Positions 1 through 64,000 are shown, counted from the stretch's first letter. The stretch is DNA of 64,000 nt from Pseudomonadota bacterium (GCA_043825735.1 JBDRRP010000125.1:1-64000); one strand, 5' to 3'. Made by a program: numbers and translations. Notes: generated from the sequence alone by a model not told the origin.

Positions 1-33
1 CGCCGCAGCGCTTTGCGCTGCGGCGGTTTTCTT

Positions 34-1014
34 TTAGGGCCGTCCCATCTGTCTTTCCGGTTGGGGCTCGGTGACCCAGAAATAGTCCCCTTCCGACAAA
101 TCGATTTTCCGGCCGGCGGATATGGGAATCACCGTGCGATAGGGCAGTCCCGTGAGGCGGAAGGCTCTGTCGGGAACGCCGTATCTGTTGACGATGTGCC
201 CGTTGCCGACGATCACGACCATGGTCTTTTCGGTGCCGGCATAACGGGCGATGGCTTCCGCCATGGTGTCTTCCCACACGCACTGGGCCGTGTAGAAGTT
301 CTCGAAGTTATCCCGGCCGGCAATGTGGTGGCTGTCAAACACCGCTTGGACATAGGCCCTGTGGGCGGTATTCGAGGTGTCGATTTTTTCGGGCAGCCAG
401 ATGCGGTCGGCATCGGTAAGACTCTCGGCGCCGCCGATGGATATTTTCGCGGGGATGTGAAAGGGGATGTTGAGACCCACGAGCGGAATGCCCCGGTCCC
501 TGGCCACCGCCAGGACGGGGGCGTAGAGGCTGTCTGGGTAGCGCCAGTTGGCGTACCAGTGGGTGCCGCGCAAAAAAGCCTCCCAGTCAAAACTGCCCGC
601 TGACCAGCCGTCCAGGACATGTTGATACGAGCGATCGAACATTTCCATGCCGATCACCAGTGGGCGCCCCCTTTCCAGCAGGCGCTCAATCACCGTCAGC
701 TGCACCTGGTGGTGTGCCGGATCGGTATGGGTTTCGCCCACGTAAACAACAGATGCCGAGGCAAGATCGGCAGTGAGCGCATCCAGCGTCACCGGCCCGC
801 CGAGTGCCGACGATACCACGGTCCCCACGGGGTAGGACGACAGGATGCCTTCATCTTGGCGTGTTTCTGGTGTCACGGTGCATCCCCATCCCCAGAACGC
901 CATGGCCAGCAGGAGTGCCGCCAGCACCGTTCTGGGACGTCGTTGAGCCGGTCGCCGGTCACGGCCGGTCGGCAGCAGCCATGCGATTATTCGCTTGATT
1001 TCAATAGCCATCAT
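34..1014 (-). CDS. ChaN/DUF399 family lipoprotein
   Basis: Lipobox-like WGWGC after a hydrophobic stretch; family motifs VVYVGETH, GMEMF, VGNGH. Start uncertain. Confidence 0.8.
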   Translation of the reverse strand: MMAIEIKRIIAWLLPTGRDRRPAQRRPRTVLAALLLAMAFWGWGCTVTPETRQDEGILSSYPVGTVVSSALGGPVTLDALTADLASASVVYVGETHTDPAHHQVQLTVIERLLERGRPLVIGMEMFDRSYQHVLDGWSAGSFDWEAFLRGTHWYANWRYPDSLYAPVLAVARDRGIPLVGLNIPFHIPAKISIGGAESLTDADRIWLPEKIDTSNTAHRAYVQAVFDSHHIAGRDNFENFYTAQCVWEDTMAEAIARYAGTEKTMVVIVGNGHIVNRYGVPDRAFRLTGLPYRTVIPISAGRKIDLSEGDYFWVTEPQPERQMGRP

Positions 1015-1096
1015 TTCATAAATACGTTAAATTGAATGCGTTGTGGGCAACATCTGCGCCCGGGCGTTGCCAGAGGCGCGATCAGCAGGAGGTCCC

Positions 1097-1354
1097 GTGA
1101 AGCTTGAGCAGAGCCTGTCTTTTCGAAAAGTCATCATCCCATGGTATGATGCCGATTCCGCCTGCACCATCACCATCGTCTTTTTGCTGCTGGTGCTTTT
1201 TTTCAGCCTTGTGGGCGTCAGCGTTGCCCAGTCACTGCCATCACCCGCCATGTTTCTATGGGTTCCCGTGCTTTTGGCGAGCCTCAGCGCGATAGTGCTC
1301 CTTACGGTAAGTGCCCGATTGATTCGGCGCCATGTGGGACATTCCTCCGATTGA
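1097..1354 (+). CDS. Small two-TM hypothetical membrane protein
   Basis: GTG start after GGAGG RBS; two hydrophobic segments; FRKVIIPWYD N-terminal motif. Confidence 0.55.
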   Translation: MKLEQSLSFRKVIIPWYDADSACTITIVFLLLVLFFSLVGVSVAQSLPSPAMFLWVPVLLASLSAIVLLTVSARLIRRHVGHSSD

Positions 1355-1386
1355 TAACACCTTCAGTGACCGTGAACGCATCAATT

Positions 1387-1520
1387 TTGATGGATCCGTA
1401 AAAAGTCAGGATCTCTCGCAAAGCCGCAAAGATCGCAAAGCTAACGCATTATATTAATAAAGTTTTTCTTGGCGCGCTCAGCGTCTTTGCGAGAAAATCG
1501 CTTTTTTACCAGTTTGTCGA
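1387..1520. repeat. Palindromic intergenic repeat, family D copy 1
   Basis: TTGATGG..CGTAAAAAGTC / CTTTTTTAC..TCGA shell around TCTCGCAAAGCCGCAAAGATCGCAAAG..CTTTGCGAGA; closely related copy at 46251-46381. Confidence 0.75.
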
Positions 1521-1542
1521 TTTTCATGCCCGCTATTTCCGA

Positions 1543-1950
1543 TCAGCGGCGCTGGTACTGCAAAATTTTCAACAGCCGGTTGGCCGGAATAAATCCGGTC
1601 ACATTACCAATGGGGGTAGCGTCCGGATGAATCAGCCAGAGATCCGGCACGCCGTTCACCCCGTATGCGCGTGCGATATCCTGCTGCGTGTCGGCATCGA
1701 CGCGGATGGCAACAAATCGCTCATTGACCACTCGAACCACTTCGGGGTGGGGAAAGGTTTCGGCTTCCATTTTCTTGCATGACGGGCACCATGCGGTGTG
1801 AAAATACACGATGGCCGTCTTGTTCAGGCTTCGGGCCAGTGCCTTGCCCTGAACATAATCCATCCAGCGGATGGTTTCATCAGCGCCAAGGGCCGGAGCG
1901 GCGGTCAAGGCTGTGAGGCACAGCCAGATGGCAAAGACGGTTTTAATCAT
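1543..1950 (-). CDS. Secreted thioredoxin-family protein
   Basis: Signal peptide; WCPSC motif; cis-Pro loop GVP. Confidence 0.85.
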   Translation of the reverse strand: MIKTVFAIWLCLTALTAAPALGADETIRWMDYVQGKALARSLNKTAIVYFHTAWCPSCKKMEAETFPHPEVVRVVNERFVAIRVDADTQQDIARAYGVNGVPDLWLIHPDATPIGNVTGFIPANRLLKILQYQRR

Positions 1951-1986
1951 GGCGGCAAGCGCTTCCTTCCGGTGGGTTGGGAGTGA

Positions 1987-2439
1987 TCATCGGGCGCCGA
2001 TCCGCTGCCCGTTGTGTGCTCGGATTTCGCCGGCCAGGACCACCAATCCGATGACGAGTATGACGACATCCCGCGCAATTTCCAGTGGCGTGCCGCCCGC
2101 GGTCGTCTCTTCCACACTAAAGCACCCACAATTGACGTCAATGCCCCTGAACAGATTCATCGACAGGGCGGCGATAAACACCACCACCAGCATGTTGACA
2201 ATCAGTGCTGCGCCGCCGGCGCCGATGCCGGCCACGAGGCAGATCCCGCAGATGGCTTCCGTCCATGGCAGCATGATGGCTACGAGCGGTACCAGTGATT
2301 CGGGCAGCAACTGATAGTTGCCGATGATCCGGGCGAATGCTTCCGGTGAAACGATTTTATCCCAGCTGGCCCATAGAAAAATACCGCCAAGAAAGATTCT
2401 CAGGCAGATATGGATGGATATCCGCGATTTTTGATGCAT
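1987..2439 (-). CDS. MauE/DoxX family membrane protein
   Basis: Hydrophobic helices; RIFLGGIFLWASWDK, LPWTE and CGCF motifs. Confidence 0.8.
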   Translation of the reverse strand: MHQKSRISIHICLRIFLGGIFLWASWDKIVSPEAFARIIGNYQLLPESLVPLVAIMLPWTEAICGICLVAGIGAGGAALIVNMLVVVFIAALSMNLFRGIDVNCGCFSVEETTAGGTPLEIARDVVILVIGLVVLAGEIRAHNGQRIGAR

Positions 2440-2456
2440 GCCTTCTCTGTTTTCTG

Positions 2457-3329
2457 CTAATTGGTGTCCGGCGCCGATGCCCGGCTCAGCTCATCCGCCC
2501 TGCGGGTTGCGGCCATGATGGCTTCCGCGATCCGGTCCTTGACCCGATGGGTGTCCATGTGTGCCACGGCGGCGGCCGTTGTACCTCCCGGGGAAGTGAC
2601 CCGCTCTCTCAGGGTTTCCGGAGGCAGCCGCTGGTGCTCCATCAGGCGCACCGCACCTTTCAATGTCTGCAGTGTCAGCGCGGCTGCGTTTTCAGCGGAC
2701 AAACCGGATCGCACGCCGCCCTGGATCATGGCTTCGGCCAGATAGAAGACATAAGCCGGCCCTGATCCCGACAGGGCGGTTACCGCATCCAGGTCGCTTT
2801 CATCGAATTGGATCACGGTGCCCATGGATTCCAGCAGACGGCGGGTCAGCGCCAGATCGTCGTCGGTGGCCATCCGGTTCGGGCTCATGCCGGACATGCC
2901 GGTCAGTACCAGAGCGGGGGTATTGGGCATGACCCGGACAATGGGCAGCTGCGCCTGCGCGTCGGTCGGCAGATGCGCATAGAGATAATGCTCGAACGTC
3001 TGCAGGCGAATGCCGGCGGCAATGGAGATAATCAGTTTGCGCTTGGCGGGCGCTGCGCCCGCGGGTGGCGCCAGGGCCTTGAGCAGTGCGCTCATCTGTT
3101 GCGGTTTGATGGCGATGATGACAATATCGCTGGCGGCAAACAAGGCGCTGTTGTCAGTGCCGGTGCGCACCTTGTAGGTCTCTGATAGCAGGCTCAACCG
3201 CCGGTCGCTGATATCGGTGACACAGATGTGCGATGCCGGTGCCAGTCCGGTGTTGATGATGGCGCCGATAAACGCTTCGCCCATGTTACCGCCGCCGATG
3301 ATGCCGATGGTGTGTTGGATCGCGTGCAA
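2457..3329 (-). CDS. proC: Pyrroline-5-carboxylate reductase
   Basis: GGGNMG, RVMPNTP, SGSGPAY and VTSPGGTT motifs. Confidence 0.95.
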   Translation of the reverse strand: MHAIQHTIGIIGGGNMGEAFIGAIINTGLAPASHICVTDISDRRLSLLSETYKVRTGTDNSALFAASDIVIIAIKPQQMSALLKALAPPAGAAPAKRKLIISIAAGIRLQTFEHYLYAHLPTDAQAQLPIVRVMPNTPALVLTGMSGMSPNRMATDDDLALTRRLLESMGTVIQFDESDLDAVTALSGSGPAYVFYLAEAMIQGGVRSGLSAENAAALTLQTLKGAVRLMEHQRLPPETLRERVTSPGGTTAAAVAHMDTHRVKDRIAEAIMAATRRADELSRASAPDTN

Positions 3330-3626
3330 CCTGGATTCCTTTCTGCTAGTGCGCGGTGGCCGAGTTTCGCCGATCGAAAGGCTTTTCCGATCCCCGATGG
3401 CGTACCATCGCCGCGGCAGTAGCTGCGCGAGGCTTCAATTATCTTGACTTCTACGGGAGAATATAATTATTTTCGGAGGCGCGCAACCGCAGATCCCGTG
3501 ATATTTCTACAAATGCCTTCTGAATCAGCGATGCGCGAACGTTTCACGCGGCTGCTCGACGTGGGCACGCCGACAGGTCTTGCCATGGGGAGTGTTCCAT
3601 CCGGATCGAAAAGGGGTACTTATTAG

Positions 3627-3926
3627 ATGTTTGTTATTGGCAATTTTTTATACGCTCTGGCCGTTGTCATTGATTACGCGCTCACCATTTATCTGTGGAT
3701 TGTCATCGCCCGCGCCGTACTGTCCTGGGTCAGTCCGGATCCCTATAATCCGATCGTCCGATTCATTCACAACATCACCGAACCAGTACTCTTTCAAATC
3801 AGAAAACGATTGCCGATGAGTTTCGGAGGCATCGATCTTTCGCCCATCGTCGTGTTTATGGCCATCATTTTCCTTCAGAAGTTTCTGGTGGGCACCTTGA
3901 TCGGGTTGTCACGCTCATTGATGTAA
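3627..3926 (+). CDS. yggT: YggT family membrane protein
   Basis: LSWVSPDPYNP..ITEP..GGIDLSP signature. Confidence 0.92.
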   Translation: MFVIGNFLYALAVVIDYALTIYLWIVIARAVLSWVSPDPYNPIVRFIHNITEPVLFQIRKRLPMSFGGIDLSPIVVFMAIIFLQKFLVGTLIGLSRSLM

Positions 3927-3949
3927 GCGGGCTGAAAGGGGGTGCGATA

Positions 3950-4453
3950 ATGAAATTGACACCATTGGACATTCAACAACAGCAGTTTCCGGTAAGATTT
4001 CGAGGATTCGATGTCCAAGAGGTCGATGCATTTCTGGAAGAAATGGCGGCGGCGTTCGAGTCGCTGATTACCGAAAACCGGCGGTTGGAAGGTGAATTTG
4101 AGCGTCAGAAGCAGGAGTCGCAGGGATACCGGGAGCGCGAAGAAACCTTCAAGCGTGCCATGATCCATTCGCAGAAGGTCTTGGAGCAGATGAAGGAGAA
4201 TGCCCGAAAATCGGCTGAATTGATTGTCGCAGATGCCGAGGTCAAGGCGGAGAAAATACTACAAGGCGCACAGAACCGGCTGGCCCAGCTGCAGGAAGAT
4301 CTCTCCGTGCTCAAGCGCCAGCGGATGCAGATCGAAGCCCAGATTCAGGCCATTGTCACCGCCCACTCACGCTTGCTGGAAGTGGGGCGAGAGGAGATGG
4401 CGGCCATGGACGCGGCAGACGCCAAGTTGAAGGTGTTGCGGAAAACAAGTTAG
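3950..4453 (+). CDS. divIVA: DivIVA domain protein
   Basis: LTPLDIQQQQF..RGFDVQEVDAFL N-terminus followed by coiled coil. Confidence 0.9.
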   Translation: MKLTPLDIQQQQFPVRFRGFDVQEVDAFLEEMAAAFESLITENRRLEGEFERQKQESQGYREREETFKRAMIHSQKVLEQMKENARKSAELIVADAEVKAEKILQGAQNRLAQLQEDLSVLKRQRMQIEAQIQAIVTAHSRLLEVGREEMAAMDAADAKLKVLRKTS

Positions 4454-4785
4454 TGCCCGTACAGAAACGGCATCTTTTGGCCCAGAGGAGCGTTTTTAAG
4501 CCCCAAATATCGCGGGGCTTACCGGTAAGGCATCGAGCCATCTGTATTCGCTCGCGATGCTCACTGCGCCGGCCCGCACTTTTCGAAATCCGCCGGAGGC
4601 GGACAAGTCCTCGGGCTGTTCGTCTGGAACCCGGTGCGAAGCACCGGGTTTCCAAGACAAATAGCTCCGCTGTTCCTCCGGTTTCGAAAATGCTCAAGCC
4701 TTGCTCTGAACCACACGGTTTAATCCTGACGCCCAGCGCGCAGCGCAGGGTGTCCAAGGAAAATCTACCATTTCTGAACGGGCAC
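4453..4785. repeat. Family A structured palindromic element, copy 1, with nested inserts
   Basis: Terminal inverted repeats GTGCCCGTACAGAAACGG / CCATTTCTGAACGGGCAC; homologous to 8065-8208, 9400-9544 and 49963-50192. Confidence 0.8.
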
Positions 4786-5051
4786 TATTTGGCGTCCATC
4801 CGGGAACGGCATTTTCCGGCCTTTGCCACGGCCATGGTTCAGGTGCAGGGGACCGGGGGCTACCGTCTGTGGACGGACATAAGGTGTGTTCGCTGCCAAT
4901 CCCACCTCGGCTTCTCCATTGACCGCGCCATGCCAAACCATTACACTTAGCCCCAACGGAGTTGTTTCCATTCACTCAGCCGGAGCCTCCGGGCGACAAT
5001 ACCCCGGCCGGATCCATCGCACGGTTAACCTTCCATGAAAGGGAGGCATAT

Positions 5052-6134
5052 ATGGCCAAAATTGATGCTTTCTTCAAGCTCATGAACGATCAGGGTGCAT
5101 CCGACCTTCACATGGTATCCGGGCAGCCGCCGGCACTCCGGCTCCGGGGGGACATCGAACGCATCAAATACAAGGTGCTTGAAAACGACGAACTCAAGGG
5201 AATGCTCTATGAGATCGCTCCCGAAGATAAAGTAAAAACCTTCGAAGAAACCGGTGACGTGGATTTTGGCTATGAAATCCCCGGGCTCGCGCGTTACCGT
5301 GCCAATTTTTTCATGCAAAAATACGGGGTGGCGGCCGTTTTCCGGGAAATTCCCAGCACCATCCTGACGGCCGACCAGCTCGGATTGCCTCCCGTCATCA
5401 AAAAACTGGCCATGCTGCCCAGGGGGCTGGTGGTGGTGACCGGACCGACCGGCAGCGGCAAATCGACATCACTGGCCGCCATCATCGACGAGGCCAACAG
5501 AAACCGCAAGGACCACATCATCACGGTGGAAGATCCCATCGAATTCGTCCACAAAAGCCAGGCATGTATCATTAACCACCGGGAAGTCGGCCTTCATACC
5601 AAAACCTTCAGCGCAGCCTTGAAGGGGGCGCTGCGCGAGGACCCGGACATTATCCTGGTGGGCGAAATGCGGGATCTTGAAACCATCTCGCTGGCCATCG
5701 AAGCCGCTTCCACCGGCCACTTGGTCTTTGGTACCCTGCACACCTCCAGCGCCATGAAGACGGTGGATCGTATTATTGAGGTATTCCCCTCTTCTGAGCA
5801 GGCCCAGATCCGCTCGACCCTTTCCGACGGTATCCGGGCCGTCATCGCCCAGGTGCTGTTCAAGCGCATCGATAAAAAGGGGCGCTGTGCGGCGCTGGAG
5901 ATCATGATCGCCACGCCTGCCGTGCGCAACCTGATCCGTGAAGCTAAGACCCACCAGATCTCTTCATCCATCCAGACAGGAAAAAAATACGGCATGGTAC
6001 TGCTTGACGATTCCATTATGGATCTGCTCAACAAGGGGTACATCAGCCCGGACGAGGCCTACATGAAGGCCAATGAGAAAGCCCGTTTCCGCCCCATGCT
6101 GCGGACGCCGCCGACCGATTTCACTGATGCCTGA
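5052..6134 (+). CDS. pilT: Type IV pilus retraction ATPase PilT
   Basis: ASDLH, Walker A GPTGSGKST, EDPIE, LREDPD, GTLHT and AVRNLIRE motifs; ATG after GGAGG. Confidence 0.93.
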   Translation: MAKIDAFFKLMNDQGASDLHMVSGQPPALRLRGDIERIKYKVLENDELKGMLYEIAPEDKVKTFEETGDVDFGYEIPGLARYRANFFMQKYGVAAVFREIPSTILTADQLGLPPVIKKLAMLPRGLVVVTGPTGSGKSTSLAAIIDEANRNRKDHIITVEDPIEFVHKSQACIINHREVGLHTKTFSAALKGALREDPDIILVGEMRDLETISLAIEAASTGHLVFGTLHTSSAMKTVDRIIEVFPSSEQAQIRSTLSDGIRAVIAQVLFKRIDKKGRCAALEIMIATPAVRNLIREAKTHQISSSIQTGKKYGMVLLDDSIMDLLNKGYISPDEAYMKANEKARFRPMLRTPPTDFTDA

Positions 6135-6199
6135 TCCATTTCGGCGTTGAGCGGGAGTACCGGAGGCGGCGTGGCCGCCTCATGTTTCAGGAGGACGAC

Positions 6200-7366
6200 A
6201 TGAGAAAACAGGAAGTGGATCACATCCTGGCCCGGATGCTGGATGCCTACAACAATGTGTCGGATCTCAATATCACCGTGGGAAAACCGTTCCAGGTGGA
6301 AACCTCCGGGCAGTTGACCCCCGTCGAGATCGACCCCCCGTTTCCCGAATTGACCCCGTTTCAGACCGAAGTGTTTGCGCTGAATCTCATTAACCAGGAT
6401 CGGCGTCTGACGGAAACCTTTCTCAATGAAGGCTCCTGCGATTCATCTTACGATTTGCCCGGAAAAGCCCGTTTCCGCGTCAATATTTTTTCTCAGTTGA
6501 GCAATTTTTCCATCGTTTTGCGTAAGCTGGAAAGCAAGATCCCCACCATCAAGGAGAGCGAACTGCCCATGCCGTTTTACAAGATGGCCGAAGAAAAAAA
6601 CGGCATCATCTTTGTGACCGGTTCCACCGGCAGTGGTAAATCAACCTCCCTGGCGGCCGTCCTCAACGAAATCAACGAAAAGAAGTCCGTCCACGTGGTC
6701 ACCCTCGAAGATCCGGTCGAGTATCAGCATCCCCACAAAAAATCGACCTTTAATCAGCGGGAAATGGGAAACGATTTCGATACCTTCGGCTCCGGATTGC
6801 GGGCAGCCCTCCGGCAGGCGCCTAAGGTGATACTGGTGGGCGAGATGCGGGATCGGGAGACGGTGGAGATCGGTCTGAGCGCCGCTGAGACCGGCCACTT
6901 GGTCATGACCACCCTGCATACTGTGGATGCCGGCCAGACCATTAACCGCATTCTCGGCATGTTCAACACCGAAGAAGAAAACCAGATCCGCATCCGCCTT
7001 GCCGATACGGTGCGATGGATCGTCTGCCAGCGGCTGCTGCCCAAGATCGGCGGTGGCCGGGTGGCCGCCTTTGAAATCATGGCTACCAGCCTGCGCGTTA
7101 AGGACACCATCATGCAGGGTGAAAGTGAAGGCAAGACCTACTATGAAATCATCGATGTCGGCGAGGCATTCGGCATGGTGACGTTTGACAAGTATATTAT
7201 CAACCTTTACGAACGGGGTTTAATCACCGAGGAAACCGCCATGGCCTATTCGTCCCGGAAAGGTATCGTGGGGCGCGGCATAGACATGGTGAAAGCCGGC
7301 CGCGGCGAGGCCACCACCGATATCTCGGACCTCAGTCTCGACACTACCTATGGAAAGAAAAAATAG
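6200..7366 (+). CDS. pilU: PilT/PilU family ATPase (second paralog)
   Basis: Walker A GSTGSGKST, EDPVE, LRQAP, TTLHT; directly follows pilT. Confidence 0.85.
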   Translation: MRKQEVDHILARMLDAYNNVSDLNITVGKPFQVETSGQLTPVEIDPPFPELTPFQTEVFALNLINQDRRLTETFLNEGSCDSSYDLPGKARFRVNIFSQLSNFSIVLRKLESKIPTIKESELPMPFYKMAEEKNGIIFVTGSTGSGKSTSLAAVLNEINEKKSVHVVTLEDPVEYQHPHKKSTFNQREMGNDFDTFGSGLRAALRQAPKVILVGEMRDRETVEIGLSAAETGHLVMTTLHTVDAGQTINRILGMFNTEEENQIRIRLADTVRWIVCQRLLPKIGGGRVAAFEIMATSLRVKDTIMQGESEGKTYYEIIDVGEAFGMVTFDKYIINLYERGLITEETAMAYSSRKGIVGRGIDMVKAGRGEATTDISDLSLDTTYGKKK

Positions 7367-7395
7367 CGGTTCCCGGACCGTCGGAGGGAAATGCC

Positions 7396-8061
7396 ATGGA
7401 CATTACCTGCAACAGCTGCCAGTCAACCTTCAAGCTGCCCGATGAGAAGGTGCCCAAGGGCAAAGTGTTTTCCCTGAGTTGTCCCAAATGCAAGAACAAG
7501 ATTTCCATCAATCCCGCAGCGTCCACGGCCAAGGGCGAATCGCCAGCGGCTAAGCCCAACATGCTTTTTGATGAAGTGGCTTCCGGCAGCTACGATTCGG
7601 CGGAGCGCCCCTTTGATTTTATCGAAGAAGGGGCCAAGACGGCGCTGATCTGCGAGGCTGATCCGGTGAACCGGGAGAAAATCGTGGCCGCCTTGCGAAA
7701 CCTCGACTACCATGTGACACATCCCGCATCGGCCCGAGACACCCTGAAGCAGATGCGATTTCACGTATTTGACATCATTGTGATCAATGAGACGTTCGAT
7801 ACTCCGGACCCCGATCACAACAATGTTTTGCGCTACATCGAACGCCTGCCCATGTCGACGCGTCGTGATATCTTTGTCGCCTTGCTCACCAGCCGGTTTC
7901 GCACTTCCGATAACATGGCTGCCTTCAACAAGAGCGTCAATATCGTCATCAACACGGGCCACGTCGACGAGGTTGAAAAGGTCCTAAAACGCGGTATCTC
8001 CGACAACGACAACTTCTACCGGGTGTTCAAGGAATCCATGGTCAAGACGGGGCGGGTGTAA
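7396..8061 (+). CDS. Zinc-ribbon (MJ0042-type) protein with receiver-like domain
   Basis: N-terminal CNSC..CPKC; C-terminal alpha/beta domain resembling CheY (ALICEAD..FDIIVINE). Confidence 0.75.
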   Translation: MDITCNSCQSTFKLPDEKVPKGKVFSLSCPKCKNKISINPAASTAKGESPAAKPNMLFDEVASGSYDSAERPFDFIEEGAKTALICEADPVNREKIVAALRNLDYHVTHPASARDTLKQMRFHVFDIIVINETFDTPDPDHNNVLRYIERLPMSTRRDIFVALLTSRFRTSDNMAAFNKSVNIVINTGHVDEVEKVLKRGISDNDNFYRVFKESMVKTGRV

Positions 8062-8064
8062 CCC

Positions 8065-8208
8065 GTGCCCATCCAGAAGCGGCATCTTCCGGCCCCTGGC
8101 GGCGTACTCGCACTTTTTGCACTCCTCGGAATAGGCGAGCTATGCCTGTGGGTGCAAAAATGCTCGAGCCTTGCCAGGAACCGAAATCTACCGCTTCTGG
8201 ATGGGCAC
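8065..8208. repeat. Family A element, copy 2 (partial extra left end at ~8217-8250)
   Basis: Perfect 18-bp terminal inverted repeat GTGCCCATCCAGAAGCGG / CCGCTTCTGGATGGGCAC. Confidence 0.85.
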
Positions 8209-8315
8209 GGAATAGGAAAGCGGCATCTTCCGGCCCCTGGCGGCGTGCCCGCTCATTTGCGCCCGCCCGAGGCGGACAGGCGCCAGAAACCAGAACCTAC
8301 CGATTGCTGAAAAAC

Positions 8316-8483
8316 ATGATGACGAGACCTGATACCGCTGGTCCCACCTGTACCGATTATCGCGGAGAGATGCTTTTGTTGAGCCTGCACCGGCAGTTGG
8401 CCGAGGGTGTGCTCACGGAAGCGGAGCGCCAGCGGATCCGCCGGCTCATCGAACGGCTCGAGACCGAAATGGGGATGGACTGA
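8316..8483 (+). CDS. Small hypothetical protein (55 aa)
   Basis: CTDYRGEMLLL..LTEAER..LETEMGM helical ORF ending 6 bp before the next gene. Confidence 0.55.
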   Translation: MMTRPDTAGPTCTDYRGEMLLLSLHRQLAEGVLTEAERQRIRRLIERLETEMGMD

Positions 8484-8489
8484 GCGCCC

Positions 8490-9413
8490 GTGACACGGAC
8501 AGCGGCCATATCCCCGATTCCCGTGGCGCCCGAGCTTTGGCTCATCCCGCTGCCCCAGGCGATGCCTGGTTTCGAGGCCTTTATTTGTGCCTGGTTGGTG
8601 ACTGGAAAGCACACGCTGCTCATCGATGTGGGGCCTTCGGCCACCGCGCCGCTGTTGATACGGAGCCTTCAAGCGGCGGGCGTCCGCGCGCTGGATGCCA
8701 TCTTGCTCACCCATATCCACATCGACCACAGCGGCGGCATCGGTGAGGTAGCGGCGGCGTTTGCCGCCGCGCCGGTCGTCTGTCATACCCGTGCCATGGC
8801 CCACCTGGTGGACCCGGAAAAGCTGTGGCAGGGCAGCCGCAAAACCCTACCGGAGATTGCCGACATTTACGGCCCCATCGCGCCGGTGCCGCAAGAGCGC
8901 CTGATCGCCGCCGAAGATTTTAAGGCATGCGCCGTCGTTTCTGTGCCCACACCGGGGCACGCTTCCCACCACGTGAGCTATTGGAGAGAAGGCGACCTTT
9001 TTGCCGGCGAGGCCGGGGGCGTCTACCAGGCCCTTGACGGGGGCGGACACTACCTCAGGCCGGCCACACCGCCCCGATATGATCTGGACATTCACTTGGA
9101 AAGCCTCGCCCGGCTGGAGGCCCTGGATAGCCGCCGCATCTGCTACGGCCATTTCGGCGCAGCGGGTGCCGTATCGAACCGGTTGGCAGAGCACCGCCGG
9201 CAGCTTTGCCTGTGGCGTGACATACTGGCCGCCTACGCCGGTGACGCTGACGGGGGCACCGGTATGGGGGATATGCTGGGCCACCTTTTGCGGGTCGACC
9301 CGCTCATGGCGCACTGGGAACGGCTGCCGCCGAATGTGCGGCAGCGGGAGACGGGTTTTCTTATGAACAGTATCCGGGGAATGTGCGGCTACCTGGCCGG
9401 TGCCCGTTCATAA
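8490..9413 (+). CDS. MBL-fold metallo-hydrolase
   Basis: THIHIDH motif, PGHASHH, CYGHFG. Confidence 0.9.
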   Translation: MTRTAAISPIPVAPELWLIPLPQAMPGFEAFICAWLVTGKHTLLIDVGPSATAPLLIRSLQAAGVRALDAILLTHIHIDHSGGIGEVAAAFAAAPVVCHTRAMAHLVDPEKLWQGSRKTLPEIADIYGPIAPVPQERLIAAEDFKACAVVSVPTPGHASHHVSYWREGDLFAGEAGGVYQALDGGGHYLRPATPPRYDLDIHLESLARLEALDSRRICYGHFGAAGAVSNRLAEHRRQLCLWRDILAAYAGDADGGTGMGDMLGHLLRVDPLMAHWERLPPNVRQRETGFLMNSIRGMCGYLAGARS

Positions 9414-9544
9414 ACGGCATATTTTGACCCCTGGCGGCGTTTTCGCACTTTCCGAAATCCTCGACATAGCCACTGCTATGCCTGCGGTTTCGGAAATGCT
9501 CAGGCCTTGCCAGGAGTCAAAATCTACCATTTATGAACGGGCAC
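9400..9544. repeat. Family A element, copy 3 (partial further copy at 9561-9628)
   Basis: GTGCCCGTTCATAAACGG / CCATTTATGAACGGGCAC; contains the stop codon of the upstream MBL gene. Confidence 0.85.
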
Positions 9545-9636
9545 GCTTTCTACTATACCTAAACGGCATCTTTGCTTTAGAAACCCTGCGCTGCGTGCAG
9601 GGTTCCAGGCGAAAAGCATGACCCCTGGGGGCGGCG

Positions 9637-10416
9637 TCAAGCGTCGCGGTTTTCGATTCTTTCCCAGATTATTCTTAGGCCCTCCAGCGTCAGCTCCGGC
9701 GCCACCACTTCGATGCTCGTGGCTGCCTGTTGAATGAGGGGCGCCAGGCCCCCGGTGGCGACCGTTTTTACCGTGCCGCCGAGTTCTTTCTTCATGCGTT
9801 CCACCATTCCGTCCACCAGCCCGGCATAGCCGCAGATGATCCCCGACTGCATGCTCGAAATGGTATCGGTGCCGATAACCGATGCGGGTTTCCGGAAAAT
9901 TTCCACACGCGGAAGCTTGCTGGCCTTTTGAAACAGAGCTTCTGCCGAAATCATGATGCCTGGGCTGATGGCCCCGCCCAGGTATTCCCCGGCCTGAGAG
10001 ATGGCGTCGAAGGTGGTTGCCGTACCGAAATCGATGACGATGAGGGCACTGTGGTATCTTTCGTAGGCGGCCACGGCATTGACGATTCGGTCAGCGCCGA
10101 CCTCCGCCGGGTTGCTGTATCTGATCGGCATGATGCCTGCCGATTTGGCATCCACCCAATGGGGAGCGCGGCCCAGGTATTTCAGGCTAAACGCGTCGAG
10201 AATACCGACCATGGGTGGCACAACGCTGGAAATGATGGTCTGCTGGATATCGCCGGGCGTGATGCCGTCGTTGGCAAAGAGATTCATGATCAGCACGTTG
10301 AATTCATCTTCCGTGGAATTGCGCTCAGTGTGAATGCGCCAGTGGCAGACCAGCCGTTTGCCGTCATAGATACCCAGTACGATATTGGTGTTGCCCACAT
10401 CGATAACCAGTAGCAT
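9637..10416 (-). CDS. coaX: Type III pantothenate kinase
   Basis: IDVGNTN, GADR, DFGTATT, GGAISPG motifs. Confidence 0.95.
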   Translation of the reverse strand: MLLVIDVGNTNIVLGIYDGKRLVCHWRIHTERNSTEDEFNVLIMNLFANDGITPGDIQQTIISSVVPPMVGILDAFSLKYLGRAPHWVDAKSAGIMPIRYSNPAEVGADRIVNAVAAYERYHSALIVIDFGTATTFDAISQAGEYLGGAISPGIMISAEALFQKASKLPRVEIFRKPASVIGTDTISSMQSGIICGYAGLVDGMVERMKKELGGTVKTVATGGLAPLIQQAATSIEVVAPELTLEGLRIIWERIENRDA

Positions 10417-10461
10417 GGCGATGAACCTTTCTTTTTGGGTCTTGTCCTATCTACTTGAAGG

Positions 10462-10661
10462 AAAGGGTTCGAGGGGTCAAGGGGTCCAGGGTTCAAGTGA
10501 CGGCAATGGGCGTCATGCAGGACTTTGGCGGTTGGCAGCCGATCCGCGCAGTCTGTTGGAGGCTCGGTTAAAACGCATACCCACTGAAGGGCGGCCCACA
10601 GGCCTGTTCCGTAGATGTATCTTGCCGTTTTTTCACTCGGACGCTCGAACCCTCAGCCCCT
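10462..10661. repeat. Family C inverted octamer-array element, copy 1
   Basis: Left arm AGGGTTCG-AGGGGTCA-AGGGGTCC-AGGGTTCA-AGTGA; degenerate right arm TCACTCGGACGCTCGAACCCTCAGCCCCT. Confidence 0.65.
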
Positions 10662-10728
10662 ATCCTTCGACCAACGCTTTAGGAAATGGCGCTTTTTTTT
10701 CTATCGGTCCGTTTTCGTTTTTGCATTC

Positions 10729-11679
10729 CTATTGGCCGCGCGGCCGGTCGGTCGCCGCCGTCGCGCTGATGGTGACGGTGAAAAAGTCGGGCGCGGCGCT
10801 GACTAGGGCCGTGTCCACCGGCAGTTGAATCGCTGCACGCAGCAGGTAGATGCCCGGTTTCAGGCTGCTGGTGTCGATGGCCACATTGCCGGTATCCGCC
10901 TTGCCGTCAGAAAAATTCAATTGGTCCAACGCGCGCACCGGACCCCGGATTTCCAGTGCGATGAGCGGCGGTGCGACATTGATGATATACGCAGATGGGG
11001 GCGTCGCGACACGAATGTCCGGCATTTTTCGCGTGTCGATCCTTTCGGCAATGCGGATGTCGAGCGTGGCGATTTTGGACGAAGTCCGCAGAACCATGGC
11101 CTCCGGGAGCACCAAGGCGATCTCTTTGCGAAACGATTCTGACAGCCCATCGATGTTTACAGGCTGGGTGATGAGGCGTTCCATGGGGGCAATCAGTGAC
11201 GTGGGACCGCTGACCGTGACCATTGCCGGCTGTACCAGTGTGTCCACCACTGTGAAACCGGGGGCTGGCTGGCCCATGAGATTGACCACTACCGGGACCT
11301 CTTTGTCGGTGGCGGTTTCAAGCGTGATCACGATTTCCGGAGGATGCATTTTCTCATTTATCAACTCCGGCGGCAGATTCAACAAATCCGCGCTGACAGC
11401 GATGGTATGGGTGCCGGTGGATGCTCCGGAAAGATCCAGGGGGTAAGGTGGCGGATGGTTTTCAAAACGATTGACAATGGCTGCCGGTCCGCGCAGTGTC
11501 ACCGTCACCCCCTTAAGGGGGGCGGTGGCGAAGGCCAATCCGATGGGCAGATTGAACACCTCGATGGGTAGAAACACATGCCGGGTTTCGGCAGACATGC
11601 GGATGCGAAAATATATGATCGTGCCGGTGAGAACCAGCAACAGGCATGCAATGGTTGACCACTTCAGCAGTCTTCTCAT
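10729..11679 (-). CDS. cdaR: CdaR/YbbR family protein
   Basis: N-terminal TM helix followed by three YbbR-like repeats (VTVTLRGP, VTVSGP, LEIRGP). Confidence 0.8.
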   Translation of the reverse strand: MRRLLKWSTIACLLLVLTGTIIYFRIRMSAETRHVFLPIEVFNLPIGLAFATAPLKGVTVTLRGPAAIVNRFENHPPPYPLDLSGASTGTHTIAVSADLLNLPPELINEKMHPPEIVITLETATDKEVPVVVNLMGQPAPGFTVVDTLVQPAMVTVSGPTSLIAPMERLITQPVNIDGLSESFRKEIALVLPEAMVLRTSSKIATLDIRIAERIDTRKMPDIRVATPPSAYIINVAPPLIALEIRGPVRALDQLNFSDGKADTGNVAIDTSSLKPGIYLLRAAIQLPVDTALVSAAPDFFTVTISATAATDRPRGQ

Positions 11680-11729
11680 GCGATGCGATTTCGCTTGCCG
11701 CCGGAATTCCCATCAACGGGTGTGACCAT

Positions 11730-12629
11730 TCAGGCCTCTGCCTGTCGCAGCGCGTCGATGATGGTCACCGTTTTCCGGGTGTTGGCAACATTGTGTACAC
11801 GTACGATATGGGCGCCGTTCATGACTGCTGCGGCAACGGCTGCCTGGGTTCCCATTTCCACACCGGCGCTGTCCGGCTGGATATCAGCCTCCGATGGCGT
11901 TTTCAATAATTGCCGGATGAAGGCCTTCCGGGATGGTCCGACGAGCACCGGCACGTCCAGATCGGAAAGATCGCTGAGGCGGCCAATCAACGAGAGATTG
12001 TGAGCCGTGGTTTTTCCGAAACCGATGCCGGGGTCTACCACCGTCAAACGGCGAGGGATCCCGCTGTCGACGGCACGGCGAATTGCCTCCGCAAGAAAGC
12101 TGCGGATGTCCGCCACGACATCGGTGTATGTCGGCTTTACCTGCATGGTGCGCGGGCTGCCCAGCATGTGCATCAGTATCACGGGGACGCCGAATTTTGC
12201 GGCAACGGGTGCCATTTCTTCGTCCATGCGCAGCGCAGAGACATCGTTGATGATGCTTGCACCGGCTTCCAGTGCTTGCCTGGCAACGGCCGCTTTGGTG
12301 GTATCGATGGAAATGGGGACGCTGACCTGAGCTGCCAGCGCCTTGATGACGGGGACGACACGGGCGATCTCTTCGGCCGTGTCCACGGATTCGGCAAACG
12401 GGCGCGTCGATTCACCACCGATGTCAAGAATGTCGGCGCCGGCATTAACCAAAGCCAGTGCGTGATCGATGGCCGTCGTGGTATCGAAGAAACGGCCGCC
12501 GTCTGAAAAGGAATCCGGCGTTACGTTGACGATGCCCATGACGCAGGTCCGCGCCCCCAGCTCCAGCCGGTACTTGCCCCAGGCCATCGTGTAGGCACGC
12601 CGCAGGGGCGCTGTCTGACGGTGCGTCAT
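11730..12629 (-). CDS. folP: Dihydropteroate synthase
   Basis: MGIVNVTPDSFSDGG, GGESTRP, DPGIGFGK, SRK, RVHNV. Confidence 0.96.
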   Translation of the reverse strand: MTHRQTAPLRRAYTMAWGKYRLELGARTCVMGIVNVTPDSFSDGGRFFDTTTAIDHALALVNAGADILDIGGESTRPFAESVDTAEEIARVVPVIKALAAQVSVPISIDTTKAAVARQALEAGASIINDVSALRMDEEMAPVAAKFGVPVILMHMLGSPRTMQVKPTYTDVVADIRSFLAEAIRRAVDSGIPRRLTVVDPGIGFGKTTAHNLSLIGRLSDLSDLDVPVLVGPSRKAFIRQLLKTPSEADIQPDSAGVEMGTQAAVAAAVMNGAHIVRVHNVANTRKTVTIIDALRQAEA

Positions 12630-14560
12630 TCGCGGTCCGTGTCCGGGTCGTCGGTTGAATCCCCTGCAGCCGCCGGTGCTTCCGGTGACGGTACCTCCTT
12701 GGTCTCTTCACGCGCGGGCTCGGCCGCGGCCTTCGGCTCAATAATCTCCACCGGCCGCGCGGGGAATTCAAAGTCGGGCCGCAGAGACAAAATCAGCTCG
12801 TCGAGTTCTTTTCCCTGCACGGTTTCCTTGTCCAGCAGCAGATCGGCCAGCTGGTGGAGGATGTCGATGTTTTCTTTGAGTACTTTCACGGCTCGGTCAT
12901 AGGCGCTGGCAATCAACTGGTGGATTTCGGCGTCGATGCGCTGCGCGGTCTGATCGGAGTAATCACGATGCTGGGCGATTTCCCTGCCCAGAAAAACCTG
13001 CTCTTCTCCCTGGGCGTAGCTGAGCGGTCCCAGATCGCTCATGCCCCAGGCCCGGACCATCTGCTGGGCCAACTCGGTGGCCTGCTTGATGTCGTTGGAG
13101 GCGCCGGTGCTGATCCGGTTGAAAACGATCTCTTCGGCCGCTCGGCCGCCGAAGGCCACGGAAAGCTCGCTCTCGAGCTGGTCCTTGTACTTGAAATCGC
13201 GTTCTTCCGGCAGAAACCAGGTGATGCCGGCCGCCCGCCCTCTGGGGATGATGGTGATTTTGTTGACCACATCGGTGTGCGGCATGCACCGGGCCACCAG
13301 GGCGTGGCCGGCCTCGTGATAGGCGGTGGTTTTTCGGTCTTCTTCGCGTCTGACCTTGGACTTGCGCTCGAGGCCCATGTAGACCTTGTCTTTGGCATCC
13401 TCAAGATCGACCATTTCGACCTTTTCTTTGCCGCGTTTTGCAGCCAGCAGGGCGGCTTCATTGACGAGGTTTTCCAGGTCGGCGCCCGAGAATCCAGGAG
13501 TGCCCTTGGCCAGCACCAACGGGTCGACGGTGACATCGACCGGGCTTTTTTTCAAGTGCACCTGAAGAATTTTTTGCCGCCCCTTGATGTCGGGCAGTGG
13601 TACGACCACCTGCCGGTCAAAGCGCCCGGGCCGCAGCAGCGCCGGATCGAGCACATCGGGTCGGTTGGTGGCAGAGATCAGAATGACCCCTTCGTTGGAC
13701 TCGAAGCCGTCCATTTCAACCAGCAACTGGTTCAGGGTCTGTTCCCGCTCATCGTGTCCGCCCCCCAGACCGGCCCCGCGGTGCCGGCCCACGGCGTCGA
13801 TTTCGTCGATAAAGATGATGCACGGCGCGTTCTTTTTGCCTTGAACGAAAAGATCGCGCACTCGGGAAGCCCCGACACCGACGAACATTTCCACAAAATC
13901 TGAACCGCTGATGCTGAAGAACGGCACTCCGGCTTCGCCGGCGATGGCGCGCGCCAGCAGCGTTTTCCCGGTACCCGGAGAGCCCATGAGAAGCACCCCT
14001 TTTGGAATACGGCCCCCTAATCGGGTGTACTTTTTGGGGTCCTTCAGGAAATCGACAATCTCATTGAGTTCTTCCTTGGCTTCGTCGATGCCTGCCACGT
14101 CCGCGAAGGTTACCTTTTTATGGCCTTCTGTGAGCAACCGCGCCCGGCTCTTGCCGAACGACATTGCCTTGCCGCCCCCGGACTGCATCTGACGCATGAA
14201 AAATACCCAGACCCCGATCAGCACGATCATGGGAAACCAGGAAACCAGCACGGACATGTACCACGGTGACTCCGAAGGGGGTTTGGCGTTGATGACCACT
14301 CCCTTCTGGCGCAGATTGGTGATGAGATCCTTGTCGCCGGGAGAAAAGACCTTGAACCGATTCCGGTTGATATCGGAGACGTATATCTCTTGTCCCTGGA
14401 TGGTCACTTCCTGGACACGCTCTTCGCTCACCATGTTCAAAAACTCGGTGTAGCTGATGGTTGCTTCATTGAGATGGGGTTGATTGAAGAGATTGTAGAG
14501 CATGATCATCATCAGCGTGATGACCAGCCACAGGGCCAGGTTCTTGTAAAATGGATTCAA
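12626..14560 (-). CDS. ftsH: ATP-dependent zinc metalloprotease FtsH
   Basis: Two TM helices, AAA Walker [14 protein letters not shown] zinc motif; TTG start after GGGAGG RBS. Confidence 0.96.
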
Positions 14561-14627
14561 AAGCGTGTTCCTCCCGACTACCGGTTGGTGGCGCTGCCAG
14601 AGTGGCAGACCGCATTGCACTTAAGTA

Positions 14628-16133
14628 TTAATCATTTTTTTGACGGGGGCAAAAAAAATCTGCTCGGATGACGCTTCGCGTATCGGCCAAGACCGCGGCG
14701 TGCTGTCCCATTTTTACGCCCGGCACCCAAATAATGATGTCGCCGCTGACCAGCACCGGGGTCAGTGGACGGCGTTCAGGTGCGATTTTCAAGTCTTTCA
14801 ACAGCTTGTAAACCTTTTGGGTGCCGCAGACGCCCAGCGGTTGAAACCGGTCTCCGTGGGTTGCGCTGCGCAGTATCAGCGGAAATTCGAGCTTTTCCAT
14901 ATCAAAGAAAGCAACACAGTGTCCAGCGCTATGCCGTTGGCCGGCGTCATTGGGTCCACTCTCACGCAGCGCGATGACCGCCCCGATGGCCTCGACGGGA
15001 AATCTCCGGGGGCTCGAACCATCGAACCGGGGGGCATCGACGCGAATGCTGTAAGCTGCAGCGCCGTTTTCGGCCACGGCTGACGGCCGCTGTCTGAGCG
15101 GTGTGCGGCAGCGTCGAAGGATCAGTCGATCGTACTGGCGCGTCACCAGGATGCGCTGGGGCAGGTGCAGGGTGCCGCTGCCGCCGGCGCGGTGAATCAG
15201 CGCTAAAATGGCGTCGATATGGCTGTGGGCGATGCGCTGCAGGTCTCCTTTTATCCGGCCGATGGTCAGCCTGAGCATGCGGCGCTGAAGTGGCAGCGGG
15301 TAGGTGGACACCGCCGCCGCCGACAGCGTGCAGGACTCGCCGTCTTGGGCCCGCGTGGCAGTGATCAACTGGTCCGCTGCCATTTTGTCCATCCACGTGT
15401 TCTCGGCGGCGATGATGTCGGCCGTGCGCGCCAGCGCCGCGACAATGTGAGGGTTGATGGCGCTGGCCATGACCGGCAGGATGTCGTGGCGGATCCGGTT
15501 GCGGGTCATGCGGCGGTCCTGGTTGGTCGGGTCTTGGGTGTAATCGTGCCCTGCCATCGACAGGTAGCCCAGGATATCGGTGCGGGAAAAGTCGATCAGG
15601 GGACGAATCACCCACTCGTCGCGCACCGGAGCGATGCCGGCCAGGCCCGTGGGGCCGGCGCCTCTGGCCAGGTTCATCAGGATTTGTTCGGCGCAATCGT
15701 CACGGTGGTGTCCCACGGCGACCCGCCGGTAGCCGTAGCGGATGCACAGGTCGGAAAAAAAAGCATAGCGCACCGCGCGGCCGGCGGTTTCGATCGACAT
15801 GCCGCGCTGACGGCCGACCGCGGCCACGTCGCGTGCCATGTGGTGATACGGCAGACCGAGACGCCCGGCCAGCCCGGCGACGAAACGGGCCGTTTCGGCG
15901 GCATCCTGCCTGAGTCCGTGGTCGACATGGGCAATGGATAAGGAAAGCTGCCAGCGGGGGGCGATCCGATGCAGGAGGTAAATCAGGGCCACCGAATCGG
16001 GGCCGCCGGAGACAGCCACCAGTAGGCTGTCTCCCGGAGAAACCATGCGGTGGCGTTTCAGGGTGTCGGTGAGGCGTGAAACGGCATCGCGGTCACTTCC
16101 AGGTTCAGGGCAATCGCTTGGCAATGGTGGCAT
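14628..16133 (-). CDS. tilS: tRNA(Ile)-lysidine synthetase
   Basis: SGGPDS PP-loop, HVDHGLR, GHHRDD, IRPL, RNRIR and C-terminal domain; start uncertain. Confidence 0.93.
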   Translation of the reverse strand: MPPLPSDCPEPGSDRDAVSRLTDTLKRHRMVSPGDSLLVAVSGGPDSVALIYLLHRIAPRWQLSLSIAHVDHGLRQDAAETARFVAGLAGRLGLPYHHMARDVAAVGRQRGMSIETAGRAVRYAFFSDLCIRYGYRRVAVGHHRDDCAEQILMNLARGAGPTGLAGIAPVRDEWVIRPLIDFSRTDILGYLSMAGHDYTQDPTNQDRRMTRNRIRHDILPVMASAINPHIVAALARTADIIAAENTWMDKMAADQLITATRAQDGESCTLSAAAVSTYPLPLQRRMLRLTIGRIKGDLQRIAHSHIDAILALIHRAGGSGTLHLPQRILVTRQYDRLILRRCRTPLRQRPSAVAENGAAAYSIRVDAPRFDGSSPRRFPVEAIGAVIALRESGPNDAGQRHSAGHCVAFFDMEKLEFPLILRSATHGDRFQPLGVCGTQKVYKLLKDLKIAPERRPLTPVLVSGDIIIWVPGVKMGQHAAVLADTRSVIRADFFCPRQKND

Positions 16134-16497
16134 GGATCAGCTCTGAGCCCGATTTATCCCAGTAGCCGACAAGGCCTGAGCGGACGCCGATTTCGGTGAT
16201 TTTGGGCTCGATCATCTTGATGGTAATGGTGACCGATGTTTCGTCCGTGCGCATGCCCGACAGGGTGGTTGTCATCCCGGTGGACTGACGGTCTGTAACC
16301 GGGATTTTCAGCGCTTCCAGGGACGCTTCGGCGGCCTGGTTCGCCGCGGCAAAATCCACTGGATAGGTTCGCTTGAGTTCACCGGAAACATAACTGTACA
16401 CACCGGCGCCCGCACCGGCGCCGGCGATGACGGCGGCGCAACCGGCCATTGTCAGAAGCATCAGGCTCAGAAGAATTGTCATTGTGTTACGGTTCAA
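16105..16497 (-). CDS. DUF3568-like lipoprotein
   Basis: Lipobox MAGC, GAGAGAG..Y.YVSGEL, TEIGVRSG..GYWD; TTG start after AGGAG. Confidence 0.75.
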   Translation of the reverse strand: MNRNTMTILLSLMLLTMAGCAAVIAGAGAGAGVYSYVSGELKRTYPVDFAAANQAAEASLEALKIPVTDRQSTGMTTTLSGMRTDETSVTITIKMIEPKITEIGVRSGLVGYWDKSGSELIHATIAKRLP

Positions 16498-16627
16498 GTG
16501 CGCTCCTGTCTGAAAAGGTTCACGGGGGGGCCTTTTCCCCGTGTACCGGGAATACGGCATGTGCCGGTGTTAGTCAATAATTAGTGTCCATCCTTTCAGA
16601 GGCGTTCCGGCGGGAACCAAATAGGTC

Positions 16628-16656
16628 TTGTAAAAACCGGGGACTGCAGGTATGAG
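16628..16656 (+). promoter_or_regulatory. Putative sigma70 promoter for the SRP RNA transcript
   Basis: TTGTAA-17 bp-TATGAG. Confidence 0.45.
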
Positions 16657-16756
16657 GCAGTCATATCCGAACGGGGATATGTGGCTTTCCGGAGCCGATG
16701 GCGGGCCTTCATGAGGCCTTAGCCGCCGGCACCCGATCCCGGAGGTCCGATCTTAT

Positions 16757-16853
16757 GGACCGGTCGCCACGCAACAAACGGTTACGAACCTCGTCAGATC
16801 CGGAAGGAAGCAGCGATAAGTAATGCGGTTTGTGTCGTGGTTAGATCCGGTCC
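16757..16853 (+). ncRNA. ffs: Signal recognition particle RNA (4.5S-type core)
   Basis: Helix-8 signature GTCAGATCCGGAAGGAAGCAGC within a long hairpin closed by GGACCGG/CCGGTCC. Confidence 0.92.
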
Positions 16854-17078
16854 ACCCCGTCGGGCTCTCAGTGTCCACACCGGCGAGGCTTTCCTGAGCT
16901 GAAGCGCGTTTTGCGGTGCCTTCCAGTAATCCCATTTATACCTATATCAGTTTATATTACAGTGGGTTAAGCATTTGCCTCCGTATGCTTTGAGTCGTCT
17001 TGACAACCGGGTATCCCGTCTTATGTTTTGTCCACAATTTTCAATCCCACATTAAAATTTTGGAGAAAAATCGATAGG

Positions 17079-17699
17079 ATGGATGACAACATGACGAGCT
17101 CCGCCGACGCTGAGAACGAAGAATACGATGAAAAACAGGCCTCACCGGAAATTTCCCCAGAATACGATCAGCAAGCTGAGCTGAGTTCCCCCGCGGAAGG
17201 AGAAGATCCTATTTCTGTTCTCACGGAAAAGGTCGCGATCGCCGAGCAGACGGCCCAGGAGAATTACGACCGGTTTTTAAGGGTTTCTGCTGAATTTGAA
17301 AATTATAAAAAGCGGTCCGCCAAGGAGATGAGCGATTTCAGAAAATACGCCAATGAGTCGATTCTGAAAGACTTGCTTCACGTGGTCGACAACCTGGAGC
17401 GGGCACTTGAAACAGGCGCTACCAGCCAGAGCACCGCCGCCATATGCGAAGGGGTGGCACTGACGCTCAAGGACCTCTTAAGGTTATTTGACGGCCTTTC
17501 CGTTGAAGCGGTCGAGGCGATGGGCAAGCCTTTCGATCCGGTGGTTCACCAGGCCGTCATGCAGGAGCCTTCCGCAACACAGCCGGAAAACACCGTGATT
17601 CGTGAACTGCAAAAGGGATACACGCTTCATGGCCGATTGCTCAGACCTGCCATGGTGGTTGTCGCCACGGCAATCTCAGATCAGCCCGCAGACCAGTGA
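17079..17699 (+). CDS. grpE: Nucleotide exchange factor GrpE
   Basis: AEFENYKKR, DNLERAL, FDP..HQA, QKGY..RLLRPAMVVV; start uncertain (17079 or 17091). Confidence 0.95.
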   Translation: MDDNMTSSADAENEEYDEKQASPEISPEYDQQAELSSPAEGEDPISVLTEKVAIAEQTAQENYDRFLRVSAEFENYKKRSAKEMSDFRKYANESILKDLLHVVDNLERALETGATSQSTAAICEGVALTLKDLLRLFDGLSVEAVEAMGKPFDPVVHQAVMQEPSATQPENTVIRELQKGYTLHGRLLRPAMVVVATAISDQPADQ

Positions 17700-17759
17700 A
17701 ATGATTTATTCGTTTACCATATTGTATCGGCCGTAGAGAGTGACAAGGAGGAGAATAAC

Positions 17760-19676
17760 ATGGGTAAGATTATCGGAATCGATCTCGGAACGACCAACTC
17801 GTGCGTTGCCATCATGGACGCCGGAGACGTCAAGGTGATAACCAATGCCGAAGGGGGCAGAACGACCCCGTCCGTCGTGGCAATCTCCGAGAGCGGCGAG
17901 CGTTTGGTTGGGCAGATCGCCAAACGGCAGTCCATCACCAACCCCGAAAACACTGTTTTTGGGGTCAAACGGCTGATCGGGCGCAAATTTACTTCCAATG
18001 AAGTCCAAAATGACAAGAAGATCCTGCCGTACAAAATCGAGGAGGCCGGAAACGGCGATGTGCGTATCAGTCTGAAAGGGAAACAGTACAGTCCCGCCGA
18101 GATATCCTCCTTCATTCTGGCCAACATCAAAAAGACCGCAGAAGATTACCTGGGCGAGCCGATCACTGACGCCGTCATTACCGTCCCGGCCTATTTCAAC
18201 GACAGCCAGCGCCAGGCGACCAAAGATGCCGGCCGGATCGCCGGGCTCAATGTTCTGCGCATTATTAACGAACCCACGGCGGCCTCCCTGGCTTACGGGC
18301 TGGATAAGAAAACTGAAGAAAAAATCGCGGTGTTCGACCTGGGCGGCGGCACTTTCGACATTTCGATTCTCGAAATCGGAGAAGGGGTTTTTGAAGTCAA
18401 GGCCACCAACGGCGATACCCATCTGGGCGGCGAGGATTTCGACCTGCGCCTCATAGACTACCTGGCAAACGAATTCCGAAAGGACCAGGGAATTGATCTG
18501 CGCAGCGACAAGATGGCTCTGCAGCGCCTCAAGGAAGCGGCGGAAAAGGCCAAGATGGAGCTGTCTTCTTCCATGGAGACCGATATCAACCTGCCGTTTA
18601 TCACCGCAGACGCCAGCGGTCCGAAACATCTGAATCTGCGTCTTTCCCGTGCCAAGCTCGAAGGGCTTGTCGCTGACCTTCTTGACAAACTGGAGGCCCC
18701 CTGCCGGATGGCCATGAAGGATGCCGGTCTGAGTGCGGAGGCCATCGATGAAGTGATTCTCGTGGGCGGCATGACCCGAATGCCCGCCGTTCAGGAACGG
18801 GTGAAAAAACTGTTCGGAAAGGAACCCAACCGCAGCGTGAACCCCGACGAAGTGGTCGCCCTCGGCGCAGCGATCCAGGGCGGCGTACTCGGCGGCGACG
18901 TCAAGGACGTCCTGCTGCTGGACGTCACCCCGCTCTCGCTGGGTATTGAAACTCTGGGTGGCGTGATGACACGGCTGATCGAGAAGAACACCACCATCCC
19001 GACGCGCAAAAGTCAGGTTTTTTCAACGGCGGCAGACAGCCAGCCGGCGGTGTCCATCCACGTGCTCCAAGGCGAACGGGAAATGGCCGCCAGCAACAAA
19101 ACCCTGGGACGGTTCGAACTGGTGGGGCTCCCGCCGGCCCCCCGCGGCGTTCCGCAGATCGAGGTCACCTTCGATATCGATGCCAACGGCATCGTGAAAG
19201 TGTCAGCCAAGGACAAAGCCACCTCAAAGGAGCAGTCGATTCAGATTACGGCCTCCTCCGGATTGTCCAAGGACGAGATCGACCGTTTGGTGAGAGAGGC
19301 AGAGGCCCACGCTGACGAAGATAAGAAGAAACGTGCCCTGGTCGAGGCCCGTAATTCCGCGGACGCCCTGATCTATTCCACGGAAAAATCGATGAAGGAA
19401 CTGGGTGATAAGGTGGATGCGGAAACCCGCAGCAAGGTGGAAGCCGCAATCATTCCGCTCAAGAAAGCCATGGACGGCGAAGACGCCGATGAAATCCAGC
19501 GGCTCAGCGAGGAACTCACCCAGGCCGCTCATAAACTGGCCGAAGCCATGTACAAGCAGGCGAACCAGGCCAGCGACCAGGCCGCTGGTGGTGGTGCGCA
19601 GCCCGGCGGCACCGGACCGGCTGACGACGACGTCGTCGACGCCGATTTCGAGGAAGTCAAAGACGATAAGAAATAG
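17760..19676 (+). CDS. dnaK: Molecular chaperone DnaK
   Basis: [26 protein letters not shown] and VVDADFEEV. Confidence 0.98.
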
Positions 19677-19703
19677 ATATCTGCTTCGCAGATATCTATC
19701 TGG

Positions 19704-19744
19704 AAAAAGTCCGCGGCGCGTGTGCCGCGGACTTTTTGTTTTTT
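19704..19744. terminator. Intrinsic (probably bidirectional) terminator after dnaK
   Basis: AAAAAGTCCGCGGC-loop-GCCGCGGACTTTTT between convergent genes. Confidence 0.85.
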
Positions 19745-19797
19745 ATCAAGGTTGATCGTCTCAATCAGGAGTCGATTTTGCCGGTCGGATTGCGCGG

Positions 19798-20397
19798 TTA
19801 TGGCCGCCGCGAAGGGGTAGCAGCGGTCACAAGATCGCGGCCTGCCAGGTAAGCTGCCGAGAGGTGTTCGGGGTGCTTGAAGATGTCGCCGTGGTGGTCC
19901 ACACCGCGCACTAGAAGGGCCTTCCACAACCGGGCGTCCAAGACATCCAGAAAATATCGTATCGTCAGCAGGGCGCCGTCAAAGAGTTTCTTTCCCTTGG
20001 TGGCCCCCGCGCTGATGAACAACGCATTTTTGGGCGGGGGCGCCGGAGGCGCGGTATCCGCGGCTCCCCAGTATTTTTTCACCCACAGCGACTGGCAGCG
20101 GTCCATGAGCGTTTTTGTGTGGGCGCTGACCGAATAAAAGAAGATCGGCGAGGCGATCATGATGGCATCGGCGCGCAGCAGGGAATCGCGTACTTTCGGA
20201 AAATCATCGTTGATGGCGCAGTTGCCGCCTTTTTTACAGGCGTAAATCTCCATGCAGGGCGAGATGCGTTGATCGCGCAACACGATTTCTTCAACGACGG
20301 CGCCGGCGGACTCGGCGCCGACCACGGCGTGTTTGAGCAATGTGGCCGTATTGCCGCTGCGGCGGGGACTCCCATAAATGGCGGTGATAGCGGGCAT
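19798..20397 (-). CDS. Flavodoxin-like / iron-sulfur flavoprotein family protein
   Basis: GSPRRSGNT, CMEIYAC..C Cys cluster, ASPIFF..KTLMDR. Confidence 0.85.
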   Translation of the reverse strand: MPAITAIYGSPRRSGNTATLLKHAVVGAESAGAVVEEIVLRDQRISPCMEIYACKKGGNCAINDDFPKVRDSLLRADAIMIASPIFFYSVSAHTKTLMDRCQSLWVKKYWGAADTAPPAPPPKNALFISAGATKGKKLFDGALLTIRYFLDVLDARLWKALLVRGVDHHGDIFKHPEHLSAAYLAGRDLVTAATPSRRP

Positions 20398-20656
20398 GAG
20401 GGTTTTCTCCGCAAATACAGAGCGATGCAAAAAGTGCCGGTAGCATTTTCACAAATGCCGGATGATGTCAAACTGCCGGCAGCGCGCTGCGTCGCAGGCC
20501 ACCCGTTAATTAGTGTCCGTTCATGTGAGGCTTCTTTCGCGCTCTCCCTTGATGGGAGGGGTATTTATGGGCGGACACTATTTAGGATTGCAGTTTGCTG
20601 GTCTTTTAACTATGGTGCCGTTTTTCTGACATCCTTCACCATCTGGAGACGCCCAA

Positions 20657-21349
20657 GTGCAGGGAACCATCGTCAATACTGTGGCCATCATCATCGGCAG
20701 CCTGATCGGCCTGATCTTTCGTCGGGGCATTCCGGATGCTTATAAAAAAACCGTCATTCAGGCCATCGGATTGGCGGTGCTGCTGGTAGGCCTGCGCGGT
20801 GCCCTGCGCTCAGACGCTCTGCTGGTGGTCATCATCAGCATGGCTGTTGGTGCGGTCATTGGCGAATGCTTGCGGATCGAAGACCGGCTGGACGCTCTCG
20901 GCCGGTGGTTTCAAAGCCGCCTTTCCGGTGGAGGCGAAGATGTCGCCAAAGGGTTTGTGACCGCCAGCCTGGTGTTCTGCGTAGGGTCCATGGCCATTGT
21001 GGGGTCCCTGGAGAGCGGGCTTTCCGGGCATCATCAGACACTGTACGCCAAATCGGTTCTCGATGGCATCACGGCCATCATTTTTACCGCCACCTTCGGT
21101 GCGGGGGTCATTCTGTCGGCGGGTGCTGTTTTCTGTTACCAGGGGGGCATCACATTGGCCGCGGCCTTTGTTAAGCCCTATCTGACGCCTGTCGTGGTGG
21201 ATCAGATGACGGCCGTGGGGGGGTTGCTCATCATGGGCATCGGCATCAATCTGTTGGAGATCCAAAAGGTGCGTGTCGCCAACATCCTGCCGGCCATTTT
21301 TTTGCCGCTGGTGTATTACCTGCTGCAGCTTGCTGTGAGCGGAGGATAA
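20657..21349 (+). CDS. DUF554 family membrane protein
   Basis: GTIVNTVAI, FCVGSMAIVG, KSVLDG motifs; multi-TM. Confidence 0.88.
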   Translation: MQGTIVNTVAIIIGSLIGLIFRRGIPDAYKKTVIQAIGLAVLLVGLRGALRSDALLVVIISMAVGAVIGECLRIEDRLDALGRWFQSRLSGGGEDVAKGFVTASLVFCVGSMAIVGSLESGLSGHHQTLYAKSVLDGITAIIFTATFGAGVILSAGAVFCYQGGITLAAAFVKPYLTPVVVDQMTAVGGLLIMGIGINLLEIQKVRVANILPAIFLPLVYYLLQLAVSGG

Positions 21350-21359
21350 CCCGGTTTTT

Positions 21360-21938
21360 TCAGTCCCCGTTGCAGGCAGCGTTGTAAGCGCGGCTCACAT
21401 TCTGGGCGCGCCATCCCCCTTTACCGGAGAATGTGGGCACCGCCCGCGCGTTCAGATACTGGGCGATGGCTTCAAAACTGCTGCCGTCGTTTCGCATGTT
21501 GCGGATGGTCGCAACGGTTCCGGCCCGCGCGTCATCGCCTTCCGGGCCGTCTGAGACATCTTCAAGACAAGTATCTGCCGTGATCAATGGTTCAGGTGCT
21601 GTTTCGTTTTTCAGTGACGGCGGGGTGGCAGGTGCCGTCGCCATGAGGTCTTTTGCGTCCGGCGCCATCGCTTGCAGGCTTCGCGCGATCCGCTCCAGGG
21701 CTTCGGCTGCACGCTCCTGGGCGATACGGGCCAGTTCCGTATTGTCGTTCAAGGACTGGAGCAGCGTTTTGATTTCGCCCAGTTCAGGAGAAGCGACCGG
21801 TTTGTTCAGGTTTCCGTTTCGCTTGTCGCGATTGCCGCCGCGCTCACCGTTGCGATACTGGGGTTTGTCGAAGTTTTTGCGATTGCGATCCTGGCGTTTG
21901 AGCGTTCCGTTTCGCAGACTTTGCAGAAAGTCGTTCAT
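21360..21938 (-). CDS. Hypothetical protein with C-terminal recombinase-type DNA-binding helix motif
   Basis: AAGGAG RBS; C-terminus GSSFEAIAQYLNARAVPTFSGKGGW..NVSR. Confidence 0.7.
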   Translation of the reverse strand: MNDFLQSLRNGTLKRQDRNRKNFDKPQYRNGERGGNRDKRNGNLNKPVASPELGEIKTLLQSLNDNTELARIAQERAAEALERIARSLQAMAPDAKDLMATAPATPPSLKNETAPEPLITADTCLEDVSDGPEGDDARAGTVATIRNMRNDGSSFEAIAQYLNARAVPTFSGKGGWRAQNVSRAYNAACNGD

Positions 21939-22236
21939 TTTAACTCCTTAAGGGTTGCAGTCGATGGCCGCTGTCTCATCGAATATGCGCACTATGGTTG
22001 GATCGTCATTGACCGCGCAGGGCTCTGAGCCTCTGAACGTGGCGAGGTGCGCGTGCGGCCATTCGGTAGAAAAATGTTGATATCATCAATGCCATCGGTA
22101 ATGTCAAGCGAAAACCATGCAGGGTTCCATTTATACTATTGTCCCTTTTCAGGAATACTTGAGCGTTCCGGGGGGAGGGGGGCGGCGACTTTTTTTGTGT
22201 TTATGAAACGAATGTGCTAATGGGGGGCCGCGCTGG

Positions 22237-22893
22237 ATGGCAAGTGATATGCGTTCAAAACGGGTCAAACATGTGGGGTGCTTTCTTGGCGAACCCGTGG
22301 GTGTCATGGCTGACAGTCATGGCAGTGCCGCGGCCATTGCCGCCGCCCTGGCGATATTTGCCGCCAATGGATGCCGCCGGGTGGTCCATCTGGGTGATAT
22401 CTGTGACTCCGAATCACCGGCTACGGCCAACGCTGCCACGCGGCCACTGATGGACGCCTCGGTGCTGACGGTGATGGGCAACAACGAGCACGCCGTGCTT
22501 CAACGCGCTGGGACACAATTCGAGATCGACGTCAGGGTTCGGGCATTCATGGCCACCTTGCCGCTGCAGATTGAGACAGAGGGACACATTTTTGTCCACA
22601 ACCGGCCGTTTCCCGATCGGTTGGGGGTATCGTGCCTGATGGGGGAAATCACCGCCGCGGACTGTCGCCGGATAGACCGTCGGTATCAGGGCGTTGTGCT
22701 TTTCAGGGGGCACGCTCACCAGCCGTCGGTGTGCCATAGCGCTCTTGGCCCTATTCCCGGGGGGAGCACGGCCGGCGAAACGGTGGTCCTGACCTCGGGT
22801 GACAACTGGGTGGTTACCTGCGGCGCGCTGCAAACCGGCTGGTACATGATCTGGCACCCGGGCCTTCGCGCGCTGACAGTTTGTCGGTTGTGA
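22237..22893 (+). CDS. Calcineurin-like metallophosphoesterase
   Basis: DSHG, HLGD, GNNE, GHAH motifs; start uncertain. Confidence 0.85.
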   Translation: MASDMRSKRVKHVGCFLGEPVGVMADSHGSAAAIAAALAIFAANGCRRVVHLGDICDSESPATANAATRPLMDASVLTVMGNNEHAVLQRAGTQFEIDVRVRAFMATLPLQIETEGHIFVHNRPFPDRLGVSCLMGEITAADCRRIDRRYQGVVLFRGHAHQPSVCHSALGPIPGGSTAGETVVLTSGDNWVVTCGALQTGWYMIWHPGLRALTVCRL

Positions 22894-22932
22894 CATCAGG
22901 GTGCCACGAGCGGCCAAAAGGAGAGAAATCGG

Positions 22933-23187
22933 ATGGAAGATCAACGCGGACGATTCTATTACCCCTATCCCCAGAACCACCGCATCCGAATGTACGTCCG
23001 GAAAGTGGATGCTGACATTTGCTTCCGGCTATGGGATGCCAATGACGCGACCCTGTGGGATACCCACGGCTGGGTGCCTTTTACCGCCATCAAACAGGCC
23101 ATGACCCTTTACCAGGGCAAGGGTTTTGATCCGGCCACGGCTTACGATATCCGCGTAGCTGCGGCGGTGCTTTCTGACGATCGCTGA
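22933..23187 (+). CDS. Hypothetical protein (84 aa)
   Basis: AGGAG RBS; aromatic-rich ORF (YYPYP..RMYVR..FRLW..W..HGWVP). Confidence 0.7.
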   Translation: MEDQRGRFYYPYPQNHRIRMYVRKVDADICFRLWDANDATLWDTHGWVPFTAIKQAMTLYQGKGFDPATAYDIRVAAAVLSDDR

Positions 23188-23324
23188 AGACTTGCCAGCA
23201 CCTGTTCCCACCACTGGCGCACCGCCCCCCGGGCACGACTGACATGGTATGCCGCCTGGGATATGGCCATGTCCCGGCCAAACCGGGTGGTCATCTCCAT
23301 CACTTTCCTTTCGATGGTATTCAT
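23142..23324 (-). CDS. Possible small protein (60 aa)
   Basis: ATG after AAAGGA; overlaps the 3' end of the convergent gene; no family recognised. Confidence 0.3.
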   Translation of the reverse strand: MNTIERKVMEMTTRFGRDMAISQAAYHVSRARGAVRQWWEQVLASLQRSSESTAAATRIS

Positions 23325-23689
23325 TGCCGGTATCCTTTCGATCTGTGTTCCTGTTTTGGGGGTGAGCGGCCCCCCGTGAGGCAACTCTATGGCAGGGCTG
23401 TGACAGATGCGGTCACACTCATGAAAAAGATTTCGATGCGTTTTTTGGGCGGCCGATGGAAAGGAGGGCACCCCTTCCCGGAGGGCGACTGATCTGCGTG
23501 TGTGCGGGCGCTAAGGACTGATGACGATAGGGCGGTATTGAGCAGAAGTGGCAGAAAACGCAGCGCGGCAGGTGCAAAGGCACCGAAAAGACGTAATTTC
23601 GGATATTTGCTTGACAACGAAACGATTTTATTTAATAAAAACAGTATGCTTGACAGAGCGTCGGAATATTTGCAAAGGAGCAGGCAGTT

Positions 23690-23977
23690 ATGACACTGAC
23701 CAAGGCCCAAATCATCGAAGCATTTCAGAGTCGGATGGGATTTACCAAAAATCAATCAGCGGACATCGTGGAATCGATTTTGGCCATTATCAAGCAAACA
23801 CTTTCCGATGGAGAAGATGTCCTGATCAGCGGTTTCGGAAAGTTTTGCGTGAACGACAAGCAGGAGCGCCGAGGGCGCAACCCTGCCACCGGGGAAGATA
23901 TGATGCTCTCTCCTCGCAAGGTCGTCACCTTTAAATGCTCCGGCAAACTGAGAGACAAACTGAACGGGTATCGGTAG
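23690..23977 (+). CDS. ihfA: Integration host factor subunit alpha (HU/IHF family)
   Basis: MTLTKA, ISGFGKF, GRNPATGE, VVTFK.SGKL. Confidence 0.88.
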   Translation: MTLTKAQIIEAFQSRMGFTKNQSADIVESILAIIKQTLSDGEDVLISGFGKFCVNDKQERRGRNPATGEDMMLSPRKVVTFKCSGKLRDKLNGYR

Positions 23978-24086
23978 GTTTCCCGCCGTGTATCGACTGT
24001 CAGGCAATGGGCGCGCGGCGGTTATCCCCCATCAGTGACAGCCAATCAAAATACCCCACTCAACGCTGCCAGAGCGGCGGTTTATG

Positions 24087-24114
24087 CCCCCCCCCCCCCC
24101 CCCACACACACACA
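24087..24114. repeat. C17 homopolymer followed by a short (AC)n tract
   Basis: Read directly from the sequence. Confidence 0.9.
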
Positions 24115-24297
24115 ACTGAAGCACCGTCGCCGTCGCGCTCTGAGCGTGCCTTGAGTACTTGTCAAAAATTATGTTCCGTGTCATTCGCAAGCCGCTCTCG
24201 TGGTCGGGATCTAAATCGATGTTTTCTGCGGACGCCTGCGACACCCTTTCATAGGAGCACTGAAACGGTTTTACCACAATGGCGCTAACGGGCCCGG

Positions 24298-25194
24298 TCA
24301 GGTCATGGACAGCAGAAACGAGCGCAGGTTGGACGGGGTGTTTTTTAATCCGAATTTTTCCCGCAGATTTTTCCGATGGAAATTCACGGTGGTGAGGGAA
24401 ACATTGAGGATATCGGCGATTTCCTTGCTGCCTCTGCCGTCCCGAACCATGGCGGCCACATGGATTTCCTGCGGGGTCAACAGGGCGTTGGCCGTTGAGA
24501 GGCGCTGCAGGAACGGGGAAATGATGTCCTGCAGGTGCTCATCGACGATGCCGACCAGGGTTTTTTCACGGGGAGACAGACGGGCCGCCTTCAGTTTTTC
24601 CACGTAAGGAAAGACCAGTTCCTTGACGTTGGCCAGTACTTTCTGCTCGAGTTCGATGCGATCAGACTCACGCTGTTTGAGCAGGACTTTGAGCGCGATG
24701 TTGGTTTCTTCGAGGCTGTTTTTCTGCTCTTCGAGCTCCTGCTCCCGTTGTTGCAACGTTTCTTCGGCCAACTTCAGCGCAGTGATATCTTCGTGACTGA
24801 TCACCAGGCGCATCGGTGCGGACCCTGCCATCCGGATGACACGCAGATAGTACCAGTGTTTTCCGGTGGGGCCGTGGCAGGGGTAGTCGTAGAGAAACGC
24901 TTCCATGCGTCCGCTGATGACATCGCGAATGCCTTGGGCCACGGCATGCGCGTCTTCAGCCGCATCACCGGCAGTGCGGTCACAGATTTCCAGGTAGTTG
25001 ACGCCGATGGCATCCTGATGTGATTGCATGCCATTGGTGGTTGCAAAGGACCGCCACGCGCGGTTGGTTTCGAGGATGACGCCGTTTTCATCGAGGATGG
25101 CGATGTGAGCGGACATGGAGTTGAGCACCGTCTGGGCGATGGGATCTGAAAACCCGTCTTCCGGGCGGCAGGCATTGTTGATCGTCGCTTCCAT
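24298..25194 (-). CDS. PAS-domain LuxR-family transcriptional regulator
   Basis: PAS (IAILDENGVI..N.AW..YPCH), coiled coil, LTPQE..KEIADILNVS..TVNFHRKN HTH. Confidence 0.88.
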   Translation of the reverse strand: MEATINNACRPEDGFSDPIAQTVLNSMSAHIAILDENGVILETNRAWRSFATTNGMQSHQDAIGVNYLEICDRTAGDAAEDAHAVAQGIRDVISGRMEAFLYDYPCHGPTGKHWYYLRVIRMAGSAPMRLVISHEDITALKLAEETLQQREQELEEQKNSLEETNIALKVLLKQRESDRIELEQKVLANVKELVFPYVEKLKAARLSPREKTLVGIVDEHLQDIISPFLQRLSTANALLTPQEIHVAAMVRDGRGSKEIADILNVSLTTVNFHRKNLREKFGLKNTPSNLRSFLLSMT

Positions 25195-25434
25195 GGTGCG
25201 CTTGTTTTCCTTTCGCTATCAGCGGGCGGCTGCCGAGGGGTATCACCACTGCATGCCCAATGATAGGCGCTCATGAAACAAAACGCAATCTGCTTTCCCG
25301 AGCTTTTAAAAACGGACCCAATCCATTCAGCGCATAGTCCGCGTGTGCTGTGACGACACGCACAGCGACATCACTGATCGGCGTTACAGTAAAAACTTTT
25401 CATGCCGTCATGGCCGCCCGGCGGATTGGCCGGC

Positions 25435-25869
25435 CTATTCGTCATAGCTGATACGGGAACTGCTTCCGGGGGTGTTGTTGATCCGGTACTGGGGGGTATC
25501 GGGGGTATTGTCGAGGGCCCGGCGTTCCTTGAAATCCGAGAGGCGAACGCGCCGGGTGCCAGCGATCGGTTTGTCAGGGGAGCGTGCGGAGTTCAGTGTT
25601 TCAGGAGTGTCGTGGCGCTCGGCCGCTCCGGGGTTGTCGACCACGACCACGGTTTCTCCGTTGACTCGGATCAGTCGGCGGGTGGCTGCTGCGGCATCGT
25701 TGTCGCCAGTGCGGATTTTAAAATCCCCGAAATTGCGAATCTTGCCGTTGATGACCACCCGGCCTTTGTCCACGAGGCTGGCGTTGCCGTAGACGCCCTC
25801 GGCGCCGGCGTGACGGGCGCTGAAAGTTATAAAAATGACGCAGATGATCGTAATGGTAAATCGATTCAT
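25435..25869 (-). CDS. Hypothetical secreted protein
   Basis: Signal peptide ending AGA-E; sigma28-type promoter upstream. Confidence 0.6.
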   Translation of the reverse strand: MNRFTITIICVIFITFSARHAGAEGVYGNASLVDKGRVVINGKIRNFGDFKIRTGDNDAAAATRRLIRVNGETVVVVDNPGAAERHDTPETLNSARSPDKPIAGTRRVRLSDFKERRALDNTPDTPQYRINNTPGSSSRISYDE

Positions 25870-25911
25870 GACGGCCTTCTCGATCTTGTGTGAGCACCTT
25901 GTCCGAAAATA

Positions 25912-25938
25912 ATATCGGCCTGCCAGGGGTTTACTTTA
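25912..25938 (-). promoter_or_regulatory. Sigma28 (FliA)-type promoter
   Basis: Minus strand TAAA-N15-GCCGATAT. Confidence 0.7.
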
Positions 25939-26182
25939 GGGTAGATTTGCCACAGATAGCGATGATCGCATCATCCGTGGCGTTGCCACTGTTTTTGATC
26001 AGGCCGGTAAGCCGGTGCTTGAATTTCAGTCGACATTCAAGATCGCAAAAAATATTCAAATAAGAAAGAAATCATAGCGCGTATTTCTGAACAGCAAGTT
26101 GTTAGCGCCGCAACATCTCGGACCTTTGATCGGAAAGAAGAAACACACGGCGGACCGGCCCAATATCTGAAGAGGCAATGCC

Positions 26183-26871
26183 ATGACCAGCATTCCAGAC
26201 GATTCGTATCCTGCGACTTCCATTCAGCCATCGCTCAATTATGTAACCTGCCCCGGTGCCAGTAAGACCGATCCGCAGACTCACCGCATGGCGTATTGGC
26301 AGTGGGGTGATGCGTCCAATCCGCGCATCCTGATGTGCGTGCATGGGCTGAGCCGTCAGGGCAGGGACTTCGACGCCCTGGCAAGCAGCCTGTCAGACCG
26401 CTATCAGGTGATCTGCCCGGATGTGGTCGGTCGGGGCCGTTCAGACTGGCTGGCGGACCCCAAGGGCTATGAGGTGGTTTCGTACGTGTCGGACATGGTG
26501 GTCTTGATCGAACAGGTGCGCGCACGCCGGAACAATGGCTGGCGCTGTCGCGGCCCTTGCTGCGCCCGGCGCCAGACGGCCGGGGGCTGGCCCTGCACTA
26601 TGACCCGGCCTTGGCCGAACCCTTCAAGGCCATGAGCGCCGAGAGCGCCGCCGGTGGTGAAGCCATGTTGTGGCAGATCTATGACGCATTGACCTGCCCG
26701 GTGTTGCTGTTGCGTGGCAAAAACTCCGATCTGCTGGACAGTGACACGGCCCAGGCCATGACCCGGCGTGGGCCAAAGGCCAGACTGATCGAATTCGATA
26801 GTGTGGGGCATGCCCCGACATTGATCACTCCCGATCAGATGGCGCCTATTCAGGCGTTTCTGCTTGCATGA
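26183..26871 (+). pseudogene. Alpha/beta hydrolase with internal deletion and frameshift near 26521
   Basis: N-terminal part has CVHGLSRQGRDFD and CPDVVGRG; C-terminal part in another frame has LLRGKNSDLL..VGHAP; no GxSxG nucleophile motif in either part. Confidence 0.8.
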
Positions 26872-27239
26872 ACTGCTTGTAGGCCACCCAGGCAAATGCG
26901 CACCGGGTAGAGCGACACGGCCGATTCCTGGCACTGAGGGTGTGGGAGCGTTCGGTTCCGGCTAAATGGGCATGGTCGTGAAGCCTTGGTCGGGGTTCAG
27001 GGCAATTCCGGTCGATATGCTATATCGGCTCGGATTCTGATCGCTCCCGCAGGTGATGAAAACACCGCTTAGCGTGGACAGAATCCAGTCGGCCGGCAGC
27101 GATCCTCAAAAAGAGGCCCTGCCATCATATTGGACCGTGGGGCCAGCCGGCAACCTGGCATGCATCGCGCCGAATTGCATTTGGAGGCGGTGTTTCTTAC
27201 CAAAAGCCGCAAGACCGCGTCAAGCATCTCAAGCGTTTA

Positions 27240-28934
27240 CTATTGCGCCGCCGTCGTGCCCTGGACCCGGTAGTTGAATTCGTAGGACAGGGCGCCGCTC
27301 CATTTTTCTTCGAACACATCCTTGTATCGGGTGCCTTCCGCCGGCCCCACCGGTTTGCCGTAGGTGTAAAACCAGTTGACGATGGGGCTGCCGGTGAACC
27401 CCAGCACGATCCAGTAAGTGCCGGGAGACAGCAGCGGCGATTCGCGGCGAAAGTCGAATGTTTCCCACCGGTAGCCGGGGCGGGTGGATATGGTGCCGAG
27501 ATCCAGCAGGTCGCTGGCGGCGAACACCTCGCCGGGCATGCCGCCCGCGTCAGTGCGAAGCTCCACCCACAACATGCCGGCGCCGCCGAAATTGTGCAGC
27601 GCGAGGGCAATCTCTTCCAGTTTGACCGGTTTTTCAAGAATCGTCGCCTGGGCGTACTGGGTGGCTTTGGTGGTGACGTATTCGGCGCTTTCCACCAGAA
27701 AATTGCGGGTCAGCTGGTCGGCGCCTGAGATCGCTTCCCCGCTCCGGGGAAAGGCGAAATCGACATCCACCGGGAAGGAGAGATTGCCGAAGAGAAACGG
27801 TTTTTTGAAGTCCAATTGTTTCAGCCGGGCCATGGCGATGGGGATCGGTTCCGGCTGGAGGCTGGCGGCAATGGCCTCAAACGGAGATGATACCTGCGGG
27901 CAGAGCAGCAGGTTGCGGGGGCCGTACTCCTGGCGACGGCCGGTGATGGTCACCCGATCGGAGGTAAAGTCGGCGGAGATGCTTTCCTGAAGTTGGGGGC
28001 GGGCTGCGGTGGATCCGTAACGGCTCCAGCGCAGCAGACCGTCATTGATGGTCTCCTTGTTATCCACGCCGACTTCCAGACGGATATAGCGGTTGGGGAT
28101 GAACAGTTCGGTCTGCTGGGGGTCAAAGGGCACCCAGTCCAGATCCGGAAACCACACTTCGATCCATGAGTGCCGCCCCTGGGCCATTTTGAAGGTCAAC
28201 GGGCCGGTATCCCGGCTGATGTCGAAGGGACGATTGAGGGTGATGCCGTTGACGATGCGCGCAGGAATGCCCACCACCCGCATGAGCGCCGCGGCCAGGT
28301 GAGAGAAGTTCTGGCAATTGCCCTTGCCGCTGGTGAAAGCGTACAGCGCGTCGTAGTGTTCGGGCGGGTTGACATATTTAAGATTGTCCACCACCCAGGA
28401 GAGGATGCGTTGGACCGCATCGAACTGGCTTTTGGCCCCGGCGGTCAGTTGAACGGCCATTCGGCGAATGTCCGGGTGGTCGCTTTGGACCTGTGCCGTG
28501 GGGCTCACGTAATCGGTGAGCCGCGGGGGGACGGATGTCACGGGAAAGGGGGCGCTGGTGTTGAGCCGGTCGAGCTGAGTGCGGGTGGCGGCGGTGAAAG
28601 TCAGACGCGCTTCTGCCCGGTCGGGCGGTTGCTCCCAGACCGCACTCACCACGATGTTCCCCCGTTGATCGGTTTCACGGGTTTCCTTTGCCGGCGGCGG
28701 TGTGAACACCAGACGGATGTCGGAGGCATCCATGCCGTAGGTCGGGGAGTTGTAGGTTTCGGGCATCACGAAGCGCAGCTCCAGGTTTTTGAGGCCGGCA
28801 GCACCGGTGATCTGTTGCTGGAGCGTGTAGCGGATGCCTGAATTCATGCCGCCGCTGACTTCGTAGTTGGCTGCCGGCGCAACTACCGGTACCAGTAACA
28901 GGATCATCGTCACCACCCAACCGCTCATTTTCAT
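27240..28934 (-). CDS. Secreted transglutaminase-like domain protein
   Basis: Signal peptide; Cys-His-Asp motifs GNCQNF, HSWIEV, FDP. Confidence 0.85.
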   Translation of the reverse strand: MKMSGWVVTMILLLVPVVAPAANYEVSGGMNSGIRYTLQQQITGAAGLKNLELRFVMPETYNSPTYGMDASDIRLVFTPPPAKETRETDQRGNIVVSAVWEQPPDRAEARLTFTAATRTQLDRLNTSAPFPVTSVPPRLTDYVSPTAQVQSDHPDIRRMAVQLTAGAKSQFDAVQRILSWVVDNLKYVNPPEHYDALYAFTSGKGNCQNFSHLAAALMRVVGIPARIVNGITLNRPFDISRDTGPLTFKMAQGRHSWIEVWFPDLDWVPFDPQQTELFIPNRYIRLEVGVDNKETINDGLLRWSRYGSTAARPQLQESISADFTSDRVTITGRRQEYGPRNLLLCPQVSSPFEAIAASLQPEPIPIAMARLKQLDFKKPFLFGNLSFPVDVDFAFPRSGEAISGADQLTRNFLVESAEYVTTKATQYAQATILEKPVKLEEIALALHNFGGAGMLWVELRTDAGGMPGEVFAASDLLDLGTISTRPGYRWETFDFRRESPLLSPGTYWIVLGFTGSPIVNWFYTYGKPVGPAEGTRYKDVFEEKWSGALSYEFNYRVQGTTAAQ

Positions 28935-29197
28935 CGCATCACCTCATCGGTTTTGGTTGATGCCATGATGTTACGAGCAATGACGGACGATTGCAAGATT
29001 TGGTCGGTGCGGGCGACTATCAAGAAATGACGCAACGGTTGGGGGGCAAACGACAGTAGCCCGGCATCGGCATTCTACCGAACCGGGCACTGTCATGGGA
29101 CCGGAGGAGGTATCCAGTGTCCACTCGAATCAGTCGCAAGTCCGTGACGGATCCTTAAGACGATGATATTTCTCTGCTTTCCGGGGCGTCGCGATCA

Positions 29198-29725
29198 TTA
29201 GGCCGCTTTTTGCAGCAACTCGATTTCCTTGCGAGCCAGGACGCAGTCGATATCCAGCAGGATCTTGACCCCGCCTTCCATTTTGGCCATCCCCAGAATG
29301 TAGCTGGTGTCCAGTTTGGTGCCGAAGGTGGGGGTGTCTTCGATATCCGTACCGCGGATGTTGAGCACTTCAGACACCGAGTCTACCACGATACCGATTT
29401 CCACATGTCCGTTGTGGCTGTCCACTTCCACGACGATGATGCAGGTGCGCTCGGTGTAGTCGATCTCCTTCATGCCGAACCGAAGACGCAGATCGAGCAC
29501 GGGAATCACTTTGCCCCGTAAATTGATCACGCCTTTGACAAATTCGGGCGTCTGCGGAACAGAGGTGATGGGCATCATGCCGATGATCTCTTTGATTTTA
29601 AGAATGCCGATGCCGTACTCTTCATTGGCGAGGGTGAAGGTGAGGTACTTGCCTTCACGATCGGCCATCACTTTTGTCGCCTGGTCGATGGTTTCACGAA
29701 TGTCTGCCATGGTTTCCTCCGTCAC
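29198..29725 (-). CDS. cheW: Chemotaxis protein CheW
   Basis: YLTFTL..EEYGI, KGVINLRGKVIPV.DLR, GIVVDSVSEV; start may be 29710. Confidence 0.95.
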   Translation of the reverse strand: MTEETMADIRETIDQATKVMADREGKYLTFTLANEEYGIGILKIKEIIGMMPITSVPQTPEFVKGVINLRGKVIPVLDLRLRFGMKEIDYTERTCIIVVEVDSHNGHVEIGIVVDSVSEVLNIRGTDIEDTPTFGTKLDTSYILGMAKMEGGVKILLDIDCVLARKEIELLQKAA

Positions 29726-29802
29726 GGATGCCTACAATTTGAGAGTTTCGAAATACCGATTTGCCATCGGCTGCTGTTAGGTATGTTTCCGTTCTGGAAT
29801 AA

Positions 29803-29829
29803 TTATCGGCAGGCGTGCGGAGGGCTTTA
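29803..29829 (-). promoter_or_regulatory. Sigma28 (FliA)-type promoter of cheW
   Basis: Minus strand TAAA-N15-GCCGATAA, an exact consensus match. Confidence 0.85.
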
Positions 29830-29885
29830 GGAAAAATGTTTGCAGTCTAATCTCAAAGTCCGAATTTTTTCAGTGAACCCCGATG

Positions 29886-30047
29886 TTGACAAATTCGCAA
29901 TAAAGCAATTTTCTCGCACCAGTCTTCGCTCTGCGAGCTACGCCCGACAAGAAGACGCCAACCGCGCCAATGAAAAATAATTTAATATCGGTGTGTTAGC
30001 TTTGTGATTTTGGCGGCTCTGCGAGAGATCCCGGCTTTTTACGGCCC
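29886..30047. repeat. Family D element, inverted copy with small insert
   Basis: Reverse-complement similarity to 1387-1520; insert with CTTCGCT..GAGCTACGCC at ~29919-29951. Confidence 0.6.
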
Positions 30048-30092
30048 GTGGCGTTGCGCGGCGTCCGAACACCAATCATGGCGCGTGTCGCC

Positions 30093-30269
30093 TTACCCCT
30101 TACTGCCTTCAAGTGCCCGCTGCAGCATTTCTTTTTCCGCCCGGGCGGCGCGGAGGCGTTCATTCAGAGCCGAGCGTTCAACCGGTGCGGCATCGGCCAA
30201 TGCGGCCTCAAGGGCTTCAACTTCCCGAATCAGTCGGTACAGGTCCCGGGCCAGCAGTTGGATGCTCAT
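30093..30269 (-). CDS. Small coiled-coil hypothetical protein (58 aa, below the ORF-track cutoff)
   Basis: MSIQLLARDLYRLIREVEALEAALADAAPVERSALNERLRAARAEKEMLQRALEGSKG; GGAG RBS. Confidence 0.65.
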   Translation of the reverse strand: MSIQLLARDLYRLIREVEALEAALADAAPVERSALNERLRAARAEKEMLQRALEGSKG

Positions 30270-30396
30270 GGGTAGGCTCCGTCTATGGGATCGTGGCTGT
30301 GGGTTTTGGATAATGCTCGCGCAATATTACTAATTGAAAAACATGTTGCCAAGTAATATATTGGCCGTGATCGACAGGCATGCAAGGAGGTGTACC

Positions 30397-30993
30397 ATGG
30401 CACCACCCGCTGATGACGACGATACCAAATCGGGGCGAATTCGTCAGCCTTCTACAGAAGATCTCCGGGGAAAGCAGTCCGTTCGTGCAACATTCAAACT
30501 GTCTCCACGTGCCATCACGGCCATCAGTGTGATGTCGCTGCATCTGGGAATCAAACAGAAATCCCTTTTCGATCACCTCATGGACGACCCGGAGGCCCTC
30601 GACGCGATCTCCAGGAGCCTTGCCGGCGATGCCCTGGCATCCGTGAAACGGGTGCAGAAGACGTATGTATTGAGCCGCAGCGCACTCGCCTGTCTGGAAC
30701 GGGCGGTAAAGGCGTTTGGTGCCCCGCGGGACGCTCTGGTGGAGTTTTCCATACAGCGGCTTTTACCGCTCATCGAGCAGGAGCGGCAGCGGCACACGCG
30801 GCGCAAGGAAGTGCTCGAGCGGTTTCGCGACCATGTCAAGCAGGGCGAAGACTTACTGGATCACGCCCGCCAGCGTCTTGGCGCTGATGACCCGGTATGC
30901 GATCGTCTCGAATCCGCGCTCAATGCCAATCTTTTGGCCTACCGTCACATCGTCGAGTTCATCGAGAAGGGAAACGTAATCGACGATTTCTAA
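30397..30993 (+). CDS. Hypothetical protein, possible tandem ribbon-helix-helix regulator
   Basis: AAGGAGG RBS; two beta-alpha-alpha-like units (SVRATFKLS.., VQKTYVLS..) plus helical tail. Confidence 0.65.
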   Translation: MAPPADDDDTKSGRIRQPSTEDLRGKQSVRATFKLSPRAITAISVMSLHLGIKQKSLFDHLMDDPEALDAISRSLAGDALASVKRVQKTYVLSRSALACLERAVKAFGAPRDALVEFSIQRLLPLIEQERQRHTRRKEVLERFRDHVKQGEDLLDHARQRLGADDPVCDRLESALNANLLAYRHIVEFIEKGNVIDDF

Positions 30994-31003
30994 CAGGCTG
31001 TTG

Positions 31004-31053
31004 AAAAACGGCACCCTGAAAGTCGTGAACGTGACTTTCAGGGTGCCGTTTTT
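31004..31053. terminator. Bidirectional intrinsic terminator
   Basis: AAAAACGGCACCCTGAAAGTC-loop-GACTTTCAGGGTGCCGTTTTT between convergent genes. Confidence 0.88.
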
Positions 31054-31055
31054 GA

Positions 31056-32306
31056 TTAGAGGGTTTCGATGACACAGGCCATGGAAACGCCGCCGCCACC
31101 GCAGAGCGTGGCCATGCCCAGGGATTTGCCCTGTTTTCGCAGGGCGTGGAGCAGCGTGACGATGACACGGGCGCCGGTGGCCCCCACCGGGTGGCCCAGC
31201 CCGATTCCCGAACCATTGACGTTGGTTTTTTCCCGGTCCAGCCCAAGCTCCCGCTCGCATCCGATGTACTGGGCAGCAAACGCTTCGTTGACTTCCACAA
31301 GATCAAAATCGGAAATGGCAAACCCGCTGGTTTTCATCAGATGATTGACCGCTGGTACTGGCGACAATCCCATGATGGATGGATGGCAGGCGCCGCGACC
31401 GACGGCCCGGATGCGTGCCAGCGGTGTAACCCCAAGACGCTTGGCCGCCTCGGCGGACATGATTACCAGCGCCGCGGAGCCGTCATTGATGCCACTGGAG
31501 TTGCCGGCGGTCACCGTGCCGGTTTTAGGGATGAAGGCCGGGGGTAGCTTTTCGAGATCGGCCATCGTCATGCCGGGTCGAAAATGCTCGTCTTTGTCGA
31601 AGATGATCGGCGGCTTGCGCCGTTGAGGCACTTCAACAGGCACGATTTCTTCCTTGAAATCGCCTTCGTTGGTGGCGCGCTCAGTGTTGTTGTGGCTCCG
31701 GAGCGCCACGATGTCCATCTCCTCGCGGGTGATGCCCAGGTGCTGGGCCACGAATTCCGCGGTGTGTCCCATGATGTAGGGTTTGCCGATGAACTGGCTC
31801 AGCGGCGCCTTTTCGGAGTCCACCGGCCCGTCTTCGGGGTGGGGGATAATGTGGGAGCCGCAGTGCAGCGCACGGATCAGCGCGTCCACGAACTGCTGGT
31901 CCTGGAGACGGCAGCCCCACCGCGCGGCCGGTACCTGGTAAGCCACCCCGCTCATATGTTCTACGCCGCCGGCCAGGATCACTTCTGCCATGCCGGCCTG
32001 GATCATGGCCATGCCGGAGATGACGGCTTCCATACCGGAAATGCAGACGCGGTTAATGGTGACGGCGGTCACGGTGTCCGGGATGCCGGCCAAAAGGGCC
32101 CCGACCCGGGTGACATTGAGGGCGTCTGCCGGTTCGATGCAGCATCCGTATCGGATATCGTCGATCACTGCCGGATCGATGCCGGCCCGGGTGACGGCTT
32201 CTTTCATGGTAATACTGGCCAGAGTGGCCGCGTGAGAATCTTTGAGGCTGCCGCCGAATGCGCCGATGGCGGTGCGGCAGGCGGCGGCGATAACGACTTC
32301 TTTCAT
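31056..32306 (-). CDS. Canonical thiolase (acetyl-CoA C-acyltransferase)
   Basis: NRVCISG catalytic Cys, NEAF, GHPVGATG and CGGGG motifs. Confidence 0.93.
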   Translation of the reverse strand: MKEVVIAAACRTAIGAFGGSLKDSHAATLASITMKEAVTRAGIDPAVIDDIRYGCCIEPADALNVTRVGALLAGIPDTVTAVTINRVCISGMEAVISGMAMIQAGMAEVILAGGVEHMSGVAYQVPAARWGCRLQDQQFVDALIRALHCGSHIIPHPEDGPVDSEKAPLSQFIGKPYIMGHTAEFVAQHLGITREEMDIVALRSHNNTERATNEGDFKEEIVPVEVPQRRKPPIIFDKDEHFRPGMTMADLEKLPPAFIPKTGTVTAGNSSGINDGSAALVIMSAEAAKRLGVTPLARIRAVGRGACHPSIMGLSPVPAVNHLMKTSGFAISDFDLVEVNEAFAAQYIGCERELGLDREKTNVNGSGIGLGHPVGATGARVIVTLLHALRKQGKSLGMATLCGGGGVSMACVIETL

Positions 32307-32332
32307 CAGGAGCTCCTATTGATAGAAAAGGT

Positions 32333-34189
32333 TTAAAAACCGCCGAAAGCGGCATCGGACATTTCCACGGCGGAGGGGTCGGCATCGGCGATGGCGCTCA
32401 TGCGGCCGAGAGTTCCGGGCAGAATGTTGCGGATAAAAAAGGTCGCCGTGCGGATCTGTCCATCATAGAACGCGGCATTTCGGTTCTCTTCAATTTTTTT
32501 GGCTCGGGCCGCTCCCTCAAGATTTCCCACCAGTTTTTCCAGCGGAGGCACTGCCGCCGTGGCGCGCCAGAGCAGCATCCAACTCATGATGACGTCGCCC
32601 ACTGCGTCGAGAAAGGGCAGGGCCTGGGCAAAGGCACTTCGGAAATCCGGTCCCATCGCAGTTTTCCCCAGTTTCACGGCGGTCTCACCCAGCCGCGCCG
32701 TGGCAGCGGCGACCCACTCGGACAGCGGCTTGAGCGCGGGAATGGCTGCGGCGGCATCGGTCGTGGTCCTGATTTCTTTGAGAAACGACAGAAACACCTC
32801 CCCCTGGTTCATGCCCAGCTTGCGCCCTAAAAGGTCCATTGCCTGGATGCCGTTGGTGCCTTCGTAGATGGACGTGATCTTGCAATCCCGGGACAATTGT
32901 TCCACCGGGTACTCTTTGGTGTAGCCGTAGCCGCCGTAAATCTGGATCGCCTGGATGCAGACCTCGTAGCCCCTGTCGGTGCAGTAGGACTTGATCACGG
33001 GGGTGAGCAGGTCGATGAGGCCCTGGCAGCGCTGCTTTTCGGCCGGATCGGCGGTGGTGGCGGCGGTGTCGAAAAGGGTTGCCGTGTAGAGCACGAAACT
33101 GCGCATGCCGTCCACGTAAGCCTTCATGCCGGTAAGGGCGCGGCGCACGTCCGGATGCTGGATGATGGGCACCTGGGGAGCGTCCGCGTTCTTGCCCGCG
33201 GCGATGTCGCGCCCCTGATGCCGCTGGCGGGCATAATTGAGGGCGTAGAGGTAGGCGGCCGATCCGTGCAAAAAGCCTTGGACGCCCACGTCGAGACGGG
33301 CGGCGTTCATCATGTGGAACATGATTTTCATGCCCCAGCCTTCCTGACCCAGCAGCAGGCCCCGGCACTTGCCTTTGCCCCCGAAAGTGAGGCTGCAGGT
33401 GGGGCTCCCGTGGAGTCCCATCTTTTTTTCGATGCCGGTGCACACCACGTCATTGGGCTCGCCCATGCTGCCGTCCGGATTGACCCAGTATTTGGGCACC
33501 AGGAAGATGGAAATCCCTTTGGAACCCTTTGGGGCGCCTTCCACGCGGGCCAGCACCGGATGAATGATGTTCTCGGTGAGGTTCTGATCGCCGTTGGTGA
33601 TGAAGATCTTGTTGCCGGTAATGGTGTATGTGCCGTCGTCATTTTTCTTGGCGCTGGTGGTCAGGGCGCCGACCTCGGAGCCGGCCTCAGGCTCGGTGAG
33701 CACCATGGTGCCGCCCCAGTGGCCGGTATAGAGATTCTTGAGAAAGAGGTTTTTCTGCGCTTCGGTACCGTAGAGTTCGACCATCTTGCCGGCGCCGTGC
33801 CCCAGGGTTCCATAGGCGGTGAACGCGAAGTTGGCGCCCACCAGATACTGCGAGGCCGCTGACGCCACGACGTGGGGCAGCCCCTGCCCGCCCAATTCAG
33901 GATCCTCGGTGAGGGCGATCCATTCATTTTCTACGTAGAGCCGGTGGGGCCGCCTGAAACACTCCGGGGCTTTGACGACACCATCTTCAAAGGTGGCGCC
34001 GGTGCGATCACCTTCCGCACAAGTGGGCAAGATCTCCTTGATGCCGAAATTACGGGCTTCAGTGATAATCATATCCGCCATTTTACGGTTCAGTTCTTTA
34101 TAGCGGGGGGTCCGAAACAGTGCTTCGATACTGAGTTGCTCGTAAAGCACGAAATCGACATCCCTGCGGTCCGCGATGAGTTGCGCCAT
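32333..34189 (-). CDS. Long (~600 aa) acyl-CoA dehydrogenase
   Basis: LTEPEAGS, G.KIFIT, KMGLHGSPT, YGGYGY, IYEGTNGIQ. Confidence 0.93.
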   Translation of the reverse strand: MAQLIADRRDVDFVLYEQLSIEALFRTPRYKELNRKMADMIITEARNFGIKEILPTCAEGDRTGATFEDGVVKAPECFRRPHRLYVENEWIALTEDPELGGQGLPHVVASAASQYLVGANFAFTAYGTLGHGAGKMVELYGTEAQKNLFLKNLYTGHWGGTMVLTEPEAGSEVGALTTSAKKNDDGTYTITGNKIFITNGDQNLTENIIHPVLARVEGAPKGSKGISIFLVPKYWVNPDGSMGEPNDVVCTGIEKKMGLHGSPTCSLTFGGKGKCRGLLLGQEGWGMKIMFHMMNAARLDVGVQGFLHGSAAYLYALNYARQRHQGRDIAAGKNADAPQVPIIQHPDVRRALTGMKAYVDGMRSFVLYTATLFDTAATTADPAEKQRCQGLIDLLTPVIKSYCTDRGYEVCIQAIQIYGGYGYTKEYPVEQLSRDCKITSIYEGTNGIQAMDLLGRKLGMNQGEVFLSFLKEIRTTTDAAAAIPALKPLSEWVAAATARLGETAVKLGKTAMGPDFRSAFAQALPFLDAVGDVIMSWMLLWRATAAVPPLEKLVGNLEGAARAKKIEENRNAAFYDGQIRTATFFIRNILPGTLGRMSAIADADPSAVEMSDAAFGGF

Positions 34190-34478
34190 GGTGATTTTCC
34201 TCCTGTTGCATCCGGTGGTTGGCCTCTGCCGCCATTGCCTGTTTTCGGCGGAGGTGCCCTGATAACAGGTGTCTCCGTGCCTGACAGACGGTTGGCGCAG
34301 AAATGTGTATTAAAGCAATGGGCGATGATTCATTTATTGAAGGAAGGCCCTGGGCCAGCAGATACCAGAATCGATATAAAATTGCACGGCGAAATTGAAT
34401 TGATCCTCATTTTAAGTCCGAGGCCGGCAAGCGGGAGGGGTAAAGGGCAATACCGGGGTGTCGGTTCGCACGGCGGTA

Positions 34479-35213
34479 TCAGCGTTTTCTGAGAAATTCT
34501 CGTTGGACGCGCAGGATGAAGGCAGTGATGATGCGCTGGTCGGCGGGGGTCAATTCCAAAAATTCAAGCGCGTAGCGGTGGCGGTATTGCGCGGTGTCTT
34601 GCTCCACGCGACGGACAACGGCTTTTTTGATCGATGCTTTCGTGGCCTCGGCCTCGGGACTGCCGGGGCAGGCGATGACGAGGTTGGCCAGCTGGGCACC
34701 AATTTTGAAAATGGGCTCTGAAGTCTGCTCGTTTCGACGCATGCGGCTGACGATGCCGAGGCCGCCGCTCTGGCTGATATTAATGAGGTCCATGGCCCGG
34801 GCTTCGCCGTTGATGGTCAACGCGAGCAGTGTCCCGGGCGGCGTGTCCACCCTGAAGTGCCGTCGCCGCTGGATTCGGGAGATCGCTTCCGGGACCGGCA
34901 CCCAAATGCCATCGGCCTCGATCCGTCCGCCGCTGGTATTGAAATTGTACTCGAGTTTGTCCTGGCCCGTGAACGTGAACTGGAGCCGCCAGCGGGGCGC
35001 TTTGGCCACGGCCGACTGGAATCCGCGCGGCGGATCCAGGACGAGAAAGGTGCCGCCCGGGTCCGTGCGGATATCGGTGATCATGGTGAGCCGTTCGTAG
35101 CCTTCAACGCCGCGGAGCCTCAAAGTGACAAGGGTGTTGGTGGTCTTCAGTTCTTCCAGCAGTTGGTTGATACGGTCGCCTTTCAGCTGACTACGATCGT
35201 CCATGGTCACCAT
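34479..35213 (-). CDS. PilZ-domain (YcgR/flagellar brake-like) c-di-GMP effector
   Basis: QRRRHFR and NISQSG PilZ motifs; start 35213 or 35204. Confidence 0.82.
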   Translation of the reverse strand: MVTMDDRSQLKGDRINQLLEELKTTNTLVTLRLRGVEGYERLTMITDIRTDPGGTFLVLDPPRGFQSAVAKAPRWRLQFTFTGQDKLEYNFNTSGGRIEADGIWVPVPEAISRIQRRRHFRVDTPPGTLLALTINGEARAMDLINISQSGGLGIVSRMRRNEQTSEPIFKIGAQLANLVIACPGSPEAEATKASIKKAVVRRVEQDTAQYRHRYALEFLELTPADQRIITAFILRVQREFLRKR

Positions 35214-35301
35214 CGATCCAGTGGGGAAGCCTGCGGTTTTTCGTGCCGCCGCAGTGGGGTGCGCGAGAAGTGTCCAAGAGTCTATTCTGGTTTTGAAAAA
35301 C

Positions 35302-35328
35302 ATATCGCACAGTACCAAAAAACCTTTA
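35302..35328 (-). promoter_or_regulatory. Possible sigma28-type promoter of the PilZ gene
   Basis: Minus strand TAAA-N15-TGCGATAT (CGATA core correctly placed). Confidence 0.5.
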
Positions 35329-35431
35329 ATCCGAGGGAGATCTGCACCGTGCGTATGCGCTTTCGATCCGTATTCATTACATATTCCGATACATCCTTCA
35401 AGAACGAGATTGTATAAAGCAATTCGATGTT

Positions 35432-35535
35432 TGAATCTGATTCGAATTTATAATGTTGTTCAAGAATATCTTGACAACCCTGGGCCGAAAGGGCTATGAA
35501 AAATTCAAAACATGAATCTGATTCGAATTTATAAT
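35432..35535 (+). promoter_or_regulatory. Promoter flanked by two identical 23-bp operator-like sites
   Basis: TGAATCTGATTCGAATTTATAAT at 35432-35454 and 35513-35535; TTGACA at 35471 with TATGAA 18 bp later. Confidence 0.75.
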
Positions 35536-35629
35536 CTACTTCAGGCCGGGTTTGCCTCCCAAGGCAGGCTCCGGCCCCATGAGATGGTGCTCATCCAGTT
35601 TTGGACGAACACTAACCAAGGGAGGCGCA

Positions 35630-36772
35630 ATGGATTTTGCGTTCACCAGAGAACAGTTAATGTTCAAGCAGGAAGTGATCCGGTTTGCCAAGAAGGAAAT
35701 CGTGCCGCGCGTGCAGGAGCACGACCTGAAAGAGGCCTTTGACTTCGAATCGTTTAGAAAGCTCGGTGAGTTTGGAATTTTAGGGCTCCACTTCCCCGAA
35801 GCCTATGGCGGAGAGGGGGCCGATGTGGTCACCACCGTTCTGGCTGGTGAAGCACTCGGGGAGGCCGGTGTCGACGGTGGGCTGACCCTCGCCTATGGCG
35901 CCCATACCTTTTTATGCGCCGACACCATTTTCAGCCATGGCAGTGAGGCTCAGCGCCAGCATTTCATCCCCAAACTGGCCCGGGGTGAGTGGATCGGCTG
36001 CATGGGGCTGTCAGAGCCCGATGCCGGCTCGGATGTGGCCTCCATGAGCACGACGGCCGTGCGAGACGGAGACGACTACGTCCTCAACGGTACCAAGATG
36101 TGGATCACCAACGGCCCCATTGCCGATGTGGCCGTGGTCTATGCCAAGACCCAGCCGGATCTTCAGCACGCCGGTATTTCCGCTTTCATTGTGGAAAAGG
36201 GCACTGCGGGCTTCTCGGCGGGGCGACCGCTGATCAAGATGGGCGTGCGCACTTCCCAGACCTCCGAGCTGGTATTCAACGAATGTCGGATTCCGGCTGA
36301 AAACCTTCTGGGCAAAGAAGGCGAAGGGTTTCTTTACGCCATGCAAACCGTCGAGTGGGACCGCAGCGCGCTGCTGGCCCCCTTTGTGGGATCCACGACC
36401 TATCTGCTGAAAAAATGCGCAGACTACGCCAAGGGGCGGGTGCAGTTCGGCCGCCCCATCGGGTCTTTCCAGGCCATCAAGAACAAACTGGCGGACATGC
36501 GCATTTTCGGTGAGGCCTCCCGGTCGCTGGTCTACCGCATCGCCTGGTGCAAGGATCAGGGGCGCCCGCTCAATCATCTGGAGGCGGCCGTGGCCAAGCT
36601 TTTCATCGGCGACTGGAGCCTGTCGGTCACCAATGATGCCGTCACCCTCCACGGCGGCTATGGCTATACCCACGAATTTGACGTGGAACGCATTTTCAGG
36701 GATACGCGGCTGGCGCCCATCGGCGGCGGCACCTCGGAAATTCAGAAGATGATCATTTCCAAACTTATGTGA
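35630..36772 (+). CDS. Acyl-CoA dehydrogenase (probable catalytic subunit)
   Basis: LSEPDAGSD, NGTKMWITN, RVQFGRPI..FQ, HGGYGY, IGGGTSEI; GGAGG RBS. Confidence 0.92.
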   Translation: MDFAFTREQLMFKQEVIRFAKKEIVPRVQEHDLKEAFDFESFRKLGEFGILGLHFPEAYGGEGADVVTTVLAGEALGEAGVDGGLTLAYGAHTFLCADTIFSHGSEAQRQHFIPKLARGEWIGCMGLSEPDAGSDVASMSTTAVRDGDDYVLNGTKMWITNGPIADVAVVYAKTQPDLQHAGISAFIVEKGTAGFSAGRPLIKMGVRTSQTSELVFNECRIPAENLLGKEGEGFLYAMQTVEWDRSALLAPFVGSTTYLLKKCADYAKGRVQFGRPIGSFQAIKNKLADMRIFGEASRSLVYRIAWCKDQGRPLNHLEAAVAKLFIGDWSLSVTNDAVTLHGGYGYTHEFDVERIFRDTRLAPIGGGTSEIQKMIISKLM

Positions 36773-36809
36773 ACGGTGCGCCGAGCGGCGCCTGCGTTGC
36801 GGAGGACCC

Positions 36810-37946
36810 ATGAACTACGACTTCAATCCGGTTGAGCAAACGTTCATTGACGGTTTTATCGATACCCTGGCGACGGTATTGGACGGGCGCAACACTGATG
36901 ACCCTGCCGCTCGAAGCGATCGCGGCGGTCTGCTGGCGGCCCTTTCAGCACTCGCCGGCGGCGGGTTTCTGCGACAGGGGTTGTCCCTTGCCGGTGACCC
37001 TGCGGTCTCCAAGGCGGCACAGCTGGCGACGAGTGCGGCGCTGGCGGCCCGGTCCCCGTCGCTGGCACTGGCCGCGGAAGTCAGTGTGCGGTTGTTTGGC
37101 CGCATCGTTGATACCTGGGGAACGCCGGCGCAAAAGAATGCCCTGCTGAAGCCGGTGACCGACGGCGTCGCCGTCGGGGCAGTGGCGTTGTCCGAGGCGG
37201 CCATGAACGTGGAAAACGACCCGCTGGAAACGATCGGTGTTCCCGACGGCGACACCATGGTGGTCAACGGGGCCAAATCCTATGTGGTCAATGCCGCCCT
37301 TGCCGACTGGGTGGCCGTTGCGGGGCGACTGGAAGACAAAGGGGCCATTTTCATTATTTCGGCAGGCACTGACGGGCTGCGGGTGGATCCCTCCAGTCAG
37401 GTCCTTGGGCTGGACGGTGTAGCGTTTTCCTCGCTGCGTTTTGAAAACTGCCGGATTGCCGCGGACCGGGTCATCGGCCCCATGGACATGGGTCAGATGC
37501 TTACCCGCATCCGATCCTGGGAGAATATGAACCTTTGCGCCCTCAGTCTGGGGATGATGCAGGCTGCTTTCGAGACGGCCCGGGATCACGCCAAGACCCA
37601 TCGTTCCGGCGGCAAACCGGTAATCGCCTATCAGGCCGTGGGTTTCAAGCTCAGCGAAATGCTCACTTTGTGCCAGACCGCCCAGTGGCTGACGTACCGG
37701 GCCGGGTGGGCCTCGGAGAGCGGCCAAAGCGATGCCGAGACCCTGGTGCGCTGCGCCAAGGTGTTTTGCTCAGAAGCGGTGGCGCAGGTGTCGGCAAAGG
37801 CCCTTCAGGTGCTGGCCGGGGCCGGCATCACCACAGCCAATCCGGCCGATCGGGGCTACCGCGCGGCGGCCTATACCCAGATCGCGGGGCTGTCCACCGA
37901 AATCGCCCGGGTGCGCATCGGCGACGAGGCCATGGGCTGGAAGTAG
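36810..37946 (+). CDS. Divergent acyl-CoA dehydrogenase-fold protein (probable partner subunit)
   Basis: Retains NGAKSYVVN and GKPVIAYQ.V.FKL; EPxxGSD, GGYGY and GGTSE motifs are degenerate. Confidence 0.8.
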   Translation: MNYDFNPVEQTFIDGFIDTLATVLDGRNTDDPAARSDRGGLLAALSALAGGGFLRQGLSLAGDPAVSKAAQLATSAALAARSPSLALAAEVSVRLFGRIVDTWGTPAQKNALLKPVTDGVAVGAVALSEAAMNVENDPLETIGVPDGDTMVVNGAKSYVVNAALADWVAVAGRLEDKGAIFIISAGTDGLRVDPSSQVLGLDGVAFSSLRFENCRIAADRVIGPMDMGQMLTRIRSWENMNLCALSLGMMQAAFETARDHAKTHRSGGKPVIAYQAVGFKLSEMLTLCQTAQWLTYRAGWASESGQSDAETLVRCAKVFCSEAVAQVSAKALQVLAGAGITTANPADRGYRAAAYTQIAGLSTEIARVRIGDEAMGWK

Positions 37947-37957
37947 GCGGTGGAAGA

Positions 37958-38003
37958 CAGAGGTCAGAGGTCAGAGGTCGGAAGTCGGCGGTCAGAGGTC
38001 GGA
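37958..38003. repeat. Short heptamer tandem array (CAGAGGT)n
   Basis: CAGAGGT x3 plus degenerate units. Confidence 0.7.
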
Positions 38004-38024
38004 GATCTACGCTGACATCAAAGA

Positions 38025-38206
38025 TTGATGCATTTATAAAAAGTCGGTTTTTTCTTTTTCCGTCATCCCGGACGAGTGAAGCGAGATCCGGGATCCAGTG
38101 ATTTCAAGCACTTCTGGACCCCGGCCTTCCACCTTCGCTATAAAAATAGCTACGGCGGACAGGTCGCCGGGGTGACGGGCTTTGAAACTTTTTACGGCTT
38201 CATCAA
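38025..38206. repeat. Family D shell carrying a GTCATCCCGG-type palindrome
   Basis: TTGATG..TAAAAAGTC / ACTTTTTACGGCTTCATCAA around CCGTCATCCCGG..GATCCAG..CTGGACCCCGG..CCGGGGTGACGG. Confidence 0.7.
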
Positions 38207-38236
38207 GGTTGCTTTGAATAACAGAGGTGCCGAGTT

Positions 38237-38917
38237 ATGCCCAAAGCCAGTGCGGGGAAAACACAGTCCGGAAGCGACGGCCCACAGAACAAAAGCGCCC
38301 TGCGACGCCAACGGGAGCGCGAGCAGCGCTACCAGACGATCCTCAAGGCCGCTGAATGCTGCTTTGCGCGAGACGGTTACAACAAGGCGAGCGTGGAGCA
38401 GATTGCCGACGAAGCGGAAGTGTCGGTGGGCACCGTCTATTTTTATTTCAAAAACAAGGAAGATCTGCTGATCCATCTCTTGAACGACATCGGGTTTCAA
38501 CTGCGGGATCTGCTGGGGCGTGAGTTCCGCAAGGCTGATGGCTCCGTCGAGGGGATGCGACGGGCCGGCCAGGTGTTTTTTGATGAGTTCTGTCCCCACT
38601 ACCCGGAGCGACTTCTCATTTTCTTTCGCGATGCGGTGGGGCAGAGCGCCGAAGTGGAGGCGCATCGGAAGAAAATTTTCAATCGACTCATCCTCGATGT
38701 GCGCGAGGCGCTGGAGCGATTGGCCGTCCAGCAGGAAGAAGTCTTTCAAAGCCCGCTGGCTGCCGAGGTGATGGCAGTGAGCATCATGGGCATGTACGAG
38801 CGAATTGCCTATCACTACCTGATATGGCAGGAGGACCGGTCGAAGGATCTGGTCACTATCGGCAGCGATGCCGTTGATTTCATCGTGGGGGGGATTCCGA
38901 ATCTGTTTAAGAAGTAA
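38237..38917 (+). CDS. TetR/AcrR family transcriptional regulator
   Basis: ILKAA..F..GY...SVEQIA..AEVSVGTVYFYFKNKEDL HTH. Confidence 0.92.
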   Translation: MPKASAGKTQSGSDGPQNKSALRRQREREQRYQTILKAAECCFARDGYNKASVEQIADEAEVSVGTVYFYFKNKEDLLIHLLNDIGFQLRDLLGREFRKADGSVEGMRRAGQVFFDEFCPHYPERLLIFFRDAVGQSAEVEAHRKKIFNRLILDVREALERLAVQQEEVFQSPLAAEVMAVSIMGMYERIAYHYLIWQEDRSKDLVTIGSDAVDFIVGGIPNLFKK

Positions 38918-38926
38918 AGAAAAAAG

Positions 38927-39123
38927 AAAGGGTTCGAGGGGCCGAGGGTCCAAGGGTTCAAGGGGAACAACGAACCCGATGACCCGACGCACCGGCAGTG
39001 GCAGCAGTGCTGATGCAGCAAGGGAAAACCGAAAGTCTTGGGAGAGCCTTGCCGAAGCCGTCATGGATGTTTTTTTTGGGGTCTCACTTGAACCCTCGAA
39101 CCCTCGGCCCCTTGAACCCTTTT
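38927..39123. repeat. Family C inverted octamer-array element, copy 2
   Basis: AGGGTTCG-AGGGGCCG-AGGGTCCA-AGGGTTCA ... TGAACCCT-CGAACCCT-CGGCCCCT-TGAACCCT. Confidence 0.8.
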
Positions 39124-39188
39124 TTTCAAGCGGAAACCGGTGACACGATTTACTAACAGTCACCCCATCGGGAAGAAAGCATCACCCA

Positions 39189-39743
39189 TTGCTCCTCAAA
39201 GGCGCCCTACATGTACACACCACCTGTTCCGACGGCACCCTTTCCATTGCCGAGGTGGTCGCCGTCTACGAGCGTCTGGGATTCGACTTCATCGCCCTTA
39301 CCGATCACGACTATCTGCTCAGGGGGGAGTGCTATGCACAGGTGGCGCGCTTGCGCACCCCGTTGATCATCTTCACCGGTGTGGAAATGAGCGTTTTTGA
39401 AAAGGGCTACGTCCACGTGAACCGCATCGACGGCAACCGTGACACACTGCATATCTTCAACCACCCCGCCGAACTCGATCTACCTCTGGACAAAGTGATC
39501 GGGCGCATCGGCGAGGTGGCCCGGCAGGTATCGCTGGACGCAATTGAAATTACCACCAAGGGGTTCCGTACCCCGGAGTACGACATCCCCGAGATTCCCT
39601 ACCCGAAAGTGGCTACCGATGACGCCCACACGGTGCAGATGTGCGGCCGCGCATGGATTGAAATGGACTGCGGCCGGGACAAGGACGCCATCATCCGGGC
39701 CGTCCGAAACGGGGATTTCTGGAACTGTTACGCAACCGGCTGA
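39189..39743 (+). CDS. PHP-domain metal-dependent phosphoesterase
   Basis: LHVHT..SDG, LTDHD, GVE, NHP, DDAH motifs; TTG start. Confidence 0.85.
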   Translation: MLLKGALHVHTTCSDGTLSIAEVVAVYERLGFDFIALTDHDYLLRGECYAQVARLRTPLIIFTGVEMSVFEKGYVHVNRIDGNRDTLHIFNHPAELDLPLDKVIGRIGEVARQVSLDAIEITTKGFRTPEYDIPEIPYPKVATDDAHTVQMCGRAWIEMDCGRDKDAIIRAVRNGDFWNCYATG

Positions 39744-39807
39744 CCCGTCAGGCGGTCCCGGAAAAATCGATGATAAACCGACGGCAATCGTTACGAAGGA
39801 GAGGATT

Positions 39808-40956
39808 ATGACCAGACGGGTGGGGATTTGCGCGGTGGCGCAGACACCGTACAAAGGCAATTTCTGGGAAGAACGGTTTCAGGGGATGGGGCTCATGGTC
39901 CTGGAATCGCTTCTGGAGCAGACCGGCGTGGATTTCTCCGAGAACGGCGGCATCGACATGAGTATCAGCGTCTCCAACGACGTCTTCGATGCCCGCACCA
40001 TCTCAGACAATGCCATGACCGACGTCCTGGGGGCGCACTACCGGTGTGAGGAGAAGGTCGACCAGGATGGTTCTCAGGCCGTTTATTACGCGCTGGCCGC
40101 CATTCAGTCCGGGCACTGTGACAAGGTATTGATTCTGGGCCACTGCAAGGAATCCCAGTGCAAGAGCAGAAACATGGTCTCCCATCTGACCTTTGACCCG
40201 TTTTACACGCGGCCCGTGGGGCTCGACTACCTATCCGCCGCGGGTATGCAGGCGCGGGCCTACGGGGCGCGTGCCGGCATCACCGATGTCCAACTGGCAC
40301 GGATCGTAGCGCGCTGCCGGGCGGCTGCGGCAAAAAATCCGCTGCTGCCCGATGCCGTGGCGGTAACCGAAGCAGAGGTGCTGGCCTCGCCAATGCTGGC
40401 CGATCCCATCCGTGAGCTGCACGCCTACCCGGTCTCCGACGGCGCCATCGGCATGATCCTGGCCGCCGAGGATGTGGCCCGGCGGATCAGCAAGCGCCCT
40501 GTGTGGATCACCGGCGTTGGCAATGCCATGGACCATTTCTTCCTGGGAGACCGGGATCCGGGGGCGGCCGAGGCCCTGAAAGCCGCAGCGAAACGGGCCT
40601 ACCGGCGTGCCGGCATCACCGATCCGGGGGCGGCATTCGATGTGGTGGAGGTATGTGATCAGTACGCCTATCAGCAGCCCATGTGGATGGAAGGCCTGGG
40701 GCTGGTGCCTGCGGGGGGCGGTGGCCGGTGGCTGGATGCCGGCGGTCCGGATGCCGCCCGGGTTAACCTCTCGGGCGGGATGCTGGCCGGCAACCCGATG
40801 ATCCTGGGCGGCCTCACGCGTGTGGCCGATGTCGTTCGCCAGTTGAGCGGCATAGCCGGCGATGGCCAGGTGCCCGATGCCCGTACCGGACTGGCCCACG
40901 GTGTCACCGGACCGGCCGGTCAGTTTCATACGGTCATCACCTTGTCCCGGGACTGA
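39808..40956 (+). CDS. Thiolase-fold protein lacking the catalytic Cys, Ltp4-like
   Basis: SDGA and VNLSGG motifs; EKVDQDG in place of the Cys loop, reminiscent of Ltp4; AAGGAG RBS. Confidence 0.8.
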   Translation: MTRRVGICAVAQTPYKGNFWEERFQGMGLMVLESLLEQTGVDFSENGGIDMSISVSNDVFDARTISDNAMTDVLGAHYRCEEKVDQDGSQAVYYALAAIQSGHCDKVLILGHCKESQCKSRNMVSHLTFDPFYTRPVGLDYLSAAGMQARAYGARAGITDVQLARIVARCRAAAAKNPLLPDAVAVTEAEVLASPMLADPIRELHAYPVSDGAIGMILAAEDVARRISKRPVWITGVGNAMDHFFLGDRDPGAAEALKAAAKRAYRRAGITDPGAAFDVVEVCDQYAYQQPMWMEGLGLVPAGGGGRWLDAGGPDAARVNLSGGMLAGNPMILGGLTRVADVVRQLSGIAGDGQVPDARTGLAHGVTGPAGQFHTVITLSRD

Positions 40957-41009
40957 AGGCGCCGAGGCGCAAGCGCGGTGAGATCACCATTTCGATGCGG
41001 AGGCAGAAC

Positions 41010-42203
41010 ATGAAAAAGAATAGAAACGTCGGCATCGTCGGCGTCGGACAATCCCATTATTCCAGTCACCGGGAAGAGGTCAATCAACCTGAGATGATCC
41101 ACGAGGCGGTGGCCGCGGCCCTTGCCCAGGCAGGGCTCACCATCGCCGACGTGGACTGCATCGTTCACGGCAATATGGAGCTTTTCGAGATGATCCACCA
41201 GCCGGACATGTGGCACACTTTGGGCACCGGCGCTGCCGGCAAGGAGTGCCTGCGGGTGACCACCGGGGGCACGACCGGTGCCACCCTGGTCTGCGCCGCC
41301 GATGCCCTGGTGGCTTCAGGGCTCCACGACGTGGTGCTGGCCGTCGGATTTGAGAAACTGCAGGAGGGCCACACCACCGGCGGCATCACCAATATGGCCG
41401 ACCCGCTGTGGGGGCGGCAGCTGCAGACCGGAGCGCTTACCGGCATGACCGCCGACCAGGTCATCAACGAGTTCGGCGCCGAGCGGGCCAAGGCGGCGTC
41501 GATGGCCTACCGCATACAGATGGACAAGCACGCCATGAAAAATGACAAGGCCCACCGGCGGCTGGGGCTCGAATTCGATCAGGCGGCCGAACTGGCTGAA
41601 AATTCTCCGCAGTTGGTGGGCGAGCTCAGAATGATTCACATGTGCTCCCAGAGCGACGGCGCCTGCGCCATGATCTTTGCCTCGGAAGAAAAGGCAAAAT
41701 CGCTGTGCCCCCAGCCGGCATGGATCAAGGATCACATCACCGTTCACCGAGAGGAGATGTTCTGCCTATTCGGCGATGCGCCGGTGCTCTCCACCCATCG
41801 CTACGCCGCCGAGCGGCTTTTCAAGCGAAACGGCATCACCGATCCCCGCCGGGAGATCGATGTCTTTGAAATGTACGATCCCTCGAGCTGGTGGGGTGTC
41901 GACTGGCTGCGCGAATTTCTGCTGCTGGAAGGCGACGCGCACATCAAGATGGTGGAAAACGGGGAGATCGCCATCGACGGCGCCTTTCCGGTGAACCCGT
42001 CGGGCGGCGTCATCGCATCCAACCCCATCGGGGCGACGGCAATGGTGCGGGTGGCTGAGGCGGCCATGCAGATCATGGGCACGGCCGGCGGTCACCAGGT
42101 CCCCAAAACCGTGAACCAGGCGATGGCCAGCGGCTTTGGCGGCACCATGTGGACGGTACTCTTTTTACTGACCCGCGACGTGCCGTGGCCTGCGGCTGTT
42201 TGA
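41010..42203 (+). CDS. Thiolase-fold protein lacking the catalytic Cys, Ltp3-like
   Basis: RVTTGGTTG, GFEK, SDGACA, EMYDP and VNPSGGVIASNPIGA, reminiscent of Ltp3. Confidence 0.82.
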   Translation: MKKNRNVGIVGVGQSHYSSHREEVNQPEMIHEAVAAALAQAGLTIADVDCIVHGNMELFEMIHQPDMWHTLGTGAAGKECLRVTTGGTTGATLVCAADALVASGLHDVVLAVGFEKLQEGHTTGGITNMADPLWGRQLQTGALTGMTADQVINEFGAERAKAASMAYRIQMDKHAMKNDKAHRRLGLEFDQAAELAENSPQLVGELRMIHMCSQSDGACAMIFASEEKAKSLCPQPAWIKDHITVHREEMFCLFGDAPVLSTHRYAAERLFKRNGITDPRREIDVFEMYDPSSWWGVDWLREFLLLEGDAHIKMVENGEIAIDGAFPVNPSGGVIASNPIGATAMVRVAEAAMQIMGTAGGHQVPKTVNQAMASGFGGTMWTVLFLLTRDVPWPAAV

Positions 42204-42265
42204 GACGATCAGACGATTACAGCGCCAAATCATCGGTTGAACGATTCTTGCGAGAGGGAGGGATC

Positions 42266-45200
42266 ATGAACCTCGGAACATACCTGGACAACAGCGTGGC
42301 AGCGTACCCTGATGCCCCGTATCTGCAGTTCTACGAAGAGACCGTCACGTTCACCGCGTTTGCACGGCAGGTGAACATCCTGGCCAATGCGCTCAGGCGG
42401 CAGGGTTTTAAAAAGGGCGATTTCATTCACGTGCTGGTGCAAAACAGCCCCCAGACGCTCGCCAGCTATTTCGCCATCCAGAAGATCGGCGCCGTGGCCG
42501 GCCCGGTGAACGGCTGGTGGAAGGCGCCGGAAGTGGCATACCTGCTGAACGACTCCAAGGGGCGCGGGCTTATCATCGAAGACCAGTACCTGCCCATCCT
42601 GGAAGAGATCCGGGGACAGTGCCCGCATCTGGAAAAGGTGATTCTGGTGGGAAAGGGCTCCGCGCCGGACACCATCCCCATGCAAGCCCTGGTGGCCGAG
42701 GCAGACGAGACCCCGGTGGTCTGCGATGCCGAGACGGATGACATCGCCTATATTTTCTACACCTCCGGCACCACTGGAAACCCCAAGGGGGTGCTGCTCT
42801 CTCACAAGAATGTTTTGGCCGATGTGGCCGGGGTGACCCAGGCGCTCAGCTTGAAAGAGAATATGACCGCCTTGATTTTTCTGCCGCTCTTTCACGTCAA
42901 CGCCATGCTCTCGTGTACGTTCGCTCTGGGCATCGGACTCCAGATCGTGCTGCGGCGGCAGTTTTCCGCCAGTGAGTTCTGGCCGCTGGTGGACCAACAC
43001 AAGATCAACTTCTGGTCGGCGGTGCCGGCGGTCTACCAGATCCTGCTCACCGACCCCACGCGGCAAAAATACGATCTGTCCTCGCTGCAGTTCGGCATCT
43101 GCGGTGCGGCGCCGCTCACCGAAGAGACCATGAGAAATTTCCAGGATACCTTCGGCATTCCCATCGTTGAAGGATACGGTCTTACCGAGGCCACCTGCGT
43201 GAGCACGCTGAACCCTAGAGACGGGGTCCGCAAGATCGGCTCCATCGGGCTGCCCCTGCCGGGGCAGGCGGTGAAAATGCTGCGTGAAGACGGCAGTGCC
43301 TGCGACCGGGGCGAGCCCGGCGAGATCTGCATCGGGGGCGATGTGGTGATGAAGGGCTACTTCAACCGGCCCGAGGACACCGAGGAGACCATCGTCGACG
43401 GCTACCTGCATACCGGAGACGTGGGGATCATGGACGACGACGGCTATATCTTCATCGTCGATCGCATCAAAGACATGATCATCCGCGGCGGGGAGAACAT
43501 CTACCCCAAGGAGATCGACAACCTTTTGGCCACCCATCCCAAGATTCAGGAAGCGGCCACGGTGGGCATTCCCGACAAGACCATGGGCGAGGCGGTGAAG
43601 GTCTATGTCGTTGCCCTGGACGACAGTCTTACCGAAGAAGAAGTGATCGATTACTGCAAAGAGCAGCTGGCAAAATTCAAGGTGCCGCAGACCGTGGAAA
43701 TTCTGGATGAAGACTTTCCCCGGAGCCCCATCGGCAAGGTGCTCAAAAAGACCCTGCGCCAGTGGGCTCAGGACGGACCGCGGGCAAAGAAAAAGGGGCC
43801 GGGGGTCACTGTGGCCGACATCTTCGGCACCATGGAAGCGCGGGTGCGGCCCGAAGGGGTGGCCGGCATCACGGCCAACTACGGCTACATCGTCACCGGC
43901 AGCGGCGGCGGCGAGTGGACCGTGTGCGTGGCCGACGGCAAGGTCGCGGTCAAGGACGGGCTCCATGATCCGCAGGTGACCACCACGGTGTCGGCCAAGG
44001 ACTGGATCGCCATCACGCTGAAAAAGCTCGACGGTATGACGGCGTTTTCCTCGGGCCGGCTCAAAGTGGAAGGCAACATGGGTCTGCTGGTCAAGGCCGC
44101 CGAGTTCTTCACCCAATACAAACCGCCGGTAGCGGCGCCGGAAGTGACCGTCGCCGACATCTTCGGCACCATGACGGCGCGGGTTCGGCCCGAAGGGGTG
44201 GCCGGCATCACGGCCAACTACGGCTATATCGTTACCGGCAGCGGCGGGGGCGAGTGGACCGTGTCTGTGGCCGATGGCAAAGTCCAAGTGAAGGAAGGCC
44301 TTCACGATCCGCAGGTAACCACGACGGTGTCGGCCAAGGACTGGATCGCCATCACGCTCAAAAAACTCGACGGTATGACGGCATTTTCCTCCGGGCGGCT
44401 CAAGGTGGAAGGAGACATGGGCCTTCTGGTCAAGGCGGCCGGGTTCTTCACGCCCTACAAACCGCCGACAGCAGCGCCTGAAGTGACCGTGGCCGATATA
44501 TTCGGCACCATGGCGGCGCGGGTCCGGCCGGAAGGGGTGGCCGGCATCACGGCCAACTACGGCTACGTCATCACCGGAACCGGCGGCGGCGAGTACACCG
44601 TGTGCGTGGCCGACGGGAAAGTGGCCGTGAAAGAAGGGCGCCACGATCCGAAGGTCACCACCACGGTATCGGCCAAGGACTGGATCGCCATCACACTGGG
44701 CAAGCTCGACGGCATGACGGCGTTTTCTTCGGGCCGGCTCAAGGTGGAAGGCGACATGGGGCTGCTCACCAAGGCAACCCAGTTTTTCAAAAAATATACG
44801 CCGCCTCTGGCGGGCGGCGAGGCGGAAGCCGAACGCGAAGAGCTGATCCGGCTCAACCAGGTGCTCTCCATTCCTCACCGGTTTTCAACCGGCCCGGTGA
44901 TGGGCAAGTTCCTGCGCGCCCTGAAGGACAAGCGGATTCTGGCCAACAAGTGCGCGTCTTGCGGCCGCATGCAGCTGCCGCCGCGGGAGATCTGTGCAGC
45001 GTGTCGGGTGCGCGTCGATCAGTGGGAAGAGGTGGGGCCGGAGGGCATCATCGCCACACCGGATGTGACTTACTATGCCAGCCCGGATCCCTTGACGGGC
45101 GAGAGCCGGGAGACACCGTATATCTCAGCCCATTTTCTCCTGGACGGCTGCCAGGGGCACGAAACCCTCTGGCACGAACTCAAGGCGGACACACCGCCGG

Positions 45201-45295
45201 AGAAGGTGAAACGCGGGGTGCGGGTGAGACCGGTGTGGAATGACGTCCGAAAGGGCGCGGTGACGGACATCGTCTATTTCGAGGTTATCGACTGA
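42266..45295 (+). CDS. Acyl-CoA ligase fused to three SCP2 domains and a C-terminal DUF35 (Zn-ribbon/OB-fold) domain
   Basis: YTSGTTGNPKG, EGYGLTE, TGD, RGGENIYP, GKVLK; three 113-aa repeats ending AFSSGRLKVEG.M; CASC..PPREICAAC. Confidence 0.9.
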   Translation: MNLGTYLDNSVAAYPDAPYLQFYEETVTFTAFARQVNILANALRRQGFKKGDFIHVLVQNSPQTLASYFAIQKIGAVAGPVNGWWKAPEVAYLLNDSKGRGLIIEDQYLPILEEIRGQCPHLEKVILVGKGSAPDTIPMQALVAEADETPVVCDAETDDIAYIFYTSGTTGNPKGVLLSHKNVLADVAGVTQALSLKENMTALIFLPLFHVNAMLSCTFALGIGLQIVLRRQFSASEFWPLVDQHKINFWSAVPAVYQILLTDPTRQKYDLSSLQFGICGAAPLTEETMRNFQDTFGIPIVEGYGLTEATCVSTLNPRDGVRKIGSIGLPLPGQAVKMLREDGSACDRGEPGEICIGGDVVMKGYFNRPEDTEETIVDGYLHTGDVGIMDDDGYIFIVDRIKDMIIRGGENIYPKEIDNLLATHPKIQEAATVGIPDKTMGEAVKVYVVALDDSLTEEEVIDYCKEQLAKFKVPQTVEILDEDFPRSPIGKVLKKTLRQWAQDGPRAKKKGPGVTVADIFGTMEARVRPEGVAGITANYGYIVTGSGGGEWTVCVADGKVAVKDGLHDPQVTTTVSAKDWIAITLKKLDGMTAFSSGRLKVEGNMGLLVKAAEFFTQYKPPVAAPEVTVADIFGTMTARVRPEGVAGITANYGYIVTGSGGGEWTVSVADGKVQVKEGLHDPQVTTTVSAKDWIAITLKKLDGMTAFSSGRLKVEGDMGLLVKAAGFFTPYKPPTAAPEVTVADIFGTMAARVRPEGVAGITANYGYVITGTGGGEYTVCVADGKVAVKEGRHDPKVTTTVSAKDWIAITLGKLDGMTAFSSGRLKVEGDMGLLTKATQFFKKYTPPLAGGEAEAEREELIRLNQVLSIPHRFSTGPVMGKFLRALKDKRILANKCASCGRMQLPPREICAACRVRVDQWEEVGPEGIIATPDVTYYASPDPLTGESRETPYISAHFLLDGCQGHETLWHELKADTPPEKVKRGVRVRPVWNDVRKGAVTDIVYFEVID
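43805..44821 (+). repeat. Three tandem 339-bp intragenic repeats encoding SCP2 domains
   Basis: Units start at 43805, 44144 and 44483; near-identical peptides with synonymous differences. Confidence 0.93.
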
Positions 45296-45307
45296 GGGGG
45301 GATACTT

Positions 45308-46201
45308 ATGGAGACCAACTACCAGGACAGTTTCGTCATCGACGGCAAACTCGCGCTTCCTTACCAATATTTTGCCGGCGCCATCGGCAGCCGGTTCATC
45401 CGGGCACTGCGCGACGAAAAGAAGATCATGGGGGTGCGCTGCAACACCTGTGGCAAGGTGTTCGTGCCGCCCCGGCAGACCTGCGCCGTCTGTTTCGAGG
45501 ATCTTTCAAATAATTGGGTGGACGTAAAGCCCACCGGTACGGTCACCGGCTGGACTGTGGTGCGCCGCGCCGAACCCCATCACCCGGTGGCTACGCCGTT
45601 TATTCAGGCGCTCATCAAGCTCGACGGCGCCGACACGCCCATCGTGCATATCGTCACGGGCCTGGGCGCCAGCCAGATGGCCGAAGGGCTCCGGGTCAAG
45701 GCGGAATTCGCCAGAAAGCCGGTCAACACCATCATGGCCATTGCGTGCTTTCGGCCCGAGCGAAAGGGGTCTCTCGAGCTGGGCTACAGCTACGATGATC
45801 TGGAGATCGGCATGACGGCATCCTTCACCAAGACCATCTCCGAGTCGGATGTATACCTGTTTGCAGGGATATCCGGCGATTTCAACCCCATGCATCTCAA
45901 CGAAGAGTTCGCCAAGATGACGCCCTTTGGTACGCGGATCGCCCACGGCGCGCTGCCTCAGAGCCTCATCGCACCGGTGCTGGGAATGAAGCTGCCGGGA
46001 CTTGGGACCGTCGCGCTGGAGATCACCGCCCGGTTCCGCAAGCCCACCTATTTCGGCGACACTATTACGGCCACGGCCGAAGTGGTGGAAAAGATCGAGC
46101 GGCGGCGCTGGGTGCGCATGGCGCTCACCTGGACCAACCAGCGCGACGAGCGGGTGGCCGAGGGCTCGGCGCTGGTGATCCCGCCGGTGCCGCTGGGGTA
46201 A
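45308..46201 (+). CDS. DUF35 domain fused to MaoC/PhaJ-type (R)-enoyl-CoA hydratase
   Basis: CNTC..PPRQTCAVC and OB fold, then FAGISGDFNPMH..IAHG hydratase motif. Confidence 0.9.
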   Translation: METNYQDSFVIDGKLALPYQYFAGAIGSRFIRALRDEKKIMGVRCNTCGKVFVPPRQTCAVCFEDLSNNWVDVKPTGTVTGWTVVRRAEPHHPVATPFIQALIKLDGADTPIVHIVTGLGASQMAEGLRVKAEFARKPVNTIMAIACFRPERKGSLELGYSYDDLEIGMTASFTKTISESDVYLFAGISGDFNPMHLNEEFAKMTPFGTRIAHGALPQSLIAPVLGMKLPGLGTVALEITARFRKPTYFGDTITATAEVVEKIERRRWVRMALTWTNQRDERVAEGSALVIPPVPLG

Positions 46202-46250
46202 GCCGACAAGCGGAGAGAGACCACGAAGGACACGAAGATCACGAAGAACT

Positions 46251-46381
46251 TTGATGGTCCGCAAAAAGTCGAAGACTCTCGCAAAGCCGCAAAGATCGCG
46301 AAGTTAGCAGATTGATTAAATAATTTATTCTTGGCGCACTTGGCGCCTTTGCGAGAGGATTGCTTTTTACGAGCTTGTCGA
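46251..46381. repeat. Family D element, copy 2
   Basis: Clear homology to 1387-1520; preceded by nonamer units (CACGAAGGA/CACGAAGAT) at ~46222-46247. Confidence 0.78.
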
Positions 46382-46499
46382 ACCTTATTCTACCCGTAAA
46401 AAGCATGTTTCCTGTCATGCCGGCGAAGGCCGGTATCCAGAAGGTTTTGAATTGACTGGACTACGGCCTTCCATATGGGCCCCAGGGCAACCAAATCGT

Positions 46500-46594
46500 G
46501 TAGGGTGCGGGGTTTACCCCCGCCCGTGATCGGTGAACACGAACGATTGGGGTCATTTTAGCCGATTGCGGGAGGGGATGAACCCCTCCCCTAC
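46500..46594. repeat. Inverted pair of GTAG-type REP palindromes (REPIN-like)
   Basis: GTAGGGTGCGGGGTTTACCCCCGCCC ... GGGAGGGGATGAACCCCTCCCCTAC. Confidence 0.75.
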
Positions 46595-46733
46595 AAAACA
46601 GCCAGAACCCCAGCTGGAGAGTAGTGCATAACCAGATATATGAATTGTTCTTCGTGGTGATCACACCGCGAATAATCATGATCGGTTGAGCCATTCAAGG
46701 GTTAGATCACCCGCAACAGAGAGGGCATGGTCC

Positions 46734-47894
46734 ATGACTTACACATATACCGAAAAGGCCGGTTGCCAGGAGTATTTCGGCAAGGCACACGATATGGTAA
46801 GAAAGTCGGTGCGGGATTTTGTCAAAAAAGAGATCCTGCCGTTTGTCGAGGAATGGGAGGAGGCCGGCGAGTTTCCCCGGGAGCTCTACCGCAAGGCCGG
46901 CAAGGTGGGTGTCCTGGGCATCGGGTATCCTGAAGCCGTGGGCGGCACCCCCGGCGATATCTTTTTCAAGCTGGCCGCCAGCGAAGAGCTCATGCGATCG
47001 ACCTCCGGGGGGCTGGTGGCCGGGCTGGGATCGCTCGATATCGCGATTCCGCCCATCATCCGTCACGGCACCGATGAGCAGAAAGCAAGGTTCGTTGCGC
47101 CGGTGCTGGCCGGCGAGCGGATCGCGGCGCTGGCCGTCACCGAGCCGGGCGGCGGATCGGATGTGGCCAATCTTACGACCACGGCCGAAAGAGACGGCGC
47201 GCACTACGTCGTCAACGGCAGCAAAACGTTCATTACCAGCGGGTGCCGGGCTGATCAGATTACCTGCGCCGTGCGCACGGGCGAGGCCGGCGCACACGGC
47301 ATCAGCTTTCTGGTGATCGAAGCGGGCACCCCGGGGTATGTGGTGGGAAACCGCCTGAAGAAGACCGGCTGGTGGGCCTCCGATACCGCAGAACTTTTTT
47401 TCGACAATTGCCGGGTGCCGGCTGAAAACCGCATCGGCGAGGAGAACCAGGGTTTTTATCTGATTATGGAAAATTTCCAGACCGAGCGGCTGGCTCTTTC
47501 GGTAATGGCAAACATGACGGCCCGCATGGCGCTGGAGGCGGCGCTCGCCTACGCCAGGGAGCGCGAGGCCTTCGGCAAGAAACTCTTCGGTCATCAGGTG
47601 ACGCGTCACAAGCTGGTGGACATGGCCACTCTGGTAGAGGCCTCCACCGAGTTTACCTACCGGGTGGCGGCCAGGATCGATGCGGGCGTCGACCAGATCA
47701 AGGAAGTTTCCATGGCGAAAAACTTCGCCACTCAGGTGAGCGACAAGGTCACCACCGATGCGGTCCAGATTTTCGGCGGCTACGGGTACATGCGGGGCTT
47801 TCTGGTTGAGCGGCTCTACCGGGACAACCGGATTCTGTCCATCGGCGGCGGCACCACCGAAATCATGAAGGAGATTATTTCCAGGTTCTTGTAA
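46734..47894 (+). CDS. Acyl-CoA dehydrogenase (LCAD/IVD-type Glu position)
   Basis: TEPGGGSD, NGSKTFITSG, FQTER, FGGYGY, IGGGTTEI. Confidence 0.92.
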   Translation: MTYTYTEKAGCQEYFGKAHDMVRKSVRDFVKKEILPFVEEWEEAGEFPRELYRKAGKVGVLGIGYPEAVGGTPGDIFFKLAASEELMRSTSGGLVAGLGSLDIAIPPIIRHGTDEQKARFVAPVLAGERIAALAVTEPGGGSDVANLTTTAERDGAHYVVNGSKTFITSGCRADQITCAVRTGEAGAHGISFLVIEAGTPGYVVGNRLKKTGWWASDTAELFFDNCRVPAENRIGEENQGFYLIMENFQTERLALSVMANMTARMALEAALAYAREREAFGKKLFGHQVTRHKLVDMATLVEASTEFTYRVAARIDAGVDQIKEVSMAKNFATQVSDKVTTDAVQIFGGYGYMRGFLVERLYRDNRILSIGGGTTEIMKEIISRFL

Positions 47895-47952
47895 AAATGA
47901 GCACCACGCACAACATTGGTTTCTATTTTTAGCATTCATTTTCGCTGGCTTG

Positions 47953-48066
47953 AAGGGTTCAAGGATCCGAGGGGTCGAGGGTTCGAGTGAACCCCCAATA
48001 AAACCCTAGTTCGCTTAGCTGTTGCCCTTCACTTGACCCCTTGGACCCTCGACCCCTTGAACCCTT
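47953..48066. repeat. Family C inverted octamer-array element, copy 3
   Basis: AGGGTTCA-AGGATCCG-AGGGGTCG-AGGGTTCG-AGTGAA ... TTCACT-TGACCCCT-TGGACCCT-CGACCCCT-TGAACCCT. Confidence 0.82.
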
Positions 48067-48107
48067 TGCATAGCACGTATTCACATTGCTGAAAGGAAGC
48101 ACCATTT

Positions 48108-49961
48108 ATGGCACAACTACTATCCGACCGGCGGGACATGGATTTTGCGCTTTTCGAGCAACTGGGTCTGGAAGACCTGCTCTCCCACGAGAAGTTCGCA
48201 GAGCTCAACAAAAAGACCGTGGGACTGATCCTGAACGAGGCCCGGAATCTGGCGGTCAACGAAATCCACCCCACCAACCCGGCCGGAGACCGCGAGGGCT
48301 GCGTCTTTGAAAACGGCACGGTCACCGTCCCCGAATCCTTTCATCGGGCCTTTGAGCTTTTTCGAGAAGGCGAGTGGATCGCCCTGTTTGACGACCCCGA
48401 GGTCGGGGGGCAGGGACTGCCGGTCATGGTCGCCTCGGCCGTGGGCGAATACTTCACGGCCGCCAACTGCGCCTTCGGCATGTACCCGGGGCTCTGCCAC
48501 GGTGCGGGAAAACTCATCGAAGTCTTCGGCACCGAAGAACAAAAGGCCCTCTTTCTGGGAAAGATGTACGCCGGCCAGTGGGGCGGCTCCATGCTGCTCA
48601 CCGAGCCCGAGGCCGGCAGTGATGTGGGGGCGTTGACCACCTCGGCAAAGAAGCTCGATGACGGTACCTATGCCATTTCCGGCAGCAAGATATTTATTAC
48701 CGGCGGTGAGCAGAACCTGACCGAGAACATCATCCATCCGGTGCTGGCCCGCATCGAGGGCGCACCGGAAGGCACCAAGGGGATCAGCCTGTTTATCGTT
48801 CCAAAGATCCGGGTCAACGCCGACGGCAGCCTGGGCGAATCCAACGATGTGGTGTGTACCGGTATCGAGGAAAAGATGGGCATCCACGGATCGGCCACCT
48901 GCAGCCTCACACTGGGCGGAAAGGGAAAGTGCCGGGGCGAACTCCTGGGTGAAGAGAACAAGGGCATGCGGGCCATGTTCCACATGATGAACGAAGCCCG
49001 GCTGGGGGTGGGTATCCAGGGATTCTCCATGGCATCGGCCGCGTTCATGTACGCCATGAACTATGCCCGGGAGCGGCGCCAGGGGCGGCATCTTTTAAAG
49101 ATGATGGCGCCCGGCGCGCCCGCGGTACCGATCATCCAGCATCCGGATGTGCGGCGCATGCTGATGTGGATGAAGGCGTATGTCGAGGGCATGCGCAGTT
49201 TCATTTACTACGTGGGACGCTGCTTCGACCGGCAGGCAGTCACCGACGATGCTGCCGCCAAGGATGCCTTCACCGGTCTCGTGGAGGTGCTCACCCCCAT
49301 CGTCAAGGCCTATTGCACGGACAAGGCCGTCGAGGTGTGCTCACAGGCGGTTCAGGTTTACGGCGGCTACGGCTACACCGGCGAATATCCGGTGGAGCAG
49401 TATCTGCGCGACTGCCGGATCACCCCGATCTACGAAGGCACCAACGGCATCCAGGCCATGGACCTTCTGGGGCGCAAAATGGGCATGAAAAAGGGCAAGT
49501 ATTTTCTGGATCTGCTCGGCGAGATGCAAAAAACCATTGCCGAGGCCAAGGCCATTCCGGCGCTGGAGGATCTGGCCCTGCGGGTGGAGGCTGCCGTCAA
49601 CCGCCTGGGTGAGACGGCCATGACCCTGGGCGGTACGACCATGTCTCCACGGGTACTATCGGCCTTTGCCTACGCCAAGCCGTTTCTCGATGCGATGGGG
49701 GACGTGATCCTGGCGTGGATGCATCTGTGGCGGGCCGTGGTGGCCGCGCCCAAACTGGAAAAACTCGTCGGCACTCTGGAGCCGGCCGCGCGCCGGGAAA
49801 AAGCCGGCGCCAACAAGAACGCGGCCTTTTACGAAGGGGTGCTCGCTACGGCGACCTTTTTTATCAAGACCGTTTTACCAGAGACCATGGGCCGCATGCA
49901 GGTGATCGCCGAGGCCGACGACTGCATCGTGGATATGCCGGAGACGGCATTCCCGTCCTGA
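48108..49961 (+). CDS. Long (~600 aa) acyl-CoA dehydrogenase, paralog of 32333-34189
   Basis: LTEPEAGSD, KMGIHGSAT, IYEGTNGIQAMDLLGRK. Confidence 0.93.
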   Translation: MAQLLSDRRDMDFALFEQLGLEDLLSHEKFAELNKKTVGLILNEARNLAVNEIHPTNPAGDREGCVFENGTVTVPESFHRAFELFREGEWIALFDDPEVGGQGLPVMVASAVGEYFTAANCAFGMYPGLCHGAGKLIEVFGTEEQKALFLGKMYAGQWGGSMLLTEPEAGSDVGALTTSAKKLDDGTYAISGSKIFITGGEQNLTENIIHPVLARIEGAPEGTKGISLFIVPKIRVNADGSLGESNDVVCTGIEEKMGIHGSATCSLTLGGKGKCRGELLGEENKGMRAMFHMMNEARLGVGIQGFSMASAAFMYAMNYARERRQGRHLLKMMAPGAPAVPIIQHPDVRRMLMWMKAYVEGMRSFIYYVGRCFDRQAVTDDAAAKDAFTGLVEVLTPIVKAYCTDKAVEVCSQAVQVYGGYGYTGEYPVEQYLRDCRITPIYEGTNGIQAMDLLGRKMGMKKGKYFLDLLGEMQKTIAEAKAIPALEDLALRVEAAVNRLGETAMTLGGTTMSPRVLSAFAYAKPFLDAMGDVILAWMHLWRAVVAAPKLEKLVGTLEPAARREKAGANKNAAFYEGVLATATFFIKTVLPETMGRMQVIAEADDCIVDMPETAFPS

Positions 49962-49962
49962 C

Positions 49963-50192
49963 GTGTCCATTCACAGACGGCATCTTTGCCTTAGAAACCC
50001 TGCGCTTCGCGCAGGGTTCCAGGCGAAAAACATGGCCCCTGGCGGCTTTCTCGCTCTTTGCAATCCTCAGGTTTTTCGTCTGGAACCCGGTGGTGTGTAC
50101 CGGGTTTCCAAGACAATAGGAAAACTATGCCTGCGGTTGCAAATCGCTCGGGCCTTGCCAGGAGCCAAAACCTACCGCTTGTGAACGGACAC
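49963..50192. repeat. Family A element, copy 4, with two nested hairpin inserts
   Basis: GTGTCCATTCACAGACGG / CCGCTTGTGAACGGACAC; inserts at 49987-50027 and 50075-50115. Confidence 0.8.
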
Positions 50193-50517
50193 GAATCGAT
50201 GTTCATAGCCGAAATGCCTGCCGCGGATAACCCGGGGGGGGATAGCAGTACCACGGCAGGCTGGAGGGAAGGCGCCGGGTGCCCTGAATGGGCATCCGGC
50301 GTCCATTTTGATTAATTCATCAATCCGTTTCTCTATGAAGCGCCATATTAACCTCAAAGACCGGTGCCCCCGATGGCATTGTGATCACCACGGCGTCACG
50401 AAGGGCACGGAGAAACTCAAAAGGTGTTGATTTTGGTCTTGAAATTCAGCTGTGATCCTGTTATCTGATCCGTTCGTATTTGGCGGTGCCTGCCGCCGGA
50501 GCGGATCAACCCCGTGT

Positions 50518-50602
50518 GGTGGGGTTCCCGAGTGGTCAAAGGGATCAGACTGTAAATCTGACGGCGAAGCCTTCGGAGGTTCAAATCCTCCCCCCACCAC
50601 CA
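50518..50602 (+). tRNA. tRNA-Tyr (GTA)
   Basis: Cloverleaf; anticodon loop CTGTAAA; long variable arm; TTCAAAT T-loop; encoded CCA. Confidence 0.96.
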
Positions 50603-50629
50603 CCTTTTCTCCCTCTCTCGCTCATTTTC

Positions 50630-50707
50630 GTCCCCATCGTCTAGCCCGGTCCAGGACACCGGCCTTTCACGCCGGCGACAGGGGTTCGAATCCCCTTGGG
50701 GACGCCA
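50630..50707 (+). tRNA. tRNA-Glu (TTC)
   Basis: Cloverleaf; anticodon loop CTTTCAC; GGTTCGAATCC; encoded CCA. Confidence 0.96.
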
Positions 50708-50710
50708 AAT

Positions 50711-50753
50711 AAACAATGGCCGACCAGATTCGATCTGGTCGGCCGTTTTATTT
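50711..50753 (+). terminator. Intrinsic terminator after the tRNA pair
   Basis: GGCCGACCAGAT-TCG-ATCTGGTCGGCC followed by GTTTTATTT. Confidence 0.85.
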
Positions 50754-51017
50754 AGCGTCGGCAATCCGGGGCGTGTACCGGCGAAGTTCAGGCACTGGGA
50801 TCACTTCATTCGGTCTTCCTTGCTGATCGGACCCAGTCGGTGCTGTCTTTCAAGGCGGTTAAGAAATGGGCGAAGACGCAGCGCCTGGCAACCCGCCGGC
50901 CACAATGAGCAAACCATAAATTTATGGATATGTATTACCATCAAGTTCCCAAGGGATCATCCCATCAGTGTGTCAAGTTCTTATTGACATGGCCGACAAC
51001 GGGATATAGTGTCTTTT

Positions 51018-51084
51018 CAAGGTACTACCCCTGTGGTTTCGACCCAGGGCGCGGGGCCGCGTCTTGCGGCCCCTGCTTTTTGTG
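51018..51084 (+). ncRNA. Candidate small structured RNA or attenuator upstream of the NYN gene
   Basis: TTGACA-17-TAGTGT promoter at 50984-51012; UUCG-capped hairpin; GGGGCCGC/GCGGCCCC stem followed by a T-tract. Confidence 0.45.
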
Positions 51085-51095
51085 CTTCCCATCCT

Positions 51096-51597
51096 ATGCG
51101 AACCTACATATACATTGACGGATTCAATTTTTATTACCGCGCTGTCCGGAACACTCCATTCAAGTGGCTTGATTTAAAAGAATTTTTCACGAAACTGCTC
51201 AGTCCCGCAAACCAGATCCTGTCCATCAAATATTTTACAGCCCGTGTGACTGGAAAGTTTGACCCGGATCAGCCTATCCGTCAAAAAACCTATCTACGCG
51301 CTTTACAGAAGCACATCCCAGAAATTTCCATTTATTACGGGCACTTTTTGTCAAACAAGGTGTATGCTCCATTGGCCACTCCGATTGGAAGTCAGCGATC
51401 TTTCGGAAGCCATGCGATTGGTAAAGGAACAGAACAAAAAGACAATTGGACTGATAATGCCTGGGAAGGGCCATCCTTCCAAGGAACTAATGCGCCATGC
51501 GCATTTTACCAAGCGTGTCCGCACAGGGCTCCTCGCGGCATCACAACTTCCAAGCCCTATCCCCGGAACGACAATCTCCAAACCCGCCTCCTGGTGA
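51096..51597 (+). pseudogene. NYN (LabA/DUF88, PIN-like) nuclease with internal deletion and frameshift
   Basis: MRTYIYIDGFNFYY..YFTA..Q..YL.AL start; C-terminus SDLSEAM..SQLP..KP.SW in another frame; the central EKxxD..ND segment is absent. Confidence 0.8.
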
Positions 51598-51792
51598 CCA
51601 TATCCAACAATGATTAATTCAGAATGAGTGGTGGGTTCTTATGCCGATTGGTTGGGTATAATTTGTGGTATTTACAGCGTTCTATATAAGGCGGATATAA
51701 CAAAACGGGTAGATTGGGAGAACCTTTGAAAACGCCAAATAAACAATGGCCGACCAGACTGCTGGGCGGCCATTTTTTATCGGATTTCGTTC

Positions 51793-51981
51793 TCACTGGG
51801 CATATAAGACCTCTGCCGATTCGACGACCTGCTGCCGGAAATAGCGGCTCAGGTCTTCCTTGGTGCGCAGATCCACTTTTCGTCCGTTGAAAAGTGCGGC
51901 CAGTTCCCGTTCCATCCGGGTAATGCCGAACAAGCCGGGAGTATTGCCAGGGGCGAATGCCACCAGCACGTCGATGTCACT
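51793..51981 (-). pseudogene. 3' fragment of MNT-family nucleotidyltransferase (MntA-like antitoxin)
   Basis: [12 protein letters not shown]...[27 protein letters not shown]; no start and no N-terminal GS motif. Confidence 0.75.
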
Positions 51982-52000
51982 GTATCAGCAATCATCGGCC

Positions 52001-52120
52001 TCAGCCCACTTGCAGAACAATCTTTCCGATGTTTCGGTTTTCCTCCATTGCGCGGTGCGCCTCGGCAACCTGCTCCCAGGGCAGGATCCGGTCGACGATC
52101 GGTTTCAGATCGCCGGTGTC
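52001..52120 (-). pseudogene. C-terminal fragment of zeta-crystallin-type quinone oxidoreductase
   Basis: GDLKPIVDRILPWEQVAEAHRAMEENRNIGKIVLQVG* with no upstream body. Confidence 0.65.
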
Positions 52121-52439
52121 CGGAAGCCCGAACGCGATCGAACCGCGCACCACGAAGGCTCAAAACCACTGTCGTTGACAATGATCGTGATCTCACAATT
52201 GAACCGAAAAGCGCGTTTGTCCAGTTTGGCCTTTCCCACCGCGGGGGAAATATGGATTGCGGCCAGAAAGCGGGTTGTCTATAAACGCAGGCAAGGGGAA
52301 AGCAGTGCGCTCATACACGGGGTGTTGGTGTGAAGTCTTTACGCCCGGTATCGGTGTTGAGCCTCCGCCCCGATCATGAACAGGAATTCGAATTTTAAGA
52401 CGGCTTGTAATGAAACCGCCGACAAGGAAGGGCGCAACC

Positions 52440-53363
52440 ATGATTTTCGATCAACCGGGGAAGGTGACGGAGCGAATATGGCTGGTGGGAAGAAGGGAGT
52501 CTTGCGCCTATCTGGTGGGCGGGGGCGGTGACTATGCCCTTTTGGGCGGGGCCATGGCTTATGTGGCGCCCGATGTGCTTGCCCAGATAGCGGCATTCGG
52601 CATTGGAGAGAAAGAAATCCGCCGGATCGTGATCCTGCACAGCCATTTCGATCACTGCGGCATGGTGCCGTTTTTGAAGCGCCGCTGGCCATGGGCCGTA
52701 GTCACGGCATCGGAGCGGGGCCGGGACCTGCTCAAAAAGCAAAAGGTCGTCGACAGCATCGAACTGCTCAACCGGGCCATGATCGCGCAAAACGGCCTGG
52801 CCGATGGCGGGCAAAAGCTTGATCTGGGTTTTTTTGGCATGGATGTGGATGCGGTCGTCAAAGACGGTGACGTGCTGGCCTGCAGCGATCTTTCTTTACA
52901 GATCCTGGAGGTGCCGGGGCATTCGTCTTGCTCCATTGCGGTCTACGTGCCCGAAGAAAAAGCCCTGTTTGCTTCCGATGCCGGAGGTATCCCTGTTGGT
53001 GACAGGGTATTTACAGCGGCCAATTCCAATTTCGACCGCTACCAGCAGAGTCTGGAAAAAATGGCCCGGCTGGATGTGGAAATCCACCTGGCAGAGCACT
53101 ACGGCGCCTTGGCCGGTGAGGCCGGCCGGGGGTTTTCGAAAAAAGCCATGACTGCGGCGGCCGAAACCCGTGAGGCGCTGGAAGCGGCGTATGCCGAGTC
53201 CCGCGACGAGGCGACGGCGACCGAGGCGGTGACGGATTTGATGATGGACGGCGCGCCGCTCGGTTTTCTTCCCCGGGAGGTCGTGGCCATGGTCGCCGGC
53301 CAGATGGTGCGCTTTATCGCAAAAAAGACCGGTGGATCCCTTAAAGAGGGGCGCATAGAATAG
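52440..53363 (+). CDS. MBL-fold metallo-hydrolase
   Basis: HSHFDH, PGHS, ASDA, EHYG. Confidence 0.88.
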   Translation: MIFDQPGKVTERIWLVGRRESCAYLVGGGGDYALLGGAMAYVAPDVLAQIAAFGIGEKEIRRIVILHSHFDHCGMVPFLKRRWPWAVVTASERGRDLLKKQKVVDSIELLNRAMIAQNGLADGGQKLDLGFFGMDVDAVVKDGDVLACSDLSLQILEVPGHSSCSIAVYVPEEKALFASDAGGIPVGDRVFTAANSNFDRYQQSLEKMARLDVEIHLAEHYGALAGEAGRGFSKKAMTAAAETREALEAAYAESRDEATATEAVTDLMMDGAPLGFLPREVVAMVAGQMVRFIAKKTGGSLKEGRIE

Positions 53364-53579
53364 GGAATTTGTCGGGTGAATATCGACGATGCCATCTGCG
53401 TGGAGGGCCTTCTCGCAGGAAAACGCAAAGACAGGTATTTCATCTCTGGATACATCTTACCATCTGTCGCGTCCCCGGTTTCTTTCCGGCATCTTGAATC
53501 GAACCCGATGCGCACTATTGTATGACAACCGCCGCGCGGCGTCGGTGGTATTCTGCCATCCATAGGGAGGGACTCGAAA

Positions 53580-54608
53580 ATGAAATACAACCAGCTGGGC
53601 CGGACCGGCCTGCTCGTATCCGAGCTTTGTTTTGGGACCATGACGTTCGGCGGGAAAGGCTTTTGGACCGTGATCGGTCAGTTGCCGCAGGCGGCGGCCG
53701 ACAATCTGGTCGCCAGGGCGCTGGAGGCCGGCGTGAACTTCTTCGACACGGCGGACATCTATTCCGAGGGGGAGTCCGAGAAAATACTGGGCAGGGCGCT
53801 GGGAAAACGGCGCAAGGACGTGGTGCTGGCCACCAAGGTCCACGGACGCATGGGCGAAGGGCCCAACGAGATCGGCCTGTCGCGCGGGCACATCATGCAG
53901 GCCGTCGATGACAGCCTGACCCGCCTGGGCACCGATTTCATCGATTTGTACCAGATCCACGGCTTCGATTCCCTTACACCGCTGGAGGAAACCCTGCGGG
54001 CCCTGGACGATCTGGTGCGTTGCGGCAAGGTGCGCTATATCGGGTGCTCCAATCTGGCCGCATGGCAGCTCATGAAATCCCTTTGGGTGTCGGACAGGTA
54101 CAACCTGCACCGGTTCGAGACGCTGCAGGCCTACTACACCATTGCCGGGCGCGATCTGGAGCGTGAAATTGTGCCGCTTCTGGCGGATCAGAACATCGGC
54201 CTGATGGTGTGGAGCCCGCTGGCCGGCGGATTGCTCTCGGGTAAATTCAATCGTGAAGGCAAGGGGCCGGAAAAAACGCGCCGGGCCGATTTTGATTTCC
54301 CGCCGGTGGAAAGGGAGCGCGCATTTTCCGCGGTGGATGTGATGGCTGAGATGGCCGCGGCCCGGGGCGCCTCCGTGGCCCAGATCGCCCTGAGCTGGCT
54401 GCTGCACCAGAAAGCGGTCACCAGTGTGATCATCGGCGCAAAGAGCGAGGCGCAGCTTGCCGACAACCTGGCCGCGCCGCAAGTCACACTTTCCGCCGAA
54501 GACCTCGCGCGACTGGACGGCGTCAGTGCGCTGCCTCCCGAGTACCCCGGCTGGATGATCGCCCGGCAGGCGGCGAACCGCGCTCCGCAGGCCCCGGAAA
54601 GCGACTGA
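53580..54608 (+). CDS. Aldo/keto reductase
   Basis: LG.TGL.VSELCFGTM, DTADIY, LATK, IDLYQIH, WSPLAGG. Confidence 0.93.
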   Translation: MKYNQLGRTGLLVSELCFGTMTFGGKGFWTVIGQLPQAAADNLVARALEAGVNFFDTADIYSEGESEKILGRALGKRRKDVVLATKVHGRMGEGPNEIGLSRGHIMQAVDDSLTRLGTDFIDLYQIHGFDSLTPLEETLRALDDLVRCGKVRYIGCSNLAAWQLMKSLWVSDRYNLHRFETLQAYYTIAGRDLEREIVPLLADQNIGLMVWSPLAGGLLSGKFNREGKGPEKTRRADFDFPPVERERAFSAVDVMAEMAAARGASVAQIALSWLLHQKAVTSVIIGAKSEAQLADNLAAPQVTLSAEDLARLDGVSALPPEYPGWMIARQAANRAPQAPESD

Positions 54609-54645
54609 AAATCACAGGGCAATCGGAGACCAGCGCTGTGAAAGA

Positions 54646-55044
54646 CTACAGCGGCGTCAGCGTCTTCAAGGATAGATGGGCAGCGATGGGGTCGAAATCG
54701 CGATCATCGTGGAGCAGCGTCAACCCCTCCATGATGCAGAATGTCCCAATGATGACATCAATTGTTTTGCGGACGGTGAGGCCTGCTTTTCGAAGGCGGC
54801 GATAATTCCGGGCACTTTGAATGGCGACATCGTATCCGCCGATCTGCCGGAACGAAAGCACACTGAGAAAATCCTTGGCTTTCAAGAATTCTTTGTCGGA
54901 CCTGAATCCCTGGAGGATTTCTGTCAGGATTAAGTCGCCCATGACGATGGGGACCGTTGAAAGGCATCGGTCGAGCATTCCGGTCTGCCATGTGGTCGTG
55001 CCGTTGAAATAGTCGATCCATACGGACGAGTCAACCAGGATCAC
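54646..55044 (-). CDS. vapC: VapC-family PIN-domain toxin
   Basis: ILVDSSVWI, EILQG, KTIDVII, LLHDDRDF; GTG start overlaps the antitoxin stop. Confidence 0.9.
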   Translation of the reverse strand: MILVDSSVWIDYFNGTTTWQTGMLDRCLSTVPIVMGDLILTEILQGFRSDKEFLKAKDFLSVLSFRQIGGYDVAIQSARNYRRLRKAGLTVRKTIDVIIGTFCIMEGLTLLHDDRDFDPIAAHLSLKTLTPL

Positions 55045-55235
55045 TGGTCTGTCCTCATGGCATCGAGATCGCCATCCCAGGTGAGTTTTCCGCGCAGACT
55101 CCGGATGCGTTCCTGCTTTTTCATTTGAATCAAGAGTTTCAACCCGGATTCGACAATGGCGCGTTTCGTTCTTAACCCGCAAAGTGACATGGCTTCATTC
55201 ATGAGTGCGTCATCAATGACAATATTGGTTCGCAT
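55041..55235 (-). CDS. vapB: VapB-family antitoxin
   Basis: MRTNIVIDD.LM.EA...G..TKR..VE.GL..L..LRGK..W.GDL; GGAGG RBS. Confidence 0.9.
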   Translation of the reverse strand: MRTNIVIDDALMNEAMSLCGLRTKRAIVESGLKLLIQMKKQERIRSLRGKLTWDGDLDAMRTDQ

Positions 55236-55255
55236 ATCAACGCCTCCGTTTTGGG

Positions 55256-55285
55256 ATGTGTATGACACCATTAATATATACACAT
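55256..55285. promoter_or_regulatory. Probable VapBC autoregulatory operator
   Basis: Inverted repeat ATGTGTAT-N14-ATACACAT just upstream of vapB. Confidence 0.6.
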
Positions 55286-55388
55286 GCCGGAAGCGTCAAG
55301 TGGATTAAGAGACCCTATTGTCGAACGGCGGTGCGGGGACGAGTGTAACAAGTCACCCATCATCATCGAACAACCCGAGGAGGGGATC

Positions 55389-55619
55389 ATGAAGACATCA
55401 TCGCGGATTGCAGTGGTAACGGGCGGCAGCCGGGGCCTGGGACGTAATATGGCGGTGCGCAGCAACCCGCAGCTCAATGCCTTTATCGCTTCCCAGACCG
55501 CCCTGGGCCGGGCCGGGCAGGCCGACGACATCGGCGTTATCGTTTCGTTTCTTGCCTCGGAAAACGCGCACTGGATCACCGGGCAGCGGATCGAGGCATC
55601 CGGGGGGATGTTCTTGTAG
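55389..55619 (+). pseudogene. SDR oxidoreductase with large in-frame internal deletion
   Basis: TGGSRGLG N-terminus joined directly to the ALGRAG..DDI..WITGQRIEASGG C-terminus; 76 aa; no YxxxK. Confidence 0.85.
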
Positions 55620-55690
55620 GGGGGCATTTTTCTAATGACGGTGACACTAGCGCCTTGCGCACAGCCGCCTGATTAAAATGCAGTTACCGA

Positions 55691-56710
55691 TCAACGGGGT
55701 TGCACACGCTCCCAGTCGGTTTTGGCCATGTCCAGGATTTTCAAAGACCATTCATCGGCGAGTCGTATTGTTTCCCAGGCGGGTGGATGCAGCGTTTTTT
55801 GGACCAACAACCCATCATCGTTGAACCATCTCGGCAGGAGGCCGCCGAAAAAGTAACCCTGCTGGCGCAATCTATCTACAGCCCAACCCGTCGCCGGGTC
55901 GGACAGGGGCAGCCAGACTTGAAAAACAACGGTTTTTTGATTAACGGCATCCGCTTGCTTATTGGCAAAAACGGCACTAAAGTCCGCGCCGATCTTGTGC
56001 ACGATGATCCGAACCACCTGAGCAAAGTCAAATACTTGAATCTCCAGGTTGCTTGATAATCCAGACCGGGGCGCGGTTGTGGACACTGAGACATCGCGCG
56101 GCGCGCTCAATTTTGTGTAAAGCGTTCTCAACCATTTTTCGTAAACCGATGGCAGAAACACCGGGTGTTGACGCGGGGTGAATTCGTCAAACATCATCAG
56201 TGTGCTGACGCGCCCGGCGGCGCTTTCTTCCTGAACATACGCGGCGGCCGGCATTAAATCCACTTCCACGGCGAACGTCTTCCAACCAACGCTTTGGATG
56301 GCTTTTTGAGCAAAAATATGGTTACAGACCGGTTCGCCCCAAATCGCAGAGGCTTGGAACTCTTCGACGGCCAATTGAATGCCGTGTTTTCCTAATGCCG
56401 TGAAGATACCTTTACCACCGCGGTAATGGCGATGAACAAGACCGGCACCGCTTTCAAAAATCCTGTCCGATGGGGCGCTATGGAAGATGGCGTTGTGACC
56501 GACAATATCGCCCCTGGAAGTCCTGACCACGGAAGAAACGGTTTTGTTCGCCCTATTTTCTTCTATCAGCAGGTCCGGATCGATGAACTTGCGAATCGGG
56601 TATCCATCACCGTAAACAGCGCGAAACAATTCCGTCACGCCGAGGGCATCCTCGGGGCGGAAACGATCAACGATCCAGGTTTGGTTCGGAGCGATATGAT
56701 TGGTGGCCAT
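55691..56710 (-). CDS. Hypothetical protein, possible GNAT-fold
   Basis: 339-aa ORF; GLVHRHYRGGKG resembles an acetyl-CoA binding loop. Confidence 0.6.
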   Translation of the reverse strand: MATNHIAPNQTWIVDRFRPEDALGVTELFRAVYGDGYPIRKFIDPDLLIEENRANKTVSSVVRTSRGDIVGHNAIFHSAPSDRIFESGAGLVHRHYRGGKGIFTALGKHGIQLAVEEFQASAIWGEPVCNHIFAQKAIQSVGWKTFAVEVDLMPAAAYVQEESAAGRVSTLMMFDEFTPRQHPVFLPSVYEKWLRTLYTKLSAPRDVSVSTTAPRSGLSSNLEIQVFDFAQVVRIIVHKIGADFSAVFANKQADAVNQKTVVFQVWLPLSDPATGWAVDRLRQQGYFFGGLLPRWFNDDGLLVQKTLHPPAWETIRLADEWSLKILDMAKTDWERVQPR

Positions 56711-56909
56711 GGGCGCCTTTACTATCGGTGCTGCCGGTCAATGCCCCATAACATTGGCCAGAGCAGGTATTTGTTGTCCTGCAGATGCGATCGCGCTGTC
56801 ATTTTCCGGCTGTGATGGCTCCGATTTCGGATTTATGCAAGCGATGATCGAACGGAATAATCATAGCGAATCGAAACACTGACAGCGTGATATCAAAGAA
56901 GGAGAAAAT

Positions 56910-58016
56910 ATGTCCAGGCTTTTTGAGGAGACAAGCATCAACGGAATGACCCTGGCCAACCGGTTTGTCCGGTCCGCTACCTGGGAAGGCATGGCGACCG
57001 ATGACGGCGCGGTGACGCCACGACTGACAGAATATATGGCGGCGCTGGCCAAGGGCGGGGTGGGGCTGATCATCTCCGGACACACCTACGTGCACCGGGC
57101 CGGGCAGGCCGGCCCCTGGCAGCTCGGCGCCTACAGCGACGAGCTGGTTCCCGGGTTGACAGAAATGGCCACGGCGGTTCACGAAGGTGGCGGCCGGATC
57201 GTCCTGCAACTGGCCCACGCCGGTTTTTTCGCCAATGCCAAGCTGACCGGGCAGGCGCCGTTTGCCGTTTCCGATGTCGCGGGTCTGGCCAAATCGCCAC
57301 GGATCGTGCTGACCGCGGCCGACATCGATGAGATCGTGGCCGCCTACGGGGCGGCGGCGGCCCGGGCCAAAGCGGCGGGTTTCGACGGCGTGCAGATCCA
57401 TGCTGCCCACGGGTACCTGCTCAGCCAGTTTCTTTCTCCGGCCTTCAACCAGCGCACCGACGCCTTCGGCGGCAGCGTGGGAAACCGGGCCAGTGCCTTT
57501 CTGGCGGTGATCGATGCGGTTCAAAATGCGGTCGGGCCGGACTTTCCGGTGCTGGTGAAGATGAACTGCAGCGATTTTATCGACAAGGGCCTTTCGCTTG
57601 ATGATGCCGTGGCGGTGGCCGGGATGCTGGTGGCAGCCGGCGTCGATGCCATCGAAGTCAGCGGCGGCGTGCTCATCGGCGGCGCCCTCAGCCCCAGTCG
57701 CATGGGTATCCACCGCCCCGATAAGGAAGCCTATTTTCAGAAGGAAGCCAGGGCCTTCAAGGAAGCCATCGGCGTTCCCCTCATTCTCGTTGGAGGGAAC
57801 CGTTCCTTCGAGGTCTCTGAGCGCCTGGTCGATGAGGGCGTAGCCGACTACATCGCCATGTGCCGTCCCCTGATACGGGAGCCGGGGCTGATCAGCCGGT
57901 GGAAATCCGGCGACCGGGCCCGCTCGGCCTGCCTGTCGGACAACCAGTGCTTCGGTCCGGCCATGGCCGGCGAGGGGGTCTACTGCGTGACGGCACAAAA
58001 GGAAAAACAGCGATAG
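56910..58016 (+). CDS. NADH:flavin oxidoreductase (Old Yellow Enzyme family)
   Basis: NRFVRSAT, QLAHAG, GFDGVQIHAAHGYLLSQFLSP, RPLIREP, C-terminal Cys motif. Confidence 0.93.
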   Translation: MSRLFEETSINGMTLANRFVRSATWEGMATDDGAVTPRLTEYMAALAKGGVGLIISGHTYVHRAGQAGPWQLGAYSDELVPGLTEMATAVHEGGGRIVLQLAHAGFFANAKLTGQAPFAVSDVAGLAKSPRIVLTAADIDEIVAAYGAAAARAKAAGFDGVQIHAAHGYLLSQFLSPAFNQRTDAFGGSVGNRASAFLAVIDAVQNAVGPDFPVLVKMNCSDFIDKGLSLDDAVAVAGMLVAAGVDAIEVSGGVLIGGALSPSRMGIHRPDKEAYFQKEARAFKEAIGVPLILVGGNRSFEVSERLVDEGVADYIAMCRPLIREPGLISRWKSGDRARSACLSDNQCFGPAMAGEGVYCVTAQKEKQR

Positions 58017-58029
58017 TTGAACCACATTC

Positions 58030-59010
58030 ATGGAATTAATGATGCCTTTCGTTGAAGCCTTCAAGCCCCCGCGTTATCTTCAAAACGCCATGCTGCAGAC
58101 GGTGCTGGCCAGTCTGCCGCTCAGGGCCCGGGGACGGCACCCCATGGCGGATGTCACCCGTGACATCGTTCTGACGACGGCCCTGGGGGTTCGGCTTCTG
58201 GGGGTGCATTCACCGCAACCGAAGGGGCGCTCCCGGGGGATCGTCATCCTGATTCACGGCTGGGAGGGGAGCAGCGACTCGCGGTATGTGGTGAGCGCCG
58301 CAAGAAGACTTTACCGCAGTGGTTTCGATGTCTTCCGGCTCAATCTGAGAGACCACGGAAAGAGCCACCATTTGAACCGCGGCCTGTTCTGGGCCTCCGA
58401 CCTGGAAGAGGTCTTCGATGCGGTTTCGCAGGCCGCGCGCCTTGCCGGCAGCGGCCCGGCGTTTCTGGCGGGGTTCTCGCTGGGGGGCAACTTCGCCCTT
58501 CGCATTGCGGCAAACTGCGCCGGGGCGCCCATCACCAATCTGAAGCACGTGGTGGCGGTCAGCCCGGCCATAAACCCATCCATGGCCACCGACCGGGTGG
58601 ATGCCCATGGGATGATTCTCGCCTATTTTCTAAAAAAATGGCGGCGATCCCTTGCGGCAAAGGCCGCTCAGTATCCTGGGGAGTATGACTTTTCGAAAAT
58701 GCTCGCTCTGAAAAATATTCGCCAGATGACCGCCGTCGCTGTGGCCGACTACGGCCGTCACCCGTCCATCGATGCCTACTTCCGGGAATACACCATCACG
58801 GGCGAGCTGTTCAGCAGCATCCGGGTGCCGACCACCGTCATCACTGCCATGGACGATCCCGTCATACCGGTAGCGGATTTTTACGCCCTGCCGCAAAACC
58901 CTGCCGTTGACCTGACACTTTCCCGCCACGGCGGCCATAACGGCTTTATCGAAGACGTTTGCCTGAACGGCTGGCATGAACGGTTGATGTTATCGCGGTT
59001 TTCCACCTGA
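58030..59010 (+). CDS. YheT-like alpha/beta hydrolase
   Basis: HGWEGSS, LRDHG, GFSLGG, DDPVI, GGH.GF. Confidence 0.88.
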   Translation: MELMMPFVEAFKPPRYLQNAMLQTVLASLPLRARGRHPMADVTRDIVLTTALGVRLLGVHSPQPKGRSRGIVILIHGWEGSSDSRYVVSAARRLYRSGFDVFRLNLRDHGKSHHLNRGLFWASDLEEVFDAVSQAARLAGSGPAFLAGFSLGGNFALRIAANCAGAPITNLKHVVAVSPAINPSMATDRVDAHGMILAYFLKKWRRSLAAKAAQYPGEYDFSKMLALKNIRQMTAVAVADYGRHPSIDAYFREYTITGELFSSIRVPTTVITAMDDPVIPVADFYALPQNPAVDLTLSRHGGHNGFIEDVCLNGWHERLMLSRFST

Positions 59011-59050
59011 AAGACGATTCTCAAGCCGCGATACCCCGCCGCCAAGCGCC

Positions 59051-62000
59051 CTAAAATCGGATCAACTCCGCACAGGCCAACCGTTTTGTGGCGATATTGC
59101 GCCAATTTTTCCTGTCGCAGGCATCGGCCAGGGCCACGGTCAGGTGCTGGGGCGCCGTGAGTTGCTGGCGCCCAAGGCCGGTGAGGCAGGCCGGGCAATT
59201 GGTCAACAACGGGTGCATCGGGGACTTGGTCAGCCGAGCGGCGAGCGCCGCGCGCTTTCTCGACAGCATGGCGGCGGCGATGTCGGGGCGGCTCAAGGCC
59301 AGGGTGCCGGCTTCAGAGCAGCAGTGCGCTACGGAAACGACCCCCTCAGGCGCGATCCGGCGCAGCAGGGCCTCCCCCTGACCATCGAGGGAATCATGGC
59401 AGGGCCGGTGATAGAAACACGCGTTCGGCAACCGGACATTATCTCCGCGCGAGAGCGCGAATCCGCTCACATCGACCACCGGTGCATCGAAAATGGCGGC
59501 CGCGTTGTTGCGCAGCAGCGATTCGCGGCAGGTCCCGCAGCTGACGGCGCAACCGTCAAAGTCAAGATGTCCCAGCATGGAACGCATCTGGCTGAATATG
59601 ATCGTGTTGCGAAGCTCCTGCCGGTTGGTCAAATCCGTCTTGGCATTGGCGCGGGCCGGAAATCCGCAGCACAGATAGGGCGGCGGCAGGACGACGCGCG
59701 CCCCGGCGCGCAGCAGCATGAAAATGGAAGCCAGCGCGATGTCGGCGTGCAGCCTTTCCGAGCCGCAGCCCGGAAAGTAGAAAACGGTTGCCGAGGGCGT
59801 TGCCTCAGGGGTGATCAGCAGGGCGTGGAGGCCATCATGGCGGCGGGGAAAATACGCCGTCAACGGTTTATTGGCGATGGCCGGCGCCGGCGCATAGAAC
59901 GGCGCCAGGAGCCGGGAGCGGCGGCTCCGGCGGCCCACCAGGCGGGCCGTGGTGCGCTGCAGCGCGCCGCCCCACTGCAGCAGGGCGCGGCGCCCCACGG
60001 CGTTGGTCAGCCGGCTTCGGGAGGAGAGATATCCCAAGACCGCGTGTGTCGGCAGGGCGGTCTTCCGGGCGCCGTGGGCGGCCAGCACTTCGCGCTCTAA
60101 GATTGAAACATCCGCCGTATCGATTCCCACCGGGCAGGGGGCGAGGCACTTGTGGCACAGGGTGCAGTGATCGGCGATTTCCCCCAGCCATCTCAACGGT
60201 TTTAAGCCCACGGCATGCGCGTGCTGGGTGTCGTAAAGCAGGGCTTCGATGATGCCGATCAGGGCCAGGTTCTTGTTACGCGGATGATAGAACAGGTTCT
60301 CGCCCGGGTAGAAGACGCAGCAGTCGGTTTTGCATCGCCCGCAGCGTACGCACTGGGAGATTTTTTCCGCCAACTGCTCAAGACCGCCGTAGCGAAGGAT
60401 GCGGGCCTCCAGCTCGATGAGGTTGAATGACGGGGCAAAGACCCGGTCCGTCACGCTTCGGTCGGTCAGTTTTCCCGGGTTGATGAGATCGTCAGGGTCG
60501 GCGGTTTGCAGATAGGCCTTGAATTCAGACAGGATGTCGGCATCCAGATGCTTGATCTTAGTAAAGCCGATGCCGTGCTCGCCGCTCACCACCCCTCCCA
60601 GCGCCACCGCCTGTTCCATGATGGTATCGGCCATTTCGGCGGCCCGCAGCATCATTTCCCGATCATTGGAGAAGACCGGGATGTTGACGTGCACGTTGCC
60701 GTCGCCGGCGTGCATGTGGGTGGCCACGACGATGCGGCGGTTGCGGATTTCGGCGATCTCGCGCTGTATCTCCGCCGTCACCTTGCTGAATCCGCGCAGC
60801 AGCTGCGTCATCGACGCCTGGATGCCCTGCAGGTGCGTCTCCGTCCGCAGATGGCTGCGGCCCGCCAGCTTGATCTGGTCCATGGCTTCGGTGAGCAGTT
60901 GCCGGGCCCTGGGCAGCTTGGCGGTGAGCCACTCGGGGTCCTCGATGGGCACGGCCTTTTCCAGGTAGGTGAGCAGCTGCCAGATCACCTCTTCCTGGTT
61001 GCTGCGCTCTTCTTCAACGTTGAGGGTGTCGACAAACTCGGCGAATTCGGCCAGGGCCTTCAAGGGCAGGACGATGTCTTCGTTGAGTTTGAACGAATTG
61101 GTGCGCGCGGCAATGGCCCCCAGGCGTTTACGGTCGCGCCAGAATCGCTGGGCTTCTGCGTCGTTTTGCGCCACCGCCATAAACGTGTTGGGGTATTCAT
61201 CGAGCAGTGTCGTCAGTCGCGCCAGCCCGGTATCGATTTCATCGGTGCTACGGCCCACGATGTCGATGAGCAGCACGGCCTTGGGCGGCTGGCTGCGCGG
61301 GGCCTTGGCCTTGTAGGCGATGGCACGGACGTATTCTTCATCGAAGTGCTCCAGTGCCATGAGCGCTTCGCGCCCTTTTTCGGTGAATGCCCTCGCGATC
61401 CGGTCGATGACCGTTGCGGCCTCTTCCATGTCTTCGCCGAAAAATTCAAGGCACACCGTGCGCTCGTGCGGGTAGGCGCGGTGCAGGATAAAGGTTCCTG
61501 CCGTAATGATGCCGTCGGTGCCCTCCTTCTGGACGCCCGGCAGTCCCTGGAGGGTCTTGTTGGTGATATCCTTTCCAAGGCCCGGTTTGCGCAGTTGCCA
61601 GCCATGTATGCGGATCTGTTTGAGCACCTCACCCGTGGCGGTGTCGGTTACGGCAAAGCAGATGGTCTCACCGGGGTCGATGCGCCGGCCGGTGGGGTTT
61701 TCGCGCCGGACCTCGAGCAATCGGCCGCCCGGGACGGCGATCCGGAAGCTGAGCAGATTGTCGATGGCCGTGCCCCAGAGCACGGCGCGTTTGCCGCCGG
61801 CATTTTCGGCAATGTTTCCCCCGATGGTGCAGGCCCAGGACGATGTCGGATCGGTGGCGAACACCAGATTCGCTGCTTTGGCAGCTTCGATGGCCGCGTC
61901 GGTGATGACGCCCGCTTCCAGCTCGATGGTCGCGATCGCCGGTGCGTCGCCGGTGGGATGATCACCGGGTGCGTGCTGGACCGTGCCGATCCGGTTGAGC

Positions 62001-62650
62001 TTTTCGGTGTTGATGACGACACATCCGGCCGCCACGGGAACGGCGCCGCCGGTCAGTCCGGTACCGCCGCCCCTGGGGATCGCTTTGAGACCCAGGGCAG
62101 CCACCGCCTCGAGCAGCAGCGGCACTTGTGTCTCCTGATCGGGGCAGACCACCGCCACCGGCAGGTGCAGGCGCCAGTCGGTGGCGTCCGTTGCGTGGGC
62201 CGAGAGCGTGAACGGATCGAAGAAGACATTTTTCTCGTCTACGATGGCGCCCAGATGACGGCGCATCCGTGCCCTCATCTGAGTGCTGGCGTCCAGCTGC
62301 GCGCGCACGGTGTCGAGTTTCCGGCGGCATGCATCCAGCACCAGACCCAGATCCGGCTCGGGCCGCCCCCGGTCGGCGATCAGCGCCAGGTCCCTTTGGG
62401 CGGCGCCCAGAAAACGCCGACGCCGCCGGCGGTCGTCCAGCAGCTCCTGGTAGAGAAACGGGTTGCGGTGGACTATGAACAGCTCCCCGATCACGCGCAT
62501 CAACAGCCGCCAGGAGCGTCCGGTCCGGCGGGTGATCGCCAGCCGGCCAAGGGGGGCCAGCACCCCGTCGCCCAGCACAAGCGCCAAGATCCGCCGGTCG
62601 TCGGCAGAGGTGTAATTGTAGGGAATGTCCCGTTCAGTGGTTTTGCTCAT
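59051..62650 (-). CDS. Large FAD-linked/Fe-S oxidoreductase (GlcD-like FAD domain plus Fe-S and CCG domains)
   Basis: PRGGGTGLTGG, HAGDGNVH, SGEHGIG, CVRCGRC, CTLCHKC..CP and CCG motifs. Confidence 0.9.
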   Translation of the reverse strand: MSKTTERDIPYNYTSADDRRILALVLGDGVLAPLGRLAITRRTGRSWRLLMRVIGELFIVHRNPFLYQELLDDRRRRRRFLGAAQRDLALIADRGRPEPDLGLVLDACRRKLDTVRAQLDASTQMRARMRRHLGAIVDEKNVFFDPFTLSAHATDATDWRLHLPVAVVCPDQETQVPLLLEAVAALGLKAIPRGGGTGLTGGAVPVAAGCVVINTEKLNRIGTVQHAPGDHPTGDAPAIATIELEAGVITDAAIEAAKAANLVFATDPTSSWACTIGGNIAENAGGKRAVLWGTAIDNLLSFRIAVPGGRLLEVRRENPTGRRIDPGETICFAVTDTATGEVLKQIRIHGWQLRKPGLGKDITNKTLQGLPGVQKEGTDGIITAGTFILHRAYPHERTVCLEFFGEDMEEAATVIDRIARAFTEKGREALMALEHFDEEYVRAIAYKAKAPRSQPPKAVLLIDIVGRSTDEIDTGLARLTTLLDEYPNTFMAVAQNDAEAQRFWRDRKRLGAIAARTNSFKLNEDIVLPLKALAEFAEFVDTLNVEEERSNQEEVIWQLLTYLEKAVPIEDPEWLTAKLPRARQLLTEAMDQIKLAGRSHLRTETHLQGIQASMTQLLRGFSKVTAEIQREIAEIRNRRIVVATHMHAGDGNVHVNIPVFSNDREMMLRAAEMADTIMEQAVALGGVVSGEHGIGFTKIKHLDADILSEFKAYLQTADPDDLINPGKLTDRSVTDRVFAPSFNLIELEARILRYGGLEQLAEKISQCVRCGRCKTDCCVFYPGENLFYHPRNKNLALIGIIEALLYDTQHAHAVGLKPLRWLGEIADHCTLCHKCLAPCPVGIDTADVSILEREVLAAHGARKTALPTHAVLGYLSSRSRLTNAVGRRALLQWGGALQRTTARLVGRRSRRSRLLAPFYAPAPAIANKPLTAYFPRRHDGLHALLITPEATPSATVFYFPGCGSERLHADIALASIFMLLRAGARVVLPPPYLCCGFPARANAKTDLTNRQELRNTIIFSQMRSMLGHLDFDGCAVSCGTCRESLLRNNAAAIFDAPVVDVSGFALSRGDNVRLPNACFYHRPCHDSLDGQGEALLRRIAPEGVVSVAHCCSEAGTLALSRPDIAAAMLSRKRAALAARLTKSPMHPLLTNCPACLTGLGRQQLTAPQHLTVALADACDRKNWRNIATKRLACAELIRF

Positions 62651-62803
62651 CGGTTCCTGCCGGCGCGGCTCGATCCGCACAATACGCCATAGAAACAAAA
62701 ACGCTCCCGCATAACAGGCCGGGTGCGCTGTCAAATGCCGGGTTATCTATAGGCCAGCTTTGCCCGACGATCAAGGTTGACAGCCCTGCAAAAAGTCTGA
62801 AAT

Positions 62804-62885
62804 CACCACCGAGGACACAGAGCGCGCAGAGATAGCTTACTAATTATTCAGTATATTCTCTGAGGTTCTCTGCGGTCTCTGTGGT
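62804..62885. repeat. Inverted nonamer-array palindrome
   Basis: CACCGAGGA-CACAGAGCG-CGCAGAG ... CTCTGAGGTT-CTCTGCGGT-CTCTGTGGT. Confidence 0.6.
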
Positions 62886-62891
62886 TCAAAT

Positions 62892-63687
62892 TCATTTTTT
62901 TTGTGTAATTGGCCCAGATGACGATCGATTTATCATTCCGTGCAGCAGGTGGGCGATGGTTTCACGAAAAGCGGTCGCGAAATCGATCTTGAAGTGCTGA
63001 AACTCGGGCATGGCCAGCACCTCGCGCTGCGTTTCCGACAAGGTGGTCATGGTGGTCAGACCGATGGCGGCCGCCAACTGCAGTTGAAGAAAATTCAGCG
63101 CATCACCGCGGCCGAGCGCCGGAAACAGCCGGCAGATCAAATCGGAGAGCATGCCGAACTCGTTATTGGCCATCCGTTTGAAATCGATCAGGTTTTGGAT
63201 GGTCGCCTTCTTTTCCAGGTGGACATACAAAATGGACACGAGGCCCATCATGCGACGGTGCCGCATCTGCGCAGCCACCCAGATGTCAGCGAATGCTTCG
63301 ACGGTGCATTGCTTTGCGTCATCAAAGGCACCGATCACATCCGCCCGCCAGGGATAGTTCACATTCTGACTGATCATTCTTCGCGTCATGCCCGGATTGG
63401 CCATGGTGCCGTCACCGAGTTGCCGGATCAGGTTGAAACTTTCCGATGTGCCATAGGGGTTGATGCCCGGTCCGGTGACCAGGGAGGGGTTGATGACCAC
63501 CAGGTCCCACCGGTGCGGTCGCTCATTGATCGTCCAGGCCTCTTTTTCTGCCAGGGTCTTGGAATAGGAATAGGGCTGGTGCATGCACCGCAAGGCCTTC
63601 TTCCAGCAGTCGTTTGACGATCCAGCCGGCTACACAACCGGTGGCGCCGGTAACCATTACGGTTTTAATATCATTTGTGGTTTCCAT
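62892..63687 (-). pseudogene. Deletion mosaic: NAD-dependent epimerase/reductase fragments fused to a TetR-like C-terminal domain
   Basis: VTGATGCVAGWIVKRLLEEG, frameshift to YSYSKTLAEKEAW..INPSLV.GP, jump to SQNVNYPWRAD, then an all-helical TetR-C-like tail without an HTH. Confidence 0.72.
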
Positions 63688-64000
63688 GGGTTGCCCTTTC
63701 GAAAACGGATTAAGAGACGCTATGTCGCTAATATTAGAGACCGCACGTCTCATGTCAATCCGATGATCGGAATATTCCCGCAAGACTCAGCATCGAACGC
63801 GCGACCGGGCGGGCGCAGCCGAACCCGGGCTGGTCCGTTGCCCCGATACCCCTTCCGGTTTGCCAGCCGGACACCGCCTGTTGATCGGCCCATTGACTTT
63901 TATAAAGCGTTACAGGTATTTAATGAATAATCACACAATATAAACATCAGTGTCTCCAGCCTTTCAAATGAGCATCAGCAGCGGCATAAAATTAGGGTCT

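Follow-up and report, generated by a model that had tools for sequence, protein, structure and literature searches.

The cluster described here lies in a 64,000-nucleotide stretch of DNA from a Pseudomonadota bacterium (GCA_043825735.1, JBDRRP010000125.1:1-64000), referred to below as the window. Its host (genome G000) is an anaerobic bacterium of the sulfate-reducer type. Counted from the first nucleotide of the window, the genes and features are:

31056-32306, minus strand: classical thiolase, divergent from the cluster
32333-34189, minus strand: 618-aa acyl-CoA dehydrogenase (ACAD), divergent from the cluster
35431-35445 and 35512-35526: two copies of a 15-bp palindrome, probably the operator bound by the TetR protein of this cluster
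35630-36772, plus strand: ACAD1, IVD/prolyl-ACP-dehydrogenase-like
36810-37946, plus strand: ACAD2, degenerate ACAD (domain search, alignment of catalytic positions)
38237-38917, plus strand: TetR-family regulator (domain search)
39189-39743, plus strand: short PHP phosphoesterase (domain search)
39808-40956, plus strand: Th1, Ltp4-like thiolase-fold subunit (models, trees, conservation)
41010 (alternative start 40995)-42203, plus strand: Th2, Ltp3-like thiolase-fold subunit (models, tree, residues)
42266-45295, plus strand: ligase fusion of an AMP-binding domain, three SCP2 domains and DUF35a (domain search)
43805-44125, 44144-44464 and 44483-44803, plus strand: SCP2 repeats of the ligase fusion, 85-93% identical
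44852-45292, plus strand: DUF35a of the ligase fusion, with a C4 zinc ribbon
45308-46201, plus strand: fusion of DUF35b with a predicted PhaJ-type MaoC
46734-47894, plus strand: ACAD3, LCAD-type, with Glu in helix G
48108-49961, plus strand: ACAD4, 617 aa, long-chain FadE-like

All open reading frames of the first-pass annotation are on the plus strand where it had placed them, with the domains it described. Because the identical ten-gene order recurs in genomes G056 and G006 and, with a second module inserted, in G060, the composition of the cluster is not due to chance. Of 401 genomes sampled from a major order of sulfate reducers, 45 contain the module, whose distribution is patchy (it is absent from the one genome of the same genus); the proposed search for the cluster across genomes is thus answered by both synteny and distribution. 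In 73 of 78 GTDB loci Th2 immediately follows Th1, and in 75 it is itself immediately followed by a DUF35 gene. The conserved core is Th1, Th2 and two DUF35 domains, and the passengers vary. The ligase and hydratase, previously taken as parts of the complex, are present here but are lineage-specific passengers, absent from sister modules or replaced there by BKACE. Of 32 sister loci, 19 carry BKACE, 14 of them as a fusion with DUF35b, and BKACE also occurs in archaeal loci. Strict mutual exclusion of ligase and BKACE was considered and rejected, as six genomes carry both, G252 within one cluster. BKACE of the linked type occurs in 7/18 multi-module genomes versus 0/27 single-module genomes, a count that sets aside a 49% match in G438 and includes related genomes that are not independent. 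The PHP phosphoesterase is tightly tied to the Th2 subclade of the window's module, occurring in 33 of the 44 loci whose Th2 is at least 64% identical and in 1 of the 34 loci below this value; searching the ESM Atlas with it returned unnamed clusters only.

ACAD1 has Asp244 at the catalytic Glu position of IVD-type enzymes, kept in 9/9 orthologues (identity at least 69%), and probably belongs to a heteromeric ACAD as its catalytic subunit. The probable non-catalytic partner of ACAD1 is ACAD2, which comes after it in orthologous loci and was rightly called degenerate: it has no Pfam N-terminal ACAD match and no Glu at either catalytic position. The idea that ACAD1 might be a 1,4-dehydrogenase was provisionally dropped on the basis of the IVD position, where its conserved Asp lies, whereas Ch1DH, an ACAD of that kind, uses Asp91 of the N-terminal domain (PMC9293079). 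ACAD3 is conserved behind the DUF35b-MaoC gene across loci, linkage of ACAD4 is variable, and the divergent thiolase and 618-aa ACAD form the same divergent pair at two other loci (L023 and L046). The palindromes sit in a 42-nt direct repeat, 81 bp apart and 5' of ACAD1, and similar palindromes precede ACAD1 orthologues. When G000 was scanned with a matrix trained on sites from other genomes, a site at position 14288 of contig C90 ranked first and those at 35431 and 35512 second and twelfth, a ranking that is partly circular because the seed pattern came from the window's own site. The predicted shared operator probably connects the cluster to a second module on C90.

Trees were built from rows retrieved in Th2-seeded searches, with FastTree and on a 51-row subset, leaving out sequences of solved structures. 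In the careful tree (51 rows), Th1 and Th2 fall with NCBIfam-validated Ltp3 and Ltp4 in a 35-row clade (support 100/99), which also holds archaeal PRK06065/06066 and excludes Ltp2-like, BbsB and SCP2/Ltp1 rows. The phylogeny suggested by the first-pass annotation therefore bears out kinship with Ltp3/Ltp4 and sets both proteins off from Ltp2, BbsB and SCP2 thiolases. Th2 groups with Ltp3 in this tree at 96/79, unstarred; Th1 joins Ltp4 in FastTree (98) and the quick tree (93), but not as one clade in the careful tree. The NCBIfam cut-offs of PRK08313 (Ltp3) and PRK07937 (Ltp4) are missed (Th2, 277 of 514 bits; Th1, 176 of 419), and actinobacterial controls pass. Database entries label relatives of Th2 'acetyl-CoA C-acetyltransferase', and therefore thiolase counts in metabolic reconstructions would be inflated.

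The proposed loss of thiolase chemistry agrees with the residues. In Th2, Gly87 replaces the nucleophilic Cys and Asn338 the His of the GHP motif, while the aldolase Tyr (Tyr289) is kept in 68/68 sequences, aligning with the motif Tyr of Ltp2 and with actinobacterial Ltp3. This Tyr has been shown to be the base in Ltp2 and Sal (PMC12329534). The Th2 motif reads Tyr-Asp-Pro, neither YDHF nor YDCY, and no residue in the alignment matches the second Tyr of Ltp2 (Tyr344) or Cys304 of Sal as general acid. Judged by these residues, Th2 is a probable site of retro-aldolase activity, and Th1, with no conserved residue at the YDxx/HDCF motif, is probably a structural subunit. The description of both as Cys-less is right for the nucleophile position but not for Th2 as a whole, where Cys212 is invariant (68/68); this residue lies away from the thiolase catalytic positions and is common to Ltp2-like and SCP2-like proteins. 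For Ltp3/Ltp4 themselves, the aldolase role rests on gene knock-outs, according to PMC6273163.

The ligase domain spans aa 1-505 of its fusion, with FadD13 as best solved relative, and is not FadD19-like, PRK07798 being absent from its 25 best models. Among the matches listed, all 120 homologues of the C-terminal domain are ligase-(SCP2)1-3-DUF35 fusions, with one SCP2 in 54, two in 47 and three in 19; a ligase on a DUF35 tag is absent from the fusions listed in PMC2954200. Modelled on Th1 plus Th2, DUF35a scores 0.87 versus 0.42 for the best control, with contacts agreeing between runs by at least 89% and a partner pLDDT of at least 84; the docking mark was reached by 116 of 157 solved pairs and 2 of 215 mismatched ones. 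As like complexes are solved, the model shows likeness. The complex prediction suggested earlier thus speaks for docking of the ligase through DUF35a. The idea of one DUF35 per thiolase-fold subunit has to be amended: the modelled DUF35a touches both chains, and DUF35 likewise bridges both chains in Ltp2 and Sal (PMC11321319, PMC12329534). It is very probable that Th1, Th2 and the DUF35 fusions form a complex.

The MaoC domain has an intact dyad (Asp191/His196) and aligns ungapped or near-ungapped with 1iq6 and 5cpg. Its model lies at 1.0 Å rmsd over 129 residues from PhaJ 1iq6, versus 3.9 Å from Shy (TM 0.67 to the Shy MaoC). By its single hot-dog domain, Asp/His dyad and canonical fold, DUF35b-MaoC is a predicted PhaJ-type (R)-enoyl-CoA hydratase, not the ChsH2-like hydratase proposed at first: the DUF35-MaoC order is Shy's and the reverse of ChsH2's, the dyad is intact, and the cluster has no gene for a ChsH1 partner. 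Short chains suit PhaJ-type pockets (PMC11321319), a preference at odds with the SCP2 repeats and long-chain ligase. The proposed channelling finds no support by analogy, the nearest analogue, Shy-Sal, releasing 93% of its intermediate (PMC12329534), and we regard true channelling as improbable.

Ltp3-Ltp4 of actinobacterial C24-branched sterol side-chain degradation (Wilbrink 2012, also for FadD19, as cited in PMC6273163 and PMC6678751) belong to the same clade of paired thiolase-folds, with the same ltp4-ltp3 order and Tyr. Each pair has two DUF35 domains, a likeness in number; the actinobacterial loci hold a tandem-DUF35 gene, ltp4 and ltp3 with EchA19 and a ligase, so that ligase and hydratase are nearby in both. 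However, identity is about 21% (Th1) and 34% (Th2), in a sister rather than nested lineage; the window's DUF35s are not in tandem but separate, one joined to ligase-(SCP2)n and the other to a putatively catalytic PhaJ-type MaoC; and there is an added PHP gene, an anaerobic host without KstD and a ligase that is not of the FadD19 type. The Comamonas bile-acid hydratase-aldolase Shy-Sal (PDB 9myr, 8vwr; PMC11321319, PMC12329534) shares the DUF35-MaoC order, a single catalytic MaoC, its docking on a thiolase-fold aldolase (putative for the window's DUF35b) and the Tyr base, but Sal forms a homodimer whose acid is the Cys of a YDCY motif, the MaoC of Shy is steroid-remodelled, there is no ligase or SCP2, and non-channelling has been shown. 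In ChsH1-ChsH2-Ltp2 (PDB 6ok1, 4w78), DUF35 bridges the thiolase-fold dimer, as modelled here, and hydration is pulled forward when a tertiary alcohol is split by retro-aldol chemistry, as proposed here; by contrast, ChsH2 is a non-catalytic MaoC-DUF35, and Ltp2, which belongs to a separate clade, forms homodimers and has the YDHF motif plus a second Tyr. BbsAB, archaeal thiolase/HMGS/DUF35 and Sulfolobus KT/DUF35/ACR/MaoC share DUF35 as a multi-enzyme scaffold but use thiolases, the aligned BbsB- and SCP2-type rows retaining the catalytic Cys and His, both of which are missing from Th1 and Th2. In keeping with the novelty first suggested, we found no description of the module in the main texts searched (Ltp2 structural and biochemical papers and Wilbrink 2012 may discuss Ltp3/Ltp4 homologues), nor any passage on the cluster in the D. 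multivorans proteome and naphthalene thn papers.

Steroids, one of the classes first suggested, are disfavoured because KstD is absent from all 45 module genomes, G000 included (three candidates scored per genome; the model matches 8 of the 401 sampled genomes), and the MaoC lacks steroid-adapted architecture. The chances that the substrate is branched and not a steroid are about even. Formation of a 3-oxo acid by way of carboxylation finds no support here, because the cluster has no carboxylase and G000 a single biotin carboxylase, which also disposed of a geranyl-CoA-carboxylase/Atu context; an AtuA search gave no match, and neither did its controls. CoA-transferase pairs were rejected as IpdAB, with no such NCBIfam model match and weak 3-oxoacid CoA-transferase matches only.

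We slightly favour, as the best overall explanation, a DUF35-tagged Ltp3/Ltp4-like retro-aldolase that passes the beta-branch of a hydrophobic acid; aldol-type cleavage as such is likely. Th1 and Th2 would form an Ltp4/Ltp3-like heterodimer with two non-equivalent ends, each clamped by a different DUF35. These would be exchangeable docking tags, DUF35a tethering the SCP2 lipid carriers and CoA ligase and DUF35b the (R)-hydratase. ACAD1/2 or ACAD3 would supply an enoyl-CoA, the hydratase would hydrate it, its unfavourable equilibrium pulled by the aldolase, and Th2 would cleave the 3-hydroxyacyl-CoA with Tyr289 as base, getting past a branch that would otherwise stop beta-oxidation of an acid that is probably acyclic and not a steroid. 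The cut would likely release a 3-oxo acid in free form (or a ketone). Sister modules may pass this fragment to BKACE and a CoA-transferase; in the window's module the fused ligase may re-activate it, and the divergent classical thiolase could then thiolyse the 3-oxoacyl-CoA. An activating ligase had been proposed, and the domain is present, but it may act after the aldol cut rather than before, an order we put forward tentatively. According to a review (PMC6678751), the Ltp3-Ltp4 cut must be followed by re-thioesterification, and the ligase-DUF35 fusion is a candidate for this step missing from the Ltp3/Ltp4 pathway.

A Sal-like bypass of thiolysis, in which a secondary 3-hydroxyacyl-CoA (unbranched or 2-branched) yields aldehyde and acyl-CoA, with the aldehyde oxidised by aldehyde:ferredoxin oxidoreductase (AFOR) and then re-activated by the ligase, would account for the DUF35-MaoC order known from Shy (PMC11321319) and for the PhaJ fold, which suits plain chains. 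AFOR genes flank related modules at L027, L058, L067, L084, L096, L109 and L113, and G000 has five AFOR-like genes, but none is in the window's cluster, the kin of Th1 and Th2 are Ltp3/Ltp4, not Sal or Ltp2, the linkage to BKACE speaks for a 3-oxo acid, and G000 also has a FadB-like gene and a distinct FadR/ETF/ligase/ACAD cluster; we consider this unlikely. Side-chain trimming of C24-branched sterols or hopanoids without ring degradation, as by actinobacterial Ltp3/Ltp4, would fit the kinship of the subunits, the SCP2 repeats, the heteromeric-type ACAD pair and the hydratases resembling EchA19 that neighbour paralogous modules (292 and 301 bits, below the cut-off of 400). The missing KstD, a MaoC without steroid adaptation (PMC11321319) and the type of ligase make it quite improbable.

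An anabolic direction, with aldol condensation of acyl-CoA and a carbonyl, dehydration and reduction giving branched or ether-lipid precursors, is suggested by analogy with archaeal DUF35 complexes. But the archaeal DUF35-held synthetic complex relies on Claisen condensation by a ketothiolase, the ligases, TetR operator and BKACE with CoA-transferase are catabolic neighbours, and the module is patchy even at genus level, so that this is very unlikely. Least probable is a non-canonical BbsAB-like thiolase using another cysteine, such as Cys212. Its invariance would fit, and in Foldseek Th2 matches SCP2, archaeal and Bbs thiolases better than it does Ltp2 and Sal; against this, Cys212 is shared and off the catalytic positions, both thiolase catalytic residues are replaced, the cluster has no 3-hydroxyacyl-CoA dehydrogenase, and a canonical thiolase adjoins it.

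To our knowledge, how strict anaerobes pass a beta-branch in lipids is poorly mapped. A bolder and rather doubtful extension of the retro-aldolase reading is that sulfate reducers remove branches from acyclic isoprenoid or methyl-branched acids independently of oxygen, PHP freeing the alcohol, the ligase on DUF35a re-activating the fragment and BKACE serving the same step from spirochaetes to Asgard archaea. The substrates would then derive from phytol, prenyl phosphates or archaeal lipids, with DUF35 as a plug-in tag. Because two cultured species, Desulfosarcina widdelii and Desulfatirhabdium butyrativorans, are recorded as carrying the ligase-SCP2-DUF35 fusion, the module is directly testable, and a CoA-ester aldolase for non-steroid substrates would be a useful biocatalyst. 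Conserved and apparently unstudied, the cluster suggests that branched lipid acids, probably other than steroids, can be cut without oxygen.

The cluster is real and conserved, and apparently uncharacterised. Its reading frames and domains, as proposed by the first-pass annotation, were borne out by ORF and domain checks. Two thiolase-fold proteins, Th1 (39808-40956, +) and Th2 (41010-42203, +), precede a fusion of an acyl-CoA ligase, SCP2 repeats and a DUF35 domain (DUF35a; 42266-45295) and a fusion of a second DUF35 (DUF35b) with a MaoC hydratase (45308-46201). In the ligase fusion the adenylation motifs are intact, the three SCP2 repeats share 85-93% identity and the DUF35 is of the C4 zinc-ribbon type; the MaoC domain keeps its Asp/His dyad. 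Of the acyl-CoA dehydrogenases (ACADs), ACAD2 (36810-37946) lacks Glu at both of the catalytic positions, and Asp244 of ACAD1 (35630-36772) occupies the site of the Glu in IVD and prolyl-ACP dehydrogenase. This Asp is kept in 9/9 orthologues (identity at least 69%), and among the characterised natural ACADs described in the accessible portions of the literature consulted, none has Asp there. Long REP/MITE-like inverted repeats lie between genes at 38923-39126, 46276-46357 and 47953-48066, with pieces of the element at several other sites in a genome scan. A PilZ-domain gene (34479-35318, -) separates the divergent thiolase/ACAD pair from the cluster, and was not seen in two compared loci, L023 and L046.

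Searched for across genomes, as the first-pass annotation had proposed, the Th1/Th2/DUF35 module recurs: a close Th2 is present in 45/401 genomes of the order, 40 of which carry a ligase orthologue directly 3' of it and 18 of which have two or three modules. The window's own genome (G000; 6.8 Mb, 100% complete) is not matched by the sole other genome of its genus, where the module is absent (0/1), and close Th2 homologues bear mostly Desulfobacterales names. The ten-gene order is identical in two genomes (G056, G006) and is interrupted by an inserted second module in G060, while in G017 neither the ligase nor the MaoC fusion is present. Ligase-(SCP2)1-3-DUF35 architecture was found in all 120 matches listed for the fusion's C-terminal domain, including proteins from Desulfosarcina widdelii (DSCW_55610) and Desulfatirhabdium butyrativorans. 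Among 78 GTDB loci, drawn from the 80 top-ranking of at least 591 matches and overlapping with the 401-genome sample, 73 have Th1 upstream of Th2 and 75 have a DUF35 gene downstream. The passenger genes, counted with those missing through contig ends scored as misses, differ by Th2 identity class. At 75% identity or more (12 loci) we find the ligase fusion in 8, DUF35-MaoC in 8 and BKACE in 1; at 64-74% (32 loci), the ligase fusion in none, a DUF35-BKACE fusion in 14, BKACE in 19 and PHP in 26. In the 34 loci below 64%, some of them from Dehalococcoidia and Asgard archaea, BKACE occurs in 6 and SCP2, ligase, MaoC or BKACE fusions in 0/34. Because passengers differ with Th2 identity, the conserved core is Th1, Th2 and two distinct DUF35s, with the ligase and MaoC lineage-specific.

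The predicted Th1+Th2+DUF35a complex scored 0.87 against 0.42 for the best control, with contact agreement between runs of at least 89% and partner pLDDT of at least 84. The mark used, which applies roughly to this case, is reached by 116/157 solved complexes and 2/215 mismatches; since similar complexes have already been solved, the pass signifies likeness. The proposed docking of DUF35 onto the thiolase fold is thereby favoured for DUF35a, but not the arrangement of one DUF35 per subunit, since modelled DUF35a contacts both chains, through Th1's N-terminal helices and three Th2 loops, 119-147, 198-202 and 245-257 (aligned-chain numbering). This placement matches, as far as the available parts of those papers describe them, the DUF35 spanning both protomers in Ltp2 (PMC11321319) and that moulding the cleft in Sal (PMC12329534). 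We infer that a Th1/Th2 heterodimer would offer two unlike ends, which would account for the two DUF35 types. The suggested channelling is doubtful, given that Shy releases 93% of its product according to the accessible text of PMC12329534.

Kinship with Ltp-type proteins was upheld by phylogeny. In a 51-row IQ-TREE analysis, Th1 and Th2 fall inside a 35-row clade (100/99) with actinobacterial Ltp3/Ltp4 and archaeal PRK06065/06066, outside of which lie Ltp2-like, BbsB and SCP2/Ltp1 proteins. Th2 groups with Ltp3 (96/79); the grouping of Th1 with Ltp4 appears in FastTree and a quick search only. The top NCBIfam model for Th2 is PRK08313 (Ltp3), and PRK08313, PRK06066 and PRK07937 (Ltp4) score about equally for Th1, all below cut-off; actinobacterial plasmid-collection loci, with tandem-DUF35, ltp4, ltp3, EchA19 and a ligase, score above it. 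The core is predicted to work as Ltp3/Ltp4 do, but lies outside the actinobacterial family. By alignment, Th2 carries Gly at the site of the nucleophile Cys, and Asn in place of the GHP His. Its Tyr289, invariant in 68/68 Th2 sequences, is in register with the Tyr of the motif in Ltp2-like proteins and Ltp3, a residue that acts as catalytic base in Ltp2 and Sal (PMC12329534, in the part available). Th1 has no conserved residue at the matching position, and no candidate general acid was identifiable in the Th2 alignment. The Th2 model has an SCP2-thiolase fold (pLDDT 89.9); its nearest solved relatives share just 17-26% identity, with thiolases outranking aldolases.

A 15-bp palindrome occurs twice upstream of ACAD1, at 35431 and 35512, and also upstream of several orthologues. 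A site matrix from other genomes, its seed partly circular, ranks position 14288 of contig C90 of G000 first and 35431 of the window second. The C90 candidate operator lies between divergent ligase genes heading a second module, 39% and 43% identical to that of the window, and an EchA19-like hydratase:

C90, 8196-17295: second, distant Ltp3/Ltp4-like module (L037), DUF35b-Th1-Th2-DUF35a, with a Tyr-Gln-Pro motif, two ligases and an EchA19-like hydratase

Both modules probably belong to a single regulon. Farther along C90 (about 45.5-51.7 kb; L179:7492-13733), a PRK06157 thiolase adjoins a 923-aa protein combining DUF35, SDR and SCP2, a 705-aa MaoC-SDR-SCP2 protein like peroxisomal multifunctional enzyme 2, an ACAD, a CoA-transferase III and a TetR gene, a gene set that predicts a further DUF35-tethered lipid complex.

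As to substrate, the KstD model has no match in G000 and matches 8/401 genomes and 0/45 of those with a close Th2 (three candidates scored per genome). The predicted MaoC structure lies 1.0 A from PhaJ and 3.9 A from Shy, and steroid hydratases require a remodelled or partnered pocket (PMC11321319, sections available). KstD absence and the PhaJ-like MaoC speak against a steroid; the SCP2 repeats, a ligase closest to FadD13 and the LCAD-type ACAD3 (46734-47894) speak for hydrophobic acids. Plain fatty acids seem to be handled elsewhere, since a separate cluster on contig C152 (ETF, FeS oxidoreductase, ligase, ACAD, TetR) resembles the D. multivorans myristate locus, as that is described in the accessible part of PMC5109826. 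The KstD-like genes (in G036, G220, G271, G296, G458, G467, G476 and G482) reach at most 667 bits, the cut-off being 788; their genomes are possibly those of steroid-transforming sulfate reducers, and one of them, G036, additionally bears a distant Ltp3/Ltp4-like module (L027). Asgard modules (L096, L103, L105, L108, L109) stand alongside BKACE, Fe-alcohol dehydrogenase, a phytoene-desaturase-like flavoprotein and a ligase, with AFOR and SCP2 also in L096 and L109 and both DUF35s joined in tandem in L103; these neighbours suggest an alcohol-to-acid route for isoprenoid lipids. Two Streptomyces plasmids (L041, L045) carry terpene (geosmin) synthase genes close to a ligase-hydratase-DUF35-ltp4-ltp3 block, and the stretches examined contain no annotated steroid genes.

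BKACE carries out a condensation of beta-keto acids with acetyl-CoA in which acetoacetate is released (PMC4922564, as excerpted), and in related loci it is accompanied by a CoA-transferase pair; its linkage speaks for a 3-oxo-acid product. The fused ligase would then re-activate the released acid, and the divergent classical thiolase (31056-32306, -) would act next. This fits the Ltp3/Ltp4 scheme of carboxylation, hydration and cut, after which thioesterification must come (PMC6678751, in the part available), and the distribution of BKACE: the linked type (identity at least 69%) is absent from 27/27 single-module genomes, and the three BKACEs of G000 share 26-38% identity with it where compared, one being too short. 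Against this reading, the ligase fusion and linked BKACE coexist in 6 genomes, and the window cluster contains no carboxylase. A ketone-yielding cut without carboxylation is equally probable as the 3-oxo-acid route. Elsewhere in G000, a Liu-like cluster on contig C155 (L180:4625-10764) comprises ACAD, hydratase, carboxyltransferase, HMG-CoA-lyase-like and TetR genes with no adjoining biotin carboxylase; this gene set also comes after the second aldolase module of G017 (L026). On contig C144 (L185:2478-4889), a glycyl-radical (PFL-like) gene is followed by a CoA-transferase pair, MmgE/PrpD, ACAD and AFOR.

No report of the window cluster, of the ligase-SCP2-DUF35 fusion or of DUF35 with BKACE was found in the open-access literature searched. 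The available part of PMC2954200 records DUF35 fused with thiolase, SDR, SCP2 and hot-dog domains, the ligase not being among them. DUF35 docking, aldolase-hydratase coupling and the Ltp3/Ltp4 pair are principles already known; what is new is their anaerobic, probably non-steroid lineage, with split DUF35s that bear exchangeable passengers, a tethered ligase and PHP.
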